Assembly: GCA_016188825.1 (NCBI GenBank)
Contig: JACPHA010000006.1
Coordinates: 10,300-74,299, forward strand
Length of the DNA stretch: 64,000 nt
Source: Candidatus Pacearchaeota archaeon
GTDB taxonomy: Archaea; Nanobdellota; Nanobdellia; Pacearchaeales; GW2011-AR1
Direction: 5' to 3'
Each line of letters opens with the position of its first letter. The first letter of the stretch is position 1. Positions 1-64,000 of the stretch are shown in pieces. The position numbers and the translations under genes are program-made. The notes under the pieces are model-generated. The model made no database searches and had not been told where the DNA came from. It saw only the letters and a program-made list of their open reading frames with translations.

Positions 1-25
1 AACAAACCTATTTTATTCTACAATT

Positions 26-364
26 GTGGATAACGGCCAAAAGAAATTAGCACTAATTCCAAATGCTGATAGATTCCGGCTTTATAAAAATCAAATCACA
101 ATAAATGGAAGAGTTTATAACGAAATATTAGGAAAGGTTCAATCAATGGGAGATTCGCTAGCAAAAGAAACAATTGTCACCGGTGAACTTATTTTAACAA
201 ATCCTGTAACTGGAGAAAATAAAGAAGAGATAAAAATTCCTGAGTATACAGACACAGAGGAACAAATAAGAAAGCAAACAGAAGAGAAACTTAGGAAATT
301 AAAAAAACAAATTGAAGACAAAGATAAATTGGGGAAAGAACCCAAAGAGGAAAATAATCTTTGA
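26..364 (+). CDS. hypothetical Lys/Glu-rich protein, possibly 5'-partial
   Basis: 112-codon ORF starting at GTG. The same frame stays open back to the window edge, so the true start may lie upstream. No recognisable motif. Confidence 0.4.
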   Translation: MDNGQKKLALIPNADRFRLYKNQITINGRVYNEILGKVQSMGDSLAKETIVTGELILTNPVTGENKEEIKIPEYTDTEEQIRKQTEEKLRKLKKQIEDKDKLGKEPKEENNL

Positions 365-400
365 TATAGTCGAGGACAATGATAATTTTCCATTTTGTCA

Positions 401-518
401 TTGACTACATCAAGATTTATTTAGTTTTTAAATCTTGAATGTGTTCAAGAACTATGTTCTTGACATCAAGGGAAAGACGTGCAAATTTGGTAAAAAACTT
501 GCGTCTTTCACTATAGAT
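401..518 (+). repeat. interspersed palindromic element, long form, copy 1
   Basis: Roughly 85-90% identical over ~118 nt to 54283-54398. Hairpins CAAGATTTA/TAAATCTTG, TCAAGAAC/GTTCTTGA and GAAAGACG/CGTCTTTC. Core ends in TCTTGACAT. Confidence 0.85.
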
Positions 519-519
519 A

Positions 520-3500
520 TTAATTGTCAGCATTACAATTATCTAAGCTATCCCCCTCTTTAATTAAAATTCCGCTGACACTAGCACTATTTGCGTCCAA
601 TTCAGGATACAATCTAATATCATTTTTCTCAAAATAATTCAAGACCTCTTTAATTTTGTCTGAATTTTCTAAAGCATTTATCTTCGCTTCTGCTTCTTTA
701 GCTAATGTAAAACAAGAGCCTTGTGAAGTAACCAAAAATTGACCTATAGAAGTAATATCTTCCCCTGAAACAACATAAATATAATGTCTAGTGGCAATTG
801 ATCCTATAAAAATATCTGTCTTTCTTCTACTCTCGTCAACAATCCAATAAACATATTTTCCTTCATTAACTGGATCCTTGTCTATATCTAAAAAGTATTC
901 TCTTGGTTTTTCTTCAATAACTGGCTTTTCTAATTGCCTATAGACTCTAAGTTGTTCTGAATTGCTCGAAATAAGGGGGTCGTCTTTTGTTCTTACAACA
1001 AAATAAAATTCAGGATCTCTCCCAGTTCCAAACAGCCCGTCTCTAACATAAATTGAATCCCACTGAACCATTGCTATTTTATCTATTCCAATCAAAGAAC
1101 TGATATTTTTCTCTAAATCATCACTACTAATAAAATCCATCTCATATATTTCAAATACAACTTCTTCTCCTATGCAAGCATTGTTTCCTTTAACACTCAA
1201 ATAAACTATTCCCTCTGAAACAGAATTGATTTTTTCAATATTACTATTAACCCACTTCGGCTCTGACAAAACACATTTTTCTTCTCTAACTCCTACACTG
1301 CTCTGCCATCCCTCAATCCTTGCTCCATCAATCTCACTAACCCTTATTCCTAAAAGTCTTCTTCCTTCAGAATTAATTTCAATCAGACCATCGCTTGTAA
1401 TAACCTTTCCAATTTCAACATAATTTCCGCCGTTATTATAAAAAACTGTTTCACCTCGAACATAATATTCGGTTGCTCTAGTTGTTCCTCCCAGTCTAAG
1501 AATAAGATTAATTCTCTTGCTTGCATCATAACTTTCCCTCAAAACAAATGAAGTTGTTGTACTTTTAACTTTCTCGGCATTCTCCCTCTCCGCATCGCTC
1601 TTGAAAAATCGCAAAGCAATCTTTTCATTAACCTGTCCTTTAATCAATAACAATCTCGCCCTATGCTCCCCAAAAACAAATTTTTCAGAAATAAATTCAA
1701 TCCTCTCCAAAATTTTCTTTCCCTCTGTTTCAACATCTTGCTTTCTGCTCAAACTTGCTAAAGCATCTTCCAAACTCTTTAATTCGGCATCTGCATTGCT
1801 CCCAAGTAAAACTCCTCCTTCTTTTTCCAAATTCGCCAATCTTGTCTTTTCTAAATTTTCAATAGTTTCATTAATCGCTCCAACATTATTTGATGTTATA
1901 GCATTACTCACGCTTTTCTCATCGAGCCAACAGCTTATTTTTTCATTGCCGCAATAACCAACTTTAACAAATCTCGCAGGATCTGTCGCACTCCCTGGAT
2001 TCTGGCTTGCGCAGATTCTAACAACTCCACGATTATAAATTTCAGGAGATATAAGTTCTTCAGCACTGCTTTGCAAATTAGGATTCAACAATGCTCCAGC
2101 ACTCGATGTTCCTCCGATGCACTCGCTTTCAGAAGTTATCTGTCTCTTATCGATTTGCTCCTTGACATAAATATCCCTCAATTGATCAATCGCAAAACTC
2201 GTTGAAACTTGTTTAAACCCGCACTCTTCCTCCTCATTAATCCTCACACAAAGTTCCTTATATCCTTCAGGCGCTGTGAAATCTTTTGTTTCAGAAGCAT
2301 ATTGCCCCAAGGGTATAAATCCCGAAGCAACCTGAACTCTCTGCGCAATTGAATAATATGAGCTCTCCGGAGGATTTCTCAAATAAACGCTAAAGTGAAC
2401 TCCAGAATCTTTGCCTGAAAAAATATGATAAAATAATTTGTATTGCGCTGTCGCCGGAACAGTTGCAGTGCTGTATGTCTTCGAATCAAACCATGCATGA
2501 AATTGCGGCGGCGAATCTGGTTCTACTAGTGCTTTAAACTTGCTAGGCGCTTTCGCAGAAATAAATGTCTTGCAAAGTTCTCCAGAAACCTCCTCAACTG
2601 CAGAGCTAACGCTCAACGGATTTGCGCCGTATCTTCCTTCAGTCCTAACTTGAAATGCCTTCAAAGAATTAACAGCATAGCTCTGCGTAAAATAATTCAT
2701 TGAGTTCTGCGCATTCTGCCATGCCGAATTCACTGTTAGATATTCCCCTCCTCCTCTTGTTCCCTGCCCGTAAGCAATCTCGACTAATTTTGGAATCAAA
2801 ACATTTACAAAAGGAGCAACTTGGCTCCAGAAAAACTCACATGTATAAACAGAATAAATCTGATCGCAAATCCCAACCATTCTTCCTGTATTTACATTCT
2901 CCTGCAAGCAATCTCTATAATTCCTCAATATAGATGCCCATCCATCAATTCCAGCTTGAACGCCGCTCAAGCAGACCGGCACAGCAATACCTTCTCTTAC
3001 ATTTGGCAAACATAACAATGTGCTTCCGACAATTCCCGACTGTTGAACATTTGCAACTGGAAACTTTCCGCCAAAATCGCAGCGCGACGACGGGCATATA
3101 ACAGGATCGCAAACATTAAACAATACATAGCAATCTCTTGGTGACATGAAATCCTGACATTGTGTTTCCGGAATACCCGCAGCAGGTTTTCCAATCTTAA
3201 ATCTCTCTCCGCCAATCATCACATAATTCTGTCCTCGTGAATATTGTCTCGCCGCCTCTTCAACTGCATTAACTGCTCTGCTAACTAAACTCCTCGCCTC
3301 GCTCTCGCTTAATCCGGGGAAAAATTCTAGTGGCTGTCCTGTATTCAAATTAATTATCTGGCACAAATCGTCTCCGTATCCAGACTGAAATTCAATTCTC
3401 TTATTCTCTCCAACATTGCACAATCTAAAACTGACAACCCTTCCGCTTGCATCAAACGCTCCAATGCCCCCAAAAGCAGGCAGTGTTTGTGTCGTCGCTG

Positions 3501-6500
3501 CATACCATCCATTCCTGACATCAAAAGGCACAACAGCAGGCATGCCTTTGTAAGGCTCGGTCTCATAATATCTAACTTCTCTGTCTTGCGAAGAAATTTC
3601 ATTATGATAACTCACTCTGTCAGTTGATTTTATATTCCCAATCCCATATCTGCTCGCAAACTCAGGAGTATTATCTAACTTGGTGTATCTTCCATCAGCT
3701 TCCTTCTTCCAAACCTCCTTGACATTATAAATTCCTGTTCTTGAATCAACCTCTTCCAAACCCAACAAATAAGCAGCGCTTTCAAATTTACTCCCTGTAT
3801 CAGAACTGCTTGCTGGCACTATCACACTTGAAACGTGTGTAACTCCAGTGCCAAAATTAGCTTGTGATTTCAAATTTCCAGATCTGACAACCTGCGCAAC
3901 CCTTGTGCTCTGCGCATTTATGCTTGCAAAAATCGGCGACGGCAATCCTTGTTTTGTCGCTTCCTGTTCTTGCGCAATAAGTTTATTTAATGCAACATTT
4001 TCATCGATTTTCTTAACCAAGTCAGTTGACTTATCATTAAGATTTTTCCCTTGCTCTGAACTCAATCCGGATTTCTGTAATTCACAATATAACATAGTTG
4101 TCCTGATAGAATTCATGCTCGCTGCTCCACTATTAACATTGTCTTCAGATAACAATTCACTGGCTTTCTTTTCATTTATAACACAATCTCCATACTGCCT
4201 TCTCGCCTCTGCAGCCAGCTCAATTTCAGCAGCATCAGTATTAATGCTCTTCCCAAAAATTCCATTGCTTATGGTGTGTTTTTCCTGAATTGGCTTTATC
4301 TTCTCATTAATTTTGTTTATCGCTGTCTCTGTTTTTGAAACATCAGATTCAATCTCGCTCGCTTTGTCCAAATAGCAAGCATTCAAATTAACATAATCTC
4401 CTTTCGCAACCATGTCGGCGCAAATATTTTTCCATCCGCTCTTTCCATTCATAACTTCCTGCCTTGCTATTGACTTGCCACTCAAACCAGAAAGAAAGCT
4501 CTTAAATGTCAAAGCGGCCGCTGTCCCAAAACACGCCTCTTTCAAATGCGTTACTGTTTCTCCCAAATTCTTAGAAATTTTCTCCCAATCCTTTATCGTA
4601 CCATTCAACTTTTCTATTTTCTCCAACGCCTTGTCCGGAGTTAATTTAATTCTCCTTTTCTCAATTCCAACTCCGACAGTCAAATTAGTAACTGTCTGCG
4701 TCCCCTCTGCTCCAGGAATCAATCTTATCTTCGCAAACTTCTCAACATTTGTCTTATGCAATTTAACTGTCAAGCCGCAAATCTCTTTTGCCTGCTCGTC
4801 TATTCGCAACTCAACGCTTGATTTTCTCATCGTAAAACCTCCAGTCTCATTTGCGCAATAATATCCCAATCTTGCTCTTTCCACATCTAAATCACCCAAC
4901 TCAAACTTTGCCCTTGTCCCTCCCCTTATAACTTCAGTCGCATTCCTCTCTCCTAATTTGATTTTCTCGACCCTATCTTCAATAAATATCTCAGCGCTCT
5001 GCTCTTTCAAAGGCTTACTCAAACTAACAAGCCTTATCGCCCTTGTCCTGTCATCAAACTCAACAACTGTTCCGGCAAAACTCGAATCAATCTCAGACAA
5101 AGCATTCAACTCATCTAAATAACCGTTTGTATTTCCCTCTGGATATTTCTCTGTCAATTTGTTAATCAATCTCGCTTGCTCATTCTCCATTCCAAACTCT
5201 CTCGCTAATTCCTTGGCTTTCTCCAAAGCAATCTCCCCATAATATCTGCCTTCTCCCAAACCGCCTTCTTTTGTATCAGGGTAATCATCAGCAACTTGCT
5301 CATAACTCTCAATCGCTTTTCTGTAATATTCTCTTGTCTTAGCAGAAACATTCTTTGCGGCAAAACTGCTTATTCTAAAATCAGGATAGTTTTTCTTATT
5401 TTCCCCATATTCTTTCAAAGAGCTCCACAACAAAACAAACCATTTTTTATTTTCTTCACTGTCTTTGCCAACGACAGATTGATCAACATCTCCATCACTC
5501 GAAACAATTATCTTCCCTTCTTTCAATAATTGCCCATTTGTATTCAAAACATAAGTTCCTCTTTTACCCGAGTCTTTCAACTCGCTTAAATCAATTCTAT
5601 AATCTCCATTGCTTTCTTTTGTTGGCTCTTTTAAAACACCTTCAGCATAAAATATTCCAAACTTTCCCCCTTTTCTATTCAATCCTAAAACAAATTCTTT
5701 TCCTTGACAGCTTCCAATGACTTCCCCGCTCTGCCCATCGTCTTCAATATTAATGCTTCTTATTGTGCATCTATCATCCATAAACCTAGCGCCCTGATAA
5801 ACATCAAAAATATCTGTTCCATCGTCGCTTGAAACTTCTATCTTTGCCTTTTTTTCAGCAGAAATAAATCCGTCATAAGCTATTTCCAAACTCGCTCTGC
5901 AATACATTCCAGGCAATATTATCTTCCTTGATGTTTGTCCGCGATCAACTCTAACCGTGCTAACCTTTTTATCGCCATAATAAACAGACACAAATGCTAT
6001 GTTGCTGTCCGCCTCTTCTAATCTAACAAAATATCTTCCCCTCCAAAAACTATTTTTTACTTTTTCTCTCTGCCATTCCTCTTCTGTCATCGGCGTTAAA
6101 ATAAACTCTGCCCTGCCAACCCCCAGAGAATTTCCTGCATTATACTCTATCTGCGCGCTCAGAGTCACATTTATATTTTCAGGCAGCTTGCTTTCATCTG
6201 GCTGTCTTTTCAAAATCAAAACAACATAACCAATATTATTAACAAGCGGGCTTCCTAAAAGTTTGTCATGTGTCCTCAAGGCTGCTTTCGCAGGATGAAA
6301 GCCATAGTCAACAATTCCCTCTGGTTTTTCTCCAATGAATCTCATATTTCTTATGCTCTTTATATCAACTAATGGATTTATCTTGTAAGCATCGATCTGG
6401 CAAAACACCGGAACATTTTGCTCTGCTAACAAATCACTTCTAACAATCACCGGCTGGCAACCTGCAGGAGCAATGCTCAACAGCAAATCCTGTCTTGCTT

Positions 6501-6723
6501 CGCATGTTTCTCTGTCTCCTAAAATGGGCCAATAATTTTTAATATCCCCGCCGCTATAATAAGTCTCAAAACTAGGTCTGTTTTGGTATGTTGCAGAAAA
6601 ACCTCCTTGAGAGCTTCCACTAAAACTTCTGTAAACAGCAGCATTCGCAAAACCAGCCTCAAATATTGTTCCAGCAAGAACTGCTAAAACAAAAAAAGAA
6701 ACTATTTTTTTCTCAAATATCAT
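520..6723 (-). CDS. giant secreted/surface protein (2067 aa), function unknown
   Basis: Uninterrupted 2067-codon ORF. N-terminal signal-like segment KKIVSFFVLAVLAGTIFEAGFANA. Cys-rich central block. ATGA start/stop overlap with the upstream gene. No catalytic motif recognised. Confidence 0.85.
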   Translation of the reverse strand: MIFEKKIVSFFVLAVLAGTIFEAGFANAAVYRSFSGSSQGGFSATYQNRPSFETYYSGGDIKNYWPILGDRETCEARQDLLLSIAPAGCQPVIVRSDLLAEQNVPVFCQIDAYKINPLVDIKSIRNMRFIGEKPEGIVDYGFHPAKAALRTHDKLLGSPLVNNIGYVVLILKRQPDESKLPENINVTLSAQIEYNAGNSLGVGRAEFILTPMTEEEWQREKVKNSFWRGRYFVRLEEADSNIAFVSVYYGDKKVSTVRVDRGQTSRKIILPGMYCRASLEIAYDGFISAEKKAKIEVSSDDGTDIFDVYQGARFMDDRCTIRSINIEDDGQSGEVIGSCQGKEFVLGLNRKGGKFGIFYAEGVLKEPTKESNGDYRIDLSELKDSGKRGTYVLNTNGQLLKEGKIIVSSDGDVDQSVVGKDSEENKKWFVLLWSSLKEYGENKKNYPDFRISSFAAKNVSAKTREYYRKAIESYEQVADDYPDTKEGGLGEGRYYGEIALEKAKELAREFGMENEQARLINKLTEKYPEGNTNGYLDELNALSEIDSSFAGTVVEFDDRTRAIRLVSLSKPLKEQSAEIFIEDRVEKIKLGERNATEVIRGGTRAKFELGDLDVERARLGYYCANETGGFTMRKSSVELRIDEQAKEICGLTVKLHKTNVEKFAKIRLIPGAEGTQTVTNLTVGVGIEKRRIKLTPDKALEKIEKLNGTIKDWEKISKNLGETVTHLKEACFGTAAALTFKSFLSGLSGKSIARQEVMNGKSGWKNICADMVAKGDYVNLNACYLDKASEIESDVSKTETAINKINEKIKPIQEKHTISNGIFGKSINTDAAEIELAAEARRQYGDCVINEKKASELLSEDNVNSGAASMNSIRTTMLYCELQKSGLSSEQGKNLNDKSTDLVKKIDENVALNKLIAQEQEATKQGLPSPIFASINAQSTRVAQVVRSGNLKSQANFGTGVTHVSSVIVPASSSDTGSKFESAAYLLGLEEVDSRTGIYNVKEVWKKEADGRYTKLDNTPEFASRYGIGNIKSTDRVSYHNEISSQDREVRYYETEPYKGMPAVVPFDVRNGWYAATTQTLPAFGGIGAFDASGRVVSFRLCNVGENKRIEFQSGYGDDLCQIINLNTGQPLEFFPGLSESEARSLVSRAVNAVEEAARQYSRGQNYVMIGGERFKIGKPAAGIPETQCQDFMSPRDCYVLFNVCDPVICPSSRCDFGGKFPVANVQQSGIVGSTLLCLPNVREGIAVPVCLSGVQAGIDGWASILRNYRDCLQENVNTGRMVGICDQIYSVYTCEFFWSQVAPFVNVLIPKLVEIAYGQGTRGGGEYLTVNSAWQNAQNSMNYFTQSYAVNSLKAFQVRTEGRYGANPLSVSSAVEEVSGELCKTFISAKAPSKFKALVEPDSPPQFHAWFDSKTYSTATVPATAQYKLFYHIFSGKDSGVHFSVYLRNPPESSYYSIAQRVQVASGFIPLGQYASETKDFTAPEGYKELCVRINEEEECGFKQVSTSFAIDQLRDIYVKEQIDKRQITSESECIGGTSSAGALLNPNLQSSAEELISPEIYNRGVVRICASQNPGSATDPARFVKVGYCGNEKISCWLDEKSVSNAITSNNVGAINETIENLEKTRLANLEKEGGVLLGSNADAELKSLEDALASLSRKQDVETEGKKILERIEFISEKFVFGEHRARLLLIKGQVNEKIALRFFKSDAERENAEKVKSTTTSFVLRESYDASKRINLILRLGGTTRATEYYVRGETVFYNNGGNYVEIGKVITSDGLIEINSEGRRLLGIRVSEIDGARIEGWQSSVGVREEKCVLSEPKWVNSNIEKINSVSEGIVYLSVKGNNACIGEEVVFEIYEMDFISSDDLEKNISSLIGIDKIAMVQWDSIYVRDGLFGTGRDPEFYFVVRTKDDPLISSNSEQLRVYRQLEKPVIEEKPREYFLDIDKDPVNEGKYVYWIVDESRRKTDIFIGSIATRHYIYVVSGEDITSIGQFLVTSQGSCFTLAKEAEAKINALENSDKIKEVLNYFEKNDIRLYPELDANSASVSGILIKEGDSLDNCNADN

Positions 6724-8612
6724 GTTCCCTCCGAAAACTCCAAATTTACTTTGCTCTCTTCAAACAGCTCAAAATTCCTCTGCAATTCCTCAATTGACCT
6801 CGGCGCAGGCAAAGCCCCAACTTCAATTATCATCTTTCCTTTCTCCAGCTGATTGTCCAAAATATAGCTCTGTAATTGTCCTCCGCCAATTAGCTCCCCG
6901 TCTATCTTTGTCTCTGGCACATTAATATCAAAGCACTTTTCTTTAGTTCCTCCAAACAACCCTAACAATCCGGATTTTGGAACATCAACACACTCTGTCT
7001 TTGTGCTTGCAGGAATCACAACACTTGAATTACCGTAAACATAAACCTTAACCTCATAACTTCCCTCGCTCAATTTTATTTTATCTTGCTCCGGCAGTGC
7101 TATTGCGTTTGTCTTGCCATCATCCCGCACAAAAGTCGCAATGGCTGTTCCTTTCAATCGCTGCCCGCCAACCTTTAATTCAACATCCACTTCTCTTTCT
7201 CTTTCCATTATAATCTCTTTAAACCTCTCTGAATTGCTCGAGAACAACTCTCTCTTTTCTGCGTACCCTTCTGCTCTTGCATGCAAATAACCATTAACAC
7301 AGGCCGGCGCAACTCCAAGAAATCTTCCGTCTACACTCTCTCCAAGCCTGCATCTCTGATCAAAACACTCATAACTAATGTTCGCATCAACTTCATTCAA
7401 ATTAACATCATAAAGATTAACCTCTATTTCCTGTGTCTTAAACTCGCATAAATCAAATTCTTCTTGCGCAATTTCTTCTGATATTACTCTGTTTGCAATG
7501 CTTTCTCTCGGCACATTATTATCTATCACAACAACAATCGGAAACTGGAAAATTTCTTCATTGTCATAAATCTGTATTAAAACTGGAAAACTGACATCAT
7601 AAACAAAATGATAAGGAATATAGCAGAATCCCATTACTCCTGCTCCCTGCTGATTTCCTATAGGCTCTGAAATCATTATTTCGTCGTCAACACCCTCTCC
7701 TTCTATCTCAATCTTAGCAGGCCAATTTTTTAAATACATAAAATTCACTGCCTCATCTGTTGATTTATCTAAAATAAAATAATTGCTGTTGTTTCCTCTC
7801 GCCCTATAATAATCTCCTCCTAATTTTATAGCCAAAATATTTTCTTCCAATCCTTCTCTCAAGCCGCTGATTACCTCTTGTGTTGCCCAAATCTTCGGCC
7901 CGCACTGTATCTCAACACCATCGACCGGCGCATACAAATACAAAACATCGGTAGCATACTGCTCCAAAAATGCCTCTTTCTTTTCCTTTTCATAAATTTC
8001 TAAAGCAATAGAATAAAACTTTCCCAGCTTGCTATCAACCGCAACGTTATGAGCAACTTTTCTTCCGCTCTTCCCCGCTTTCCTAACTGACATCTCGCTA
8101 TTTACTTCAACATTAACTCTATTGTTTTCAATATCAACTCTTGCCCTTGGCTCGCTCAAACTAATTTCAAACCCTTGAGCATAAAAATTTTCAAAATCAC
8201 AAACAACAAGGCCTTCCTCAACATAATCCTCAATCTCTTTTTCAATCTCCTCTTTGTTTGGAACTTGCTCTTTAATCAAACTATTTCCTGCAGCATAATA
8301 CCAATAAGGAACAGGAAACCCTAAAAAGTTCAAATGCGAGGAAAATGGAGCATAGTCGCTCCCTGGCACATAAGCAGGAACATCAACATATCCTCCCTGT
8401 GTTTCAGCCAGTTGTATCGCTCCTCTTGTCTCTTCTTCTATGCAACCCTGATAATACTCAAAAACCTTAACCAACTCCTGCGGTATCCCTCCTGCTCCAA
8501 GAACTTGCCCGCGCACAACAAAATAAGCAATAATTCCACCAACTATAATGACCGCAATTATAACAAAGATAGTAACTTGTCCTTTTTTATCAAACTTTTT
8601 TTCTTCAAGCAT
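6720..8612 (-). CDS. large protein (630 aa) with prepilin-type (class III) signal
   Basis: N-terminus MLEEKKFDKKGQVTIFVIIAVIIVGGIIAYFVV matches the K-K-G/A then Q plus hydrophobic helix pattern of the pilin-like genes at 53-59 kb. Translationally coupled to the giant gene. Confidence 0.75.
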   Translation of the reverse strand: MLEEKKFDKKGQVTIFVIIAVIIVGGIIAYFVVRGQVLGAGGIPQELVKVFEYYQGCIEEETRGAIQLAETQGGYVDVPAYVPGSDYAPFSSHLNFLGFPVPYWYYAAGNSLIKEQVPNKEEIEKEIEDYVEEGLVVCDFENFYAQGFEISLSEPRARVDIENNRVNVEVNSEMSVRKAGKSGRKVAHNVAVDSKLGKFYSIALEIYEKEKKEAFLEQYATDVLYLYAPVDGVEIQCGPKIWATQEVISGLREGLEENILAIKLGGDYYRARGNNSNYFILDKSTDEAVNFMYLKNWPAKIEIEGEGVDDEIMISEPIGNQQGAGVMGFCYIPYHFVYDVSFPVLIQIYDNEEIFQFPIVVVIDNNVPRESIANRVISEEIAQEEFDLCEFKTQEIEVNLYDVNLNEVDANISYECFDQRCRLGESVDGRFLGVAPACVNGYLHARAEGYAEKRELFSSNSERFKEIIMEREREVDVELKVGGQRLKGTAIATFVRDDGKTNAIALPEQDKIKLSEGSYEVKVYVYGNSSVVIPASTKTECVDVPKSGLLGLFGGTKEKCFDINVPETKIDGELIGGGQLQSYILDNQLEKGKMIIEVGALPAPRSIEELQRNFELFEESKVNLEFSEGT

Positions 8613-8754
8613 TTTTCCCTCCTTTTTCTTTTCCTCTCTCGCCGACTTTTTTCCTTATTAGCTCGATAATTTCACTATTAATATCTTTCTTAATGCTCTC
8701 TTTAAACTTCTCCCACATTTTCTCATCTTCTATCAAAAGCAGATATTTCTTCAT
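8605..8754 (-). CDS. small hypothetical protein (49 aa), first gene of the giant-protein operon
   Basis: ORF below the track cutoff, read by eye: MKKYLLLIEDEKMWEKFKESIKKDINSEIIELIRKKVGERGKEKGGKNA. Its stop overlaps the ATG of the 630-aa gene (ATGCTTGA). Confidence 0.4.
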   Translation of the reverse strand: MKKYLLLIEDEKMWEKFKESIKKDINSEIIELIRKKVGERGKEKGGKNA

Positions 8755-8891
8755 TCTTCCTCTTTTTACCCGATTTATAACTATTTATGATATATAAACT
8801 TTGCTTATTAACTAACTTATTTACTTACTTAGTAAGTAAAATTAACAGATAAAGTTTAAATAACGGTAAAATAAAAGATGGGCTGAACGGA

Positions 8892-9095
8892 ATGAGAAGC
8901 CAATTCGAAAGTTTTGCATATGCAAATTCATTTATGAATCTAAGGAGAGTTATTCATAACTTTGTTAATCCACATCAAGAACTTAAAGGAAAAACACCAG
9001 CAGAAAAAGCAGAGATAAAACTTGATTTAGGGAGAAACAAACTCTTTGAATTAATTAGATATTTGTCAAATAATAAACATCATTCGCTAAGATGA
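8892..9095 (+). pseudogene. C-terminal remnant of a DDE (rve/IS6-like) transposase
   Basis: The 67-aa ORF contains IHNFVNPHQELKGKTPAEKAEI, the conserved YNxxRPHxxLxGxTPxE-type tail of DDE transposases. No catalytic core lies upstream. Confidence 0.55.
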
Positions 9096-9118
9096 CAGTA
9101 TTATTTATTGAAAAGAAA

Positions 9119-9189
9119 TGGCCTCAGGCAGAATCGAACTGCCGCTCCATCCACGTCAAGGACGTGTTCTACCACTAGACTATAAGGCC
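9119..9189 (-). tRNA. tRNA-Val (anticodon GAC)
   Basis: Reverse complement GGCCTTATAGTCTAGTGGTAGAACACGTCCTTGACGTGGATGGAGCGGCAGTTCGATTCTGCCTGAGGCCA folds as a cloverleaf. 7-bp acceptor stem, anticodon stem CGTCC/GGATG with loop TTGACGT, T arm GGCAG-TTCGATT-CTGCC. One D-stem mismatch. CCA not encoded. Confidence 0.85.
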
Positions 9190-9235
9190 TAATTTTTAAG
9201 GCAATCTATCAAGCTATAAAAATCTTCTTGATTTT

Positions 9236-10150
9236 TTAGCTGGCGATCCGAATTCTTAATAGAAGACGTTTTTTATCATTAAATGCTGTTCTTCCATGTA
9301 AAATCTCATGATTATTTGTTATAAGAATTTCTCCTTTGTTTAAGCCGAAAATTAATTTTTCAGGATGTTTTTCCACATATCTATTGAAATAATTAATTGC
9401 CCATATAATCTCTGGTTTTCTCATTTTTGGACAACATTCAAATCCGTTTGATAATGTATCAAAACGAAAACGAACAAGAGGTTTTTTTGCTATAATCGGA
9501 GCAAATATTACTTCGGGGACATTTTCGCTTCTCTGTTTTGTGTATGCTGTTGGAACACGAAATGGAAATAAATTAGAACTAAGAATCTTAACACATTTTC
9601 TGCCTTCACTTTTTTTTCTTAAAGTATAAATAGCTCTTTTCCCATCTAAAATTGTAGTTAAACCTCCCTTTCTTGCCCGTCTAACGGCAAACAACATTAC
9701 ATATTTTTCAGGATTTTTTCTGTATTGTGAATCTGTGTGTAAGCCAGCCAGTGCAGAATTTTCAGAAATAGTTGGAGCATATTCAACCTTTCTTGGAGTA
9801 ATATTCCAAATAATTTTCTCGTCGTGTACGTCTGTTGGTGTTGGTCTGCCAATACATAGTGCAAATGAAAGAGCTAAAAAATCTCGAATATAAGAAGAAT
9901 ATTGTAGAAATGGAAATCTTCTAATAACAACAAAACGATTGTTTGTTTCTAATTTTCTTCGAACCTCTTTTGTAAACTTAAACAATTCAGGCCATTTTAC
10001 TATAATGTTTTTTCTCAAAGCATTATACAATAAAGGATTATTTATTCTAATATTTGGATATTTTTTGTAAAGTATCAAAAATAATTTCAAAACTTTATCT
10101 GGCAATATTAAGTTTGAAGCGTCTATAAAAATATCTTTTTGTATTTTCAT
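9236..10150 (-). CDS. TauD/TfdA-like Fe(II)/2-oxoglutarate dioxygenase
   Basis: His-x-Asp in LAGLHTDSQY, and distal His/Arg in NHEILHGRTAF near the C-terminus. Size (304 aa) is typical for the family. Confidence 0.55.
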   Translation of the reverse strand: MKIQKDIFIDASNLILPDKVLKLFLILYKKYPNIRINNPLLYNALRKNIIVKWPELFKFTKEVRRKLETNNRFVVIRRFPFLQYSSYIRDFLALSFALCIGRPTPTDVHDEKIIWNITPRKVEYAPTISENSALAGLHTDSQYRKNPEKYVMLFAVRRARKGGLTTILDGKRAIYTLRKKSEGRKCVKILSSNLFPFRVPTAYTKQRSENVPEVIFAPIIAKKPLVRFRFDTLSNGFECCPKMRKPEIIWAINYFNRYVEKHPEKLIFGLNKGEILITNNHEILHGRTAFNDKKRLLLRIRIAS

Positions 10151-10175
10151 AATTGAATATTTTATTTGTTAGATT

Positions 10176-10877
10176 TTATGCCCTGGCTAATAAAGATGTG
10201 CCTTGAATATTATCTTCATATTTTATTTCCGCATCTCCTATCAATTCTAAGTCTAGTATTCCTGCACTTTCTACAAAACAACAAGATTCATTTCTCCTAG
10301 GCATCATCAAGTAAATAGCTGACACATTGCCAAACTCATCCTGCATTCCATCGAAGATACCAATAAACTCCTCTAGACAAAAATCTTCTTTTATTTTTAA
10401 AAGTGAGCTAATAGTGAATATGTCATTATATCCTTCTATAATAGCATTGGTTGATGTTCTTAGATCACTAGTTAGCTGTAACGAACTTCCTATTTGGCCA
10501 GTTATTTGTCTATAGCCTAAGTCTATCATTCTAAATGGTCTTAAATTCCGATTCGTCCACTCCAGCAATGAAAAAGTTCCGGAAGCTAAATTGTCTTCAT
10601 AAGGATAAATTAGTTTTCCACTGATCCTATATTCTCCAGAAATACGTGGGTGATTTGGGCCTTCAGGAAAATTTAAAGTAAAGCCCATATCTCTAACTAT
10701 ATTAATTAAATTATTCATAGAAGGCATATTCTTCGTAAAATCTTCAGGAATGCCTAATGTTCTAGATAGAGCGTCAAACAAACCATTCTGACAATTACAT
10801 CCTAAAAAATTTAAAGAAATCAAGCTAGAAAGACCACCCACAATAGCTTCTCTTCTTGTTATATAATTATTTTTCAT
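10176..10877 (-). CDS. putative secreted lipoprotein, unknown function
   Basis: N-terminus TRREAIVGGLSSLISLNFLGC has a twin-arginine-like motif followed by a lipobox-like Cys. Confidence 0.5.
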   Translation of the reverse strand: MKNNYITRREAIVGGLSSLISLNFLGCNCQNGLFDALSRTLGIPEDFTKNMPSMNNLINIVRDMGFTLNFPEGPNHPRISGEYRISGKLIYPYEDNLASGTFSLLEWTNRNLRPFRMIDLGYRQITGQIGSSLQLTSDLRTSTNAIIEGYNDIFTISSLLKIKEDFCLEEFIGIFDGMQDEFGNVSAIYLMMPRRNESCCFVESAGILDLELIGDAEIKYEDNIQGTSLLARA

Positions 10878-10909
10878 AGTAATGTGAGATATTATGGTTG
10901 TTTTAGTGT

Positions 10910-13252
10910 TTATTTATTTAACCTATTTAGATTATCTCTTGCATTTTGATGAGTCGAATCTATTTGCAATGCTCTTTCATAAGTTTTTTTCGCATCTTGT
11001 ATCAATCCTTGTTTTTCAAAAGCAACGCCAAGATTATTGTAAGCATCACAATATCCTGAATCGATTCTAATAGCTTCTCTAAACTCCCTTATTGCTTCAT
11101 CATAGTTTCTTATTCCTAAAAGCTCATTTCCAAGACAGTAATGATATGTTTTTTCCAGAGGATTTATGGAAACGGCTTTTCTATATTCTTCTATAGATTT
11201 AGAATGATTATTTATTATAAGATAACAATATCCCAATTGGCAATGAATGTCTGCTCTCCTTTCATTATTCAAAGCAACTTTTTCTAAGTGTGAGATTGCT
11301 TTTCCATATTCTTCTTTTAAATAAAAACAATTTCCTAAGTATAAATGAGAGTTTGTGAAATTCCTATAATTCTGCGGAGCAGATTCAATAATTGATTCTA
11401 GGTTTTTTATTGCGCTATCGTAATTCTTTTTTTCATATTCAGACACTGCTTCATTATATAGTTTGTCAAAATCCTTGGGTTTAGTTTCTTTTTCCGGATT
11501 TATTCTTTCTGCTTTTCCACTTGTAGCTTGTTGCCCGTTTTGATTTATATTTTCAATTTCTCTAATCCTGCTCCAATACTGAAAGGCTCTTTCTTGATTT
11601 TTTCTTTCGTTATATTCTAAAGCTCCCAAACTATACAAAGCATCTACCTGATTAGGATTCATCTCCAAGATTTTTTTAAATTGTTTTTCTGCATAATCTG
11701 TCCATACGCCACCTTTCTTTAGAAAAACATTTCCAAGATTTAAGTTTGCTTGAACAGCAAGACTATAATCGGGTTCTTGACGTAAAGAATCTTCTAAATA
11801 TGCTATGGCTCTATCTAAATCGCCCAGCTTAAAATATAAAACACCAATATTATGAAAAAGAATTGGAGAATCTTTATGATATTTTATTTCATCGTCATAG
11901 ATTTGCAGGGCTTCTTTAAAATTGCCTTGTTGCTCTGCCTTTGTTGCTTTGTTGATAATATTCTCCAAATCTGTCCCATCAACAACATAACTATTTTTTG
12001 GTAATGGAAAGATGAGCTCCAAATCCTTCGGGTTTGTTTCATCCATCTCTTTTCTTATATATTCTATTTTCCCATCCAAAGATAATTTTGCAAAATAATC
12101 TATTTTGCTCCAGTCGGCATTTTTTGGAATTACATAATAAGTACCTTCTTTATAAGGCAAGCTTATTTTTGGATTAGAATATTTAACTACCAAGTCTAAT
12201 GATTTAGAAAATTTCTTATTTTTATCTACAATATCCCCACTTTCGTCAAACTCATAAATGCCTCTAGGCAAATATTTTTTAACTATGGCGTCAGTTGGTA
12301 ATTGTATTGTCTCTACCAAATACTCGTCTTCCACAATTTTCTTTGCAAGTTTTGTAGTTATATTTCCATTTTCATAATTAACATAAACAAAATCATTAGT
12401 TGAAGTAAAATTAGGAATCTCTTCTGCAAAAAGATTAATGCTTCCAAAGTCTAAATTAATAAATCTCGGTTCTATAGGAGGATGAACACTAACAATTTCT
12501 CCTATTTCTGAAAGCACATTATTTTCACACCAAATAAATTTTATTTTATTATTATCATCGACAAATTTAACATATTTTCCTTCTCCGATGGGTATTACTG
12601 TGCCAGCAATAAATTCTATTTTTTCTTTTTCTTTTTTATATGCGCTAAAGGCTATTTCTTGTCCAGTTTTATTAAGAGAGTCTCTAAGATATTTACCTAA
12701 CTCTTCATTTGAATATGCAAGAATTATTGGAGAACCAATAATATAATTCTCTTGTATTGTTTTTGGAGGTTTTTGTAATTGTTTATTTTTATCAGTAACG
12801 TTAATTGTGGTATTTCCAATTTCAAAGTCATTAAGAAACCATTTTCCTGTATATTTCCCAGGAGTTAACCGTCCAGGGTAGTAAGTAAGCCAAGTAAACC
12901 AATCATTGTTTGGAATTGTGCCATGGTTTTCTATTCTGATTAATCTTTCTTTACCATCAAATCTTTCTTTACCATCATATAACCTTAAATATAGTTCACT
13001 TCCAATTTGATTAACAATTCTGCTCATTAAAGTAACATATTCTCCTGTAGAAAAATTATTTTTTTTACCAATTATCTCATTAGGAAAGTCAACTAATCCA
13101 TCTTTATTTAAATCACTCCAGTAATTTGCCGCAAAAAATTCGTTTTGAGCATTATTATGTTGAGAGGGAGCATAATATCCTGTTTCAACTAGACAGCCAG
13201 ATGATAAGGAAAGCAATGCTGTTAGGCCTGATTTAACAATTTTTCTGAGCAT
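10910..13252 (-). CDS. modular lipoprotein with C-terminal TPR repeats
   Basis: Likely start MLRKIVKSGLTALLSLSSGC (lipobox). N-terminal domain is paralogous to 13260-14165 and the middle domain to 14155-14988. The C-terminal half has many TPR-like repeats (AxxYxxKALxxxP type). Confidence 0.75.
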   Translation of the reverse strand: MLRKIVKSGLTALLSLSSGCLVETGYYAPSQHNNAQNEFFAANYWSDLNKDGLVDFPNEIIGKKNNFSTGEYVTLMSRIVNQIGSELYLRLYDGKERFDGKERLIRIENHGTIPNNDWFTWLTYYPGRLTPGKYTGKWFLNDFEIGNTTINVTDKNKQLQKPPKTIQENYIIGSPIILAYSNEELGKYLRDSLNKTGQEIAFSAYKKEKEKIEFIAGTVIPIGEGKYVKFVDDNNKIKFIWCENNVLSEIGEIVSVHPPIEPRFINLDFGSINLFAEEIPNFTSTNDFVYVNYENGNITTKLAKKIVEDEYLVETIQLPTDAIVKKYLPRGIYEFDESGDIVDKNKKFSKSLDLVVKYSNPKISLPYKEGTYYVIPKNADWSKIDYFAKLSLDGKIEYIRKEMDETNPKDLELIFPLPKNSYVVDGTDLENIINKATKAEQQGNFKEALQIYDDEIKYHKDSPILFHNIGVLYFKLGDLDRAIAYLEDSLRQEPDYSLAVQANLNLGNVFLKKGGVWTDYAEKQFKKILEMNPNQVDALYSLGALEYNERKNQERAFQYWSRIREIENINQNGQQATSGKAERINPEKETKPKDFDKLYNEAVSEYEKKNYDSAIKNLESIIESAPQNYRNFTNSHLYLGNCFYLKEEYGKAISHLEKVALNNERRADIHCQLGYCYLIINNHSKSIEEYRKAVSINPLEKTYHYCLGNELLGIRNYDEAIREFREAIRIDSGYCDAYNNLGVAFEKQGLIQDAKKTYERALQIDSTHQNARDNLNRLNK

Positions 13253-13259
13253 TTTGGGA

Positions 13260-14165
13260 TTAAGGAATATTATCAATAACACTAATACGTGTAGTTCCAA
13301 TTACTTTCCAATTGATAGACCATGCTGCTCCATAGTGACCAGGATTAAGTCTTCCCGGTGCATACTGATGCCATGCAAACCAATCATTAGATTGAATTTT
13401 TCCATAGTTCAATTCTTCGATTTCTTCGATTTTTCTTTTATTATTTTGAGTTTTTTCATACGGTCTAAACTCATATAGCCTAAGTTCTAATGGATTTCCT
13501 GTTTGATTAAAAATTCTACACATTAACATAATGTTTTCGTTTTTAGAGAATGTTGTTTTTTGACCTGTTATCTCACCTGGATAATCAACCCTTTTGTTGC
13601 CATTTAAATCACTCCAGTAATTTGCCGCAAAAAATTCGTTTTGGTCGCGATCATTTCGTCGAGTAGAATAAACTATAGATTCCTTTTTTTGTTCTTCTTT
13701 GTTAAAAACATTGATTTTTATTTCTCCAATATGTCTCTCATTAAGAAACCATTTTCCTGTATATTCGCCTGAAGCAAGCCACCCAGGAGCATAATAACTA
13801 AATAAATAATAATTATCATCAATTACTCGATGTCTCTTTCCTTGTTCGATAAGAATTCCCTTATCATCATACAACCTAAAAGCCAAACCATTTCCAATAC
13901 AATTATCAATGTTTGATGCAAATCTAATGTGTTCATTTGTAAAAAAATTATTTTTTATTCCTATTAGCTCATTAGGGATCTTAATATTTCCATCGCCATT
14001 TAAATCACCATAGTCATTACATGCAGAAAACTTGTATGTACAATCTTGATTTTGTTTTTTATTCTCTAAAATTTGAATGGGTTTATGATAATCATAAGGA
14101 ACCGTGCAAGCTGACGAAAACGAAACCAGCGCCGCCAAGCCCATTTTAATTATTTTATTTTTCAT
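13260..14165 (-). CDS. lipoprotein with two copies of the EFFAANYWSDLN...TGKWFLN domain
   Basis: Signal MKNKIIKMGLAALVSFSSAC. Two tandem repeats are homologous to the N-terminal domain of the TPR protein (EFFAANYWSDLNG... and FSACNDYGDLNGDG...). Confidence 0.75.
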   Translation of the reverse strand: MKNKIIKMGLAALVSFSSACTVPYDYHKPIQILENKKQNQDCTYKFSACNDYGDLNGDGNIKIPNELIGIKNNFFTNEHIRFASNIDNCIGNGLAFRLYDDKGILIEQGKRHRVIDDNYYLFSYYAPGWLASGEYTGKWFLNERHIGEIKINVFNKEEQKKESIVYSTRRNDRDQNEFFAANYWSDLNGNKRVDYPGEITGQKTTFSKNENIMLMCRIFNQTGNPLELRLYEFRPYEKTQNNKRKIEEIEELNYGKIQSNDWFAWHQYAPGRLNPGHYGAAWSINWKVIGTTRISVIDNIP

Positions 14166-14988
14166 TTCGCCCACTGCCTAGTATGCTTTGCTCATTGGTC
14201 ATGGGTGGCTTATCTTCTATAGTATTTTTTGCATATCTTGCGGTAATGTTTCCATTGTCATAATCTATGTGTAAGAAATTATTAGTTGGTGTATAGGTTG
14301 ATTCATCTTTAATAATTTCCTCTATAAAGAAATTTGTACCAGCATAATTTAATCTTCTTAAACGAGAATCTTGTTTTTCTCTTGAAACCTTTACTATTCG
14401 AGCATTCGATGTAAACTTCCCATTATCGCTCAATATAAATTTTTCTATGCTAAAGTTATCATCAACAAATTGAACATAATTTCCCCCTAATTCTTCACTA
14501 CCACTAATTGGCATTAATGTTCCACCAACATACTCAAATTTATTATCTTTTTCTCTGAGTACAACAAATTCCTTATCTCTATTATGAAGCCAGAGGCGTA
14601 TTGCTTCTCCATAAAGAGAGGAGACATATTCAACTGGATTTGTTATTGAAGTATCTTCCGTACCAACATAAACTCTTGATTGCTCCTTACCAAAAATCCT
14701 AGCCATTTCTTCTATAGAAGGAAATGGTTTATTCCATTTACATCTAGGATCCCACGAAGGACAAGTGCCTGGTGGATGTGGCATAGTTAGAGGTTGTATA
14801 GTTAGAGAAGAACCGTCGTATATAACACTACCGAAATTGCCGATGGGGCCGTAATTTCCCATTGAGCCAGGCATACTAGGGATATTTGGGCCAAAACAAC
14901 CACCTCTTGAGCTAGAAGGGGGCAAACCATTTGCTATGCTATAAGAAAGCAGTGCTGCCAAGCCCGAAGCAATATTTTTTCTTTTCAT
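14155..14988 (-). CDS. secreted paralog of the middle domain of the TPR lipoprotein
   Basis: Signal-like N-terminus MKRKNIASGLAALLSYS. The stretch YVQFVDDN...NNFLHIDYDNGNITARYAKNTIED parallels YVKFVDDN...NDFVYVNYENGNITTKLAKKIVED in 10910-13252. Confidence 0.7.
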   Translation of the reverse strand: MKRKNIASGLAALLSYSIANGLPPSSSRGGCFGPNIPSMPGSMGNYGPIGNFGSVIYDGSSLTIQPLTMPHPPGTCPSWDPRCKWNKPFPSIEEMARIFGKEQSRVYVGTEDTSITNPVEYVSSLYGEAIRLWLHNRDKEFVVLREKDNKFEYVGGTLMPISGSEELGGNYVQFVDDNFSIEKFILSDNGKFTSNARIVKVSREKQDSRLRRLNYAGTNFFIEEIIKDESTYTPTNNFLHIDYDNGNITARYAKNTIEDKPPMTNEQSILGSGRNEK

Positions 14989-15016
14989 TTTGTCTAACCC
15001 GTTACTTACTTGCTTA

Positions 15017-15310
15017 TCACCATTTCAGATTATAATTTGGTGTTGGAGTATACCTATCATAATTTTTTGTTGTTAACTCTAATTCTTCAAAAAAAGACTT
15101 CAAATAAAAAGGCTCTTTACCTTTCTTATGTTGAGGAAGACAATCAGGAAGACAATCCCGTAAAGAAAAGTTATTATGAATAGTATTCGATGAACCTGTA
15201 TAGTGCTTAGGTATAGATTCACATCCCACTAAAAAAGAAGACGCTACTACCATTGATTTAATAAATAAACTCTTTACTTTGTCTTTGTTAATTATTTCAT
15301 ATAATCTCAT
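15017..15310 (-). CDS. small putative lipoprotein
   Basis: The internal start MRLYEIINKDKVKSLFIKSMVVASSFLVGC gives a lipobox and removes the overlap with the upstream gene. Confidence 0.5.
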   Translation of the reverse strand: MRLYEIINKDKVKSLFIKSMVVASSFLVGCESIPKHYTGSSNTIHNNFSLRDCLPDCLPQHKKGKEPFYLKSFFEELELTTKNYDRYTPTPNYNLKW

Positions 15311-15314
15311 TTTC

Positions 15315-16667
15315 TTATCTCCTCGGGGAATAATTATTGTTTCCTCTAATCTGTAATCCCCCGTTGTTAATATTTGGATTATTATATAAGCCATTATTTA
15401 ATCCTCCATAAACCCCTCCACCAACAACATTTAATTTGCCGTGGTCTTTTAGAATACTTCCATAATCCGCGATATTAGGATTAAGTTCAATTGTCTTGCC
15501 TATATCCCTAGGCACATAATTTATATCTCCTTTTATATCTACTGCAGGAATTGCCATTTTAACTAACTCTGGACTTATCGTTGCTGTCCGAAGCTGTTCA
15601 GACAAACTTCCTGTAATCTGCAGCTGCGTGTCCTTTAAAACAGGATAATTTTGTAAAACTCCAGAAGATGAAAGAATATCACTAAGTTTTGCGCTTTGCA
15701 TTGGTGTAGATGCTATATCTGTTACAAATTTGTCTATGCCTAATTTATATGTATTGCTCCATATAAAATGTGAAGAACTGTCTCTTTTAAATTCTGGTGT
15801 TGGAACTTTTAAAGCAGTCATATCTCCACCCAAAAAGTTTCCTTTATTACCAATTGTTGGAGAAGTATAATTATTCATGATATCTGCAGGAGTGTGCTGA
15901 TAAACATTAACATTATGTGCCTTAAATGTTTCAGCCATAGACTTAACAGAACCCCCATTAACAACTTCTCCATTTAAAACTATTACATGCACATTCCAAT
16001 TATTTTTCGCTAAATTTTCAGCTAATTTGGGCATCCCAGCTAAAGTTGTATCAATAAATTTATTAGTATCTTGTCTAGTAAGCTCTTTCTCAGTTTGACT
16101 CAGATTTAATTTTCCTGTAATGGGAGCAACAATAGGCCGCATAGGCGCAGAAGCAAGAACTTCCAAAGGGGCATTTAGTTTTATCGCGGGATCTAAAAGA
16201 ATAATTGTGCTCCCTTTATTATTTTCTATAAATTTTGGATTTTCTTGCATGTATCTTAACATAGATACTCCACCGGTACTATAACCACCGAATACATTGT
16301 TTTTTCCTTGGATATTGCCCACCGTATTATTTATCGCAATTTTATTTTGCTCCGATCCGTTATGACCTCTATTTGGTAAATCTATAATTTGTGTTTGAAA
16401 TCCTTTATTTTGCATTGTCTGATTTGAATTTGCCCAAGCAGCACTAGTTTGATTTAAACCATGAACAATAACAAAATTTCTATTTTCATTTCTATCCTCA
16501 AATTTTGGCGTATAGGTTATTGGCTGTAAATATGGAATATTTATCTCTTGATCAAGTTTTTTTGGCGGAATATAAGGATCTTGAGCAAATGCTTTAGAAG
16601 AAAAAATACTTGCTTCTGCTAAAAGAGCAACAAGTCCTAGTTTTTTTATTTTGTTTATTCTTTTCAT
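15315..16667 (-). CDS. secreted alpha/beta-hydrolase (esterase/lipase-like)
   Basis: Signal MKRINKIKKLGLVALLAEASIFSSKAFA. HGLNQTSAAW oxyanion-type motif and GYSTGG nucleophile elbow (GxSxG). Confidence 0.6.
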   Translation of the reverse strand: MKRINKIKKLGLVALLAEASIFSSKAFAQDPYIPPKKLDQEINIPYLQPITYTPKFEDRNENRNFVIVHGLNQTSAAWANSNQTMQNKGFQTQIIDLPNRGHNGSEQNKIAINNTVGNIQGKNNVFGGYSTGGVSMLRYMQENPKFIENNKGSTIILLDPAIKLNAPLEVLASAPMRPIVAPITGKLNLSQTEKELTRQDTNKFIDTTLAGMPKLAENLAKNNWNVHVIVLNGEVVNGGSVKSMAETFKAHNVNVYQHTPADIMNNYTSPTIGNKGNFLGGDMTALKVPTPEFKRDSSSHFIWSNTYKLGIDKFVTDIASTPMQSAKLSDILSSSGVLQNYPVLKDTQLQITGSLSEQLRTATISPELVKMAIPAVDIKGDINYVPRDIGKTIELNPNIADYGSILKDHGKLNVVGGGVYGGLNNGLYNNPNINNGGLQIRGNNNYSPRR

Positions 16668-16712
16668 ATCTTTTCTAAGGTTAAGACAATATTTATATCT
16701 TCCCAATATAAA

Positions 16713-16805
16713 ATATATTCTAAAATATTTTAATATATTAAGTAAAGTTTATATATTCTAAAATATTTTAATATATTAAGTAAAGTTTATATATTCTAAA
16801 ATATT
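16713..16805. repeat. 38-bp tandem direct repeat (about 2.4 copies) in a divergent promoter region
   Basis: ATATATTCTAAAATATTTTAATATATTAAGTAAAGTTT occurs at 16713-16750 and 16751-16788, with a partial third copy. Each copy carries a TTTATATA TATA-box-like word. Confidence 0.9.
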
Positions 16806-16814
16806 AAGAAAGAG

Positions 16815-17813
16815 ATGAAAAGAAAGCTGATCAAACAAGGGTATAACACAATGACTATAACTTTGCCAATAGAATGGATTAAGAAGTTAAATCTTAAGAA
16901 GAGGGAAGAAGTTGACGTTATAGATGAAGGAGATTCATTAATAATAAGCGGAAAACAAAAAAATGAAGAAAAGAGTGCCACACTAGACATCTCCAATTTC
17001 ATAGTACCGATGCTGTGGAAATTTTTTCAATCTATATATAGAAAAGGTTATAATGAAGTAAAAATAATCTTCGAACCAAGTAAAAAAACATATCCTAATA
17101 TTTATCAATACTTTTCTCCTTTGTTAGGCGATAAAGTTTTTGGGAAAAAGCATCCTTCAAAGCCTGCTATTGAAACAATTCAAGATTTGGTTAATAGATT
17201 TATCGGAATGGAGATAATTGAAACAGGAAAGAATTATTGCATAGTGAAAGATATGACTGAGCCGACTACAAAAGAATACAACAACGCATTCAGAAGAATA
17301 TTTATGCTTATTTCTGGAATGTTTGAAAGAACACTTAGTGCAATAGAGAAGGACGAGATAGGGGATACAGAGATATGTGAAGAAATTCATGCACTCGATA
17401 CAAATATTGATAGGTTTATTGATTATTGCTGCAGAATGCTTAATAAAGTAAACAATTCTGCTCCTCAATCGAAAAAACCAGCGATATTTTCTACTCTATT
17501 TATTCTTGAGTTATTATCTGATGAATTTAAAGATATTGCAGACCATTTAGCCATTACGCATAAGAAAGTAAAAATTTTGTTTCCTCTTGCAGAAAAAGTA
17601 AGAGAACACTTTAATTTTTATGAAAAAACTTTTTTCAAATTTGAAGGAGACTTAGCAATGCAATTCGGAAAAAATTCTCTTTCTATTTTAGATGAGCATC
17701 TTAGGTTAAATAAAAAAATAAAAGGAGAAAATAAAAGTATAACAAGACATCTTATGCAGATAAGCAAATATCTGTTATCATTGATAGAGCTTAGAATAGA
17801 AATGGAGTATTAA
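16815..17813 (+). CDS. AbrB/SpoVT-domain plus PhoU-like regulator
   Basis: N-terminal KQGYNTMTITLPIEWIKKLNLKKREEVDV is a SpoVT/AbrB swapped-hairpin motif. The rest is a long helical region, as in archaeal PhoU-type phosphate uptake regulators. Confidence 0.55.
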   Translation: MKRKLIKQGYNTMTITLPIEWIKKLNLKKREEVDVIDEGDSLIISGKQKNEEKSATLDISNFIVPMLWKFFQSIYRKGYNEVKIIFEPSKKTYPNIYQYFSPLLGDKVFGKKHPSKPAIETIQDLVNRFIGMEIIETGKNYCIVKDMTEPTTKEYNNAFRRIFMLISGMFERTLSAIEKDEIGDTEICEEIHALDTNIDRFIDYCCRMLNKVNNSAPQSKKPAIFSTLFILELLSDEFKDIADHLAITHKKVKILFPLAEKVREHFNFYEKTFFKFEGDLAMQFGKNSLSILDEHLRLNKKIKGENKSITRHLMQISKYLLSLIELRIEMEY

Positions 17814-17922
17814 AGTATAGCAACTGACTTAAATAATTCCTCAGATCGTCAGTTGCTATATTCGAGAGAACAAAAAGCAATGAGGAAATATTTTGGTCTC
17901 TCGTTATATTCTATCTTTTTTT

Positions 17923-19149
17923 TCATTGCAGAAACAAATAATAAACAATTGTCGGTATTAGCAAACAGCCCATTAAATTTATTCTCCTTGAACCAGATAA
18001 AATCGCAAAAACTCCCAAAGCACTTCCAGTTATCAAAACCAAAAGTCCATACAAATTTGACAATAATAAATTAACAAAAAATAAAATTAACAGAATAATA
18101 AATGACAATTTCCCGTAATCAATCTTGTCTATATTTACAGCAAATATCTTGGATAAATAAACTCCCACAAAAAAAGCAAAAATTCCTGCAAAAAAAACAG
18201 TTAAAATAATAACAACCAAATTGCTCAAAGAAATTTCTTCTAGAATATCCTTAATGGCGGCCGCAGCTCCTGTTCTTGCCTTCCCAATCGCATATGCTGT
18301 AACAAAACTCAATGCCATCACAATTGTATTTATCGCTCCGATTAAAACTAAAAAACTTCTGTTGTTCCTGCTTTCCTCGCCCATTATCTCACTCCCTATA
18401 ACAGCTGCCTGCCCGGAGCCGATTCCTGGAAGAAATGAGCAAAGTGGAGCAGAAATGACTGCAGCAAAACTAGACCTAAAAAATCCAATTTTACTCAAGC
18501 CAACATCTCTTAATGAAATTAATTTCTGCCTGGGTAATTTTATCTTCGCTTTTATACTAACTATCAATCCAGAAACCCCAAATAATCCAGAAAGCAAGGG
18601 CAGTAACGGTTCTTCAACGGGTAGATTAAAAGTCAGCAAACCAAGAAAACCAGCCAAAACAAAAATAACTAATGAAACAATAAATTTCTCTTCTCTAAAA
18701 ATAAGATACAAAGAAACAAAAATCAAAATATATGCTATAAACCCCTTAACAAAACTAAAAACAAAAGGTAAAAAATAAATAAAAATAAAACTGAAAATTA
18801 AAATTATGGGCAAGGCACTCAAAGAACCAAAAAGTGTCAGCAAAACTGCTTCTTGTCCTCTGCCTTCCAACAGCAATTGGTGTCCTGGCAAAACAGCCAA
18901 AAATGAATCTTCTTCCGGCGCGCCCAAAAAAATACTTGGTATAAAGTCAATGAAAGTGTGCGTTATAGCCATTGCAACAATAAAAACAACCAGAGTAATT
19001 TCATTAACTCCAGAAAAATATCCCAGAGATGCCAAAAGCCCTGCCGAAACTAAATTGATGTGAATCCCGGGAGACAAGCCTGTAAACGTACCTATTGTAC
19101 ATCCGAGCAATAAAGCGAGAATAATCTCGATAATCATTTTGCTCCGCAT
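17923..19149 (-). CDS. polytopic membrane protein, TctA/DUF112-like
   Basis: About 400 aa and hydrophobic throughout. LPGIGSGQAAVIGS motif resembles the TctA family. ATG lies one codon inside the TTG-start ORF. Confidence 0.45.
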   Translation of the reverse strand: MRSKMIIEIILALLLGCTIGTFTGLSPGIHINLVSAGLLASLGYFSGVNEITLVVFIVAMAITHTFIDFIPSIFLGAPEEDSFLAVLPGHQLLLEGRGQEAVLLTLFGSLSALPIILIFSFIFIYFLPFVFSFVKGFIAYILIFVSLYLIFREEKFIVSLVIFVLAGFLGLLTFNLPVEEPLLPLLSGLFGVSGLIVSIKAKIKLPRQKLISLRDVGLSKIGFFRSSFAAVISAPLCSFLPGIGSGQAAVIGSEIMGEESRNNRSFLVLIGAINTIVMALSFVTAYAIGKARTGAAAAIKDILEEISLSNLVVIILTVFFAGIFAFFVGVYLSKIFAVNIDKIDYGKLSFIILLILFFVNLLLSNLYGLLVLITGSALGVFAILSGSRRINLMGCLLIPTIVYYLFLQ

Positions 19150-19502
19150 CAATTTTACCGACGGTAAAATAGCCTTTTCTTTATGATTTGTATAACCATC
19201 AAGCTTTTATAAATGTTGTCGCCCCGGACTTTTTGATAAAAAAGTTCATGGTTTAATAGCCCTCTTTACTTTTAAGCCGTTTAAGATTATTTTATAGTCG
19301 ATAAAACCTTTTTTGATGTGCCTCCCTGAACTTTTTTCTTATCATTTTGAATGGGTTTTGGGTATATGGGACGTTTTTGGTAGCTTTTCTTATGCATTTT
19401 AACTCATGTACTGCTCGTTTATCCTATTAAGGCTGTTACGATTATTAAGATTGTGGTAATCCTTTAACAGACAGATCATTGAGAGAGTAGCTTCATAATT
19501 AA

Positions 19503-20234
19503 TTAAAATAGGAAAAAGAGGCTATCGTAAATAAATTTCAGACTTACCAAGCCAATCAGGACTAGAACTAATTTTCTAAAACTCTTTTGCTGAATTTTGT
19601 TAACAATCTTTTTACCTGCGTACGAACCTAAGATGGCAACTATGAATAATAAGGGAAGGTAATAGTAATACTCGTTTGAGAGGAAACCGCTTCCAAAGTA
19701 AATTGGTATTCTTGTCACGTCAACAGCTAAAGCAATTACTGCTGCTGTTGCAATGTAAACCTCTTTCTTTAAGTTAAAAGCAGTAAGAAATGCTCCGCGC
19801 AATGCTCCGCCCGTACCAATAAGTCCTGCAAGGAACCCAGATAGAGATCCACCAATAATTGCATTTTGTGTTTTTGGTTTAAACTTTAAGTCAGGCTTTA
19901 GCAAAAATACAATAGAATAACTTAGTAAGAATACTCCCAAAGCTAGCTTCAGTATTGCATTAGAAGTATAGTTAACAAGAAGCGCGCCTATAACTGCTAG
20001 AATAACACTTGGTATTCCAAAAAGCAAGATTAACCTCCAATTCAGTCCATGCCTGAAAAAAGTTATTCTTCCCATATTGCCAAAAATATGCAGAAGGGCA
20101 ACAAGAACTAGGGCTATTTTGAAGTCGACGAAGAAGAGGGCTATTGGCAGGAAAATAGTAGAAGAGCCAAATCCGGCCATTGTTCCTATAACTTCTGCTA
20201 GAAAGGCAAATATAAAGAACAATATTTCATTCAT
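19503..20234 (-). CDS. TauE/SafE (TSUP, DUF81) family anion exporter
   Basis: 243 aa with about 7-8 TM segments. Duplicated glycine motifs MAGFGSSTIFLP and GTGGALRGAFL are typical of TSUP. Confidence 0.6.
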   Translation of the reverse strand: MNEILFFIFAFLAEVIGTMAGFGSSTIFLPIALFFVDFKIALVLVALLHIFGNMGRITFFRHGLNWRLILLFGIPSVILAVIGALLVNYTSNAILKLALGVFLLSYSIVFLLKPDLKFKPKTQNAIIGGSLSGFLAGLIGTGGALRGAFLTAFNLKKEVYIATAAVIALAVDVTRIPIYFGSGFLSNEYYYYLPLLFIVAILGSYAGKKIVNKIQQKSFRKLVLVLIGLVSLKFIYDSLFFLF

Positions 20235-20310
20235 GAAGTAAGTCTGTTTTGTAGCTATAAAATTCTTTCTTAAAAAACCCTGAGTGTCTGTGTGAGGATT
20301 TTGGATGCAT

Positions 20311-20395
20311 GAGAAATCTTATGGATTTCTCTGCACAGAGAATTATAATTTACCTTAATTCTCTTGTGTTCAAGATTCTTGACGAATCTTGACAT
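20311..20395 (+). repeat. interspersed palindromic element, variant copy
   Basis: Hairpins GAGAAATC/GATTTCTC, AGAGAATT/AATTCTCT and TCAAGATT/AATCTTGA, ending in TCTTGACAT. Sits 45 nt upstream of the ATG at 20441. Confidence 0.7.
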
Positions 20396-20440
20396 AAAAC
20401 TGTAACAAAGCTAATAAACGCAATATTTCCAATATGTTTT

Positions 20441-20857
20441 ATGGGATATGTTAAGAGATGTTCTGATTGTGATAAACCCATTCATAATCTAAGAGCTCTT
20501 GCTAAGCGCTGTCGTTCGTGCCGGAGAGATTTTCAAAAGCAGGCTTCCCTAAAATGCAAGCGACAACAGAAAACGAAGAGTGCTCTAAGGAAATCCGAGC
20601 AAACTTCTGCTTATTTTATTATAAGTTATCAAACTAAGCAAGATTTACTTACTAAAATTACGGATTTAAAAGAAGAGCCGCAAGCCCCTAAAGAACCAAG
20701 CGCGGTAGATATCTTTTTTTATCCTTCCAGATGCGAAAACAAGTCCAATTATTACAAAGAACTTGAGAAATATCAGGAACTTCTTGAGTTGTGGAACGCA
20801 ATTAATCAAGAGAAAGAGTCATCTGTCTGCTACTTTTGGAATAATCTTGCTTTTTAA
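20441..20857 (+). CDS. hypothetical Zn-ribbon protein
   Basis: N-terminal CSDC...CRSC four-Cys pattern. Remainder is basic/acidic low complexity. Confidence 0.5.
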   Translation: MGYVKRCSDCDKPIHNLRALAKRCRSCRRDFQKQASLKCKRQQKTKSALRKSEQTSAYFIISYQTKQDLLTKITDLKEEPQAPKEPSAVDIFFYPSRCENKSNYYKELEKYQELLELWNAINQEKESSVCYFWNNLAF

Positions 20858-21042
20858 AAGCAAATAATTTTATTAGTCATGACAAAGACAACGATATCAT
20901 TAAGTTTGTCTAAAGAACTAGTTGGGAAAATCTTCCAGGAATGGTGAATAATAGACACGTGTAAACTAATCTGGACAGGAGTAGAAAGGTATTTAAATCC
21001 ATTATCTTTATAAAGATAATGGTAATAGTGAATGAAATAACT

Positions 21043-21672
21043 ATGAATATAGTAAAGAATGCTGAAGATGGAGAAAGTATTCATAGCTTGGCTTCTAAAA
21101 TGGAGTTTGCTTATTCTGCAGTTTATAGATGGATATTTGAATTAGAAAGATATGGGGTAATTAGTTTAATCAGAAAGGGAAATAGGAATGTTATTAAGAT
21201 TAATAAGAATTTAATTTATAAGAAATTTAAAGAGTTGGATGATGCTGTTTCTGTTATTGAAAAGGACGGTAATTTCTGGGAGTTGGTTAAAACTTTAAAA
21301 TTAAGAATAAGATTTGTAAAAGGAACAGCTGCGACAATCTGGACTAAAGGGAGTTTCATAACTGGAGATTTCTATGATAGGATTTACTTTTTGGAAGTTG
21401 ATAAGAAAGACGCAAATACTTTGAAAGATGCCTTAAAAGAAGAAGGGATTGCATTTACTGAGGGTGAAGTTAATAACCAAAGGCCTTTAGTTTGGATCAT
21501 TCAAAAAGAAGGATTTGATGTAGATAAAAAGGATGGCTTGCCAATTATGCCCTTAAGAGAATTAGTAGAATGGGGAAAAGAATTACATTTGGAGAATATT
21601 TTAGAACAATTGGATAGATTATACAATTTAAAATTAAATGCAAAATACTCTGAGGTTTCAACAAATATCTAA
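21043..21672 (+). CDS. winged-HTH protein, AbiEi-like antitoxin candidate
   Basis: HTH segment IHSLASKMEFAYSAVYRWIFELERYGVISL. Directly precedes a nucleotidyltransferase gene with a 1-nt gap. Confidence 0.4.
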   Translation: MNIVKNAEDGESIHSLASKMEFAYSAVYRWIFELERYGVISLIRKGNRNVIKINKNLIYKKFKELDDAVSVIEKDGNFWELVKTLKLRIRFVKGTAATIWTKGSFITGDFYDRIYFLEVDKKDANTLKDALKEEGIAFTEGEVNNQRPLVWIIQKEGFDVDKKDGLPIMPLRELVEWGKELHLENILEQLDRLYNLKLNAKYSEVSTNI

Positions 21673-21673
21673 G

Positions 21674-22360
21674 ATGGATTCAAGAGTTGGCTTGCTTGAA
21701 AGAGAACAGGAAGTTATGAAAATACTTAATTTATTCCTGGACAAAGAAATTGATTTTATTGTTGTTGGAGGTTATGCAATTTCAACTTATAAGAAAAGAT
21801 TCTCAATAGATTTGGATGTTGTAGTTAAAGCAGAAGATCTTGAAAAATTTGAGAAAATATTGGAAAAAGAGGGCTATGCTTTACATTATGAAAAAGAGAT
21901 CGCTTTGATGTATAGGGAAAACTTCAAGAGATTTATGAAGAAAATGAAAAACTTGCCGGTCGATATAGACCTATTAATTAATGGTCTGGTTTCAAGGACA
22001 ACAGATGCAACTTGGGGATTAGATTATATTAAAAGGAATTCTGTGAAAAGAAAATTAAACAATTCTGAATTTTTAACTCCGGAGAAAGAGCTGCTTATTG
22101 CTATGAAATTTCATAGCGGAAGATTATCAGATATTAGAGACATTGTTGCATTAATGCCTTGTGACAAAGAAAAACTCAAACGGCATTTACTAAATGGAGA
22201 TATTAAGAAACTCAAACAATCAATGAGAAAACAATCGTCTTTCTTGAATAAGCCACAGTTTGATGATAGTTTCAAAGGAATATTTGGGCCCTTTTCCTAT
22301 AGTGAGAAAGATGCTCGGACAACAAAAGAGCTGATAAATAGTTTATTGAAGAATGAATAA
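21674..22360 (+). CDS. nucleotidyltransferase, AbiEii-like toxin candidate
   Basis: NTase fold signature FIVVGGYAIS...RFSIDLDVVV (GG...S-x-D-x-D) and downstream KFHSGRLSDIRDI. Confidence 0.45.
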   Translation: MDSRVGLLEREQEVMKILNLFLDKEIDFIVVGGYAISTYKKRFSIDLDVVVKAEDLEKFEKILEKEGYALHYEKEIALMYRENFKRFMKKMKNLPVDIDLLINGLVSRTTDATWGLDYIKRNSVKRKLNNSEFLTPEKELLIAMKFHSGRLSDIRDIVALMPCDKEKLKRHLLNGDIKKLKQSMRKQSSFLNKPQFDDSFKGIFGPFSYSEKDARTTKELINSLLKNE

Positions 22361-22499
22361 TATGTCAAAAACCTTGGTTTTTGAAAGGAGCTTTGAGATA
22401 GCTAAGGAAAAGGATAAAAAGGAGTAAAGGAGATTAAGGATTTTCATGAGAAGATGAAGGAAAAAGAAGAACGAGAAGAGGAGATGGAAGAAGAACTGG

Positions 22500-22727
22500 A
22501 TGAAACTGGGGGAGATGACGAAGATGAGTGAAATTTGTAAAACCTGCAAAAAGAAGTTTGATTCAGGAATTTGGATAGCCTCGCAATTTAGAGATGAAAA
22601 GGTTCTGTTATTTTGTTCAGATAAATGCAAGAACGAATATCTCAAAATGAAACTAAACAGAATAAAAACAGAGTATTCTAAATATTATGATAAGATAATA
22701 AAATCTTCAAAGAATGGGCCGGGATAA
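22500..22727 (+). CDS. small TRASH/MYM-like zinc-finger protein
   Basis: CKTCKKKF...LFCSDKCK Cys pairs. The real start may be the ATG at 22524 (MSEICKTCKK). Confidence 0.5.
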   Translation: MKLGEMTKMSEICKTCKKKFDSGIWIASQFRDEKVLLFCSDKCKNEYLKMKLNRIKTEYSKYYDKIIKSSKNGPG

Positions 22728-22739
22728 TCTTTTCTTCAA

Positions 22740-22769
22740 AAGATGCGTTTTTTGGCATCTTGTTTTTTT
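22740..22769 (+). terminator. hairpin plus T-tract downstream of the zinc-finger gene
   Basis: AAGATGC-gttttttg-GCATCTT followed by GTTTTTTTC. Confidence 0.35.
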
Positions 22770-22929
22770 CGTGCCATTCTTTGTTTATTTTCATTCTTCA
22801 ATCCCTGATTATGATAATTAAGCCAGTGGTAGTACATATCTTTTTACAGGGACTGTCTGGAACTAATGAAACCTACTAACTTTCTTAAATATCTCAAATC
22901 CATCTTAAAAGGAACTTTCTCTTTTAATT

Positions 22930-23072
22930 CTATAGAGGACTTTGAATAACCCCTATTTTTTGCTTTCTTTCAAAGACTTCAACTTCCAAGTTGAATGTAT
23001 CAAAGAACTTGTTTTTTGAGTCCTTCTTAGAGAGTTTTGAAAAACCCTAAAAACTTTCAAAACTCTCTATAG
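22930..23072 (+). repeat. 143-nt MITE-like structured element, copy 1
   Basis: Near-identical to 52724-52865. 8-bp terminal inverted repeat CTATAGAG...CTCTATAG. Internal palindrome TTCAACTTccAAGTTGAA. 14-bp stem hairpin at 23029-23068. Confidence 0.85.
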
Positions 23073-23141
23073 CATTTTGATTGTATTTTGACTCCTATAT
23101 CAACCCAAGAAATCAGAAGTAGCGGAATAGTTGCTGATAGC

Positions 23142-23888
23142 TTAACTCCCCTTAATCTTCCTTATCAATTTCCCAATTTCTTTCTTCTTCTCCCACCTTT
23201 CTTTTTCCTTCTTACTCTTTAAATAACTAGTCACCAAAATAATAATTATCCAAGCCGAGAGCATGAATATTACATATTTTGCTCCTGCTAATTCCAAAGC
23301 CGCCTGTCCTAAATTATAAATCAAAACACTCCAAAAAGTATTCCAAACAACTATCCCGATTGCAGAATATAAAAGAAACTTTTTTGTTGCAACATGTAAA
23401 ATTCCTGCTGCGGTTGCAATTATTGAAGATAAATTGGGATCCCAATAACTAAACATGATTGCCTTAAGCTCATGTTTTCTCACTCTTATCTTTGCCCTGT
23501 CTAATGACCTCTTAAATCCAAGTTTTGTCAAAATCCTATGCCAGCCGTGCTTCCCAACAATATAATTTCCATAATAAGCTATAAAAAATGCAACTGAAAT
23601 TATCAAAGTAATTTCAATAACTCTAATAACATTTTTTCCCGCAGCAATTATTCCCAAAAAAATAATAAAACCTCCTGGAAAATACTGCCCGATAACCAAA
23701 AATCCCTCAATCAAAGCGGTAATAAAAACAACCATCAAACCGTGTCTGTCAAAATAAAAACTAATCCATTGTATGGTTTCTTCCGCATTCGGCAAATCAA
23801 ACGAGCCCCATAAAAAAAGTACCAAAAAATAAACTGCCGCTATAACAAGCGGAATAGCCAATAGGCGCAGAACCTCTTTTGTTTTCAT
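23142..23888 (-). CDS. DedA/SNARE-associated family membrane protein
   Basis: VFITALIEGFLVIGQYFPGG matches the DedA signature (E...P..PG). Multi-TM, with a basic C-terminal tail. Confidence 0.6.
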   Translation of the reverse strand: MKTKEVLRLLAIPLVIAAVYFLVLFLWGSFDLPNAEETIQWISFYFDRHGLMVVFITALIEGFLVIGQYFPGGFIIFLGIIAAGKNVIRVIEITLIISVAFFIAYYGNYIVGKHGWHRILTKLGFKRSLDRAKIRVRKHELKAIMFSYWDPNLSSIIATAAGILHVATKKFLLYSAIGIVVWNTFWSVLIYNLGQAALELAGAKYVIFMLSAWIIIILVTSYLKSKKEKERWEKKKEIGKLIRKIKGS

Positions 23889-24004
23889 TCTCTTTTAAGA
23901 AAGAATTAAATTATAAACCTTGCTAAAACAATTCTTTTTGTATCATATGATATATCTAAAGTCGTTAATTTTTGACCAGTAGGACTTTAGATATCTATAA
24001 CTTT

Positions 24005-24328
24005 CTATAATTCATCCAAAAAAATCTTCAAAACTCTAATTCTCTTCTTGTCTTTATAACTCTCTACCTTTCCTAAAACTCTTATCTCTTTTCCTCTATA
24101 GATCCTAGAGCATTCGCAAATCAACTCAAAACCGTTGTCCAAAACCAAAATAAAATTTTCCCCATAACTATTCTTTTCTTCTACAACTTTTCCACTAATC
24201 TCAACTCTTTTATTAGTTATTAAATTATCTAAATCTCTTATATCAATAATTTCCTCGTAAGAGCTATTTAGCAATACAAACATCAAAAACATTCCAACTA
24301 TCATTATAACAAAAGCAATTTTCCTCAT
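24005..24328 (-). CDS. membrane-anchored OB-fold-like protein
   Basis: Start MRKIAFVIMIVGMFLMFVLL (one TM) followed by a beta-rich ~85-aa domain (VEISGKVVEEK...IRVLGKVESYK) resembling a tRNA_anti-type OB fold. Confidence 0.4.
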   Translation of the reverse strand: MRKIAFVIMIVGMFLMFVLLNSSYEEIIDIRDLDNLITNKRVEISGKVVEEKNSYGENFILVLDNGFELICECSRIYRGKEIRVLGKVESYKDKKRIRVLKIFLDEL

Positions 24329-24367
24329 TTTAGTTAATTTTATAAAGTTAATAAGATTAAAAATATA

Positions 24368-26230
24368 ATGCAAAAAAGAGGATTGTCATTTTTTATAGTA
24401 ATAATTATTTTGCTTTCTAGTTTTGTAGTTTATGCTCAGGAAGAAGATAATTCAAATAGCCTAAATGATGGCTCCGAAGAACCAGAGATAATAGAAGATG
24501 ATTCTGCAGAGAATAACGAAGAAACCTCTCTCGAAGAACTAGAAAAAGAATTCTCTGATGAAGAGCTTGAAATAAGTCCTGGGATAAGTCCAGACAGTAG
24601 TTTTTATTTTATAGATGAATTCTTCAACAGGTTCGGGAGTTCTATTGGAAACAGAGAGGAAAAAATTGCAGAAACTAAGGCAATGATACAAAGTGGTAAA
24701 ATTGAGGAAGCCAGGGAGGCTTTAGAAGGATACAAAAAATATGCTGATAAGCTTGAAAAAGAAGTTTCGCCAGAAGAAAGAAAAGAAGCCAGAAAAAGCG
24801 CTGCCGCAATCCACAGGGCATTAAAGGAAATCGAATCTGAAATCCCGGAAGATGAAAGAGAAGAATTTATAGATGATATTCGAAAAAAGGAAAACGCAAT
24901 TCTTACCGCTGCAGAAATTGCAAATAAAATAAAAGAATTGTGTCAAACATTATCAAAATTAGATCCCACGGAGTTTTACAGGGTCTGCAAAAGTGAAGAC
25001 AATTCCCCAAGATGGCACAAAGATTTATTCAATGACTTGACAGAAGAACAAGAAAAAGAAGCCAGATTATTTTTTGAGATAATGATGCAATGTTTTGAAA
25101 CGGGGGGAAAAGAATGCAGATGTGAAGAAATTCCACACAAGGCATTTTCAAACGAATGCTCTGTGGTTGCCCCGCTTACTGCAGCATGCGAAGAAGGAGA
25201 AGAAACTGCATGCGCGCAAATGGAAGAGCAAACAGAAGATATAGAAAACTTGTTGGAAGATGCTCCTCATTTGCAAAGAGTTCTCGAAGAAATTGAAGAA
25301 AGATTTTCAGAAGCACAGTTTGACAACCACGTCCCGCCAGAGTGCAGGAGAGAAAATGCAAAAACAGCAAAAGAATGCATGTTAGTAATGTTTAGAGCAC
25401 ATGCTCCTGAAGAATGTATTGAAGCTCTGGAAAGCGGAGAAATTGATTTTACTAATGAAAGAGAAGCTCGCATGGCATGCGAAGAAATAATGTTTAAGGA
25501 AAATGCTCCTGAAGAATGTATTGAAGCCGGAATAAAAAACCCAAAAGAATGTGGAGTATACATGTTTAAATTAAATGCGCCGGAAGAATGTATTGAAGCA
25601 GGCCTAACAGGCGAGCACCAAAGCGATCATAGAAAATGCGAAACTATTATGAGAGAAAAAGGCGGTCCTGCAGGTCGCGGACCACCGGCATTAGGAATAA
25701 GATGTAAAAGTATTGAAGACCCTGAAGAAAGATTAAAGTGTTATGATTCTGCCTTAGAAGGAACAGGGTCATTGCCTTTTGGACATGGATTTCCTCCTGA
25801 ATGCGAAGAAAAAGGAGCAGCAACTCCTGAAGAATGCGAAAGAGTCATGAGGGAAATAAGAGAAAGTGATTTTGAAAGAAGAGACGAAAATTTTGACAGA
25901 GAGGGCCCTTCTGGCAACTGGCCTGAACAATGCCAAAGAGCTAACGCATTCACCGAAGAATCTTGCAGGAAAGTAATGGAAGAAGGCCAGCAGCAAAGAG
26001 AGGAATTCAATGAACCAACTCAACCAACTGAAAACCCTTCTCCTAGTGAAACCACAGAATCAACAACTACAACAGAAACTCAAAGAACAGAAGAAAGCTC
26101 AGCTGAAACTAGCACAAGTTCAGAATCATCAGGCTCTGTTACAGGCACCGGAGGCGCAATCACAATCACTAGTGGGGTTATCAGAGAAAACAGATTTCTC
26201 AAATATTACTTTAGATTATTCAGGTATTAA
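24368..26230 (+). CDS. secreted acidic protein with Cys-pair (PEEC) repeats and Thr/Ser-rich tail
   Basis: Signal LSFFIVIIILLSSFVVYA. At least six units such as HAPEECIEAL, NAPEECIEAG (x2), PPECRREN...KECM and TPEECERVM. C-terminal TTESTTTTETQ region. Confidence 0.75.
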   Translation: MQKRGLSFFIVIIILLSSFVVYAQEEDNSNSLNDGSEEPEIIEDDSAENNEETSLEELEKEFSDEELEISPGISPDSSFYFIDEFFNRFGSSIGNREEKIAETKAMIQSGKIEEAREALEGYKKYADKLEKEVSPEERKEARKSAAAIHRALKEIESEIPEDEREEFIDDIRKKENAILTAAEIANKIKELCQTLSKLDPTEFYRVCKSEDNSPRWHKDLFNDLTEEQEKEARLFFEIMMQCFETGGKECRCEEIPHKAFSNECSVVAPLTAACEEGEETACAQMEEQTEDIENLLEDAPHLQRVLEEIEERFSEAQFDNHVPPECRRENAKTAKECMLVMFRAHAPEECIEALESGEIDFTNEREARMACEEIMFKENAPEECIEAGIKNPKECGVYMFKLNAPEECIEAGLTGEHQSDHRKCETIMREKGGPAGRGPPALGIRCKSIEDPEERLKCYDSALEGTGSLPFGHGFPPECEEKGAATPEECERVMREIRESDFERRDENFDREGPSGNWPEQCQRANAFTEESCRKVMEEGQQQREEFNEPTQPTENPSPSETTESTTTTETQRTEESSAETSTSSESSGSVTGTGGAITITSGVIRENRFLKYYFRLFRY

Positions 26231-26310
26231 ATTGTCTAACTTATTTTTTCCATTCTCTCTAAAAGTTCGCTATTTGCTTTTTCTCACAGTTGCCTTAAAA
26301 AATCCGCGCT

Positions 26311-26325
26311 CGCGGCTTAGCCGCG
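26311..26325 (-). other. GC-rich hairpin spanning the stop codon of 26317-27057
   Basis: CGCGGC-tta-GCCGCG with the TAA in the loop, followed on the coding strand by a T-run. A positional equivalent lies at 61656-61670. Confidence 0.6.
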
Positions 26326-27057
26326 AATCAGAACTACCCGACCATCACCGTCCGAGTAAGCGAGATCCCCGCCGTACGAAAGGACGTAGAGACTACTGTC
26401 CAAGCACAACCACGAAAGGCCTTCATCTTGCGTATATAATCTTCTTTCTCCACCTTCATCAAAAATTGGCAATGCTCTGTCATCCGTCTTAGAAAATCTT
26501 TTATTATTATTTTTACCAATTAAAACCGGAGCTTCAAAAAGTTCAACATCATTTCTTAACTGGAAAGCTAGACCATATTGGTTATCAGCGTTCGTTAAAT
26601 CAAATCCTGTCAAAGGAATCATTATATGATTTTTAGTAGAGGGTTCAATGCCGCGAGCTCTTACCTGTTTAACAAGATCTTGCGCTAGAGGAGTATTACG
26701 ATCATAAGAACATTTGTCAGTTCTTACAACAAGAGAGGCATCTTCATATTGTCTTCTCAACGGCAAACTGCTTGATTCAAGAATTCTGCCTAAGTCTGCA
26801 GGTGTTGCAGTTCTTATTCCCATAGGCCTAAGAATCTGGTTTGCCAAGACTACTGCGAAAGGATTTGAGCCAGCTACAACATTTCCATCATAAGCCAGAA
26901 CCTTAATGTTACTATTACCTTTGTAATCAACATCAGCTAGACCGTTAAATTCCTCTAAGAATGCTTCTGCATCAGCTCCTTCAATAAAGCTAGCAATGAT
27001 ATTTGGAACTCTCCAATTAAAGTTTCCTTTAAATTTTGACTTTGTTTTTGTTTCCAT
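26317..27057 (-). CDS. conserved hypothetical protein with GC-rich variable-region-like C-terminus
   Basis: 246-aa ORF. Aligns end to end with 61641-62435. C-terminal ...SWLCLDSSLYVLSYGGDLAYSDGDGRVVLIRG uses locally GC-rich codons. Confidence 0.8.
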   Translation of the reverse strand: METKTKSKFKGNFNWRVPNIIASFIEGADAEAFLEEFNGLADVDYKGNSNIKVLAYDGNVVAGSNPFAVVLANQILRPMGIRTATPADLGRILESSSLPLRRQYEDASLVVRTDKCSYDRNTPLAQDLVKQVRARGIEPSTKNHIMIPLTGFDLTNADNQYGLAFQLRNDVELFEAPVLIGKNNNKRFSKTDDRALPIFDEGGERRLYTQDEGLSWLCLDSSLYVLSYGGDLAYSDGDGRVVLIRG

Positions 27058-27271
27058 CGTGTTTTTTATAAAGATATGGTGTATTTAAAGCTTTCGGCTT
27101 TGTTACTACTTAAAAATTTATCAAGATACTTGATATCTAATTCGATATTCCATAATTCATTATTTTTAGTACAAAAATAGATTGCCTCTTTTTTAGAAAC
27201 CGCTTAATATAAAAAAGAATTTGCAATTCAACATTAAAAAAATTTAAATCCTCGCATTTTCTATCTTTAAC

Positions 27272-28231
27272 ATGAATCTTAATGAAAAACTTGAATTAAT
27301 AAAAAGAAACACAGAGGAAATCATCACTGAAGAAAATTTAATAAAACTTTTAAAAACTAAAAAACAGCCAATCTGTTACTGCGGCTACGAACCTTCTGGC
27401 CCCTTGCATCTTGGTCATTTCGTGACAATAACTAAACTAATTGACTTGGAAAAAGCAGGATTCAAAATAAAAATTCTTCTTGCAGACATTCACGCAATGC
27501 TAAACAAAAAAGGAGATGAAAAATCAATAAAAAAAGAAGTAGAAGCATGGAAAAAAACCATCAAAGCAATCGGATTAAATTGCCAAATAATCCTTGGTTC
27601 TGACTTTCAATTCAAAAAAGAATATCAGTTTGATGTTATGAAAATTGCACAGCACACAACAATAAATCGTGGATTAAGAAGCATGCAGGAAATTGCTCGT
27701 GACATTGAAAATGCAACAATTTCTCAATTAATATATCCGATAATGCAAATAGTGGATATAAAGCACTTGGAAGTCGATGTTGCCCTCGGTGGTTTAGAAC
27801 AAAGAAAAGTCCACATGATAGGAAAAGATATGTCAAAAATTTTAGCTCACGACTTTATACCGTTACATACTCCACTAATTACTTCCATAAATGGCCCCGG
27901 AGAAAAAATGTCAAAATCTCTTCCTGGCTCCGGAATTTCAATCACTGATTCATATGAAGAAATAAAGAAAACAATTTCATCTGCTTACTGTCCCGCAAAA
28001 GAACTCAAAGACAATCCAATATTACAAATAACAAAGTTAATTATCTTCCCAAGGTTCAGCAAAATAAAAATCCAAAGGCCAGAAAAATTCGGAGGCAATT
28101 TAGAATATAATTCTTGTGAATCTCTTGAAAAAGATTTTTCCCAAGGAAATTTGCATCCTGCCGACTTGAAATATGCAGTCATAGAATATCTTGAAAAAAT
28201 TATTTCCCCAATAAGAAAAAACTTCAAATAA
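27272..28231 (+). CDS. tyrS: tyrosyl-tRNA synthetase, archaeal type
   Basis: HIGH-type motif PLHLGH, KMSKS motif EKMSKS, about 319 aa, and the typical N-terminal LIKRNTEEIITEENL. Confidence 0.9.
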   Translation: MNLNEKLELIKRNTEEIITEENLIKLLKTKKQPICYCGYEPSGPLHLGHFVTITKLIDLEKAGFKIKILLADIHAMLNKKGDEKSIKKEVEAWKKTIKAIGLNCQIILGSDFQFKKEYQFDVMKIAQHTTINRGLRSMQEIARDIENATISQLIYPIMQIVDIKHLEVDVALGGLEQRKVHMIGKDMSKILAHDFIPLHTPLITSINGPGEKMSKSLPGSGISITDSYEEIKKTISSAYCPAKELKDNPILQITKLIIFPRFSKIKIQRPEKFGGNLEYNSCESLEKDFSQGNLHPADLKYAVIEYLEKIISPIRKNFK

Positions 28232-28233
28232 AA

Positions 28234-28728
28234 TCATGGCAAAGCAATTGCACTTTGCAAGACATAAACTAAATTTTCATTTCCGTTAACCTTCACAACC
28301 CTTTCTTTTGGGCGAAACATATCATCATCTTCTATTGCAACAACTCTTTTAACATTTTCATTAATTTTTCTTAAATCCTTATAAAATCCGCATTCTGCAG
28401 AATCATCTGAACAAACCCCAACAATATGAATTGGCACTTTATTAAAAAGTTTTCCTCCAAAATTTTCTATATAGTTTGAAGAAGCTGACCATAAAACCAC
28501 TTCATCAAAACGCTCAGTTGCAAAATCAATTACTCTTCTCGCATTTTTGTCAACAACATAAGAATCAAAACCTCTGACTCCATTAAAATAAGTTTTTATC
28601 CTGTGCAAAACAACACCATCAACATCAAAAACCAAAACATTCTTATTGTCGCCAAAAAGAGATTTAGATATATCATTAATATTAACTGCTGTTACTCTTG
28701 GTCTTCTCTCATAAAGTGCACAATTCAT
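28234..28728 (-). CDS. HAD-superfamily phosphatase-like protein
   Basis: DxD motif in VLVFDVDGVVLH. Later WSASS and IEDDD motifs fit HAD motifs II-IV. Confidence 0.5.
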   Translation of the reverse strand: MNCALYERRPRVTAVNINDISKSLFGDNKNVLVFDVDGVVLHRIKTYFNGVRGFDSYVVDKNARRVIDFATERFDEVVLWSASSNYIENFGGKLFNKVPIHIVGVCSDDSAECGFYKDLRKINENVKRVVAIEDDDMFRPKERVVKVNGNENLVYVLQSAIALP

Positions 28729-28758
28729 TATTAATATCAAGAAAGTTGGTTTAAAAAC

Positions 28759-29664
28759 CTATCTCGTATGAAACTCAACAACATCTCTATCCTCAACAAC
28801 ATGATTCAGTCCAACTTTCTGGTTTGGAAATTTCCCGCTAGGACCTGTTAGTCTTGTTTCCTTAACACGAGCAGAAAAACCTTTCAAAATACTTTCTGCA
28901 ACATCTTTTACGGTCGCTCCTTTAGGTAAAACCAACGGCTTCTCACTTACCTTCCTGCCATGCTCCTTCATGTAAATCCTAATCATCCCTATCTCATTAA
29001 AAATTCTCTGTTTCAGCTCGTCAATTCCAAAACCTGCAAAAGCAGAAATAATCACTCCATTAATCCTCTTGCTTTTAATCCTTTCTCTTAGTTTTCTTAA
29101 TTCATCATCTTGCAGTCTATCAGCTTTATTCACTACCACAATCCTCTTTCCCCTTGCTCTTGGAATTTGTTTCTCTATTTCCCCAATTTCTTCCAAGTTC
29201 TCAACAACTAGCAAAATGCAATCAGCATTGTTCACGATACCTATATTAAAATTTTCACTTTCTAAACTTGGCAAATCAACAATCTGCGCCTGCACGCCCT
29301 CGTAATAAAATGTCCCGATTTCCGGCTCTTTTGTTGTAAACATAAAATCAGAAACCTCTGGATTTGCATTCGTCAATTTTCCAAGCAAAGTGCTCTTTCC
29401 TTTGTTTGTAAAACCAACAAGAACAATCTGATATCCCTCTTTTCTCAATCCTTTTTTCCCTCCAGATTTTTTCTTTCCCTTTTCAGCTTTCTCCTTTAAT
29501 TTTCTTAGTCTTGTCTTCAGATTTGCTCTTAAATTCTCTCCTCCCTTATGCGCCGGCGCCCGTCTAATCATCTCTTCCAAAAAATAAATTTTCTCCTCTA
29601 TCGTTTTCGCATTAAAATAATCCTTCTCTGCTTTCAAAAAATCAGGATGTGCATTTATCGGCAT
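28759..29664 (-). CDS. DRG/Obg-family GTPase with C-terminal TGS domain
   Basis: G1 GFTNKGKST, G3 DLPS, G4 NKAD. C-terminal IRIYMKEHGRK...DVVEFHT resembles a TGS domain. Confidence 0.8.
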   Translation of the reverse strand: MPINAHPDFLKAEKDYFNAKTIEEKIYFLEEMIRRAPAHKGGENLRANLKTRLRKLKEKAEKGKKKSGGKKGLRKEGYQIVLVGFTNKGKSTLLGKLTNANPEVSDFMFTTKEPEIGTFYYEGVQAQIVDLPSLESENFNIGIVNNADCILLVVENLEEIGEIEKQIPRARGKRIVVVNKADRLQDDELRKLRERIKSKRINGVIISAFAGFGIDELKQRIFNEIGMIRIYMKEHGRKVSEKPLVLPKGATVKDVAESILKGFSARVKETRLTGPSGKFPNQKVGLNHVVEDRDVVEFHTR

Positions 29665-29830
29665 GCTTTTATATATAGAAAACTATTTAAATATCTTAAT
29701 ACTAAACCTTCTTGGGCTGCTGATTTTTACACTCTCGATAATAACGACTAAAATTTATCTAGACGAGTAAATAAACAACCCGCAAGCTCCTCCTAGCACG
29801 GGTGTAACAGAACCCATTTTATAATATCTT

Positions 29831-30064
29831 ATGTTTCTGGGCATGCCTATTTTAATTATTGTCCTTAGCATAAAATATTTCTCGCAAAATAAAAATGGGA
29901 AAGAATACCTAAAAAGTTTAGTGATTCCACTTTCATATTTATTAATAATGACTCCTGTTGGTTTTACAATTGAATCAAAAATAATTGGTGGTCCTATTTT
30001 TTTAAATGGTCTTCAAACAGCCCTTTCAATAATATCAGAGGCAATATTCCACAACCTTTATTAA
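29831..30064 (+). CDS. small membrane protein
   Basis: 77 aa with two or three hydrophobic segments. No motif. Confidence 0.4.
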   Translation: MFLGMPILIIVLSIKYFSQNKNGKEYLKSLVIPLSYLLIMTPVGFTIESKIIGGPIFLNGLQTALSIISEAIFHNLY

Positions 30065-30068
30065 TTAT

Positions 30069-30166
30069 AATCAAAAAGTCCTTGTGTGTGTTTGGACTTT
30101 TGGACACCAAGAATTCTGAAAATTAAATTCTTGGGTGTGCTCAAGAATTGGAAATTCTTGACATAA
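30069..30166 (+). repeat. interspersed palindromic element, short-form full copy
   Basis: Hairpins AAAAGTCC/GGACTTTT, CCAAGAATT/AATTCTTGG and TCAAGAATT/AATTCTTGA, then CAT. 63 nt (30071-30133) match 52941-53003 with one mismatch. Confidence 0.85.
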
Positions 30167-30168
30167 AT

Positions 30169-30381
30169 TTATAGACCAGAAACAGCCTCTTCAATAATTC
30201 TCGAAATTGGTTTGCCTGTTTTGGCCTTCAAAATTCTAAGTTTCTTAATTATTCTTTTGTCTAAAGTTACATCTATTCTAGTTCTACCAATCGGAAACTC
30301 GCGTGTTTTGTCATAATTTTCTAAGATATCAAACACATCTTTATATTTTTTCATTATTTCTTTTATTTTACTTGATTGCAT
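30169..30381 (-). CDS. ribbon-helix-helix antitoxin (Phd/CopG-like)
   Basis: IDVTLDKRIIKKLRILKAKTGKPISRIIEEAV is an RHH pattern. Overlaps the upstream Doc-like gene by 14 nt. Confidence 0.6.
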   Translation of the reverse strand: MQSSKIKEIMKKYKDVFDILENYDKTREFPIGRTRIDVTLDKRIIKKLRILKAKTGKPISRIIEEAVSGL

Positions 30382-30709
30382 TTTTCAACCTCCACTCTAT
30401 TTGCCTTATATTTGTAATATTCTTCTTTGCTATTGACAAAGCATGATGCACAATCAGATCTCTGTCTATCTTTTTATTATATTCATCTGTAAAAGCAAAT
30501 GCAAGAAAAACTGCTGTTCTTTTGTTTCCGTCACTAAATGGACGGTTTACTAAAATAGCTCTCCATAAATATGCTAACTTCCTATATGGCCCCAGCTTTC
30601 TATTTTTTTGTTGTTGCAATGCAAATTCTATACTAGAATCCGATCTAAGACTACCTCCAAAACCTCCATTAATCCTAATTAAATCTTCCTTACTAATTTT
30701 CATACACAT
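30368..30709 (-). CDS. doc: Doc/Fic-family toxin homolog with Arg in place of the motif His
   Basis: The Fic/Doc motif HxFx(D/N)GNKR appears as RPFSDGNKRT. Confidence 0.65.
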   Translation of the reverse strand: MCMKISKEDLIRINGGFGGSLRSDSSIEFALQQQKNRKLGPYRKLAYLWRAILVNRPFSDGNKRTAVFLAFAFTDEYNKKIDRDLIVHHALSIAKKNITNIRQIEWRLKNAIK

Positions 30710-30794
30710 AAATAGTGGGAACTATTATTTAAGCTTTTCTCTTTTCACTAAATAATTCCACAACCTTTATTAATTCCCTTTCTCAAAAAAGTCT

Positions 30795-31985
30795 ATGAAA
30801 TTTCAAAAACGCATTTTAAAAAATGGCATCACGGTAATGCAAGAATCCAGAGACTTGCCAATAGTTTCTCTAAGCATAGCCAACAAATTCGGAGCAGCTT
30901 ACGAAACCTCTTATGTAAAAGGCATAGCTCATTTTATTGAGCACCTTGTCTTTACAGGAACAAAAACCAGAACGCACGAACAAATCTCAGCAGAAATAGA
31001 AAAAAGAGGCGGAATTTTAAATGCCTTCACAACTCACGACATGACGGGCTTCTGGTTCAAGCTCCCAAGCGAACATCTCTTTTCAGGTTTGGACATTTTA
31101 ACAGACATGCTCAATAATCCAACATTTAATCAAGAAAAATTCGAAAAAGAAAAACGTGTTATTCTTGAAGAAATAAAAATGTATCATGACAACCCTCAAA
31201 AACATGTTTTTGAAAAAATCGAAGAAAACTTATATAAAAAACCATTTGGCGAAGGCGTTATCGGCTCAGAAAAAACTGTTTCTCGATTTAACAGAGAATT
31301 TGTAGCAAATTATTTTAAAAAAGTTTACAACCCGTCAAACTACATCGTAACGATTGTCGGCTCTGCAGATTTCGAAAAAATCTGTGAATATCTTGAAGAA
31401 AATTTCAAACCTAAAAAAACCTCAATTTTAATGCCGAAAATAACAAAACAAATTTCTCATACGATGGAAGAGCGCCCTGGAATTGACCAAGCGCATTTTG
31501 TTTTCGGAATGCATGCGCCGTTGGCAACAGAAAAACTCTGCTATGCTCTTGAAGTTTTAGATGCTTATCTGGCCAACGGGATGTCCTCCCGCCTCTTCCT
31601 AAAAATTCGGGAAGAAAAAGGTCTTGCATATAACATAAAAGGCTCAACCAGCACAGAAAAAAATTACTCTTACTACACAATCTACATTGGCACAACAAAA
31701 TCTGCCCTGCCCGAAGTTAAAAAAATAATTCTCGAGGAATTTGCAAATGTAAAGAATCTGACTCAAAAACAGTTGGAAGAATCAAAAGAGCGCCTAATCG
31801 GCCTGAGAAAAATATCTTCCGAAGAAAGCATAAATGTAATGAGTGAATTGACATTTGCCGAACTAGTCACTAAAGCTGAAGAATACTATGAGCACGAGAA
31901 AAAAATAAAATCCGTTTCCATAGAAGATGTTAAATCTCTCGCACAAATTAAAGAATATAGCACAGCAGCGATTGTACCGAAATGA
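30795..31985 (+). CDS. M16 (pitrilysin) family zinc peptidase
   Basis: Inverted zinc motif HxxEH in AHFIEHLVF with a downstream Glu. About 396 aa. Confidence 0.85.
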   Translation: MKFQKRILKNGITVMQESRDLPIVSLSIANKFGAAYETSYVKGIAHFIEHLVFTGTKTRTHEQISAEIEKRGGILNAFTTHDMTGFWFKLPSEHLFSGLDILTDMLNNPTFNQEKFEKEKRVILEEIKMYHDNPQKHVFEKIEENLYKKPFGEGVIGSEKTVSRFNREFVANYFKKVYNPSNYIVTIVGSADFEKICEYLEENFKPKKTSILMPKITKQISHTMEERPGIDQAHFVFGMHAPLATEKLCYALEVLDAYLANGMSSRLFLKIREEKGLAYNIKGSTSTEKNYSYYTIYIGTTKSALPEVKKIILEEFANVKNLTQKQLEESKERLIGLRKISSEESINVMSELTFAELVTKAEEYYEHEKKIKSVSIEDVKSLAQIKEYSTAAIVPK

Positions 31986-32536
31986 ACAATGAAAAAACCC
32001 GCACCTTCATCTCAATTGAATTTCCAGATGAAGTAATAAAAGAAGTCGCACGAATCCAAAACCTGATAAAAAATAAAAAATTCACAGGAAAAATAACTGA
32101 GCTTGAAAACTTGCATCTAACATTAAAATTCCTCGGAGAAATTAACAATGAAAATTTAAACAGAGTTAAAAAACTATTAAGTGAAATTAAATTAAAAGAA
32201 TTTGAAGCAAAACTAACTGAACTCGGGACATTCTCTTACCGTGGTGCTCCAAAAATTGTATGGATTAAAGTTGGAGGAGAAGGAATTTTTAATTTACAGA
32301 AACAAATTGATGTCGTTCTTACAAGCTTACTAAAACCAGAAGAAAGATTCATGAGCCATTTAACAATTGCAAGAATAAAATATGTAAAAGACATAAAAGA
32401 TTTTTACAATTATATAGAAAATATTTCTGTTAAGCCAATTAAATTTTCCGTAAAAAGTTTTAAATTAAAATACAGCGAACTTAAGCCCCTCGGCCCAGTT
32501 TACAAAACAATAAAAGAATTTAAAGCAATCAATTAA
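31982..32536 (+). CDS. ligT: 2'-5' RNA ligase / 2H phosphoesterase
   Basis: Two HxT motifs, HLTLKF and HLTIAR, about 90 aa apart. ATGA overlap with the M16 gene. Confidence 0.8.
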   Translation: MNNEKTRTFISIEFPDEVIKEVARIQNLIKNKKFTGKITELENLHLTLKFLGEINNENLNRVKKLLSEIKLKEFEAKLTELGTFSYRGAPKIVWIKVGGEGIFNLQKQIDVVLTSLLKPEERFMSHLTIARIKYVKDIKDFYNYIENISVKPIKFSVKSFKLKYSELKPLGPVYKTIKEFKAIN

Positions 32537-32792
32537 TTTTTGGTTTATAATTAATAACAACATCAAAAACTTCAGAAGGCAAAGCATTTGATAAGTACAT
32601 TTGTCCTTCATTATCATTCCCAAATCTATTTCTCAATTCAGAAATTACCTCTCCACCTACTCCTCTTCTTATTGCATCAAGAATGTTATCAAGAGTCATG
32701 CCGTTCTCTCCCAAATTTTTCTCTAGAATTTCAAATAATTTTTCTCTTAAAGGAAGAGCAGGATTATCCAAATAATCATGAATAGATTCCAT
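32529..32792 (-). CDS. small hypothetical protein
   Basis: Start at MESIHDYL avoids overlapping the XPF gene. No motif. Confidence 0.35.
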   Translation of the reverse strand: MESIHDYLDNPALPLREKLFEILEKNLGENGMTLDNILDAIRRGVGGEVISELRNRFGNDNEGQMYLSNALPSEVFDVVINYKPKIN

Positions 32793-32829
32793 CAGACTAC
32801 ATAAAATAAAATACTTAAAAATGTTATTA

Positions 32830-33510
32830 TTATAGTTTGTTGTAAAAAAAACTGCACAATTCCCCAAACTCTCCTGTTCTCTTACCCAAAATTTCTTTCA
32901 ACTCTTCTTCCGAAGCATTCACAATATTTTTCAAACTTCCGAACTTTTCTAAAAGCTTCTTAGCTGTCTTCGGTCCGACAAAAGGAAAACCCTCAATAAT
33001 AAACTGCAATTGCTCTTCTTTTGTCAAAAATATTTTTGCAGCTCTCAAAGAAATTTCTTGATTTTTCTCTCTCTTCGCCAAAACAGAAATATACTTTGCC
33101 GTGTCTTCCTCGCTATGCGTAAAAATTATCGGTGTGTTATAATCAAAAGCAACGCCCAATAAAAATCCCCTAAAAGCATTTTCATGAATTCCCCCTTCAT
33201 AAATATTTGCATCTGCAAAGCCCTCGACAATCAGCAAATTCTTTTCATATTGCTTTAATCCAAGAAGCTGTGAAACAATTCTCTTATTAACTATAGAACT
33301 CTTCAAATCAGAAATAGTTTTTCTTTCAATAACTACGTCATTAACAACATAGTCCCCAACCGCTAATTGTTTAAACTCGACATCAAAACCACTTTCAACA
33401 AGAAAAGAAGCCACAAGAGAATTTTTCTCTCTGTTATCTACAATTATTTTAATCTTCTCTTCCTTTTTCTTCTTTGCTTTCTTATTCGAAAAAATATCAA
33501 AAAATGCCAT
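32830..33510 (-). CDS. XPF/ERCC4-type structure-specific nuclease with (HhH)2
   Basis: VDNREK...ERKTISDL (ERKxxxD motif), and C-terminal FPFVGPKTAKKLLEKFGSLKNIVNASEEEL helix-hairpin-helix pair. Confidence 0.85.
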   Translation of the reverse strand: MAFFDIFSNKKAKKKKEEKIKIIVDNREKNSLVASFLVESGFDVEFKQLAVGDYVVNDVVIERKTISDLKSSIVNKRIVSQLLGLKQYEKNLLIVEGFADANIYEGGIHENAFRGFLLGVAFDYNTPIIFTHSEEDTAKYISVLAKREKNQEISLRAAKIFLTKEEQLQFIIEGFPFVGPKTAKKLLEKFGSLKNIVNASEEELKEILGKRTGEFGELCSFFYNKL

Positions 33511-33633
33511 TTTTATATAATAGATAAAAATAACAATAAATTTAAATTATCCTATCACGAGTAAAATGTATGCTAAATAATTATTTGAACATTGTATTCG
33601 GCTAGCTAACAAAAATGGGGTTTGAAACATTGG

Positions 33634-35187
33634 TCAAATAAAATCTCCCAATGTCTTCTCCTTTTTATTATTTTTTATTCCGTCTCTTACGTTCTCAATA
33701 ATTTTATACATTTTTTTCTCTCTTGCGCTGGAAGCATAATGATGTGCAACATCTCTTGTATCCTTTGTAATCAAAATTGTAATTTTCCCCGGATTCAATC
33801 TTGCTGTTCTTCCCATCCTCTGAATTTTTCTTATTGCCGAAGGTATTGGCTCATAAAACATCACAGAATTAACTTCAGAGATATCCAATCCTTCCTCCCC
33901 AATCGAAGTCGCAATCAATGTATTTATCTCTCCCGAATTTAATTTGTCTATAATTACCTTCTGCTCTTTTTGTGAAATTCCTGTATTCCCCTTCTTCGCC
34001 TGTCCAAAAAATGTGCTTGCTCTTACGCCATCAATCCCGCTTACCCTCGAAAAAATCCTCGTCGCAGTCTCTCTGAATTGAGCGAAAATAATTACTTTAG
34101 AATTTTTATTTTCTTCAAATTGCTTTTCTAATAAAACAGCAGTTTCCTCTATTTTCGGATGCTCGAAACCTTTTTCAATCAAAATTTTTAAAGAAATAAG
34201 CACTGCGTTAAATTCTCCTGAATTCACCAAAGTCTGCACAGCCCTTGACTTTTTCTCTTTTGCCTGTTTAACTAAGGAATTCATATAACCATAAAGCCCT
34301 GATAATGTTTGCGTTTCTAATAACTCCAATGCGTGCGAAACCTTTATTGCCTGTGCTGTTAAAGAAATTCCCTGCATTGCTGCAAAATCTCTCGCATGCA
34401 TCCTAATCGCAAGATTTCCCTGCAATTTCAATAAAGTTATCTTATTGGCCGGTCCAAAAAGCAAATTCCTCTTCCTCAACTGCTCAACTTTTTCATCAAA
34501 AATTCTCTTCAACAAAATCTTAACCTCAATAAACTCATTCGGAAAAGGCACTTCGACCTTATTAAAATTCATTTCCTGCAAATAATCTTTAACATCTTCA
34601 GACTCCCTTGTCCTGACTTCAATCTCCTCAATATTAAGATGCTTGCAAATCTCGTTTACCTTTCCGGCATCATGCCCCGGCGAAGCCGTCAATCCAAGAA
34701 TCCTCTGATTCTCTGCCTGTTTCTTATAAAAATCAACAACTTTTGTATAATCATAATTCTTCAAGCATCTGTGTGCCTCGTCAATAACAAGCAAGCAAAC
34801 TTCCTTTAAGTCATAAATCTCTGATTTCAAATCATTCGCAATGCACTGAGGCGTTGAAAAAATTATCTCTGCTGTCTGAAAAATCTCTTTTCTTTTTTTT
34901 GCATGCACATTTCCTGTAAACAATTTACTCTCTGCAAAAAGTTCCGGAAGATTTTTCTTGAATGTGTCAAAATGCTGTTGGACCAAAGGTCTTGTCGGAG
35001 CAAGCATCAAAACCTTTCCAAGAGGATATTTTTTCTTTCTCTCAACAGCAAGCATAATTGATATTAGCGTCTTTCCCAAACCAGTCGGCAAAACAACCAA
35101 TGTATTTTTCTCTCTGGCTGTTTCAAATATCCTTTTCTGATAATCTCTCGGCTTTGTTTTTGTTTCCTTAAATTCTATTTCAACCAC
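33634..35187 (-). CDS. Hef/FANCM-like SF2 helicase
   Basis: Walker A LPTGLGKT, DEAH box VIDEAHR, motif VI QRMGRTAR. Lies immediately upstream of the ERCC4 nuclease. Confidence 0.85.
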   Translation of the reverse strand: MVEIEFKETKTKPRDYQKRIFETAREKNTLVVLPTGLGKTLISIMLAVERKKKYPLGKVLMLAPTRPLVQQHFDTFKKNLPELFAESKLFTGNVHAKKRKEIFQTAEIIFSTPQCIANDLKSEIYDLKEVCLLVIDEAHRCLKNYDYTKVVDFYKKQAENQRILGLTASPGHDAGKVNEICKHLNIEEIEVRTRESEDVKDYLQEMNFNKVEVPFPNEFIEVKILLKRIFDEKVEQLRKRNLLFGPANKITLLKLQGNLAIRMHARDFAAMQGISLTAQAIKVSHALELLETQTLSGLYGYMNSLVKQAKEKKSRAVQTLVNSGEFNAVLISLKILIEKGFEHPKIEETAVLLEKQFEENKNSKVIIFAQFRETATRIFSRVSGIDGVRASTFFGQAKKGNTGISQKEQKVIIDKLNSGEINTLIATSIGEEGLDISEVNSVMFYEPIPSAIRKIQRMGRTARLNPGKITILITKDTRDVAHHYASSAREKKMYKIIENVRDGIKNNKKEKTLGDFI

Positions 35188-35247
35188 TTAAACTTATAAA
35201 ATAAGAAGAATTAAAATCTATCGGATTTCGTCTCTATCTCAATATTA

Positions 35248-35880
35248 CTAAATTTTTAGCTTTTTCCACTTACAATATTCACATGCTCCATTAACTCTAG
35301 GCAGTTTTCCGTTTAAGATTTCAGAAGCCTTTTTGAGAACCTTTCTAACTCTTTCTGGGTCAGTTTTAACTTTGATAATGGTTACTTGAACATCCATTCC
35401 ATTATGCAATTCACATTGTTCTGGATGATAATATGCTAAATAGCCAAAGTTTTCGGTTTTGTATCCATTAGTCTCTAAAAGAAAGGTATAGCAATCTAAT
35501 TGAAGTTGATAGCTTGAATGTGTTTCTTCTGGGGCCTTACTTTTTGTTTTATGGTCAAAAGGCACAATAAGACCATCTTCTGTTTGTAAATACTCGTCTG
35601 GAAGCCCTTTTAGTTTTATGTCGTTTTCTTTATCTTCATAATATAATGTTTTAGGCATATCAAGAGGAAGAACTCCTTTAATTTTTCCTTCAATTAATGG
35701 CGGTAAAATCCCCTTTTCTCGATAAGTGCTAAAGTATTTCTTGATAATTGAGTCCATCTTAATAGGAATCGAAGACATCGGTCCAGATGGTCTTCTTATT
35801 TTCTTCACAACTTGTAGATAAAAGCATCTTGGGCATTCTTCAAGAAGATTCAATGATGACGGAGAGAGGGCGTATGTCAT
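35248..35880 (-). CDS. Cas4/RecB-like PD-(D/E)XK nuclease with four-Cys cluster (no CRISPR context)
   Basis: N-terminal CPRC and C-terminal CEYC. D...FDHKTK nuclease core. QLQLDCY (QxxxY) motif. Confidence 0.65.
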   Translation of the reverse strand: MTYALSPSSLNLLEECPRCFYLQVVKKIRRPSGPMSSIPIKMDSIIKKYFSTYREKGILPPLIEGKIKGVLPLDMPKTLYYEDKENDIKLKGLPDEYLQTEDGLIVPFDHKTKSKAPEETHSSYQLQLDCYTFLLETNGYKTENFGYLAYYHPEQCELHNGMDVQVTIIKVKTDPERVRKVLKKASEILNGKLPRVNGACEYCKWKKLKI

Positions 35881-35883
35881 TTT

Positions 35884-36327
35884 TCATTTAATTATTTTTG
35901 ATAGTTTAAAATAAATTCCCTTTGTAAACTTTATTACTTTTTCGGCATATTCCTTATCCAAAATTGTTCCGTAATAAAGCATTCCATTTCTAAAAAATCT
36001 CATTTGGTCAATAAATTGCACTTCATTTTCTTTTAATCCAATTCTTCTTAAATAAGAAACTTCAGCTTCGTGAGCCCTATTTCCAGACGCGTTATATCCT
36101 TCAAGAAGCATTTTTGCTCTCGTTAATTCCATTAGAATATCATAACATTTTTTAACATAATCATTTGCTCCGAGATCATCAATACCCATCGTTTTTATTA
36201 ATTTCAATAAATATTCGTAATTTTGCCCAGACTCTTTAATTAAAAATTCCGCTCTTGGTTTATCTATTGATTGTTTTTTTACAATGCCTAATTTTACAAA
36301 TTCTTCAAAGTTTATTATTGGTCTCAT
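35884..36327 (-). CDS. HEPN-domain protein (toxin of HEPN-MNT pair)
   Basis: All-helical 147 aa ending in RFFRNGMLYYG-type HEPN C-terminal motif. 4-nt overlap with the upstream NTase gene. Confidence 0.55.
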   Translation of the reverse strand: MRPIINFEEFVKLGIVKKQSIDKPRAEFLIKESGQNYEYLLKLIKTMGIDDLGANDYVKKCYDILMELTRAKMLLEGYNASGNRAHEAEVSYLRRIGLKENEVQFIDQMRFFRNGMLYYGTILDKEYAEKVIKFTKGIYFKLSKIIK

Positions 36328-36872
36328 AGTTCAACACTTCCTGCAATCACGACACCATTAAATAGGTTTTCTTTAAGATTTTTGTGAATGTCTTTGAAAG
36401 AATCATAAAAATTAACTACTATTTCTCTTTCTAATTTTTCTTTAAATATTTTTAACTCGACTGATTTTTCTTTCCTTCCTATTACCGCAATGTCTACATC
36501 TGAATTCATTGTGTCTTCTCCTTTTGAATAACTGCCAAATAAAATAATAGTTCCTCCTGCAAATTCTTTTTCTAAAAAATCTGCAAGCCCCGATTCATAA
36601 GTTTGTTTTAAATTATCAACCTTTTTAAGCTGCATCACTTTATGATTTTCCCTGTTTAATTCAATGGACCACCTCTTTGATTCTTTGTCTTGCTCCACTT
36701 TGACAAAATCTCTTTTTTCTAATCCTGGAATAGCTTTCATAACTGCTGGTGGAGAAACCCCGAGCATTTTTGCAATGCCTCTTTGATTTAACGATTTGCC
36801 TAATTTTATGAACAAAAGCCTTAATATCTCTTGTTGGAGTATAGTTAACTCTTGTTTATATATATTTACCAC
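36324..36872 (-). CDS. minimal nucleotidyltransferase (MNT) with N-terminal wHTH
   Basis: ILFGSYSKGEDTMNSDVDIAV (GSxxxG...DxD). N-terminal HTH RGIAKMLGVSPPAVMKAI. Confidence 0.7.
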   Translation of the reverse strand: MVNIYKQELTILQQEILRLLFIKLGKSLNQRGIAKMLGVSPPAVMKAIPGLEKRDFVKVEQDKESKRWSIELNRENHKVMQLKKVDNLKQTYESGLADFLEKEFAGGTIILFGSYSKGEDTMNSDVDIAVIGRKEKSVELKIFKEKLEREIVVNFYDSFKDIHKNLKENLFNGVVIAGSVEL

Positions 36873-37170
36873 AGTTTACTTATATTAACTTGGGTTTATA
36901 AATCTATGCTTCTTTCGTCTTAACCAATTTCCCTCAAAAGCACTTTCCTATTCAATTTTTTCATATTTAGACAACTGCAAGAAACCTCTTTGCTTTAGCA
37001 AAGAGATGAATTGCACAAGTATTTATTTCTAAAATAATTGAAAAAAGTGAGCTGGGTGTTAGCTCACTGCATAAAAGTTGTAGTGATAACTGTTTGGTTC
37101 TAATTAGTTGCACCACACGCAAAACTAAGGGACGCCCAGTCCTTTAGGGCTGTGGAGGATGTCACATTAT

Positions 37171-37461
37171 TTAAATATAAAATCCGTTTGGAGATAGTCT
37201 AAACCAATACTCAGAAGTCTGTTTATTATCCTTATCTTCTCCAACTAAAAATTTTTGTTTTTCTAAAAAATGTGACTCTGCTAGTCTTTCTAAATCCTCT
37301 AAATATACCAAATTTAAATTTTGCTGAACTGCGTAAATACTTGTCCATTTTGGAAACCTCTCTTCAAATATTTTAAACAAATTATCATAATTCTTTAATT
37401 TGGGTAAGAATGGCCTTAATAATTGAATCTCTTTCTTTTCTTGCTCTCTATGATTATTCAT
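37171..37461 (-). CDS. hypothetical protein downstream of the R-M genes
   Basis: 96-aa ORF, same strand as the methyltransferase with a 23-nt gap. No motif. Confidence 0.4.
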   Translation of the reverse strand: MNNHREQEKKEIQLLRPFLPKLKNYDNLFKIFEERFPKWTSIYAVQQNLNLVYLEDLERLAESHFLEKQKFLVGEDKDNKQTSEYWFRLSPNGFYI

Positions 37462-37484
37462 TTCAAACTCTCCTCAACAATCTC

Positions 37485-38228
37485 TCAGGACAGCCCAAAT
37501 TTATCTAATGTTAATAGACTTGCATTCCTTATTCTCGTTTCTGCAGCTTTAAAATACTTTTCATCAATCTCAATTCCAATAAATTTTCTATTCAATTTTA
37601 AAGCTGCTACGCCACTTGAGCCAACACCCATGAAAGGATCAAGAATAACATCCCCTTCTTTTGTAGCGATTTTTATAATATGCTGCAAAACCCTTATGGG
37701 CTTTTGAGTTGGATGATGCGGATTCTTACATCTCTCAATGCCCATACATATCGGAGATTCTATAAAGTTGTGCATATCTCTCTGATTTGTAAAATTCCAT
37801 TTATGTCCCTTGTTCCACATACAAACAACTAATTCGCAACTGTTTAAGAATCCCGCCCTATGAACTTTAGGAACAGGGTTTGTTTTATGCCAAATCATAA
37901 ACTGAAAAGTATCAAACTCCGGATCAAACGCCTCGTGCCATTTTCCAAGGAGATTATAACTAGTAAATGCAAAAATATTTCCATCTGGCTTTAATACTCT
38001 CTTAAATTCTCTTACCCATCCTTTAGGAACAAAGTCTTTCTTATCCCACTCAGCTACATCATTATTGATATCTTTTCTCCATTTCAGTTTTATATTTCCA
38101 GTAGAATAGGGACTTAGATTATATGGGGGGTCTGTTAAAATTAAGTCTACAGAACTATCTAGTATTTTCTTTATTATCTCATAACTATCTCCCAAATATA
38201 TTGAATATTCTTTATCCATCTTTCCCAA
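37485..38228 (-). CDS. beta-class N6A/N4C DNA methyltransferase
   Basis: Motif IV LILTDPPYN near the N-terminus and motif I DPFMGVGSSGVAA near the C-terminus. Confidence 0.85.
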   Translation of the reverse strand: MGKMDKEYSIYLGDSYEIIKKILDSSVDLILTDPPYNLSPYSTGNIKLKWRKDINNDVAEWDKKDFVPKGWVREFKRVLKPDGNIFAFTSYNLLGKWHEAFDPEFDTFQFMIWHKTNPVPKVHRAGFLNSCELVVCMWNKGHKWNFTNQRDMHNFIESPICMGIERCKNPHHPTQKPIRVLQHIIKIATKEGDVILDPFMGVGSSGVAALKLNRKFIGIEIDEKYFKAAETRIRNASLLTLDKFGLS

Positions 38229-39054
38229 GATATACTTTTTTAATATTCTCTAGAGCTTTCTTAATGAAATGAGAATTTTTTTTGTAGGTACTAATAACAG
38301 TATCATAACCTCTTGAAGATTGACAAATAAAATTCCAAAAATCTCTCCCGATAAGAAGTTCTTCCTTTGCAAAAAATTGCTTAACTCTCTCCTGATTCCA
38401 AGGCTTGTCTTCTCCAAATCTATTATAGGCTGTTGCAAAATAAATTTTTATATCCGTATCTTTCGGTAAAATGTTTGATAATATTGTAAACTGCTCTAAT
38501 ATCGCTTCTTTTTCAGAACGCGCTTTTTTATTGTCAAGGTCTCCGCCAATTTTTAATTCAATTAAATAGTGCTTGCTTGTTTTCTTATCAATTAAATAGT
38601 AATCGCTATCATGTCGTTTTCTTTTTACTTTTGTATTGGGAAAAATTTTCCTTAAAACTAAATAGTTTTTAATTGAGGGCTTTATTTCACGTCTCTTATA
38701 TCTCTCAAGGAGTTCAGCAATAATTCTTGTTTGCTTTACACTTAAAGGCCCCTCAACATATCTTTTGACCTCAAAATTAAGCTTAGCTATATTTATTGCT
38801 AATGATTCCAACATATTGCCCAGAGAGCTATCCAATGACCTAACGAGAGCAGTGTAATATTGAATTTCCTTGCCTAATGCTTCTATGAATACATTATGTA
38901 TTTTCATATTGATAATACCTTCGGGGTTAGTTGCTTCTGCCTGATGCCTTGCTTCAAAACCATTAGCGAAAGTGGCCACCGCTGTCCTGACAAGTGCCTG
39001 AATAGTCTCCTCAAGAGTAAAAGTTTGGAGTTCGCTTCCTATTTTTATTGTCAT
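38212..39054 (-). CDS. putative type II restriction endonuclease
   Basis: Overlaps the methyltransferase start by 17 nt. PD-(D/E)xK-like HDSDYYLID...YLIELKIGGD. Confidence 0.55.
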   Translation of the reverse strand: MTIKIGSELQTFTLEETIQALVRTAVATFANGFEARHQAEATNPEGIINMKIHNVFIEALGKEIQYYTALVRSLDSSLGNMLESLAINIAKLNFEVKRYVEGPLSVKQTRIIAELLERYKRREIKPSIKNYLVLRKIFPNTKVKRKRHDSDYYLIDKKTSKHYLIELKIGGDLDNKKARSEKEAILEQFTILSNILPKDTDIKIYFATAYNRFGEDKPWNQERVKQFFAKEELLIGRDFWNFICQSSRGYDTVISTYKKNSHFIKKALENIKKVYLGKDG

Positions 39055-39112
39055 AATATTACACCAATATTGGTTTACTATCTTATTATATAAAACTTAC
39101 CAAAAACGGTGT

Positions 39113-39385
39113 ATGGTAGAAAAATATACTTCAAAAAGAGAAAGTCTACTAAAAAGAATAAAAGAGATAGGAAACAAAAGCAAATTCATGGTTCTTGAGC
39201 TTACACAGAACAATGAATTTAGTATTAAGGATCTATCAAAAAAAGTCGGACTTGCTTACAATAAATGCTCCAATTATTGCTCTCGGCTAGAAAATCTCGG
39301 TTTGATATTAAAACGCAAGGAGGGAAAAGAAGTCTTTATCAAAAGCAAAACTAAGCTAAGAGAAAGCTCGGTAATTTTTAATTAA
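39113..39385 (+). CDS. small wHTH (ArsR-like) regulator, possible R-M controller
   Basis: FSIKDLSKKVGLAYNKCSNYCSRLENLGLILKRKEGKEVF. Divergent from the restriction gene. Confidence 0.5.
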   Translation: MVEKYTSKRESLLKRIKEIGNKSKFMVLELTQNNEFSIKDLSKKVGLAYNKCSNYCSRLENLGLILKRKEGKEVFIKSKTKLRESSVIFN

Positions 39386-39408
39386 AAGAATAGCCATATT
39401 TACAAAAT

Positions 39409-40068
39409 TCAAACCCCCAACAAAAATAATGCGTACAGTGCAAAAATCAAACTAAGAAAAGCCAAAACTGTCCAAATTATTCTTGAGCCAAAAAAAATCT
39501 GCGTCCCGTCGAGATTTGAAATTGGAAGCATGTTAAAAAAAGCATAATAAGCAGCCAGCTTTGACAAATATTCAAAATCAGGAATATAACTGACGGCAGA
39601 CAATATCAGCAGAGCAACAATTCCTGCTGCTCCAATCAAACCATTATGCCAGTCAGTCATTTCAGTATGGCTGTAATAACCAAATCTCTTTGCTGCTCTG
39701 TATTTCAAAGCTCTTGTTTCATAACTCAAAAAAGTCATCAGCTTAAAAACTCCCAGGCTAAAAACTGAAAAAACCAAAGGCAGAATAACACCAAAGGGCA
39801 ATTCTTTCTTGAAATGCCTCCCTGGCTTGACTCCAAATCTGTAAACATGCCAAATTCGGTGCTCAACACTCGCATCAACCAAATAAGCCATTATTACTTT
39901 TGCGAAAACATTAACAGCAATTATAATAAAAGCAAAAAATAAGATTTGCGGAATAATTTCATACTCTCCTTTCAAAACAAAAGAAAAACTAGCCACAACA
40001 AACAAAATCAAAACCGCCGCCAAAACATGTCCTAATTCTTTCGAATCCATAAAATACATCATTTTCAT
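39409..40068 (-). CDS. M50 (site-2 protease)-like membrane protein with degenerate HExxH
   Basis: NMLPISNLDGTQIF matches the NxxPxxxLDG motif of M50. The expected HELGH reads KELGH at residues 10-14. Confidence 0.45.
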   Translation of the reverse strand: MKMMYFMDSKELGHVLAAVLILFVVASFSFVLKGEYEIIPQILFFAFIIIAVNVFAKVIMAYLVDASVEHRIWHVYRFGVKPGRHFKKELPFGVILPLVFSVFSLGVFKLMTFLSYETRALKYRAAKRFGYYSHTEMTDWHNGLIGAAGIVALLILSAVSYIPDFEYLSKLAAYYAFFNMLPISNLDGTQIFFGSRIIWTVLAFLSLIFALYALFLLGV

Positions 40069-40213
40069 ATTTATATAAACATTTTGGGCATAAAATACTA
40101 CTATTCAAACAACAAAAAACCATATTCTCAACAAAAACAATCTTTAAAAACTTCCTTAGTCATATTTTCCAAGCAAACGTAAAGTATAAATACTAGATGT
40201 TTCAAAAAATAAT

Positions 40214-40525
40214 ATGTTAAAGATAAAAAAAATCAGCGAGATGATTGGAAAAAATGTTTTTACTTCCGACGGCGAATACTTCGGCCAGATTGACGATGTA
40301 AATCTTGCTGAAAACAGAATCGATGGCTGGAAAATCCGTGTCGGCTCAAGTTTCTTGTCAATTTTCGGCGGCGCTCGTGGCGTGATTGTTCCGCATCAAT
40401 TCGTAAAAGCAATGGGTGATGTAATAATAATAAACCGCGGTTCTCTGCCCTCCAAATCAGATGAGCCCGATTTCGCATCTCCTCAAGCTTCTTCAACCGG
40501 CGAAGAATCAATTTTAGCGAGTTAA
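40214..40525 (+). CDS. PRC-barrel domain protein
   Basis: ISEMIGKNVFTSDGEYFGQIDDVNLAENRIDGWKIRV is the typical PRC-barrel N-terminal pattern. Confidence 0.65.
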   Translation: MLKIKKISEMIGKNVFTSDGEYFGQIDDVNLAENRIDGWKIRVGSSFLSIFGGARGVIVPHQFVKAMGDVIIINRGSLPSKSDEPDFASPQASSTGEESILAS

Positions 40526-40615
40526 ATTTGTCTAATAATAAAAGCATCTCAATCTTTGAGAGTAACCTTAAGATATTTCCAATGTTTTTTTAGTATTCGT
40601 ATCTTCCCATATCCA

Positions 40616-41704
40616 CTAATCATCAAATAATTTTTGTACAAAGGTTTTCCCAATAGCAGCAAGTCCCTCTTCTGGGGAATTAAACTCTGTTTCATCTTGT
40701 TCTCCAATTTTCTGTTCTAAGTTTCTCATATTAAATTCATGGCTGATTATTTTGTAATTAAGTCTTTTTCCGGCTAAATCTATCCCAATATTATACTCTT
40801 TTTTGGTTTCTAAACCATAGATTACTAGTTTGTTTCCAAACCACTTAGTCATTGGTATATTAGTAATTCCCTCCAAGATTGCTTTTACATCATCTTTTGT
40901 TTTTCCGTCAGTAAAACCATTAAATTTAATAAAAATTGCGCCGGTTTTTTCTCCGCTTAATGCTGGCTTAAAAGACTTCTCTTCTCTATCACTAACTTCA
41001 TTTAATTTATTTTCAAGATCTGAGGTATTCGTTATAGGAACAATTCTCTGCCTTAAAATTAATTCTTCTTCTCTTTCCGATGCTTTTTTAGCAGATTTTT
41101 TAGCAGCCTCTTTAACTCTTTCCTTAAAATCAATTCTTCTTCTTTCTTTCTCAATTATATCCATAAAATGCTCCTTATCTTCCCGTTTTAATTTGTCTTT
41201 ATTGACAAATTCATAAAGGAGTGCTGATGCGCGTCTATGATCAGCAGAATCAATTGCTTCCTGAATAATATCAGCATTACAATTAAACTGATAATTTCTA
41301 TACCATCTATCACCTAAAGCAATACCTGCTCCTAATGCGACTAATCCGGTTATAGAGGCGGCTATATATTTCCCTATTTTTAAGAACCCCTCTCCCACTT
41401 TTTTCCTTATTACTTGTTCTCTAACATCAGATAATTTTTTAATATCGCTACTGCCAGGATTTAATAATAACTGGGCCCCAATTGCTAGTGATAAATATCT
41501 AGAATTCTCCTCAAAAAAACTTTCTGAGACTTTCACATCTTCTGTTGTTAACTTTAATTTATCATAAGCTCGAATAAAATAATATCCATCCTTATGTCTT
41601 CTTAATGGCTCTAACCTAAATCTTTCCCGAATAACTTTTACATCTATCCCCTTCCTTATCCAAAAAATTTCTTCTAATTTTGTTGGTTCAAATTCTTCAT
41701 TCAT
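40616..41704 (-). CDS. hypothetical single-pass membrane protein (operon gene 3)
   Basis: 362 aa with a central TM (IAASITGLVALGAGIALG) and a charged coiled region. ATGA overlap with the upstream gene. Confidence 0.6.
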   Translation of the reverse strand: MNEEFEPTKLEEIFWIRKGIDVKVIRERFRLEPLRRHKDGYYFIRAYDKLKLTTEDVKVSESFFEENSRYLSLAIGAQLLLNPGSSDIKKLSDVREQVIRKKVGEGFLKIGKYIAASITGLVALGAGIALGDRWYRNYQFNCNADIIQEAIDSADHRRASALLYEFVNKDKLKREDKEHFMDIIEKERRRIDFKERVKEAAKKSAKKASEREEELILRQRIVPITNTSDLENKLNEVSDREEKSFKPALSGEKTGAIFIKFNGFTDGKTKDDVKAILEGITNIPMTKWFGNKLVIYGLETKKEYNIGIDLAGKRLNYKIISHEFNMRNLEQKIGEQDETEFNSPEEGLAAIGKTFVQKLFDD

Positions 41705-42765
41705 GATCCAATACCTCTATTACTCCTATAATCTTTTAAGTTACCGAAAAATCCTGCTTTAAGGTAGGCATCACCTTGAATCTCATGCACACAATTTCTA
41801 ACTTTTCTTTGGTCACTAAAATTCCACGCCACACTTAAGCCCAAAGCGCAAAATAATAGTGGACTGCCTATGTTTACTATACTATAAAAAGACTCGTCAG
41901 GGTCTGTAATAATGGCGCCACCGAAACTTATTAAAACACCAAATCCTCCACCAATAAACCATCCAAAAATTCCGGTCTTTAATAATCCTTTTATCAATTC
42001 CTTTTTTATTCGGGGGTGGTGAGAAAAATTTATTTTATCATCTATCCCATTTATTATAAACTGGGCATTCTCTAAAGTTAACATGCCATTTTTATATCTC
42101 CCAATATTGTCTGTCTTTCCATCTGACACCTTTAAAAAATTCTCACTCTCAAAAGTAAATTCTGCCTCTCTCGCTTTAATTCCAATTGGCAAATTCAATG
42201 AATCTAAAAAATAATCTCCTCCATAATGCATATTATTCCCCTCAAATTCTTCTTCTAATCTATTAATAATGGGTTTTACAGGATTGATTTTGGATAGCAC
42301 TACAACCCCTCCCTCTTTATAAGTCATACATGCAAAATTTCTAATCTCTTCGAGATTAGCACTATAAACTCTTAATCTGTTTGATCCTGAAGGCAAATAT
42401 TTCCTCACAAATCCGTCTATATCTCCACCGGACCATAAATGATCAACAAGCGTGGGATATAAATTTATTCTAATTTCGTCATTAGTCTGCCCATGACTAT
42501 CAATAACAAAAAAAGTTCTTTTCCTGGTTTTAATTTGTTTTTCACATTCTAAATAGGGTGTTAAAAAAGCAGTGCCGTGAATCCTATATATCCTTCCTTC
42601 CTCAGTCATTATTTCTGAGTCTATTAATCTAATAACCCTCATTCTACCATCTTCCTCAACAGCAACATTTCTCCCAGCACTAACAGAAGCCTCTACAAAA
42701 ATATCTTCATTACTATAAAGCGCGCGAATATTCTTGGCTAATGTGCCTAAATTCTCCATTGGCAT
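41701..42765 (-). CDS. hypothetical protein with C-terminal glycine-rich TM pair (operon gene 2)
   Basis: 354 aa. GIFGWFIGGGFGVLISFGGAII and SPLLFCALGLSVAW hydrophobic segments. No known motif. Confidence 0.6.
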   Translation of the reverse strand: MPMENLGTLAKNIRALYSNEDIFVEASVSAGRNVAVEEDGRMRVIRLIDSEIMTEEGRIYRIHGTAFLTPYLECEKQIKTRKRTFFVIDSHGQTNDEIRINLYPTLVDHLWSGGDIDGFVRKYLPSGSNRLRVYSANLEEIRNFACMTYKEGGVVVLSKINPVKPIINRLEEEFEGNNMHYGGDYFLDSLNLPIGIKAREAEFTFESENFLKVSDGKTDNIGRYKNGMLTLENAQFIINGIDDKINFSHHPRIKKELIKGLLKTGIFGWFIGGGFGVLISFGGAIITDPDESFYSIVNIGSPLLFCALGLSVAWNFSDQRKVRNCVHEIQGDAYLKAGFFGNLKDYRSNRGIGS

Positions 42766-42774
42766 CTTAAAAAA

Positions 42775-43227
42775 TTATTTATAATTTATTACCCCTGTCC
42801 TAACAAAAATAATTGGCATGCCAATAACTTGATTCAAAACAATTTTATTATTTTGGGTATAAAGAGTTAATTCGGGATCCAGCACCCGCGCAAACACAAT
42901 ATCGCTATCTTTTCTATCAAATGCTTCCTCGGTTTTATTTCTTCTATATCCTATTACATGAACCTCTCCTTCATCAATACCTATGCTCTTTGGTGGTATT
43001 TTAACAAGTAATCCATTAACTTTAATATACATGGGCTTTGTATATTCTACTTCTGCCTTCATTATATCATTATATAAGCTTCTTCCCGGCACACTAACAG
43101 AAATTTCTCTTCCTTTTATTACCAAATTTTTTGTTTTGAAAGATAATTTCCCTCTGCGTACCTTTTCTAACCTCTTAATAAGGTCCGAGGTACAACTCTC
43201 ATCAATTATCATAGTTTCAATTCCCAT
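42775..43227 (-). CDS. hypothetical soluble protein (operon gene 1)
   Basis: 150-aa ORF, 9 nt upstream of gene 2. No motif. Confidence 0.55.
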   Translation of the reverse strand: MGIETMIIDESCTSDLIKRLEKVRRGKLSFKTKNLVIKGREISVSVPGRSLYNDIMKAEVEYTKPMYIKVNGLLVKIPPKSIGIDEGEVHVIGYRRNKTEEAFDRKDSDIVFARVLDPELTLYTQNNKIVLNQVIGMPIIFVRTGVINYK

Positions 43228-43347
43228 TGTTATCCTCCAATTCTTTAATTATATATAAGCACTATTCTTAATAAATTTATCTCGAAAAAAATGGAAAATT
43301 TTGCAAAAAAGTTAAATTTATATAGTTTAAATGGAATATTTTTCCAT

Positions 43348-43791
43348 ATGGTAAAATTGGACAAAAAAGATTTTCAAATACTTCAGTTGCTAAAAGAAAA
43401 TGCAAAACTAACAACATCAAAGATTTCCAAGAAAACTGCAATACCTATTACGACAGTCCATAACAGAATTAAAAAACTGCAAAAAGAAGGAATAATCAAA
43501 AATTATACGGTAAAAGTTGATAATAAAAAATTAGGTAATTTAATTAGTGCCTATATCCTTATTAACGTAGATTACTCGACAATAAAAAAACTAAATCTCA
43601 CTCAATTAGATCTTGCTGACAAAATAAAAAAACATCCCAATGTGCAAGAAGCAGATGTAATCACCGGGCAAAAAGATATGATAGTTAAAGTGAATGTTAA
43701 AGACATGCTTGAATTAAACAAGTTTATATCAGAATCGCTTCAAATTATCCCAGGAATAAAACAAACTGAAACCGTAGTTGTAATGGAATAA
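43348..43791 (+). CDS. lrp: Lrp/AsnC family transcriptional regulator
   Basis: LDKKDFQILQLLKENAKLTTSKISKKTAIPITTVHNRIKKLQKEGIIKNY HTH followed by a RAM-like C-terminal domain. Confidence 0.85.
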   Translation: MVKLDKKDFQILQLLKENAKLTTSKISKKTAIPITTVHNRIKKLQKEGIIKNYTVKVDNKKLGNLISAYILINVDYSTIKKLNLTQLDLADKIKKHPNVQEADVITGQKDMIVKVNVKDMLELNKFISESLQIIPGIKQTETVVVME

Positions 43792-43851
43792 TTTCTTAAG
43801 AATAAAATAACCGTCAAAAACATTTAAATAATCCTTTCTCTTAAATTAAAA

Positions 43852-44382
43852 ATGGCAGCAGAGGGATTTACATACGGCGGGCAGACAATTTTATCAAACC
43901 CAATTTTCGTCGAAACGATCTTGCCTTTCTTGCTGGTGTTCACAATTGTATTTGCAATTCTGCAGAAATCAAAAATACTCGGAGAAGGAAAAAAACAAAT
44001 TGACGCAATTGTTTCTCTCGTTGTCGGATTGCTCGTTATCTCATTCGGCCAGGCAACAGGAATCATTGTTCAATTAATCCCGTTTCTTGCAGTCAGCTTG
44101 GTTATAATTCTTGTCTTGATGCTTCTCCTAGGCTCTTTTATGAAAGGCAAGTTAGAGGAAAATCTGCCAAAAGGAATAAAATACGTTTTAATGGCAGTTG
44201 TTCCAATCGCAGTTGTAATCGCGGTGATGTACATAACAAATGCTTGGATATATCTCTATGATATTATTTTCATTGCCGGCAGCTCAAATCTTTTAACTAA
44301 TATATTTTTCATAGGAATTGTCATCGGAGCAATTATCTTTGTTTTAGTTGGAAGCAAAGATTCCGGTGAAAGCAAGAAGTAA
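43852..44382 (+). CDS. membrane protein, paralog family member 1
   Basis: Shares ILPFLLVFTIVFAILQKSKILGE-type first helix and overall topology with 45006-45551 and 45558-46073. Confidence 0.65.
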   Translation: MAAEGFTYGGQTILSNPIFVETILPFLLVFTIVFAILQKSKILGEGKKQIDAIVSLVVGLLVISFGQATGIIVQLIPFLAVSLVIILVLMLLLGSFMKGKLEENLPKGIKYVLMAVVPIAVVIAVMYITNAWIYLYDIIFIAGSSNLLTNIFFIGIVIGAIIFVLVGSKDSGESKK

Positions 44383-44625
44383 CCTTAATATTTTAATAAT
44401 TAATTTTTCAGTATAAGTTATAATAAAATTAGTGATTTATATTTTTGGGATTATCTATTAATAATTCCTAGCAAATAATTAATATGTTATTTAGATTACT
44501 TATAATCATTAATTAACATAATGACAAAAATCTCTCTCAAAAACAATCAAAAAAGAAATCTTTATATGTGAAGTTTTATGCTTATAGAGAATTCGTTGGT
44601 GATATATTCCCGCTCATTCGAATCG

Positions 44626-44675
44626 TCAAGAACTTTCAGTTCTTGAGCGTGCTCAAGATGTGTCCATCTTGACAT
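44626..44675 (+). repeat. interspersed palindromic element, core-only copy
   Basis: TCAAGAAC-tttca-GTTCTTGA, G-cgtg-C spacer, TCAAGATG-tgtc-CATCTTGA, then CAT. Confidence 0.8.
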
Positions 44676-45005
44676 GTCCAGACAAAGAATTTAGATAATT
44701 TAGTTTCAAATTCTCTGTAAAACGAGCAATTAAAGATTGCGAGTGTATAGGTTCATGACATTTTTCACCACCTAAATACCTTAAAGCATAATCAATTATT
44801 ATCTAACGAAGATTTGATAACAGACTTACTATGGATTTGTAAAACAGGTTTTTGTTCATTAATACGACACATGGCGTAGTTTCTATTATTTAAAAATGGT
44901 TTGTTATTGCGCCCGTAAATAACTTTTACTAGTGAAATATCTTTTGGACCTATACATTAAAGATTGCGACGCAATCTTTATAAACAAACCTTCATTTATT
45001 AAAAA

Positions 45006-45551
45006 ATGCCAATCGGAACCATTGCAGACATATTGTATAGCTGGGAATCAATAGGTGTCTATGATTTCATTCTTCCATTTCTGTTAGTTTTCGCGCTTGT
45101 TTTCGGAATTTTAAACGCAACACAATTTCTGGGAAAAAATCGTCCGGTCTATATCATAGTTGCTCTCGCAATCAGCTTAATGTCTCTTCGCTACTCATTT
45201 TTTGTTTCTGATTTTCTTTCGGAATTATTTCCAAGACTCGGAATAGGGCTCGCTGTTTTGCTTGCTGTTCTAATTTTTGTCGGGTTGTTTATTGCAGAAG
45301 AAGAACAAAGATACTGGGGATATGGTCTCGCGGCTATTGGTGCCTTAATAGCAATAATCATTATCTTTCAAACATTCGACCGCACCGGATTATACCTCGG
45401 CGGCTATACTTCTGATACTGTTAGCTACATAATTCTATTTGTTTTGCTTGTCGGAGTTATTATTGCTGTTTCAACAAGCGGAGGACAGAAAAGCAAAGAT
45501 ACAAATAAAGGTAAAGCAAAGTTTAAAGTCTGGAGAGAAGAATCACAATAA
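45006..45551 (+). CDS. membrane protein, paralog family member 2
   Basis: YDFILPFLLVFALVFGILNATQFLGKN. About 4-5 TM. Lys-rich tail. Confidence 0.7.
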   Translation: MPIGTIADILYSWESIGVYDFILPFLLVFALVFGILNATQFLGKNRPVYIIVALAISLMSLRYSFFVSDFLSELFPRLGIGLAVLLAVLIFVGLFIAEEEQRYWGYGLAAIGALIAIIIIFQTFDRTGLYLGGYTSDTVSYIILFVLLVGVIIAVSTSGGQKSKDTNKGKAKFKVWREESQ

Positions 45552-45557
45552 ACCAAA

Positions 45558-46073
45558 ATGCCAGCTGACTTATCTGCCATATCATACTTCGCACCAATTC
45601 TAGCATTCCTGATTGTTTTCCTGATTGTATTTTCAGTTTTGATAAAAACAAAAATCCTCGGAGAAAACAAATGGTTTGTTCTATTTATTTCATTCATCAT
45701 AGCAACAATTTTCATCTCAACAGCCGGAGCAGTAAAATACATTGGAACAATTGTCCCATGGTTTGCTGTCCTTCTTGTCAGCCTTGCATTCCTCCTAGTC
45801 ATAATCGGCTTTGTCGGCAAGCCTGCAGAATCATTCACAAAAGGAATCGGCGTGGCCTTCATAATAATCCTTGCTCTAGTATTCATAATCTCCGCGTTCT
45901 TCATTTTCTCCTATTTATTCACGCCTTACATTCCGGGCCCCGGCTATGGCTCTGGTTTGGATGAAAAAACTTTATTTGCTCTCGACACTCTTTACTCCTC
46001 ACAAATCCTCGGAGCCATTCTTTTAATTGTAATTTCCGCCATTGTCAGTTGGGTTTTAGTGAAAACAAAATAA
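45558..46073 (+). CDS. membrane protein, paralog family member 3
   Basis: YFAPILAFLIVFLIVFSVLIKTKILGEN. 6 nt after member 2. Confidence 0.7.
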   Translation: MPADLSAISYFAPILAFLIVFLIVFSVLIKTKILGENKWFVLFISFIIATIFISTAGAVKYIGTIVPWFAVLLVSLAFLLVIIGFVGKPAESFTKGIGVAFIIILALVFIISAFFIFSYLFTPYIPGPGYGSGLDEKTLFALDTLYSSQILGAILLIVISAIVSWVLVKTK

Positions 46074-46217
46074 AAAATTCAGACTCTGTAAATAGCCTTT
46101 GAAACTAATATTTTTATTCTTCCTAGAAAAAGACGTAATATCGAGTATCTCTTTAACAACCAATTTAATTTGGACGTATTAATTTAACATTAAAAAAGCT
46201 TTTAATCATTTATATTC

Positions 46218-47108
46218 TCACTTATGATGTTTCTTCTTGACATGGTGTTCATGTTTTCTATGGTGCTCTCCTGTATGGTGCACAGCATGGTGATGAACAT
46301 GATGTCCTTCCTTTTTCTTCCTTTCCCTAACAGGCTTCCCAACTAGTGCTCCAAATGATTTCTGTGTTTCCTCTAATTCAGTTTTAATATCCTTAACGTC
46401 ATTGACATACTCCCCAACCTTTTGCAGCACAGCGATCTCAACCCTCTCAATTATTTTTTCAATTCTCTTCAGTCTATCTTCAACATCACTCATTTTTGCC
46501 TCTGCTGTTGTTCTAAAATCAAGTGCCTTTTCCAATTTATCATGCATTAAAGATAACTTCTCGCTAACTACCTGCTCTGCAATCTCGCTTATTACATCAG
46601 AGCTCATCGCTTCCTGATAAGGCTGATATTGCTGTTGATATCCTCGTGTTTGTCCATAACCACCATATTCTCCTCCTTGCATTCCACTCTGTGCATATTG
46701 ATCATAACCACCATAATCCTGCTGTCCTCCTTCTGCATACTCTTGCGTCATCCGTTCGCCGCCCTGCTCCTGCTCTACCATAGATGGCTGCATTCCTTCA
46801 TACCCCTTGGGCTGCTCTGAATATTCAATTGCCGCTGGTCCAGAAAAACTTTGCATAGTAGGATAATTAACTAAACTCTCCCCAGGCGAAGGAGTCAGAG
46901 GCATTTCTTCCCCTGTTTCTTCGGCTTGACTTGTCTGCCTTTCTTGCCCTAAATCATCCTCACCGGCAACCGCTCCTCTTATCTTTGCCCGAGAAATAAC
47001 ATCCTGTATTTCTCTATCAGCCAATCCTTTCCTCTTCAAATTATTAAAAACCTCTTGCTCTGACATCCCCTCATCAATCATCCCCTCAACTTCATCTAAT
47101 GTTCCCAT
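46218..47108 (-). CDS. hypothetical protein with Q/G/Y-rich low-complexity core, coiled coil and His-rich tail
   Basis: GGQQDYGGYDQYAQSGMQGGEYGGYGQTRGYQQQYQPYQ. Heptad-like C-terminal region. Tail HHVHHHAVHHTGEHHRKHEHHVKKKHHK. Confidence 0.7.
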   Translation of the reverse strand: MGTLDEVEGMIDEGMSEQEVFNNLKRKGLADREIQDVISRAKIRGAVAGEDDLGQERQTSQAEETGEEMPLTPSPGESLVNYPTMQSFSGPAAIEYSEQPKGYEGMQPSMVEQEQGGERMTQEYAEGGQQDYGGYDQYAQSGMQGGEYGGYGQTRGYQQQYQPYQEAMSSDVISEIAEQVVSEKLSLMHDKLEKALDFRTTAEAKMSDVEDRLKRIEKIIERVEIAVLQKVGEYVNDVKDIKTELEETQKSFGALVGKPVRERKKKEGHHVHHHAVHHTGEHHRKHEHHVKKKHHK

Positions 47109-47111
47109 TGT

Positions 47112-47435
47112 CTAATATTCCTCCCTAAACAAATTAAATTGCCTCTGCAAAATCATCAATTCCTCTTTCCTCGCAAGATTATTAGCATGCTCGTTAAGTC
47201 TTGACAAAATCTCTTTCATCCTAATATTTTCATTCTTCAAATTCTCAATAACTTTTTTCATCTCCTGAATCTCGTTAAAATTCTTTTCTCTTTCCTTGAC
47301 AAAACTTTCACTTATCAAAATCATTCTATCTCTCAATAATCTCTGCTTATCCTCTAAATCCCGGAGTCTTGTACTAATATCAGAAAAAAAATTACTCCAA
47401 TAACCTTGCTGTTCTCCTCCCGTCACCTCTGTCAT
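47112..47435 (-). CDS. small coiled-coil protein
   Basis: About 107 aa and almost entirely heptad-like (LRDLEDKQRLLRDRMILISESF...). 3 nt upstream of 46218-47108. Confidence 0.55.
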   Translation of the reverse strand: MTEVTGGEQQGYWSNFFSDISTRLRDLEDKQRLLRDRMILISESFVKEREKNFNEIQEMKKVIENLKNENIRMKEILSRLNEHANNLARKEELMILQRQFNLFREEY

Positions 47436-47528
47436 GTTTCTACAACGCATCAAGGGTTTAAAATCATTTGGGATTTTATGTTTACCAAAACCAAAACATA
47501 TTTAATTCTCAACTTGCTTTAAATTAAA

Positions 47529-49802
47529 ATGCAATTCAAAAAGGGCTCCCAATTATATGCAATAGAAATCGAGCGCGAGCAAGACGAAGATGTTTTATAT
47601 ATGAACACTCTTGGCGCTCCTTTTGTCCCATCAATAGCCGAAGATCCATTAATAATGTCGCGCGCCATTAATTTCCTAGCACAAAACGCAAATGTCTCAA
47701 GAATTGTTTTTGTCCAGCAGAGAAATTACAACTACCCGCACGAGCAAATCTTGCTTCTTGCAGAAATCGCGAGAATTTACAATTTCCTGACAAAACAAGA
47801 AGAAATCCTAAGCCCAAAGCGCCTTTCATTGTTCGGAAATTCCCCGGAAATTTATTCTGATTTGCAATACCTCTTGGAATTGCTAAAACAAGACCCGGTT
47901 TCTTGCTATGCAGAATTAAAAAAGAGAATAAAAGATTTAAGACAACAATTAGAGCACGGCAAAACATTTAACAAATCTTATTCGATTAACTACCTCCGCG
48001 TCTTAGAAAGATTTTTCTCTATTCTCGAAAACACAGAATTAATAAAAAATCTATTGCCTGAAATTTCAGAGCATGCTTTCGGAAAAAGAGATATTTACAA
48101 ACCTGTTTTTCGCCCAGAGGTTTTGCCAAACTTTACATTCACTCGTCTTGCTGCCCAGCTGCCTCAAAATGCAGAATTAATTGACCAGTATGAGCTTGTT
48201 GATGAATTTGAAAAAATTGTTATAACAGTATTAAAAAAAGAAAATGACCCAAAATATTTCTATCATATTCTCCCTCAAGAATATCTCCTGACAGAAGATC
48301 ACCATTTACTTCTTAACCTCGCAAAAAACGTTTTATCAGAGCACCGCCCAAAGACAGAAGAGTTCACAGACCCAAGCAGAACAAGGCAGGTTTTTTTCAA
48401 TGTCTCTCGCGATATGCTGTCTGAATTATCAAAAACAAAAAACATTCCTTTAAGTCATAGAGAACTTGATGCGTTGGCAAAAATACTTGTCCGCCATACA
48501 ATAGGTTTTGGAATTTTAGAATTGCTTTTGCTTGATAAATATCTTCAAGACGTTGTCTTAAATGCCCCTATAACGCAAAGCCCTGTTTTTGTCAGGCATG
48601 AAAAATACGACGAGTGCTCAACAAACATAATTCTAAGTTTCGAAGAAGCAAACTCCTGGGCCGCAAAATTAAGATTATTGAGCGGCCGCCCGTTAGATGA
48701 AGCAAACCCTGTTCTTGACACAAGTATTGTTCTCGAAAAATCCAGGGCAAGAGTCTCGGCAATCGCAGAGCCATTATCTCCAAGCGGTCTTGCTTACGCA
48801 TTTCGTCGTCATCGTGATCAGCCCTGGACACTCCCTCTGTTCATTAATAACAAAATGATTAATTCTTTTGCAGCCGGTCTGTTAAGTTTTCTAATCGATG
48901 GCTCCCGAACTCTGCTCGTTGCAGGGACGCGCTCATCTGGAAAAACCTCTCTCTTGGGTTCATTAATGCTGGAAATCATGTCAAAATTCAGAGTTCTGGT
49001 AATTGAAGACACTCAAGAACTTCCAATAGATACATTAAGAAAAATCGGTTATGACATTTTAGGAATGAAAGTTCGTTCTGCTCTGACATCGGGCACAACA
49101 GAGGTCGAAGCATCAGAAGGAATCAGAGCAAGCTTAAGGCTTGGCGACAGCGCATTAATCATCGGCGAAGTAAGAAGCGAAGAAACAAAGGCATTGTATG
49201 AAGCAATGCGCGTCGGTGCTCTTGCAAACGTCGTCGCTGGCACAATCCACGGAGACTCTCCCTATGGCGTCTTCGATAGAATTGTCAATGATTTAAATGT
49301 TCCACCAACAAGTTTCAAGGCAACAGATATAATAATAATAGCAAACCCAATAAAAACTCCAGATGGTTTGCATTCAATAAAAAGAGTTGTTCAAATAACA
49401 GAAGTTCGAAAACACTGGACTTCAGACCCATTGGAAGAAAAAGCCTTTGTTGATTTAATGCGCTATAATGTTGAAAACGACGAGCTAGAGCCAACACCAG
49501 AATTAATAAATGGTGATTCAGAAATAATAAAAAACATAGCCGGAAATGTGCGCGGCTGGGCCGGCAACTGGTCTGCTGTTTTTGACAACATAATTCTGCG
49601 CGGCAAGGTAAAGCAAGAAATTGTTGAGGCGGCTAACAAATTAAACAAACCCTATTTAATGGAATCTGCTTTCAATTCCATAGCGAACTCTATCTTCCAT
49701 GAAATAAGCGACGAAGTCGGAGAAAAACATGGCCTTCCCTTATCGCAATTCGTATTTTCAAAATTCAAGGAATGGCTTTACAAAGCCGCGGAAAAATTTT
49801 AA
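47529..49802 (+). CDS. FlaI/GspE/VirB11-family secretion ATPase (type IV pilus-like assembly)
   Basis: Walker A GTRSSGKTS, Asp box VLVIEDTQEL, Walker B-type ALIIGEVRSEE, His box AGTIHGDSP. Long N-terminal extension (757 aa). Confidence 0.8.
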   Translation: MQFKKGSQLYAIEIEREQDEDVLYMNTLGAPFVPSIAEDPLIMSRAINFLAQNANVSRIVFVQQRNYNYPHEQILLLAEIARIYNFLTKQEEILSPKRLSLFGNSPEIYSDLQYLLELLKQDPVSCYAELKKRIKDLRQQLEHGKTFNKSYSINYLRVLERFFSILENTELIKNLLPEISEHAFGKRDIYKPVFRPEVLPNFTFTRLAAQLPQNAELIDQYELVDEFEKIVITVLKKENDPKYFYHILPQEYLLTEDHHLLLNLAKNVLSEHRPKTEEFTDPSRTRQVFFNVSRDMLSELSKTKNIPLSHRELDALAKILVRHTIGFGILELLLLDKYLQDVVLNAPITQSPVFVRHEKYDECSTNIILSFEEANSWAAKLRLLSGRPLDEANPVLDTSIVLEKSRARVSAIAEPLSPSGLAYAFRRHRDQPWTLPLFINNKMINSFAAGLLSFLIDGSRTLLVAGTRSSGKTSLLGSLMLEIMSKFRVLVIEDTQELPIDTLRKIGYDILGMKVRSALTSGTTEVEASEGIRASLRLGDSALIIGEVRSEETKALYEAMRVGALANVVAGTIHGDSPYGVFDRIVNDLNVPPTSFKATDIIIIANPIKTPDGLHSIKRVVQITEVRKHWTSDPLEEKAFVDLMRYNVENDELEPTPELINGDSEIIKNIAGNVRGWAGNWSAVFDNIILRGKVKQEIVEAANKLNKPYLMESAFNSIANSIFHEISDEVGEKHGLPLSQFVFSKFKEWLYKAAEKF

Positions 49803-49822
49803 TTTCTAAAATTTTTCTTATT

Positions 49823-50194
49823 TCATTTAGAAACCCGACCGTAATTCTCCTGCACTAAAAGCCTAAGTTGTTCCAGACCAACATCACAACTCATTAGCAC
49901 TTGAGCAGCAACACTATCTTGTTCTCTTAACAGTCCTAACAATAAATAACCTGTTCCAAAGACATGAATGTTACTATTATTAACTTCTTCTATCATGTAT
50001 TCTAAACATTTTTTAGCACGAGGAGTTAAAGGTAAAATGCGATCGCTGTCATATCCTCCTTCTGGTCCTGATTTAACTAAAGTTTTAATATACCTTTTCA
50101 TTAGCTGTGAAATTAGATTATCGTCTCTAGCAGTAAAATACTGAGCCAAAATCTTGCTTCCTTCTCCTCTCTCTTCCAAAACACCTAAAAGCAA
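49823..50194 (-). CDS. stand-alone Clp N-terminal repeat domain protein, 5' end frame-disrupted
   Basis: EHLLLGVLEE... and YLLLGLLREQDSVAAQVLMSCDVGLEQLR are the two Clp_N repeats. The ORF only opens at a TTG. An ATG ORF at 50252 in another frame encodes the expected first helix. Confidence 0.55.
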   Translation of the reverse strand: MLLGVLEERGEGSKILAQYFTARDDNLISQLMKRYIKTLVKSGPEGGYDSDRILPLTPRAKKCLEYMIEEVNNSNIHVFGTGYLLLGLLREQDSVAAQVLMSCDVGLEQLRLLVQENYGRVSK

Positions 50195-50301
50195 GTGCTC
50201 TCTTCAAACCTTCGCTAAACCTTTGCTCATAACTAGTAGGATAATTAGCCATTACTTTTCTTTTATTGAAACATATTTAAATATTTATATAATGAAAACC
50301 C

Positions 50302-52506
50302 TCACCCTCCAAGTCCTCCCAACGCAACACTAGCCAACAAACTCAAAGCCAGAATTGAAGCCAATGCAGTTGCTAAATACAAAGCAATCCCGCGTTTCAA
50401 ATTTTTTGCCAGTTCATATTTTTCCTTCACAACGTCTTTCCCAGAATCAACAGTAACCAAGGCACTTGTCAAAATAAAAATCACTTCAATGATGTAAATT
50501 CCGATTGAAATCTGTATAAAATAGGGCGGAATCATTTGTGTAACGTCAAAAATAGAAGTTATACTCGCAAAACTTCCCAGGCCTACAACCTCTTCGCTCC
50601 CTCCAGCAACCTGCAATGCCTGCAATTTATTCAAGATAAAAGTAATCATCGCAGCCAAGCCTACAACAATCCCTGCCAATAACGGCGCAAGGAAAACCAT
50701 GTTTGACTTCATATCAGAAACAATCTCTGCGAGCAAATCTTTCAGTCTCTGATTTATCTTATCTATATTCTTAACATATTGCGAAATTGACATCAAAGAC
50801 CGAGCAGCAATCTGCAACCCCTTTCTAACAGATTCAACCAAAATCTTCATTGAAGTTGCAATCAAAGCAGAAGGGTAATAACTCATCGCCCCTCTTCTTT
50901 TGTCAAAAATAGCAGTTTCTAAAGACATCCCTCCCTGATTTATATTTTGATTAACCATCGCAAAAAAATCCCCGCTTTTCTGTCCTCGCGTAGATTCGGC
51001 AACTCTGCCAAAAGCAACCTCTGCTGGAATTCCATCTCCCAGCCTGTTCCCCAGCTGAAACAAAGAATTAGAAAACTCCTGCTCCAAAACTTTTGTGTCT
51101 TCCCTTGCCTTGATTAACTCTCTTGTTTTCCTTCCATACCCTATGAGAAAAAACAAGCCAAAAGACAAAGGTATAAACAAACTAAGAAAAATCCCAAATG
51201 TCCCAAACGGCCCCCTTATCTTTCCCCCAACATCTTTAAAATCAAAAAGTTTTGCATCACCTAAAAAATCCAATCCTAATTCCTGAAAAGTATAATCTTT
51301 ATTAAAGCCAAACATGTTAACAAAAAAATCCTGCTGGAATAAAAACGGCAAAATCCCCAAAATCAAAAACGGCAAAGCTATTAAGAAACCTGAAACCCAT
51401 GGTTTTCTTGATTTAAATTTTTCATAATTTGGATTATACCTTAAATTCTCAGTCTCTCCATACCCTCCAGGCCTTTTCAATAAAACTTCAGAAACCATGT
51501 AATAAACAAAAAACGGAACAATAACATTAAACAAAACAAAAACATGCGGCCAGCGAACTATGCCTTGCAACAATGTAGAAGCAAGGGGCAGCAAAGCCAA
51601 ACCAAGAGTTGGGAGAATAATTCCCAGCATGTAAAGATTTGTCAGCGGGCTTCTAATCTCTCTAGAATATTTCAGCATCTTTTCATAAACACCATCAAGA
51701 ATTACTTGTAATGCCCTTTCTAAAATTTCAGCCCTTCTACCCTCAACCGGCTCAAACAAACTTGACTCTATCAAATGAAAAGACTCCACAAATTCCGGCG
51801 CATAATCCCTCCAGCTTTCTAAATAACTCTCCAAAGATTGTTTTATCGTTGAAAATCTACCTATTTCAACATCATAAAATATTTTCTTAAAATCCAAAGC
51901 CAGCGGCCCTTCCAAATGCTGCGAAGCAAATTCAATCGCTTTCTCCAGGTTTGAAGTATGCTTCATATAAACAACAACATACAAAACAGCAGGCACCATC
52001 TGGCTTGAAGACTGGAGCCTCCATAAATTCGCTAATCTTTGAGGCATGCTGTAAGTGTAATAAAACACAAACATGCTTGCAATCAATCCAAGAAAAATAA
52101 AAAGCATGAAATTAGAAGTGTCTTCAGAACTCATTTCTGCAAAGCCGCCTGGGAAATAAACCAAAAAAGTTGCGGCGGCAAGTAAAATCGTAACAAAAAA
52201 AATCAAAAGCATTGACATAATCGCCAGAGTAACTGCCTGGCTCGCATTCACGTCGAGATGCGCAATATCAAGATATTTCTGCACCCTTGTCTTATCTTTT
52301 TCGGCAATTCTTATCTCAATAAAATTTCCCAATGACTTCGCCCATTTTTCATACCTGCTCAATTCAGGAATCTCCTCTTGCTTAAACCTAAAATACTCTT
52401 CAGAATAATCCTCTCCTGATTTTTCCGAACCAAGATTCAACTGCGATTCTAACTGCCTGCTGTATTTCTCCAAAATCTCTCCTGCCAAATCTCTCTGCTT
52501 AGCCAT
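50302..52506 (-). CDS. FlaJ/TadC-like polytopic platform protein
   Basis: 734 aa, with two soluble helical regions alternating with TM clusters. Sits next to the FlaI-like ATPase. Assignment is by architecture and context only. Confidence 0.55.
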   Translation of the reverse strand: MAKQRDLAGEILEKYSRQLESQLNLGSEKSGEDYSEEYFRFKQEEIPELSRYEKWAKSLGNFIEIRIAEKDKTRVQKYLDIAHLDVNASQAVTLAIMSMLLIFFVTILLAAATFLVYFPGGFAEMSSEDTSNFMLFIFLGLIASMFVFYYTYSMPQRLANLWRLQSSSQMVPAVLYVVVYMKHTSNLEKAIEFASQHLEGPLALDFKKIFYDVEIGRFSTIKQSLESYLESWRDYAPEFVESFHLIESSLFEPVEGRRAEILERALQVILDGVYEKMLKYSREIRSPLTNLYMLGIILPTLGLALLPLASTLLQGIVRWPHVFVLFNVIVPFFVYYMVSEVLLKRPGGYGETENLRYNPNYEKFKSRKPWVSGFLIALPFLILGILPFLFQQDFFVNMFGFNKDYTFQELGLDFLGDAKLFDFKDVGGKIRGPFGTFGIFLSLFIPLSFGLFFLIGYGRKTRELIKAREDTKVLEQEFSNSLFQLGNRLGDGIPAEVAFGRVAESTRGQKSGDFFAMVNQNINQGGMSLETAIFDKRRGAMSYYPSALIATSMKILVESVRKGLQIAARSLMSISQYVKNIDKINQRLKDLLAEIVSDMKSNMVFLAPLLAGIVVGLAAMITFILNKLQALQVAGGSEEVVGLGSFASITSIFDVTQMIPPYFIQISIGIYIIEVIFILTSALVTVDSGKDVVKEKYELAKNLKRGIALYLATALASILALSLLASVALGGLGG

Positions 52507-52723
52507 CTTGCCTCTTTTAACTTCCTTAATTAAAAATCAAAGAAAACCAATGTTATAAATTATGCGTTTTTGTTGAGTAAAATTACCCTCTTAAGAATTC
52601 AAATTAGGAAGATTATTATAGATAATTCCCTTGGTTATAGGAAATAACTTTAATAATCGTAACAGCTTTGTTATTTCCTAGATAGCAAATTGCTGAAAAA
52701 CATCCGAAAATTAAAGCAATTTG

Positions 52724-52865
52724 CTATAGAGGACTTTGAATAACCCCTGTTTCTTTGCTTTTTTCAAAGACTTCAACTTCCAAGTTGAATGTATCAAAGA
52801 ACTTGTTTTTTGAGTCCTTCTTAGAGGGTTTTGAAAGTTTTTAGGGTTTTTCAAAACCTTCTATT
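52724..52865 (+). repeat. 143-nt MITE-like structured element, copy 2
   Basis: Matches 22930-23072. In the hairpin at 52823-52862 the loop GTTTTTAGGGTT is the exact reverse complement of the copy-1 loop. Confidence 0.85.
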
Positions 52866-52938
52866 ATCACTAGAATTCTGGAAAAATTTTATATCAATTA
52901 CCAGAATTCACGATAAATCACCGAACACTTTATTAATA

Positions 52939-53008
52939 AATCAAAAAGTCCTTGTGTGTGTTTGGACTTTTGGACACCAAGAATTCTGACAATTAAATTC
53001 TTGACATA
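52939..53008 (+). repeat. interspersed palindromic element, short form with internal 27-nt deletion
   Basis: Identical to 30071-30133 except one base. Then jumps to ACAT, as if deleted between the AAATTCTTG direct repeats present in the 30-kb copy. Confidence 0.85.
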
Positions 53009-53118
53009 ATAAATTTTTCTTTACGAGATAATTTTAAGATTAACTGTTTAATTTATAGTTTTTATCCTTAACCACTCTGCCACACTAAATTTTTATACTA
53101 ACAATTCTCTTTATTTCT

Positions 53119-53274
53119 ATGAAAAATAAAAGAGGCATAGTCCCTCAAGAATTGCTTTATGCAATTATTGCGGTTGCTGTTCTAATCTTTGGATTATTGG
53201 CATATAGCATAATAACAGGCAAAACTGAAAGCGCTCTAGATTTTTTTGAAAATTTATGGAGATTCGGCAGATGA
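53119..53274 (+). CDS. small prepilin-like protein (51 aa)
   Basis: Read by eye: MKNKRGIVPQELLYAIIAVAVLIFGLLAYSIITG... (K-R-G, Glu at +5, hydrophobic helix). ATGA overlap with the next gene. Confidence 0.5.
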   Translation: MKNKRGIVPQELLYAIIAVAVLIFGLLAYSIITGKTESALDFFENLWRFGR

Positions 53275-54092
53275 ACAAAAAAGCACAAGAAGATTCACGA
53301 ACCTCAATTTTCCCAATTCTCTTAGTGGTCTTCCTGTTAGCTGTTTTAATAATTTTTTTAGGAATAAAAGGAAGCGATATCCTCGATAGATTAAAAAATT
53401 TTATTCCCGGATTCCGCCCACAAAATGCAACAACAGAAAGCATTGAGATAATAAGATATGACATAGAAAATAACAATATGCAATATTATGACGGACTTTC
53501 TTGGCTTGATTTCCAGAATGAAATTTCCCTAGAAAATAAAAAGCTAAACCATAATTCTCTTATCGCAGATTTTTCTGATAATTATTATGGAAAAACGAGA
53601 CAAAAAGAAAGAGTGAGCATCTCTCAAGAAACTCTAAAAGAATTTTATAAAAATAACTATAATTCTCTGCCGGTTTTAGATGCATATATTTTCAATATGG
53701 TGCAATACACTTCTGACTCGCCAAAAGATTTCTCAAAAAGAGGAGACGTATATGCAATCCTAATTTCAAAAATTGGTTTCGGCAAAGACGATAACAAAAT
53801 ATACGGAGAATTAACTCTAAATGCAAACAACGAATTAAAAATCAGAACAATAAATAACGACCTTTCAAGTTTAATGCTCTATTTCAGCAGAATTCAACAA
53901 ACTTCAGAGCTCTACAAAGCAACAGTTCCGAAAATGGCAGAATGGCGCGACTCTGTCTTGAAAAAGCCAATTAAAATAAATTACAAAGAAAATGAACAGT
54001 CAACCTCAAATTATTTCTGCGCTGAAAAAAAAGATAATAAATTCCTGGTTGTTTACCTGGACAAACCAAAGTCACAGACTTCAACATGCTAA
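53271..54092 (+). CDS. prepilin-like protein
   Basis: MNKKAQEDSRTSIFPILLVVFLLAVLIIFLG class III-type signal. Start chosen at the internal ATG. Confidence 0.6.
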   Translation: MNKKAQEDSRTSIFPILLVVFLLAVLIIFLGIKGSDILDRLKNFIPGFRPQNATTESIEIIRYDIENNNMQYYDGLSWLDFQNEISLENKKLNHNSLIADFSDNYYGKTRQKERVSISQETLKEFYKNNYNSLPVLDAYIFNMVQYTSDSPKDFSKRGDVYAILISKIGFGKDDNKIYGELTLNANNELKIRTINNDLSSLMLYFSRIQQTSELYKATVPKMAEWRDSVLKKPIKINYKENEQSTSNYFCAEKKDNKFLVVYLDKPKSQTSTC

Positions 54093-54217
54093 AAATAAAA
54101 AATAAAAAAGCCCTTATCGCAGATTCTCTTCTGGATAACATACTCTGGATAATCTTCTTTATCATCGCAGCATTAGGAATTGCGTTTATTGTCTATAAAA
54201 TAACAGGAACCGGTTAA
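54086..54217 (+). CDS. small prepilin-like protein (43 aa)
   Basis: Read by eye: MLKIKNKKALIADSLLDNILWIIFFIIAALGIAFIVYKITGTG. ATGCTAA overlap with the previous gene. Confidence 0.45.
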   Translation: MLKIKNKKALIADSLLDNILWIIFFIIAALGIAFIVYKITGTG

Positions 54218-54282
54218 CGCAATCGTTATATGGTAATTGCGTTGATTATAGCCAAGGACATTAATATTTCCTCGTTTTGCCT

Positions 54283-54398
54283 TTGACTACATCAAGATTA
54301 ATGGCTCTTTAATCTTGAGTGTGCTCAAGAACTATGTTCTTGACATCAAGGGAAAGACGCACACAATTGGTAAAAAACTTGCGTCTTTCACTATAGAT
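54283..54398 (+). repeat. interspersed palindromic element, long form, copy 2
   Basis: Matches 401-518. Hairpins TCAAGATTAA/TTAATCTTGA, TCAAGAAC/GTTCTTGA and GAAAGACGC/GCGTCTTTC. Confidence 0.85.
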
Positions 54399-54489
54399 TA
54401 TAATTTTTAGCAATTACCTATTAGAGATTTGCAACAAAATTGTGCTAATTAATGCAAATCTCTATAAAGATAAATTTCCTATTTTCTAA

Positions 54490-55533
54490 ATGCAAAAAAA
54501 TAAAAAAAGAGGAGCATCACCAGCAATGTGGTTTTTCATAATAACAACAATAACGTTAGTAATAGGATTTCTCGCTGTTCTTATTTTTCTCGGAAAAATT
54601 GATTTAGCAGGAAAAACAGAAGAAGAAATCTGCCGTCTTTCAGTTCTCTCAAGAGCAACAACACCAGAGTCTGCTCAAAGTTTAGTTCCCCTAAAATGCA
54701 CAACCGAAAAAATATGCCTCAGCACAACCGATGAGGATTGCTCTCAATTTCTGGGAGAAAAAAATGTAGAAAAAATAAAACTTCCGAGCGATGAAAAGCA
54801 GGCTGCAAAAAAAATTGAAGAAATTTCTGCAAATGCAATGTACGACTGCTGGAGCATTATGGGAAAGGGTAAGATTGACATATTCGGCACTAATGAAGGC
54901 TCTCTAACAAGCAATATTGTAGCAACCACTTTCTCAGTTTCTGAAATTCATCCCAAATGTGTAATTTGCTCCCGCATCGCTTTTGCAGAAGACCTAAAAA
55001 AAGAAAAAGAAATACTTGAAAAAATTAACTTGAAAGAATATTTAGAAAAAGAAAAAATACCTGGACAGTCAATTACCTACCTACAGGCTTTCACAGACTC
55101 TCAAATAAATGCTTTTCCTACAGAAATAGAGCAAAGTCTTGTCAAAGATGAACCAAAAACAACAGACCAGATGGCATTTGTTTTCATGCAAATAATTGCT
55201 TCGGATAAAACACCAATCGAGCAAGCAATACAAGCAGGCTCAAATACAGGAATTGCAATTGGTGGCTCGTTATTATTAAACCCTCTAGGAAAAATCATCT
55301 CGGTTGCTACTCTAAAAGTTACTGCTCCTCTTGCCATAACAGGTACGCTTCTCTCAGGAGGCTTGGCATACTACCAAGCAGAAAAAAATCAAGCAATAGC
55401 CGCAACCCATTGCGGAAAATTCACAAGCACTAAAACAGAAAGATACGGCTGTTCGCTCATAACTCCTCTTGACTATAATAACGTAACTATAATTAATGAT
55501 TTTTGTAATGGCGGAATAGAAAGTCTTCAATAA
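54490..55533 (+). CDS. prepilin-like protein (347 aa)
   Basis: MQKNKKRGASPAMWFFIITTITLVIGFLAVLIFLG signal. Cys-containing extracellular region and a hydrophobic C-terminal third. Confidence 0.55.
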   Translation: MQKNKKRGASPAMWFFIITTITLVIGFLAVLIFLGKIDLAGKTEEEICRLSVLSRATTPESAQSLVPLKCTTEKICLSTTDEDCSQFLGEKNVEKIKLPSDEKQAAKKIEEISANAMYDCWSIMGKGKIDIFGTNEGSLTSNIVATTFSVSEIHPKCVICSRIAFAEDLKKEKEILEKINLKEYLEKEKIPGQSITYLQAFTDSQINAFPTEIEQSLVKDEPKTTDQMAFVFMQIIASDKTPIEQAIQAGSNTGIAIGGSLLLNPLGKIISVATLKVTAPLAITGTLLSGGLAYYQAEKNQAIAATHCGKFTSTKTERYGCSLITPLDYNNVTIINDFCNGGIESLQ

Positions 55534-55546
55534 TTCAAAAAACAAA

Positions 55547-56188
55547 ATGAAATCAAAAAAAGCAAACTTGTCCAATCTAGTAGGAGCAATTATTGCAATA
55601 GTGGGTTTATCCTTGTTTTTCTTCGTGGCTATCCCTCGGTTGTATGGCACAATAACTTCAGACAAAGAAACGGAAAGCGCAAAATCTCTTGCTAACGTCG
55701 TGGAAGCAAAAATCAAAGCCTTTTTAGAATCAGATTTCACCGCCGCAAACATAACAGTTCAAGGCTTCAACGAAAACTGGTATCTGGCCGGCTGGGGAAA
55801 AAACGACCTTGATAGACCAGAAAAATGTTACTTCGATTCCTGCATTTGCATATGTAAATCAGAATCTCCCTCAAACACTCTAAAAGATTCTTGCCAAAAA
55901 AACGGTATTTGCAGAAAAATAGAAATAGAAAAAATTTCAATTGAAGAGCCTTTCTTATTAGAAAAAAAAGGGCAGGGTTCTGGCCAATTAGGAGAAGGGC
56001 AAATAGAATACTACTCAGAATGCTACGGAAAGTCCATTGACCTTTTTCCACAATTAATTGAAATAGAACTATCAAAAAAACAAGATAAATTTATAATAAG
56101 ATATCTATCAGAAGCTTACAAACAAAAAAAACAAGAAATCGAAACAGAAAGAAAATATGAAATAAAAAAAGGAGAAGGTTGCTTTTAA
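55547..56188 (+). CDS. prepilin-like protein
   Basis: MKSKKANLSNLVGAIIAIVGLSLFFFVAI. Confidence 0.6.
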   Translation: MKSKKANLSNLVGAIIAIVGLSLFFFVAIPRLYGTITSDKETESAKSLANVVEAKIKAFLESDFTAANITVQGFNENWYLAGWGKNDLDRPEKCYFDSCICICKSESPSNTLKDSCQKNGICRKIEIEKISIEEPFLLEKKGQGSGQLGEGQIEYYSECYGKSIDLFPQLIEIELSKKQDKFIIRYLSEAYKQKKQEIETERKYEIKKGEGCF

Positions 56189-56199
56189 TTAAATAAAAA

Positions 56200-56613
56200 A
56201 TGCCCAATAAAAAAGCCCAGTCAACTAGCGAATTATTAATGGACAACGCAATTTACCTCATCTTGTTAGTCTTGTTTCTCTCCACAATGCTCTTTTTTAT
56301 CTGGGACCAAATGAACGGTGCTTCTCTCTGGGCAGAATACTATTCAAAAGAAATTTCAAAAGTAATTAATCTTGCCAAAGCAGGCGACGTAATCACCCTT
56401 GATGTCCAAAAAGCAACAGCGATAGCAAAATCAAATGACATAAAAAGTTTCAGCGAAATATTTGTTTTCGACAATATAAACAACGAACTATGCGTTAAAT
56501 TATCCATTGGCAGAAAAACCTGCTATAGTTATTTCAACAACGTTGATATTATTGAACCAGAAATAAATTATGGACCTCCAAATACTTTAACATTCAAAAT
56601 AATAGAAAAATAA
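56200..56613 (+). CDS. prepilin-like protein
   Basis: MPNKKAQSTSELLMDNAIYLILLVLFLSTMLFFI (Glu at +5 after K-K-A). Confidence 0.6.
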   Translation: MPNKKAQSTSELLMDNAIYLILLVLFLSTMLFFIWDQMNGASLWAEYYSKEISKVINLAKAGDVITLDVQKATAIAKSNDIKSFSEIFVFDNINNELCVKLSIGRKTCYSYFNNVDIIEPEINYGPPNTLTFKIIEK

Positions 56614-56635
56614 AAACTGCCTTCGCAAAATTAAC

Positions 56636-57118
56636 ATGGAAATAGAAAACAAAAAAGCCCAATTAGGAAGCCAAATGATGATTTTTGCATTCATCTTTCT
56701 CTTGCTCATTGCAGGAATAGGAATTGTCACAGGAATTTACATCTTCTTCAGCTCAGAATATGACTTCAGACAAATTGACGCTGAAATATTAAATTACGGG
56801 GTAAATTCCTGCCTGCAAAAAAAAGAAATTAACTTTAATGTTCCTCCGCAAGAACTGGAAAATGAAATCCTAAAAAAATGCGCTCTTCACAAAACAGTCA
56901 CAGATAATTATTTTCTAATATCAATTAAAAATGAGGCAGATAATAAAATTCTCTTAAAATTAGGAAAGGGAGATGAAACCCGGTGCGGCCTAGCAGAAAA
57001 AAATACTCAATTTCCAAAATGCACAAATTCAACAGTGACATTAAAAATTAATAATAATCAACAAACTTTACTCATTCTCACAGGCTCAAATCAAAATTCA
57101 AGGGAAAATTTAGTATGA
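56636..57118 (+). CDS. prepilin-like protein
   Basis: MEIENKKAQLGSQMMIFAFIFLLLIAGIGIV. Confidence 0.6.
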   Translation: MEIENKKAQLGSQMMIFAFIFLLLIAGIGIVTGIYIFFSSEYDFRQIDAEILNYGVNSCLQKKEINFNVPPQELENEILKKCALHKTVTDNYFLISIKNEADNKILLKLGKGDETRCGLAEKNTQFPKCTNSTVTLKINNNQQTLLILTGSNQNSRENLV

Positions 57119-57666
57119 TGAAAAACAAAAAAGCACAATTAGGAAAAATAATTGCAACATTCCCTGTATTAATATTAATAGTTATAATCATGGCTATTTT
57201 TATAATTCTTTCTATGTTTATTGCCGCTTTACACAAACCAGAATCACAAAAAGCATTCCTTTCCCTCCAACCTCAAGAAAATAACTTGATGCTTAAAGAA
57301 ATAAATATAAAATTTCCTGACAATTCAGATAAACAAATGCTTGTTCTAGAAGCATTTATTCTATATAAAAACGATGAAATAAAAAAAGATGCTCTAGACA
57401 AATCTCTACAAGAGTTAATTCAAGAAAAAAATTATTGCATCATATTAACTAGTGAAAATGTTAATGACGCTTTTCTAATAAAACTAAATGCGGACGGAAC
57501 CTTTTATTCAAATAACGCAAAATCCTCTGGCTCTGCTTTTGCCACAAATATTCCTATAGAAGTACCAAGATACAAAGATGCTAGTCTTTTATCCAAAATA
57601 TCTATAAAAAACAAAAAAAATGAAATGAATGAAATTCGGCACTACTACGGAAAATGCTCAACATGA
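57115..57666 (+). CDS. prepilin-like protein
   Basis: MMKNKKAQLGKIIATFPVLILIVIIMAIFIIL. ATGA overlap with the previous gene. Confidence 0.6.
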   Translation: MMKNKKAQLGKIIATFPVLILIVIIMAIFIILSMFIAALHKPESQKAFLSLQPQENNLMLKEINIKFPDNSDKQMLVLEAFILYKNDEIKKDALDKSLQELIQEKNYCIILTSENVNDAFLIKLNADGTFYSNNAKSSGSAFATNIPIEVPRYKDASLLSKISIKNKKNEMNEIRHYYGKCST

Positions 57667-58157
57667 ACAAAAAATCCCAGGTTCCAACTTTATTGATATT
57701 TGTCATAGCCCTGATTCTCTCTGGCGTAGCCCTCTTTGCGATGGTTTCTTTTAATAATAGACTAAATAGACTAGATTCCAGTTCTTCCACATTTTCCGAA
57801 TTGCATAGCGAAATAGAGTTCAACCAGCAATATGTTACAGAGCAAGCAAAATTAATTACAGAAGAAACTATCTCTACTTGTCCTGATTGTTCTTCAAGCA
57901 ATTTAAAAACAAAATTCAAAGAAATCTCTGCAGAAAAAGAATCTCTGTATCGTTACGAGGGCTCTGGAAACTTTTATGGCAAAATTAGAAATTCAGAATT
58001 TGAAATAACTTCAACAGAAAAAAATTCCTATCAATTAATAATAAACAATCTTTTCGTGCAATCTAAAAAAGATTCGGGTAAAATTATACGAAATTTCGCG
58101 CTCTGCCTTGAATTTAACTATCAAGGTAATTTCATAAAATCCTGCCAAGAAAACTGA
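57663..58157 (+). CDS. prepilin-like protein
   Basis: MNKKSQVPTLLIFVIALILSGVALFAMV. 4-nt overlap with the previous gene when started at this ATG. Confidence 0.6.
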   Translation: MNKKSQVPTLLIFVIALILSGVALFAMVSFNNRLNRLDSSSSTFSELHSEIEFNQQYVTEQAKLITEETISTCPDCSSSNLKTKFKEISAEKESLYRYEGSGNFYGKIRNSEFEITSTEKNSYQLIINNLFVQSKKDSGKIIRNFALCLEFNYQGNFIKSCQEN

Positions 58158-58190
58158 AACATTTATAAATAATATTTATTTCCTATAAAC

Positions 58191-58631
58191 ATGAAAAAGA
58201 GGTTAATCGAATTTAACAAAAAAGCCCAGGATTTGTCAATCGGCACATTAATCTTAATTGTTCTAGGTGTTATTGTCCTTGTCTTATTAATTCTCGGCTT
58301 TTCTCTCGGCTGGTCTAATCTATGGGAAAAAATAAATATTTTCGGCGGCTCATCGTCAATAGGCGATGTTGTTACTGCCTGCAAAATCGCAGTCACAAGT
58401 CAAGACAAATATTCCTACTGCCAAGATTTCAAAAGAATAAAAGTAGACGGTAAAACAGAATATGTAAGCTGTGAAGACCAAAGAGTCGCGACAAGTATAG
58501 ATACAAAAATAACATGTGATAAACCAACAGACTATAATACCTGGGCCGGTTATTATTGCAACAAAGTTCTAAGTGCCGACGAAAGATCTAAAGCAAAAGT
58601 AAATAATGCCCAGTGTGCTGCAACAAGTTAA
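58191..58631 (+). CDS. prepilin-like protein, Cys-rich
   Basis: MKKRLIEFNKKAQDLSIGTLILIVLGVIVLVLLILG. Six Cys in the mature part. Confidence 0.6.
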   Translation: MKKRLIEFNKKAQDLSIGTLILIVLGVIVLVLLILGFSLGWSNLWEKINIFGGSSSIGDVVTACKIAVTSQDKYSYCQDFKRIKVDGKTEYVSCEDQRVATSIDTKITCDKPTDYNTWAGYYCNKVLSADERSKAKVNNAQCAATS

Positions 58632-58640
58632 TAAACAAAA

Positions 58641-58853
58641 ATGACAATAAGAGTATTCGCAAGTCAATTCAGCCAGAGAACAGCGCATTCTGACGAACGG
58701 GATGCAGAGTACATCAGAAGAGCCCTACACTCCCCAGAACCAGAAGAAACTCGTCCTTTAACAAGCCTGACCATTGCAGAAATATACAAGCAAAAATATG
58801 CTGATAGAAGATATCGTGATTCCGAAAGCCAATATCGCTCAGCAAATTCTTAA
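58641..58853 (+). CDS. uncertain 70-codon ORF without pilin signal
   Basis: Fills the gap between two pilin-like genes. Visibly higher G+C than its neighbours, Arg/Glu/Ser-rich, no hydrophobic segment. Two other ORFs overlap it. Confidence 0.3.
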   Translation: MTIRVFASQFSQRTAHSDERDAEYIRRALHSPEPEETRPLTSLTIAEIYKQKYADRRYRDSESQYRSANS

Positions 58854-58855
58854 AG

Positions 58856-59170
58856 ATGAATCGCAAAGCATTCGAACTCGCAATCTCAACACTTATATTA
58901 ATTATTTTGGGAGTTCTAGTATTAATTGCCCTCACTATAGTTCTAACTGGTGGCTTGGAAAGATTCAAATCCTCAACAAAACCATTTCTCGACACAGCTC
59001 AATCAAGCTCAATAAAACAAGCCTGCTCTCTTGCATGTGACTCTCAAGACAGAATAATTTACTGCTGTAACGAATATTCTGTTGATTCCCAAAAAATAAA
59101 ATGCTCTGATTCAAGATTAGAATTGTCATGTGAATTAAACTGCCAAGGCTTCAATTGCGAAGCACAATAA
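58856..59170 (+). CDS. prepilin-like protein, Cys-rich
   Basis: MNRKAFELAISTLILIILGVLVLIALTIVL. Eight Cys in the mature part. Confidence 0.6.
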   Translation: MNRKAFELAISTLILIILGVLVLIALTIVLTGGLERFKSSTKPFLDTAQSSSIKQACSLACDSQDRIIYCCNEYSVDSQKIKCSDSRLELSCELNCQGFNCEAQ

Positions 59171-59175
59171 ATAAA

Positions 59176-59298
59176 ATGAAACTCTATTCAGGAGAAAGAA
59201 GAAGAACAAAGCGCGACAAAAAAGCTAAAATGCGTTACAAAATTTACAGAAAGGGCGGAGCTCACAGAACTTTCAAATTCGCGAAAAGAGAAAATTAG
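59176..59298 (+). CDS. very basic 40-aa peptide
   Basis: Read by eye: MKLYSGERRRTKRDKKAKMRYKIYRKGGAHRTFKFAKREN. 5 nt after the last pilin-like gene. Confidence 0.3.
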   Translation: MKLYSGERRRTKRDKKAKMRYKIYRKGGAHRTFKFAKREN

Positions 59299-59699
59299 TC
59301 TATAACACTAATTCCCTCAACTTTCCTAAAATCTTCGTCAAAAGTTGCAATATTCTTTATTCCTTCTTTTTTCATTATAGCTATAATTGAACAGTCAGTA
59401 AAGCTGAATTTTGTGCTTTTTTGTTCCTTAAAAATTTTCCATGTTCTTTGGAATATTTCTTCATCTACTTTGTATATTCTGATAAATTGCATTATCTCCT
59501 CTCCAGCATCTATGGCTAATGAAAGTTTTTTCCCCTTAGCAAAAAGAATAGTTACCACCTCATCAAAAATATAATCCGAAATCGTTAGGCTTCCATATTC
59601 GCCGATTGTTATCTCTTTCATTAAATGAACTGCCCTATCGTGATTTTCATCGTTCTCTAACTTCAACGAGATAAGATAGCTACTGTCTAAAAATATCAT
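59295..59699 (-). CDS. vapC: PIN-domain ribonuclease toxin
   Basis: MIFLDSSYLI (first acidic residue), E-rich middle, C-terminal TFDEDF. 134 aa. 4-nt overlap with the upstream antitoxin. Confidence 0.8.
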   Translation of the reverse strand: MIFLDSSYLISLKLENDENHDRAVHLMKEITIGEYGSLTISDYIFDEVVTILFAKGKKLSLAIDAGEEIMQFIRIYKVDEEIFQRTWKIFKEQKSTKFSFTDCSIIAIMKKEGIKNIATFDEDFRKVEGISVID

Positions 59700-59959
59700 T
59701 TTTCTAAACCATATAAAAATTTATCAATTTCCATACTCCATCTAACTTTCTTCTTGCCAACTCTTATTGGTTTTATTCTCAATAAGTTCCTAGGGTTTCC
59801 GACATCTTCCTTATTTTTTTCCTTTTCTTCTTCCAAAAACTCCCTCATCGCTCTGGTTAGGGCTTCTCCAAGCCTTACTCTTTTCTCAATGGCCCTGGCT
59901 CTAAATTTCCTGAATGTCTCCATATCTACATCTCTCACTCCAACAAACGTTTTTTCCAT
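59696..59959 (-). CDS. vapB: VapB-type antitoxin (RHH-like)
   Basis: FVGVRDVDMETFRKFRARAIEKRVRLGEALTRAMREFL. Position is upstream of the PIN gene. Confidence 0.65.
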   Translation of the reverse strand: MEKTFVGVRDVDMETFRKFRARAIEKRVRLGEALTRAMREFLEEEKEKNKEDVGNPRNLLRIKPIRVGKKKVRWSMEIDKFLYGLEK

Positions 59960-60058
59960 ATGTTTAATATGTTAAACAAGTTTAAAAAGTTAACTATCCC
60001 AAAATCGCACAAAAATTACAAAAACAAGATTAATAAAACCCCCTTTCCTAAAATAAAA

Positions 60059-60907
60059 ATGCAGGAATATTATTTTTTATTCGCCATGGCATTTTTATGG
60101 ACTGTGTTTGCAGTAATCCAGGATCTAAAAAATAGAGAAGTAGCAAACTGGCTTAATTTTTCCTTAATCGCTTTTGCTCTTGCTTATCGCGCATTCTATG
60201 CCTCATTAAACTCAAACCTCCAATTCTTTCTCTTAGGAATTTTCGGCTTTGCAATTTTCTTTATTCTTGCTCATGCACTCTATTATGCAAAAGCATTCGC
60301 GGGAGGAGACGCTAAACTACTCATAGCCTATGGCTCAATTTTGCCGTATAAAAACTATCTCTCTCTTCTCTATATCCCATTATTATTCACATTCCTTCTA
60401 TTCCTTATCGGTGCAGTTTATAGCATTCTTTACAGCTCTTTAATAATCGCAAAAAACCGTGAAACGTTTAATGCAGAATTCAAAAAAAGAATAAAAAAAC
60501 AAAAATACCCTCTGATAATTTCACTAACTTTATTCATCGTCTCGGTAATTTACAGCTTTTACAATTCAAAAGCCTCTTTCTTCATAGTCATAACTATAAT
60601 TCCTGCATTTTACATTTATATAAAATCAGTTGAAAAATGCATGTTAAAATTTGTTGCTCCAAATAAACTCACCGAAGGCGATTGGCTTGAAGAAGATGTG
60701 AAAGTGGGAAAAAAAATAATCAGAAAAACAGTTCACGGCCTTTCTCTTGAAGAAATAAAATTACTTAAAAAACATCACAAAAAAATTCTAATAAAAGAAG
60801 GCATTCCATTCACCCCTTCTTTCCTAATAACTCTAATAATTATAGTAATTATGGTATTCTTCTCTTTAACTTCAAAAATTCCCTTTGAACCCTTTCTTCC
60901 CTCTTAA
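60059..60907 (+). CDS. archaeal prepilin/preflagellin peptidase (A24 family, PibD/FlaK-like)
   Basis: First catalytic Asp in VIQDLKNREVANWLN, second in AFAGGDAKLLIAYG. Polytopic. Start taken at MQEYYFLF rather than the longer ORF. Confidence 0.75.
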   Translation: MQEYYFLFAMAFLWTVFAVIQDLKNREVANWLNFSLIAFALAYRAFYASLNSNLQFFLLGIFGFAIFFILAHALYYAKAFAGGDAKLLIAYGSILPYKNYLSLLYIPLLFTFLLFLIGAVYSILYSSLIIAKNRETFNAEFKKRIKKQKYPLIISLTLFIVSVIYSFYNSKASFFIVITIIPAFYIYIKSVEKCMLKFVAPNKLTEGDWLEEDVKVGKKIIRKTVHGLSLEEIKLLKKHHKKILIKEGIPFTPSFLITLIIIVIMVFFSLTSKIPFEPFLPS

Positions 60908-61460
60908 TAACTTCGAGCTTCGGTTTCTCGATAACAACCGTATTAATTTCCTTCTTAACTTGCTCAAGCTCCTTGACATCAGCTTTCTTTCTCTGTTTAA
61001 TCTGCTCCAACGGTTTTTCATACTCTGGAATAAGTTCGATTATTGCCTCTCCAAATTTATTTTCCATTGAAACCTTAACTTTGTTCGCCTTCAAATTTCT
61101 CTGAACTTTTTTAGCAAGCGATTTAGCAAACTCGATTATGCTGTCAGAAATATTCCCTCCGACATTAACTTTCTCCTTTGGAATAACTAAAATATGCCCC
61201 CTCGTCAAAGGATTAAGCTCAAGCACAGCAATTGCCTCAGAATTTTCTTCAACTATCACAGCATCAATCTCTTTATTTGCAATCATCCTAAAAATTTCTT
61301 CTCTTCCACCTCCGCTCATCTTCAGTCCGCTCTCAATCGCCTCAACAGACATAGAATCAATCTGCTCCTCGGCTTCCTTCCTCTTTTCTGGAGGCAAATG
61401 CTCAACCTGTTTCCTCAAACTCTCCTTTACCTGCCTTGTCTGTTCTTCTGTTAAAACCAT
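60849..61460 (-). CDS. HIT-fold-like protein lacking the histidine triad
   Basis: EAIAVLELNPLTRGHILVIPKE matches the HIT N-terminal half. Where HxHxHxx is expected the sequence is FGEAIIELIPEY. Charged extensions at both ends. Confidence 0.45.
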   Translation of the reverse strand: MVLTEEQTRQVKESLRKQVEHLPPEKRKEAEEQIDSMSVEAIESGLKMSGGGREEIFRMIANKEIDAVIVEENSEAIAVLELNPLTRGHILVIPKEKVNVGGNISDSIIEFAKSLAKKVQRNLKANKVKVSMENKFGEAIIELIPEYEKPLEQIKQRKKADVKELEQVKKEINTVVIEKPKLEVIKREERVQREFLKLKRRIP

Positions 61461-61640
61461 TCTTAAAAAAAATAAAACAGTTTTATATAGTTTGTGTAAT
61501 TTGCATAAAATTTTAATAATTGAGAAGATTATTTCTAAATATCATCCAGACTTTAATAACTAGGCACTTTAGTTATAGATTATCAAGGAAAAAATATATT
61601 ATTTTTTCACTATACTTTATGGCTTAGGATTTCTTTACCT

Positions 61641-62435
61641 TTATTTTTTCGGCACGCCGAATTCGTCGGCAGTCAAAACTACCCGACCATCATCGTACGA
61701 GTCAGCGAGATTCCCGCTGCTCGAATAGACGTCGAGGTACCTGCCCAAGTACAACCTCGAAACTCTCGAATCTCCTGTCCAGTTAGTAAATATCCCTTCT
61801 CCTTTTTTGCTCAAACTATCATCAGGCAAACCATTCTCATCAAAACCATTGAATTTGCGCTCCCTATACTTCAGAAGCAATTTATCAGAATAAACAACTT
61901 TAAACTTGTTTCCAACTAAAGGAACAAACATAAAACCATATCCTCCACTTTACAAATCATCGGTAGGAATAACTCTTAAATTTGTTACTAAAGCCGGTGT
62001 TTTTTCCAAGCGAGTAACATCAACTCTTTCTCCTAAATATTCAAAAATATTCTTCTCTCTTTCGTCGTATATTTTAGCTGTTGATCCTCTCAAAACTATT
62101 CCTAAAGTATCGACATAATGTTTTCTTTTTATCATTTCGGCAATTCTCATGTCTTGCAAATCAGAAGGAAGCAAAGTTCTCACTCCATATTGAGAAACGA
62201 TTTGATTTATCAAAGCAGAATCTTGCAAAGTTGAGCCAACCAATTCATTTCCTTGAAGCTCTAATTTAAAGTATAGATTGTTTCCAAATTGTTCTCTTGC
62301 TCTTCGGTAATCTCTGTAAACAACACTTACTAAATCTCCAGTTATTTTGTCTGGAAGCTGAACTGTGTTTCCCGCTTCTTTCGGTAAGAAAACAAAATCT
62401 GCAAGGGTTTTTTCTCTGCCTTGATTAATAGCCAT
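61641..62435 (-). pseudogene. paralog of 26317-27057 interrupted by one in-frame TAA
   Basis: ORFs 61950-62435 and 61641-61931 are in the same frame, 6 sense codons apart (IPTDDL*SGGYGFMFVPL). Together they are colinear with the 246-aa paralog. Confidence 0.65.
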
Positions 62436-62501
62436 AATTTTTATACAGATAAAGTCTATTTAAACTTTTCTTTTAATAACTTTAAAAAAGTAACAATCAA
62501 A

Positions 62502-62774
62502 TCATCCAAAAGCTCTTCTATAATCAACAACCGTAGCCGAAGAAACTCCTTCTATTTTTCCCAAAGAGTCTTCGATTATCTCTGTGCTCTTCTCCTCTGG
62601 CCAAGCAAATTTTATCATCACTGCCTTCAAGCCAAAAGCAACCGGCTCTTCATTAAAAGAAATATTCTTAGCTCCGTTTTTATTCAAAATCTTCTCTGCT
62701 TCTTTCCTTATCTTTGCCAAATCTCGATGCAGAGAATCAGGCATAACCTTGGTTATTATCGCTACAATCGACAT
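62502..62774 (-). CDS. translation elongation factor aEF-1 beta
   Basis: About 90 aa. VAIITKVMPDS..., EPVAFGLKAV and the C-terminal ...VVDYRRAF are the typical aEF-1beta pattern. Confidence 0.85.
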   Translation of the reverse strand: MSIVAIITKVMPDSLHRDLAKIRKEAEKILNKNGAKNISFNEEPVAFGLKAVMIKFAWPEEKSTEIIEDSLGKIEGVSSATVVDYRRAFG

Positions 62775-62824
62775 TCTTTATTTTAATAAAAAGAGTTTAT
62801 AAACTCTACTTGAAATAAAAATCA

Positions 62825-63226
62825 ATGCTCATAATAAAAAAAATATTAAAAATTTTTAAGTTGCCAATAGCAATTTTGCTCTTGCACATTTTTCTTGTGC
62901 CTCTCGGAATCTACGAAAAATATCTCTGGTTTGATATCCCAATGCACCTACTAGGAGGTTTAAGCGTTGCTATGAGTTACCTCGCCCTGCTAAAATTAAT
63001 GCAAAGCAAAAAACGTTTGCAAATGCCAGAGCAAATCTTGTTTGTTTTTGTTGTGTCGTTAGTTGCACTGACTGGAATTCTCTGGGAATTTTCAGAATTC
63101 ATTCTGGATATTTTAACAACAAGCATAAAAGCCCAGCAAGGTTTAACTGACACAATGTCAGATCTCTTTTTCAATCTGATAGGAGGTGTTTTTGGTTATT
63201 TTTTAAAAAACCATAAATCTTTATAA
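62825..63226 (+). CDS. small membrane protein
   Basis: 133 aa with four hydrophobic segments. No motif recognised. Confidence 0.5.
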   Translation: MLIIKKILKIFKLPIAILLLHIFLVPLGIYEKYLWFDIPMHLLGGLSVAMSYLALLKLMQSKKRLQMPEQILFVFVVSLVALTGILWEFSEFILDILTTSIKAQQGLTDTMSDLFFNLIGGVFGYFLKNHKSL

Positions 63227-63247
63227 ACAATCACTAATTGAAACAAA

Positions 63248-64000
63248 AATGGACAACTATGAAAAACTGCTCGAAAGAATTTCAAAAGCATCAAAACTTG
63301 AAAAGGAAGAAATAGAAAGGAAAATAGAGGCGAAAAAAGCAAAACTTTCTGGACTAATCTCAAAAGAGGGCGCAGCGCAAATAGTCGCGGCAGAGCTTGG
63401 CATTAATTTTGATCAAGAAAGATTAAAGATTTCAGAAATTGTAAGCGGGATGAAAAGAGCAAACGTCATCGGCAAAGTAATAAAAATAGATTCGATAAGA
63501 GAATACAATAAAAACGGCAAACAGGGAAAAGTAGCAAATCTCTGGCTCGCAGATGAAACCTCAAACATTCGCGTTGTTCTCTGGGACACAAACCACATTG
63601 CCCTGATAGAAAACGGAAAAATAAAAGAAGGCTCTGTAATAGAAATTTCAAACGGAAGCATGCGCAATGCCGAATTGCACTTGGCCTCTTTCTCGGACAT
63701 AAAAATAAGCAAAGAAGAAATTGAAAATGTGGTGTTGGAAAAAGAATTTTCCGAAAAAAGATTCAAAGACGCAAAATCTGGCGAGAACTTAAAATCAAGA
63801 GCAGTAATAGTAAATGCATTTGATCCAAAATATTTTGAAGTCTGCCCAGAATGCTCTAAAAAAGCAGTAGAAAAAAAATGCGAAACCCATGGCTCTGTTG
63901 TTCCTGTAAAACGAGCCCTTGTCGGCATTGTCCTTGACGACGGCACAGAAACAATGCGCTCAACTCTATTCATGGAGCAGATAAAAAATTTAGGCATAAC
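63248..64000 (+). CDS. replication protein A-like ssDNA-binding protein (3'-partial)
   Basis: Absent from the ORF track because it runs off the window. MDNYEKLLERISKAS..., OB fold (NVIGKVIKIDSIREY...VANLWLADETSNIRVVLWD) and Zn ribbon CPECSKKAVEKKCETHG. Confidence 0.8.

Follow-up and report, generated by a model that had tools for sequence, protein, structure and literature searches.

REP/BIME-type repeats and domesticated transposases are, to our knowledge, regarded as bacterial. Among the other mobile elements that resemble them, the IS200/IS605 family has archaeal members, with miniature derivatives named PATEs in, for instance, Haloquadratum, and MITEs with terminal inverted repeats (TIRs) include the Correia elements of Neisseria and the SM MITEs of Sulfolobus. 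DPANN genomes are small and usually called streamlined. The REP palindrome is marked at one end by a conserved tetranucleotide, GTAG or CGTC (PMC3733652), Archaea were found in a 2018 survey to hold only IS200-type Y1 proteins (PMC6006769), and archaeal integrons have been reported (PMC9668308). The six "double hairpins" that an earlier note had described in the window (the whole 64-kb stretch of DNA analysed here) are genuine members of a family of small palindromic repeats of DNA not described hitherto. The evidence favours a hairpin-pair family that resembles mobile REP/BIME- or MITE-like DNA in its behaviour and whose hosts are Woesearchaeota/Pacearchaeota-type archaea, supporting the proposed DPANN-type host. 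The statement that no named archaeal motif matches was also sound: Rfam gave zero matches at gathering thresholds and only noise at permissive E-values, literature searches returned no earlier description of the family, and annotated phage and plasmid collections contained no match to it.

Architecture of the hairpin pair and its copies in the window

Each unit is built as a perfect palindrome, with a conserved stem foot (5'-TCAAG..CTTGA-3'), one bulged base and two base pairs that close it. Hairpin units have two flank types, type A (C-N..b-N'-G) and type B (T-G-b..C-A, then T), in which b is the single bulged base, and the family consensus is C-N-[TCAAGA..TCTTGA]-b-N'-G-T-G-b-[TCAAGA..TCTTGA]-C-A-T. 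Type A carries its bulge on the 3' side, type B on the 5' side. This arrangement is pseudo-inverted and the two types are not true inversions, because their closing pairs differ. The two base pairs past the 1-nt bulge of each hairpin had escaped the earlier note. Arrays hold 1-5 hairpins, the commonest core being an A+B pair; their units abut with linkers of 0-6 nt and are gained, lost or nested, so that the arrays are mosaic. Spacing between the inner arms is 6 nt in every copy, loops range from 3 to more than 60 nt, and the spacer (N'GTG plus bulges) is asymmetric. The flanks are (A)C-N on the 5' side and TG-b..CA-T, with neither GTAG nor CGTC. The 5' C at position -2 is found in 126 of 128 cases without being imposed by the search, and a T follows ..GACA in 176 of 187 type-B hairpins. 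The base after CAT is uniform (T 48, A 45, G 42, C 41) and the 3' boundary is therefore sharp. Short T-runs are present on some nested inner hairpins (CCAC..GTGG-TTTG).

Both stems and the 2-bp extension past the bulge show full covariation. Paired cells amount to 97.8%, versus 27-46% when the partners are slid, with double changes at 8 pairs; the pair past the bulge is AU (15), GC (6), UA (6) or CG (3) and never unpaired. A real family with compensatory variation, as first claimed, is thus borne out by covariation in the larger alignment and by the further copies found elsewhere, and the stem extensions listed at the time (TTTA/TAAA, TTAA/TTAA, ATT/AAT, AC/GT, TG/CA, TT/AA) are correct. The same note had read the pairing of the middle arms as a compensatory alternative fold. 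This did not hold, the variable extensions being complementary only within each hairpin. Of the 795 pairs beyond the conserved foot, 789 are Watson-Crick and 6 are mismatched, G:T wobble being absent; stem tops and loops vary freely yet remain perfectly complementary. Eleven exact flip/flop pairs were identified (stem identical, loop reverse-complemented), several of them at the same position, and hairpins are interchangeable between the two positions of the pair. As single-stranded DNA the full window copies have folding energies between -12.6 and -14.2 kcal/mol (z from -5 to -6.6), a stability that none of 200 shuffles attained, and the two strands fold equally well. Perfect stems could stem in part from the youth of the copies rather than from a requirement at the DNA level.

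The window holds five complete copies and a truncated one, all intergenic and on the + strand (Table 1). Since 89% of the window is coding, an intergenic position of 6/6 copies has a chance probability of ~0.108^6 = 2e-6. Both this placement and the distribution of four copies after a + strand ORF and two in divergent regions had been correctly described. The covariance model (CM) R1, built from 30 distinct copies and run on the window, scores the + strand 14-17 bits above the - strand at each full copy. The pattern TCAAGA-N4-20-TCTTGA occurs 8 times (0.19 expected), and TCTTGACAT occurs 7 times (0.75 expected; 0 of 100 shuffles reach 7), always on the + strand, starting at 458, 20387, 30156, 44667, 46235, 52999 and 54338. 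The occurrence at 46235..46243 (+) was rejected as a chance one: it lies within the coding 3' end of ORF 46218-47108(-), which reads ..HHVKKKHHK and stop, and has neither hairpins nor a CM match.

Table 1. Hairpin-pair copies and related features of the window
Feature	Position	Strand	Description
Copy 1	408..466	+	CA-[TCAAGATTTA..TAAATCTTGA]-A-TG-TG-T-[TCAAGAAC..GTTCTTGA]-CAT; CM R1 61.4 bits
Extended ~165-nt unit around copy 1	365..532	+	paralogue of 54247-54412; TATAG..CTATAG inverted ends
Third hairpin, copy 1 unit	472..509	+	GAAAGACG..CGTCTTTC, then ACTATAG
Extra hairpin, copy 2 array	20311..20331	+	GAGAAATC..GATTTCTC, directly upstream of copy 2
Copy 2	20334..20395	+	hairpin 1 variant foot AGAGAATT..AATTCTCT; hairpin 2 TCAAGATTC..GAATCTTGA-CAT; CM 41.3 bits
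Related multi-hairpin intergenic repeat D2	22930..23042	+	TCAAAGA-type feet, CTATAGAGGAC end; weak CM 13.1 bits at 22977-23021
Copy 3 array	30073..30164	+	upstream hairpin TCAAAAAGTCC..GGACTTTTGGA (30073-30103), then double hairpin 30105-30164; CM 66.2 bits
Copy 4	44624..44675	+	CG-[TCAAGAACT..AGTTCTTGA]-G-CG-TG-C-[TCAAGATG..CATCTTGA]-CAT; CM 68.7 bits
Second D2 copy	52724..52836	+	94% identical to 22930-23042; weak CM 13.1 bits at 52771-52815
Copy 5, shortened copy 3 array	52943..53007	+	upstream hairpin and single hairpin CA-CCAAGAATT..AAATTCTTGA-CAT (52976-53007)
Extended unit around copy 6	54247..54412	+	includes third hairpin 54352-54389
Copy 6	54290..54346	+	double hairpin, paralogue of copy 1; CM 62.8 bits

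Two features of these copies had escaped the first description, namely that copies 1 and 6 lie within a ~165-nt repeat carrying a third hairpin and that copies 3 and 5 share an upstream hairpin. The direct-repeat families D4 (90%) and D10 (79%) underlie the paralogy of the two extended units, whose double hairpins both fold at -12.6 kcal/mol (z -5.0 for copy 1, -5.05 for copy 6). The third-hairpin module of the copy 1 unit also trails a double hairpin at four loci of other genomes or metagenomes (L009, L135, L136, L139). Copy 2 (-13.5 kcal/mol, z -6.6) lies between divergent genes and ends 46 nt ahead of the ORF that starts at 20441. The copy 3 array begins 9 nt past ORF 29831-30064(+) and ends 5 nt from the stop of an RHH-antitoxin ORF, 30169-30381(-); its double hairpin has a compensated foot (CCAAGA/TCTTGG) and its subfamily was also found in L005, L039 and L107. 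Repeat D8 makes this array 98% identical to 52939-53003, in copy 5, which is devoid of the linker and second hairpin (partial CM match, 10 bits), a loss consistent with deletion between AATTCTTG repeats. Copy 5 and the second D2 copy share one hairpin-rich intergenic region of 750 nt. Copy 4 is flanked by two + strand membrane-protein ORFs and folds at -14.2 (+ strand) and -15.3 kcal/mol (- strand).

Distribution and probable mobility of the family

An exact 23-base pattern was found at 33 loci in GTDB genomes, against ~0.07 expected by chance according to our own estimate. Thirty-two of these are labelled Nanoarchaeota, Woesearchaeota or Pacearchaeota, and the remaining one is a 2.7-kb contig of a 'Methanosarcinales' bin. 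The pattern is also present in at least 120 groundwater and sediment stretches of metagenomes and on one viral contig. The genome scan for more copies that the earlier note had proposed was thus productive in DPANN-type genomes and metagenomes, and more than 140 distinct family copies are now recognized beyond the window. An identical core is shared by genomes with only 42% identity between their M16 peptidases, which fits deep or horizontal spread. Subfamilies differ, and the outer inverted ends are not common to all.

One clean insertion/empty-site pair was recovered. L146, from a sister strain, precisely lacks the 120-nt array of L046 423-542, with flanking DNA that matches at 98% identity downstream and at 91% upstream; the empty site of L146 lies within an uninterrupted ORF of 113 aa that the array interrupts in L046. 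The insertion reads ..GAACAT/[120 nt ending ..TTGACAT]/AAAAATG, with ACAT ending both the left flank and the inserted array. Judged from these letters, the junction is ambiguous within ACAT, and both an ACAT target and a duplication spanning at most 4 bp would be compatible with it. The left flanks of other arrays read AAAT, TAAT and TTAT, and no consistent or fixed-length target-site duplication was found at the array ends examined. Between L005 and L023, one orthologous intergenic region differs by a 4-hairpin array, present in the former and missing in the latter. Multiplication within genomes is apparent from five near-identical ~115-nt copies at unrelated loci of a single MAG, from a ~230-nt unit common to L013 and L015 (same MAG) and, in the window, from the identity of copies 1 and 6 (90%) and of copies 3 and 5 (98%). 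The short-read contigs of the window organism terminate at copies. In the search for empty sites of the window's own copies, contigs with identical proteins were only short and ended at repeats, and the closest TauE homologues were at most 77% identical with a different synteny. Array deletion in silico to restore split ORFs yielded only artefactual gene fusions. The indels between L116 and L148 and between L031 and L065 are coding or trivial and involve no elements.

The check for a RAYT/Y1-type transposase, also proposed in the earlier note, was negative in the window and in 0.93 Mb of related loci, whose six-frame translation contained no HUH/Y1 motif. The window ORFs tested include no mobilising enzyme, no transposase or integrase family appears among the 25 commonest families listed for 150 neighbouring genes, and these searches returned no Y1 transposase, integrase or TnpB.

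Gene context and competing readings

The copies are strictly extragenic and many begin 5-50 nt past a stop codon. With genes in related loci called crudely as longest ORFs, copies share the direction of the upstream gene 64 times and oppose it 38 times, 23 contexts are convergent and 13 divergent, copies between co-directional genes are sense in 25 cases and antisense in 13, and the larger coding share is on the element's strand at 46 versus 25 loci. Overall, copies moderately favour the 3' ends of genes and the sense strand, about one third of the informative copies being antisense to their neighbours. In the window organism 7/7 copies (six in the window and one at the end of L162) are in + orientation and adjoin a + strand gene. 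The earlier claim that orientation is the same regardless of genes is true of the window and does not extend to the family, in which opposite orientations are met within distances of 100 nt to a few kb, members of one locus separated by more than 500 nt agree in orientation about half of the time, and true inverted neighbours are found (L017, L032). Such mixed orientation of neighbouring copies argues against a direction tied to replication. The negative GC skew of the window with its 6/6 + copies had made replication-directed orientation a candidate, but 71 other instances show no association with skew (intercept 0.0004, p = 0.98, gene strand allowed for). The flanking proteins (189 distinct) include hardly any recurring family, and the Pfam census of the 150 neighbours lists housekeeping genes mixed with toxin-antitoxin genes. 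A ~600-aa nucleotidyltransferase near copies in L007, L017 and L020 was discarded as a conserved neighbour, its placement being inconsistent.

Position past stop codons, all the sense-strand and convergent biases above, the 7/7 orientation in the window organism and the stability of the hairpins are what would be expected of a cis-acting RNA element in mRNA 3' (or 5') UTRs, acting as an end stabiliser, a processing or termination signal or an RNA-binding protein site, and spread as a useful module. We consider this rather unlikely. The structured-RNA reading is disfavoured because G:T wobble is absent, loops occur as flip/flop forms that have no origin at the RNA level, the opposite strand folds equally well or better and about a third of the informative copies are antisense. 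Some copies stand in divergent regions upstream of promoters (copy 2 is an example), CAT is followed by a uniform base instead of a T-run, and one copy disrupts a gene. Neither a strand-specific, wobble-tolerant fold nor, in Rfam, a curated-family match was found. Of the two possibilities raised initially, a REP/BIME-like element or a small structured RNA, the first likeness thus stands and the second is disfavoured. A methodological caution follows, as 'compensatory changes' in repeated hairpins alone do not prove RNA structure.

The constant 6-nt spacing of the inner arms, in spite of loops of 3 to more than 60 nt, and an asymmetric spacer as in recombinase cores could also designate a double-stranded DNA site, TCTTGA-N6-TCAAGA, bound by a dimeric regulator or serving as a tyrosine-recombinase core (Xer-like or dif-module-like) that flanks accessory modules. 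Toxin-antitoxin, AAA_14 ATPase and AbiE-like modules are indeed often bordered by copies (L031, L126, L003, window copies 2 and 3), and in L057 and L060 inverted arrays of 170 nt surround a small gene segment (a thioredoxin-like ORF plus more hairpins). Duplex binding, however, leaves unexplained the outer arms and the complementarity, within each hairpin, of the extensions and of the post-bulge pair; no integrase or recombinase was seen among the commonest families of the neighbour census, many copies adjoin ordinary housekeeping genes, and those of the window are 1-24 kb apart and not arrayed as cassettes. Such a site is improbable.

Similarly improbable is that the repeats are inert palindromic debris of replication slippage or strand-switching, segmental duplication and recombination, with no enzyme and no function. 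Templated strand-switching does yield perfect stems and flipped loops, and the mosaic arrays with units added, lost or nested fit well. Nevertheless, the 23-base core and its unimposed flanks are identical across genomes with ~42% protein identity, which requires strong constraint or active transfer, and a discrete 120-nt unit with sharp ends is inserted in an ORF.

Further candidates were rejected outright. A bacterial -35 box (TTGACA is contained in TCTTGACAT) is followed by no consistent -10 element and is dismissed because the host is archaeal (DRG-type GTPase, Hef-like helicase and nuclease, RadA); a minus-strand small ORF from ATGTCAAGA has frames of 4-37 codons that are not conserved; C/D or H/ACA sRNAs, K-turns and BHB splice motifs are at odds with perfect stems, 1-nt bulges on the same middle strand and the lack of boxes; an intrinsic terminator would need the T/U run that does not follow CAT; and a CRISPR array is incompatible with dispersed copies whose units abut with linkers of 0-6 nt. 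IS608-style guide-target pairing, here between the 5' C-N and the internal N'-G, was rejected as stated because in the CC subfamily C-N always trails the same internal three-tier hairpin unit and hence belongs to the array, not to the host flank. The CTTG/A of the foot recalls, in what we take to be a resemblance, the nick or target site of pC194/phiX174/IS91-type HUH enzymes.

The reading that we retain as probable is that of non-autonomous REP/BIME/REPIN- or MITE-like hairpin DNA repeats spreading within and between Woesearchaeota/Pacearchaeota-type DPANN genomes, with a putative mobilising enzyme and a possible host role. The active form would be folded single-stranded DNA or an extruded cruciform, whose foot, bulge and flanks would be read by a trans-acting, structure-specific enzyme that cuts or joins beside ..GACA/T with a logic akin to that of HUH/Y1 transposases. 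Stem perfection and loop flipping would then result from hairpin processing or templated strand-switching at the DNA level rather than from selected RNA folding. Copies would persist mostly downstream of genes, with a moderate sense bias, where insertions are presumably tolerated, and transcribed 3' hairpins may secondarily influence mRNA ends. More tentatively, the family might be the archaeal counterpart of REPIN-RAYT, in which a hairpin-specific enzyme of Woesearchaeales/Pacearchaeales (HUH or of an unrelated fold) would recognise the TCAAG/CTTGA foot and bulge, cut ..GACA/T and resolve or re-copy hairpins to give flip/flop loops and perfect stems. If so, this would be a new mechanism of transposition or hairpin resolution, not an IS200/IS605 derivative, with possible co-option as sense-strand 3'-end structures. 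The family suggests a hairpin-specific DNA enzyme yet to be discovered and a source of genome plasticity that has been neglected in these symbionts, and the covariance model offers a handle for seeking the cognate protein by phylogenetic profiling. On the practical side, the elements break short-read assemblies and can be used as a lineage marker.

Comparison with known systems

Integron attC sites and the present family both conserve structure rather than sequence, with extrahelical bases and a central loop of variable size, and both are found downstream of accessory genes, including toxin-antitoxin modules. The R''/R' boxes of attC (RYYYAAC..GTTRRRY) are however absent from our consensus, attC is a single hairpin whereas hairpins are paired here, with many copies beside core genes, no IntI was found and no integrase occurs among the commoner neighbour families, and the window copies, 1-24 kb apart, do not form cassette arrays.

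In the palindromes of parvoviruses and other hairpin-ended replicons, flip and flop forms arise by nicking and unfolding by an HUH Rep protein. The same stem with its loop in two reverse-complement forms is seen in our 11 pairs, but parvovirus termini are genome ends whereas these are internal chromosomal repeats, no Rep was identified, and the link would be a purely inferential, works-like analogy.

TIR-type MITEs are, like this family, intergenic and multi-copy, with co-transcription with neighbours possible. MITE-like inverted ends exist on composite units of 100-230 nt, as in copies 1 and 6 (TATAGTCGAGGAC vs GTCTTTCACTATA) and in the JBBSXX01 subfamily (CCTAAAAAAAAT vs ATTTTTTTGGG). Unlike in MITEs, conservation is internal (hairpin feet and linkers) and not terminal, the outer ends varying by subfamily; no target-site duplication of fixed length was seen and no parent DDE insertion sequence was found.

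IS200/IS605 ends share with the family two subterminal hairpins on one strand and bulged bases, which serve there as strand discriminators, and these elements insert 3' of a specific tetra- or pentanucleotide with no long duplication evident, to be compared with ACAT here. In contrast, no copy of the present family is linked to tnpA or tnpB, and its hairpins are perfect and exchangeable between positions. PATEs would be expected to have related autonomous copies with TnpA and/or TnpB encoded between shared hairpin ends, whereas L057/L060, the only pair of inverted arrays with DNA between them, enclose the thioredoxin-like ORF and more hairpins. IS608 and ISDra2 are directed to the lagging strand, while orientation is here independent of GC skew and mixed at the kb scale.

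The closest resemblance is to REP/BIME/REPIN. Differences exist: the tag is GTAG/CGTC in REP/BIME, against flanks C-N and TG..CA-T here; REP/BIME stems are GC-rich and imperfect whereas ours are AT-rich and perfect; the two hairpins of the present family abut without a spacer; and in a REPtron the cognate RAYT is typically flanked by REPs, whereas no RAYT was found in the window or in the 0.93 Mb of related loci. Composite REP/BIME arrays have units that alternate in orientation, to be compared with the pseudo-inverted A and B units here and with the true inverted neighbours of L017 and L032. REP/BIME and the present family are both multi-copy, short extragenic palindromes that mostly follow genes; both conserve the stem foot and the bases beside it, have a bulge or mismatch, are organized in pairs or mosaic clusters, are non-autonomous, and form subfamilies that vary within and between genomes. 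The hosts are bacterial in one case and archaeal in the other. As far as our searches go, they suggest that this is the first REP/BIME-like hairpin element found for Archaea, a well-defined and widespread counterpart of these repeats in DPANN that fills a gap in archaeal genomics.

Copies of the element in the window and their anatomy

The six TCAAGA/TCTTGA double-hairpin copies reported in the earlier note are genuine family members: five are complete and one (copy 5) is truncated, lacking the linker and the second hairpin (see table below). The complementary stem extensions listed for them were found correct on inspection of the sites. Seven occurrences of TCTTGACAT were counted, where 0.75 would be expected, and all are on the window's + strand; for TCAAGA-N4-20-TCTTGA the count is eight, with 0.19 expected. 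The TCTTGACAT at 46235, which is free of hairpins and falls within the coding 3′ end of ORF 46218-47108(−), was discarded as a chance match. With 89% of the window coding, each of the six copies lies between genes, and the full copies fold as single-stranded DNA with energies of −12.6 to −14.2 kcal/mol (z = −5 to −6.6). Copies 1 and 6 each lie within a longer repeat of ~165 nt with a third hairpin (365-532 and 54247-54412, respectively), and copies 3 and 5 have an upstream hairpin in common.

Elements, other repeats and neighbouring genes in the window
Feature	Position	Strand	Remarks
Copy 1, complete double hairpin	408-466	+	Site read
Copy 2, complete double hairpin	20334-20395	+	Site read
Copy 3, complete double hairpin	30105-30164	+	Site read
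Copy 4, complete double hairpin	44624-44675	+	Site read
Copy 5, single hairpin, truncated	52976-53007	+	Site read
Copy 6, complete double hairpin	54290-54346	+	Site read
Second-class hairpins	17816-17860, 23028-23069, 23952-23994, 52638-52680, 52682-52727, 54422-54464, 61583-61616		Clustered with TCAAGA hairpins
113-nt intergenic repeat	22930-23042, 52724-52836		94% identical; TCAAAGA-type-foot hairpins, CTATAGAGGAC end
Long intergenic regions	52507-53255 (~750 nt), 54093-54489 (~400 nt)		Almost wholly stacked hairpin units of several classes
38-nt AT-rich unit, perfect tandem duplication	16713-16788		Divergent region between ORFs 15315-16706(−) and 16815-17813(+); forms 12-bp palindromes TAAAATATTTTA and TTAATATATTAA
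2067-aa signal-peptide protein	520-6723	−	Copy 1 is 54 nt from the end of the 520-8612(−) operon
630-aa protein	6720-8612	−	Adjoins the 2067-aa protein; no Pfam domain
67-aa ORF (..NPHQELKGKTPAEKAEI..)	8892-9095		Beside tRNA-Val 9119-9189(−); by eye looks like a C-terminal remnant of an integrase/DDE-transposase core; no Pfam match
Three neighbouring ORFs	10910-14174	−	Share a 99-nt repeat (62-71% identity) and a perfect 42-nt repeat; on this basis a putative paralogous cluster with a recurring N-terminal module
wHTH protein and nucleotidyltransferase (NTP_transf_5, AbiEii-like)	21019-22360	+	Toxin-antitoxin-like; directly beside copy 2
RHH antitoxin and Fic/Doc-like toxin	30169-30709	−	Toxin-antitoxin-like; directly beside copy 3
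Type II restriction-modification pair	37485-39054	−	TdeIII-family endonuclease and N4/N6 DNA methyltransferase
Type IV pilus/archaellum-like locus	47529-59170		FlaI/GspE-like ATPase, FlaJ/TadC-like membrane protein, ~10 small proteins with ..KKAQ.. class III signal-peptide-like N-termini (by eye); contains copies 5 and 6

Folding of 37 instances revealed two extra base pairs per hairpin past a single bulged base (b). The consensus reads 5′-C-N-[TCAAGA xx loop xx TCTTGA]-b-N′-G-T-G-b-[TCAAGA xx loop xx TCTTGA]-C-A-T. The bulge is on the 3′ side in hairpin 1 (type A flanks) and on the 5′ side in hairpin 2 (type B), and the extended stems follow each other directly, with no linker. In the alignment of 30 distinct copies 97.8% of the cells are paired, against 27-46% when the partners are slid, and both-side changes are found at 8 pairs; the pair past the bulge is AU in 15 copies, GC in 6, UA in 6, CG in 3 and unpaired in none. 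Two conserved flank positions were not imposed by the search pattern, namely C at −2 (126/128) and T after ..GACA (33 of 44 unascertained type-B hairpins). At the position following this T the four bases are about equally frequent, which gives the element a sharp 3′ edge.

Of the 327 TCAAG-foot hairpins collected, nearly all have type A or type B flanks. In most cases a double hairpin forms the centre of a longer array of hairpin units. The downstream part of the array carries more type-B units with other stems (gc-TCCGAAATT..AATTTCGGA-CAT and similar), a three-tier unit (TCAAAAAAACAA..[CCAC..GTGG]..TTGTTTTTAGGA) is often found 5′ of the double hairpin, loops contain nested small hairpins, and hairpins with a TAGRGA..TCYCTA foot form a second class within the same arrays. 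Those of the window are intergenic and perfect, with 12-15 bp stems, ~19-nt loops and a TAGRGA..TCYCTA or TATAG..CTATA foot; in L057, one of the related loci collected from other genomes and metagenomes, they have CGATAAT-type loop motifs. The two long intergenic regions of the table are of unusual length for a small, 89%-coding genome. The 113-nt repeat matches the double-hairpin covariance model weakly (13 bits) and probably represents a sister element family. A conserved insert of ~45 nt (..AACTCCCTACTTTAGTTCGCGAGAAAGCA..), which may be a further module, lies inside or beside hairpin 1 or in the upstream flank at L105, L144, L145, L023, L031 and L049.

DNA or RNA as the level of the fold

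The compensatory changes described in the earlier note are real, but they are better explained by palindrome dynamics of DNA than by selection for an RNA helix. Stem pairs beyond the conserved foot comprise 789 Watson-Crick pairs and 6 mismatches with no G:T, whereas G:U pairs should be tolerated if the fold were maintained as RNA. For eleven hairpins the exact reverse complement was found too, that is, the same stem with an inverted loop; several such pairs occupy the same element position, and one hairpin can sit at position A or B. Loop inversion requires a single event in DNA, against many simultaneous substitutions in an RNA gene, and thus also favours DNA. The complementary strand is at least as stable when folded (for copy 4, −15.3 kcal/mol against −14.2). 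By gene calls that are crude longest-ORF heuristics in the related loci, copies between co-directional genes are sense in 25 cases and antisense in 13, the upstream gene is co-oriented with the copy in 64 cases versus 38, and 23 copies lie in convergent and 13 in divergent contexts. This only moderate bias points to DNA as well. The small structured RNA family considered earlier is therefore the less likely alternative, and Rfam has no family matching the element.

Mobility, orientation and a proposed mechanism

One clean insertion polymorphism was found, between L046 and L146, two related loci that are 98% identical downstream and 91% identical upstream of the insertion site. A two-unit array of 120 nt (L046 423-542; CAAAAAGAC..GCGTCTTGACAT) is absent from L146, whose empty site (..CAAGAACAT/AAAAATG..) lies within a continuous 113-aa ORF with a weak DUF4258 match across the site. 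In L046 the counterpart ORF is broken by the insert and runs into a stop codon there. The exact junction within ACAT is ambiguous; this tetranucleotide forms the left flank and also the 3′ end of the element. An orthologous divergent intergenic region shared by L005 and L023 contains a four-hairpin array in L005 only, one MAG carries five near-identical ~115-nt copies at unrelated loci, each closed by outer stems, and in another MAG two loci share a ~230-nt unit. Short-read contigs of the window organism stop at copies 1 and 3 (L164 and L034-L036, respectively) and at a further copy past the window end, a copy 3/5-type array (ATCAAAAAGTCCTTGTGTGTGTTT..) on the + strand downstream of radA (L162 2960-3000, ~1.4 kb past the end) that begins exactly at the end of a short-read contig. 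The 189 distinct flanking proteins are essentially unrelated; some are housekeeping proteins and others belong to PIN, nucleotidyltransferase and AAA_14 modules. It is highly probable that the family is mobile repeat DNA.

In L126 (5800-10450), eight model matches within 5 kb bracket an AAA-ATPase gene and a wHTH/nucleotidyltransferase (AbiE-like) pair, and three copies in L031 bracket an AAA_14/DUF4143 gene similar to that AAA-ATPase.

The RAYT/Y1-type transposase envisaged in the earlier note was not found: the six-frame translation of 0.93 Mb of related loci contains no Y1 HUH signature, and neither the commoner neighbour families nor the window ORFs tested include a transposase or integrase. 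The elements thus behave as non-autonomous. A 2018 survey of Y1 HUH proteins reported IS200-type proteins as the only ones in Archaea (PMC6006769). The only inverted-array pair with DNA between (L057 and L060, the same region) has ~170-nt arrays at L057 860-1020 and 2150-2330 around a 1.15-kb segment with a 125-aa thioredoxin-like ORF and five class-II hairpins, and no transposase; this segment could be invertible or composite mobile.

The uniform orientation noted earlier holds for the six window copies and for the seventh, in L162, but not for the family. At other loci copies more than 500 nt apart have the same or opposite orientation about equally often, and with gene strand accounted for there is no association with GC skew (intercept 0.0004, p = 0.98), so that the uniform + strand is best regarded as a local feature. 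GC skew in the window is −0.05 to −0.42 almost throughout, even with + strand genes (44-60 kb), and about zero at 20-28 kb; being negative irrespective of gene strand, it places the window probably within a single replichore. Local genes modestly tend to the strand of the element (46 versus 25 loci), and the + strand gene adjoining each copy partly explains the window orientation.

The family is dispersed, mobile and lineage-restricted. Its units are perfect palindromes in which foot, bulge and flanks are conserved and the boundary that follows CAT is sharp. The active form of its units would be folded single-stranded DNA or a cruciform, bound at the foot by a structure-specific enzyme that would cut beside ..GACA/T. 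Existing units may offer the same ..GACAT sequence for array growth, and hairpin processing or templated strand-switching would yield perfect stems and flipped loops. Survival would be mainly downstream of genes, where 3′ transcript hairpins may be an incidental by-product. The CTTG/A of the element presumably resembles HUH Rep or IS91 sites.

Distribution and comparison with known systems

The window comes from a DPANN-like archaeal host; it has a GC content of 34% and carries genes for a DRG-type GTPase, a Hef-like helicase, RadA and archaeal-type pilins. With one genome per GTDB species, the 23-base element pattern matched 33 stretches, 32 of them titled as Nanoarchaeota, Woesearchaeota or Pacearchaeota MAGs; the other, a 2.7-kb contig of a ‘Methanosarcinales’ bin, may be mis-binned. 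At least 120 stretches came from JGI/ENA metagenomes, mostly of aquifer and sediment, and the distinct contexts in all collections number at least 143. An identical core was found in genomes with M16 peptidases of only 42% identity, which implies strong constraint or horizontal transfer. The single match among viral contigs (L157 136-175, IMG/VR) is at the end of a 12.9-kb tailed-virus fragment encoding tail-adaptor and sheath-like proteins, which hints at possible carriage by viruses of these archaea. As anticipated earlier, no named archaeal motif corresponds to it: annotated phage and plasmid collections gave no match, as was the case for Rfam, and a literature search retrieved no description of the family.

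In its working the element appears, by analogy, most like the REP/BIME/REPIN elements, as the earlier note had proposed, although their GTAG/CGTC tag is missing and the related loci and window ORFs searched yielded no RAYT. Like IS200/IS605 ends and PATEs, it has bulges and a pair of hairpins on one strand and, judging by the one insertion, may insert beside a short motif, but it differs from them in having no linked tnpA/tnpB, no replication-linked orientation and interchangeable hairpins. Other identities were ruled out: R boxes, arrays and IntI are missing for an attC site, the outer ends vary and a fixed duplication is lacking for a classical TIR-MITE, and a T-run is absent for a terminator. 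Nor is it a CRISPR array or an Rfam family. A REP/BIME-like mechanism as a whole is, in our assessment, moderately probable.

Follow-up and report, generated by a model that had tools for sequence, protein, structure and literature searches.

Two protein-coding genes on one contig of a Pacearchaeota archaeon end in nearly the same stretch of DNA, and the differences that do occur within that stretch are confined to codons that change the amino acid. The question raised by this locus is whether a diversity-generating retroelement (DGR) has written the two blocks as its variable regions (VRs) and, if so, whether the template repeat (TR) and reverse transcriptase (RT) that wrote them are still at work elsewhere in the genome or have been lost. 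It is addressed here for a 64-kb stretch of DNA, called the window in what follows, which amounts to about 6% of a typical DPANN genome.

Two Diverged Genes with a Shared 3′ Block

Both genes are encoded on the minus strand. The features of gene 1, named according to the DGR reading argued for below, are the following:

26317..27057, minus strand: gene 1, 246 aa, subfamily 1 of a DPANN family of DGR variable proteins that has no annotation (from ORF and homolog searches)
26347..26421, minus strand: putative mutagenised part of VR1, encoding GLSWLCLDSSLYVLSYGGDLAYSDG; scaffold codons that do not vary alternate with variable ones, at sites that coincide with adenine columns of homologous TRs
26332..26346, minus strand: IMH-like 3′ end of VR1, GATGGTCGGGTAGTT (DGRVV), with the VR-type GG where homologous TRs have AA
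26311..26325, minus strand: GC hairpin 3′ of VR1, CGCGGC-TAA-GCCGCG, with an 8-bp stem in context (-15.7 kcal/mol)
26236..26316, minus strand: what is left of the decayed C-terminal helical tail of gene 1; readthrough gives AASADFLRQL, a stop, EKANSELLERMEKIS and a further stop

The loop of the first hairpin, TAA (26317-26319), is at the same time the stop codon of gene 1, which reads GGC TAA GCC here versus GGC GAA GCC (G-E-A) in its relatives. In those relatives the helical tail is about 50 aa long; the tail remnant of gene 1 is still alignable with the tail-coding DNA of two related loci, L003 and L033 (AGAPDFSAQF...KSELSRRF), but it contains stops and indels.

The corresponding features of gene 2 are:

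61641..62435, minus strand: gene 2, the subfamily-2 paralog, 264 codons, interrupted by TAA (from ORFs, blastp and tblastn)
61950..61952, minus strand: in-frame TAA in gene 2, at a position that is K or T in intact orthologs
61692..61760, minus strand: putative mutagenised part of VR2, encoding SRLYLGRYLDVYSSSGNLADSYD (from the codon comparison and homologous TR columns)
61677..61691, minus strand: IMH-like 3′ end of VR2, GATGGTCGGGTAGTT, the same as that of VR1 (from a pattern scan and IMH comparison)
61656..61670, minus strand: GC hairpin 3′ of VR2, GCCGA-CGAAT-TCGGC, with GAA inside the loop; it lies within the coding region (ADEFG)

The in-frame TAA divides gene 2 into two ORFs of 161 and 96 aa, and the gene has probably either been split or turned into a pseudogene recently. 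The original prediction had presented it as a paralog of the 246-aa gene; a homologous gene with a matching block does indeed lie there, but it is not one intact ORF. Closest to it are the intact ENA proteins P0332 and P0333 (60% identity), together with the second target of a related locus, L010 (36.5% identical by tblastn, 39% in the multiple alignment). Logan contigs from four runs (SRR12113384, -430, -431 and -433) carry the same split ORF; three of the four are 100% identical to the window and the fourth, L027, has one mismatch.

The block of gene 1 (26332-26421) and that of gene 2 (61677-61766), both on the minus strand, are identical at 70 of 90 nucleotides when compared codon by codon over 30 codons. 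In a codon table of the two blocks anchored on GGT CGG, fifteen codons are identical, fifteen are nonsynonymous and none is synonymous, while 11, 6 and 3 of the 20 differing bases are at codon positions 1, 2 and 3. These are exactly the identity, codon classes and positional split that had been read from the letters alone; the bias towards codon positions 1 and 2 and the AAY type of the variable codons are likewise upheld, the bases at the variable sites pointing to six AAY codons in the VR. At 11 of these 20 sites, A occurs in one of the two copies. Not until one codon past the 3′ end of the block does a synonymous difference (CTG/TTG) appear, and the VR is located 4-15 codons upstream of the stop in each gene.

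The similarity of the blocks is real and far beyond chance. A repeat search of the window recovered the pair independently (as D5, 26317-26417 and 61662-61762, 77% identity) and returned no third copy; a degenerate 39-nt pattern of the block, allowing up to three mismatches, matches two sites only, with none expected from 100 shuffles. At the positions of the block core that keep the same amino acid, the codon is identical in 15 of 15 cases (P of about 10^-7.7 under independent codon choice). Three of the codons first singled out as rare do prove to be so, TCG, CTC and CGG making up 6.6%, 5.2% and 3.0% of their synonymous sets in the window, and all three are kept in the core, whose G+C content is 55-56% versus 34% for the window. 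The remainder of the two genes is, as had been claimed, only weakly similar: the proteins are 30% identical (blastp E = 4e-11), and codon-aligned DNA drops from 79% identity within the block to 45% beyond it.

A DPANN Protein Family Templated by Retroelements

A first search with gene 1 gave 66 homologs; most are metagenome proteins without a name, and the few that have one are Nanoarchaeota MAG proteins. At E <= 1e-3, a family profile then reaches the representatives of 1009 clusters formed at 50% identity, 725 of them with E <= 1e-10. Neither gene has a Pfam or NCBIfam match, FGE-sulfatase and DUF1566 included, and the family profile has no match at E <= 10 among all PDB sequences. The family alignment displays the scaffold GLSRLxLxxxLxLxSxxxxLxxSxxxGRVVxVS, in which the x positions are hypervariable. 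Genomic loci with family members come from assemblies of Pacearchaeota, Woesearchaeota and Nanoarchaeota, and 22 such DPANN loci constitute the comparison set used here.

A TR and an RT are found downstream of the homologous block in eight of the 22 loci (L003, L005, L010, L014, L019, L020, L021 and L023). The TR of these eight is an asparagine-rich copy of the block, such as LSRLNLNRNLNLNSNWNNLDNSNSNGRI, about 300-450 nt 3′ of the target gene, and by tblastn the RT ORF comes directly after it. The RT of L003 matches Pfam RVT_1 at E = 5.6e-17 and contains the motifs LGNLTSQ, within LGNLTSQFFANIYLNELD, and YVDD. In ungapped TR/VR pairs the mismatches are, with one exception, located at TR adenines: 14 of 14 in L003, 15 of 15 and 16 of 16 in L010, and 17 of 18 in L023. 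The position of TR and RT 3′ of the block and the adenine-specific mismatches establish that the family is a bona fide DGR target and that the block is its VR. L010 has a single TR and two tandem targets, one from each of the subfamilies present in the window; one TR for both subfamilies thus has a precedent, because that of L010 serves both.

The same loci define the cis elements of the family. In the aligned TR-bearing loci, the IMH has a GG form at the VR, mostly GGTCGGGTAG, versus an AA form at the TR, mostly GGTCGAATAG. About 19 nt downstream of GGTCGGG, most related VRs have a GC stem of 5-6 bp closed by a three-base loop that is usually GAA, GGA, AAA or GCA. Both VRs in the window end in GGTCGGGTAGTT, whereas the TRs of relatives end in GGTCGAATAGCC, and both window hairpins stand at about the family-typical offset from the IMH. 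Four family members (L007, L008, L012 and L013) are without a GG-type IMH and also without a hairpin. Because members that have no GG-type IMH have lost the hairpin as well, the cis elements of the window are informative rather than inherited by default.

Variable Sites Mostly Coincide with Adenines of Homologous Templates

When VR1 and VR2 are aligned to five anchored homologous TRs, adenine occurs in at least three of the five TRs at 14 of the 17 core columns that vary between VR1 and VR2, compared with 14 of 64 columns that are invariant (Fisher p = 7.7e-6). Of the three exceptions, two are third positions in neighbouring codons (AGT AGT vs AGG TAC) and one is a GGT/GAT pair; all three could be A in the TR of the organism itself, in which case no difference between VR1 and VR2 needs a cause other than adenine mutagenesis. 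Over about 67 scaffold sites, roughly 22 of them synonymous third positions, there is no unambiguous difference between the two VRs. In genes that are only 30% identical, a scaffold whose bases are all shared and differences found only at possible template adenines argue that the same TR wrote both VRs.

Both blocks are thus very probably DGR variable regions, and the genes that carry them orphan targets whose TR and RT are absent from the 64-kb window. The central claim of the original prediction is well supported on this point by the cassettes of eight in 22 related loci, the adenine-specific mismatches, the 14 of 17 columns, and the VR-type IMH and hairpin; its further remark that DGRs occur in DPANN archaea is established (PMC4372165). 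According to the established DGR model, a TR would be transcribed, its RNA copied by a DGR-type RT that misincorporates opposite adenines, and the resulting cDNA would replace the VR in the target gene. Targeting would depend on the GC-rich IMH that closes the VR on its 3′ side and on the GC hairpin about 19 nt beyond it. Applied to the window, the model would have one TR, matching CTCNNCGTCNNTTCGNNCNNCNNGNNTCTCGCTNNCTCGNNCNNTNNTGGTCGAAT and carrying A at the 17 variable columns, as the common source of VR1 and VR2 in paralogs 35 kb apart. A DGR elsewhere in the roughly 1-Mb genome would then either still serve both VRs in trans or have decayed recently and stranded them.

The Missing Template and Reverse Transcriptase

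The window itself holds no candidate for either component, in agreement with what had been stated at the outset. An adenine-tolerant sliding comparison of each VR with the 64-kb window returns only the other VR, and no IMH*-type site in the window has VR-like sequence upstream of it. A scan of the window for Y/F-x-DD motifs yielded only unrelated long ORFs, with no RT-like context, and the L003 RT finds nothing better than E = 1.3 there by tblastn. The nearest possible TR and RT are consequently at least 26 kb from either VR, versus 300-450 nt in relatives.

Public collections were searched for the missing template. Patterns ending in the VR-type GGTCGGGT, which fit VRs but not TRs with their end GGTCGAAT, have no match in GTDB genome or JGI metagenome contigs; TR-compatible patterns have no match in IMG/VR viral or JGI metagenome contigs. 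These collections do not contain the source genome, as the absence of the window's own VRs from them shows. A TR of the UBA73 type was considered as donor and rejected: its scaffold reads TTG, TCC, TGG and CTT GAG versus GTC, TCG, NGC and CTC GCT in the window, differences that fall at non-adenine sites. A search for homologs of the UBA73 RT gave 6459 matches; P0068, 85% identical, has the UBA73-type TR end and not the scaffold of the window.

Nine Logan contigs from six runs (SRR12113384, -420, -424, -430, -431 and -433) match the window at every base apart from the one mismatch in L027. They extend it by about 1.4 kb to the right, into genes for an OB-fold protein and RadA, and by nothing to the left. 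Six of them, from five runs, span VRs and have the same in-frame TAA. Since these consensus contigs agree with the window apart from that mismatch and cross both VRs unbroken, there is no consensus-level diversity in the VRs and no assembly break at either of them.

Served in Trans or Fossilised

The notion of remote targets holds in part: the two genes are DGR targets with no local TR or RT, but they may be recent fossils rather than live targets, given the nonsense mutations and the truncated RT of the closest relative. Whether the orphan targets are still served in trans or were recently fossilised is, on the evidence available, about evenly balanced. According to the fossil reading, a DGR wrote the blocks and the lineage then lost or inactivated its RT and TR, leaving snapshots of the last homing event that are now decaying. 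Lineage-specific nonsense mutations in both genes speak for it, namely TAA for K or T in gene 2 and the change from GAA to TAA in the hairpin loop of gene 1, whose tail is degraded past that point. So does the distance to any TR or RT, which in relatives are immediate neighbours of the target, as does the invariance of the VR sequences across contigs of several runs. Partial DGRs of nanoarchaea are also already on record as possible fossils (PMC4372165).

The bearing of the intact scaffold is less direct. That VR1 and VR2 show no unambiguous scaffold difference, even at the synonymous third positions, counts against prolonged decay, as does the preservation of both IMHs and hairpin stems, elements that clearly decayed family members have lost. 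However, the target-TR-RT cassette of the closest relative, P0002 (73-77% identity, varying with the alignment), contains an RT ORF that ends at 233-246 aa, before YxDD, while the VR of P0002, although one codon shorter than its own TR, keeps a scaffold that is otherwise perfect. A scaffold can thus outlast the death of its RT, and for this reason the perfect scaffold of the window does not settle the matter between live and fossil. Absence of the retroelement from the window also weighs little against a live system: 64 kb is a small part of a typical DPANN genome, and such genomes often hold several DGRs, nanoarchaea being able to carry four or more (PMC4372165). Fossilisation has, on balance, a chance only slightly below one half.

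Explanations without a Retroelement

The DGR reading has to be weighed against explanations that invoke no retroelement. The better of these is a recent gene conversion between the C-termini of the paralogs, followed by diversifying selection on surface residues, which would account for a block of high identity in diverged paralogs and for the excess of nonsynonymous change. It leaves unexplained, however, why the differing sites coincide with adenine columns of homologous TRs, why A is present in one copy at more than half of them, why a VR-specific IMH and a hairpin have been kept in both copies, and why the block of this family is DGR-templated in eight related loci. The complete lack of synonymous change beside fifteen nonsynonymous codons would moreover be extreme for selection alone, and this explanation is judged very improbable.

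An overlapping nucleic-acid element that holds the shared bases constant, whether RNA gene, attachment site or antisense ORF, would fit the GC-richness of the block and its rare codons, but it can be dismissed almost entirely: an RNA gene or attachment site under the block is rejected on the negative Rfam and tRNA searches there (the sole tRNA of the window is at 9119-9189), the antisense ORF at 26010-26492 is an artefact of the GC-rich block that is not conserved at the second locus, and the alternation of variable and invariant codons keeps step with the reading frame and with the adenines of the TRs rather than with a structural RNA.

Predicted Fold of the Variable Protein

The AlphaFold2 model of gene 1, computed from a 62-sequence alignment, is a single domain of high confidence (pLDDT 91.8, pTM 0.88). 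The predicted order of elements is a β-strand (21-24), an α-helix (28-44), a β-strand, an α-helix (66-79) and then a β-sheet, with a final strand at 242-245 (RVVL). As modelled, these elements would fit a C-type-lectin-like topology, the last strand, encoded by the IMH, pairing with the first as in AvpA (PMC5006420). Foldseek gives no match in the PDB at E <= 0.001, the best being at E = 0.18; the lectin domains of CD23, MBP-C and SP-A appear at a non-significant E of 2-4, with a target-normalised TM-score of 0.44 for CD23 and MBP-C, and AvpA (5IOO) is not among the top 50 matches. Among the BFVD matches, which extend to tail collar fibers and one FGE-like protein, the lowest E-value is 0.027. 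[quoted passage not shown]

Comparison with Known DGR Systems

The closest described counterparts are the DUSEL4 DGRs of nanoarchaea (PMC4372165), whose hosts are likewise DPANN archaea, whose target-TR-RT order is that of the window's relatives and whose targets fall into four groups. Their VR is also near the C-terminus, with a short helical tail after it, the target itself contains a GC hairpin whose loop is a trinucleotide, and orphan targets with a VR and cis elements but no RT are known among them. Their IMH and IMH*, TGGGGT and TGGAAT, display the same GG-vs-AA contrast as TCGGGT and TCGAAT here. In nanoarchaeal DGRs the hairpin inside the target gene has a highly constrained GRA loop (PMC4372165), whereas the loop of the first window hairpin is TAA and doubles as a stop codon. 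A second difference from DUSEL4 is that the window holds two orphan targets of different subfamilies, 35 kb apart, with a VR scaffold in common.

Among variable proteins of known structure, AvpA (PDB 5IOO; Handa et al. 2016, PMC5006420) is comparable in being a single domain of about 250 aa with no signal peptide, in having a VR of about 25-30 residues immediately before a final invariant β-strand encoded by the IMH (RFxGV in AvpA, GRVVxV here), and in the disordered or helical tail after that strand, whose DNA holds a hairpin. In contrast, the motifs GxxVVVYAH and HPxxxPFxG of AvpA are not evident in the window family. Mtd of the Bordetella phage BPP-1 and Treponema TvpA, variable proteins of the CLec/FGE type, share with the window family a C-terminal VR, AAY-derived variable positions, a last strand encoded by the IMH and a hairpin or cruciform downstream, but the VR of the window family is about half as long and has a β-strand-like alternation (L.L...L.L.S....L..S...GRVV).

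Dispersed targets served by one TR are known from Treponema denticola and Legionella (Wu et al. 2018, PMC5758913), where remote targets were recognised by A-to-N-only differences from the TR and by conserved 3′ elements. In those bacteria, however, TR and RT are known from the same genome (PMC5758913), whereas remote targeting in the window is inferred. Partial DGRs of nanoarchaea without an RT were reported in 2015 and read as fossils or as remote targets (Paul et al. 2015, PMC4372165), and large surveys that require an RT beside the VR miss orphan or remote targets by design (PMC8144416).

Implications

The locus is a clean new example of the orphan DPANN targets already known and is incremental to the nanoarchaeal work of 2015-2017. 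It demonstrates that the footprint of a DGR (synonymous changes absent, differing bases at codon positions 1 and 2, NNC/NNT codon pairs) can be recognised from raw sequence, even when the retroelement is outside the window. A further outcome is the link between DGRs and a large DPANN family without a name, which comprises about 1000 clusters and has no Pfam, NCBIfam or PDB relative; this family may be a structurally distinct scaffold, either a new CLec subclass or a non-CLec fold. The combined proposition that a single TR elsewhere in the genome still rewrites two paralogs in trans, one of them a pseudogene, and that the family is a widespread scaffold distinct from the solved CLec classes is rather unlikely to hold in full. 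If trans rewriting that includes a pseudogene did prove true, homing would depend on DNA cis elements only and not on the coding integrity of the target; the locus thus constitutes a concrete test case for whether the DGRs of DPANN archaea act in trans or leave fossils behind.

Reading frames of the two target genes in the window

Both genes discussed here belong to a target family of diversity-generating retroelements (DGRs). In the 246-aa gene 1 (26317-27057, minus strand), the loop of the DGR hairpin doubles as the stop codon, reading GGC TAA GCC where relatives read GGC GAA GCC, and the 81 nt that follow the stop are a decayed remnant of a C-terminal tail that is still encoded in those relatives.

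26236-26325, minus strand: gene 1 stop codon and hairpin, with tail remnant

Its paralog, gene 2 (61641-62435, minus strand), is divided by an in-frame TAA at 61950-61952 into two ORFs of 161 and 96 aa, the position being occupied by K or T in the intact orthologs P0332 and P0333. The same split recurs in Logan contigs (contigs assembled from sequencing runs) of four named runs, and an assembly error is therefore excluded. Logan contigs from several runs also start or end at ~62350-62386, in the N-terminal coding part of gene 2; no repeat inside the window explains this break.

Repeats of the window

Interspersed intergenic repeats form three pairs of 83-96% identity, one repeat containing a 42-nt palindrome, and none has an Rfam match.

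22930-23069 / 52724-52863: intergenic repeat pair
30056-30133 / 52928-53003: intergenic repeat pair
361-536 / 54242-54417: intergenic repeat pair

Because Logan contigs end at four of these repeats (489, 23003, 30095 and 54369), further copies are suggested to exist elsewhere in the genome. Separately, an AT-rich 38-nt unit is perfectly duplicated in tandem in the intergenic stretch 16713-16788. Direct repeats are also found inside large minus-strand ORFs of 796 and 304 aa (10910-14174), which may encode repeat-domain surface proteins; for the adjoining 2067-aa ORF (520-6723), the contig look-up records no Pfam family.

12779-13787 and 13106-14039: direct repeats (99 nt and 42 nt) inside these minus-strand ORFs

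Target genes and cassettes at related DPANN loci

At locus L021 (7726-7857 and 10571-10702), the variable regions (VRs) of the two family genes are identical. At L024 (7767-7898 and 10596-10727), two family genes, with neither a template repeat (TR) nor a reverse transcriptase (RT) within 10 kb, share near-identical sequence on either side of the VR core, and within the cores their differences extend to scaffold codons.

Three related DGR cassettes have a TR with an additional 21-25 nt (TCGAAATCT...AGACGA...), located between the final variable codons and IMH*, the TR counterpart of the element ending the VR (IMH), and missing from the cognate VRs. Under simple cDNA replacement, a TR would not be expected to exceed its VR in length.

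L005, ~10500-10560: extra TR segment
L014, ~10990-11040: extra TR segment
L020, ~2930-2975: extra TR segment

The closest relative of gene 1 belongs to a target-TR-RT cassette (L033, 1412-2152; also L034, L035 and L036); in L034, the gene immediately upstream encodes an IS200/Y1 transposase. The TR of this cassette is one codon longer than the VR, and its RT ORF stops at 233-246 aa, immediately ahead of the YxDD catalytic motif; the cassette looks like a decaying DGR.
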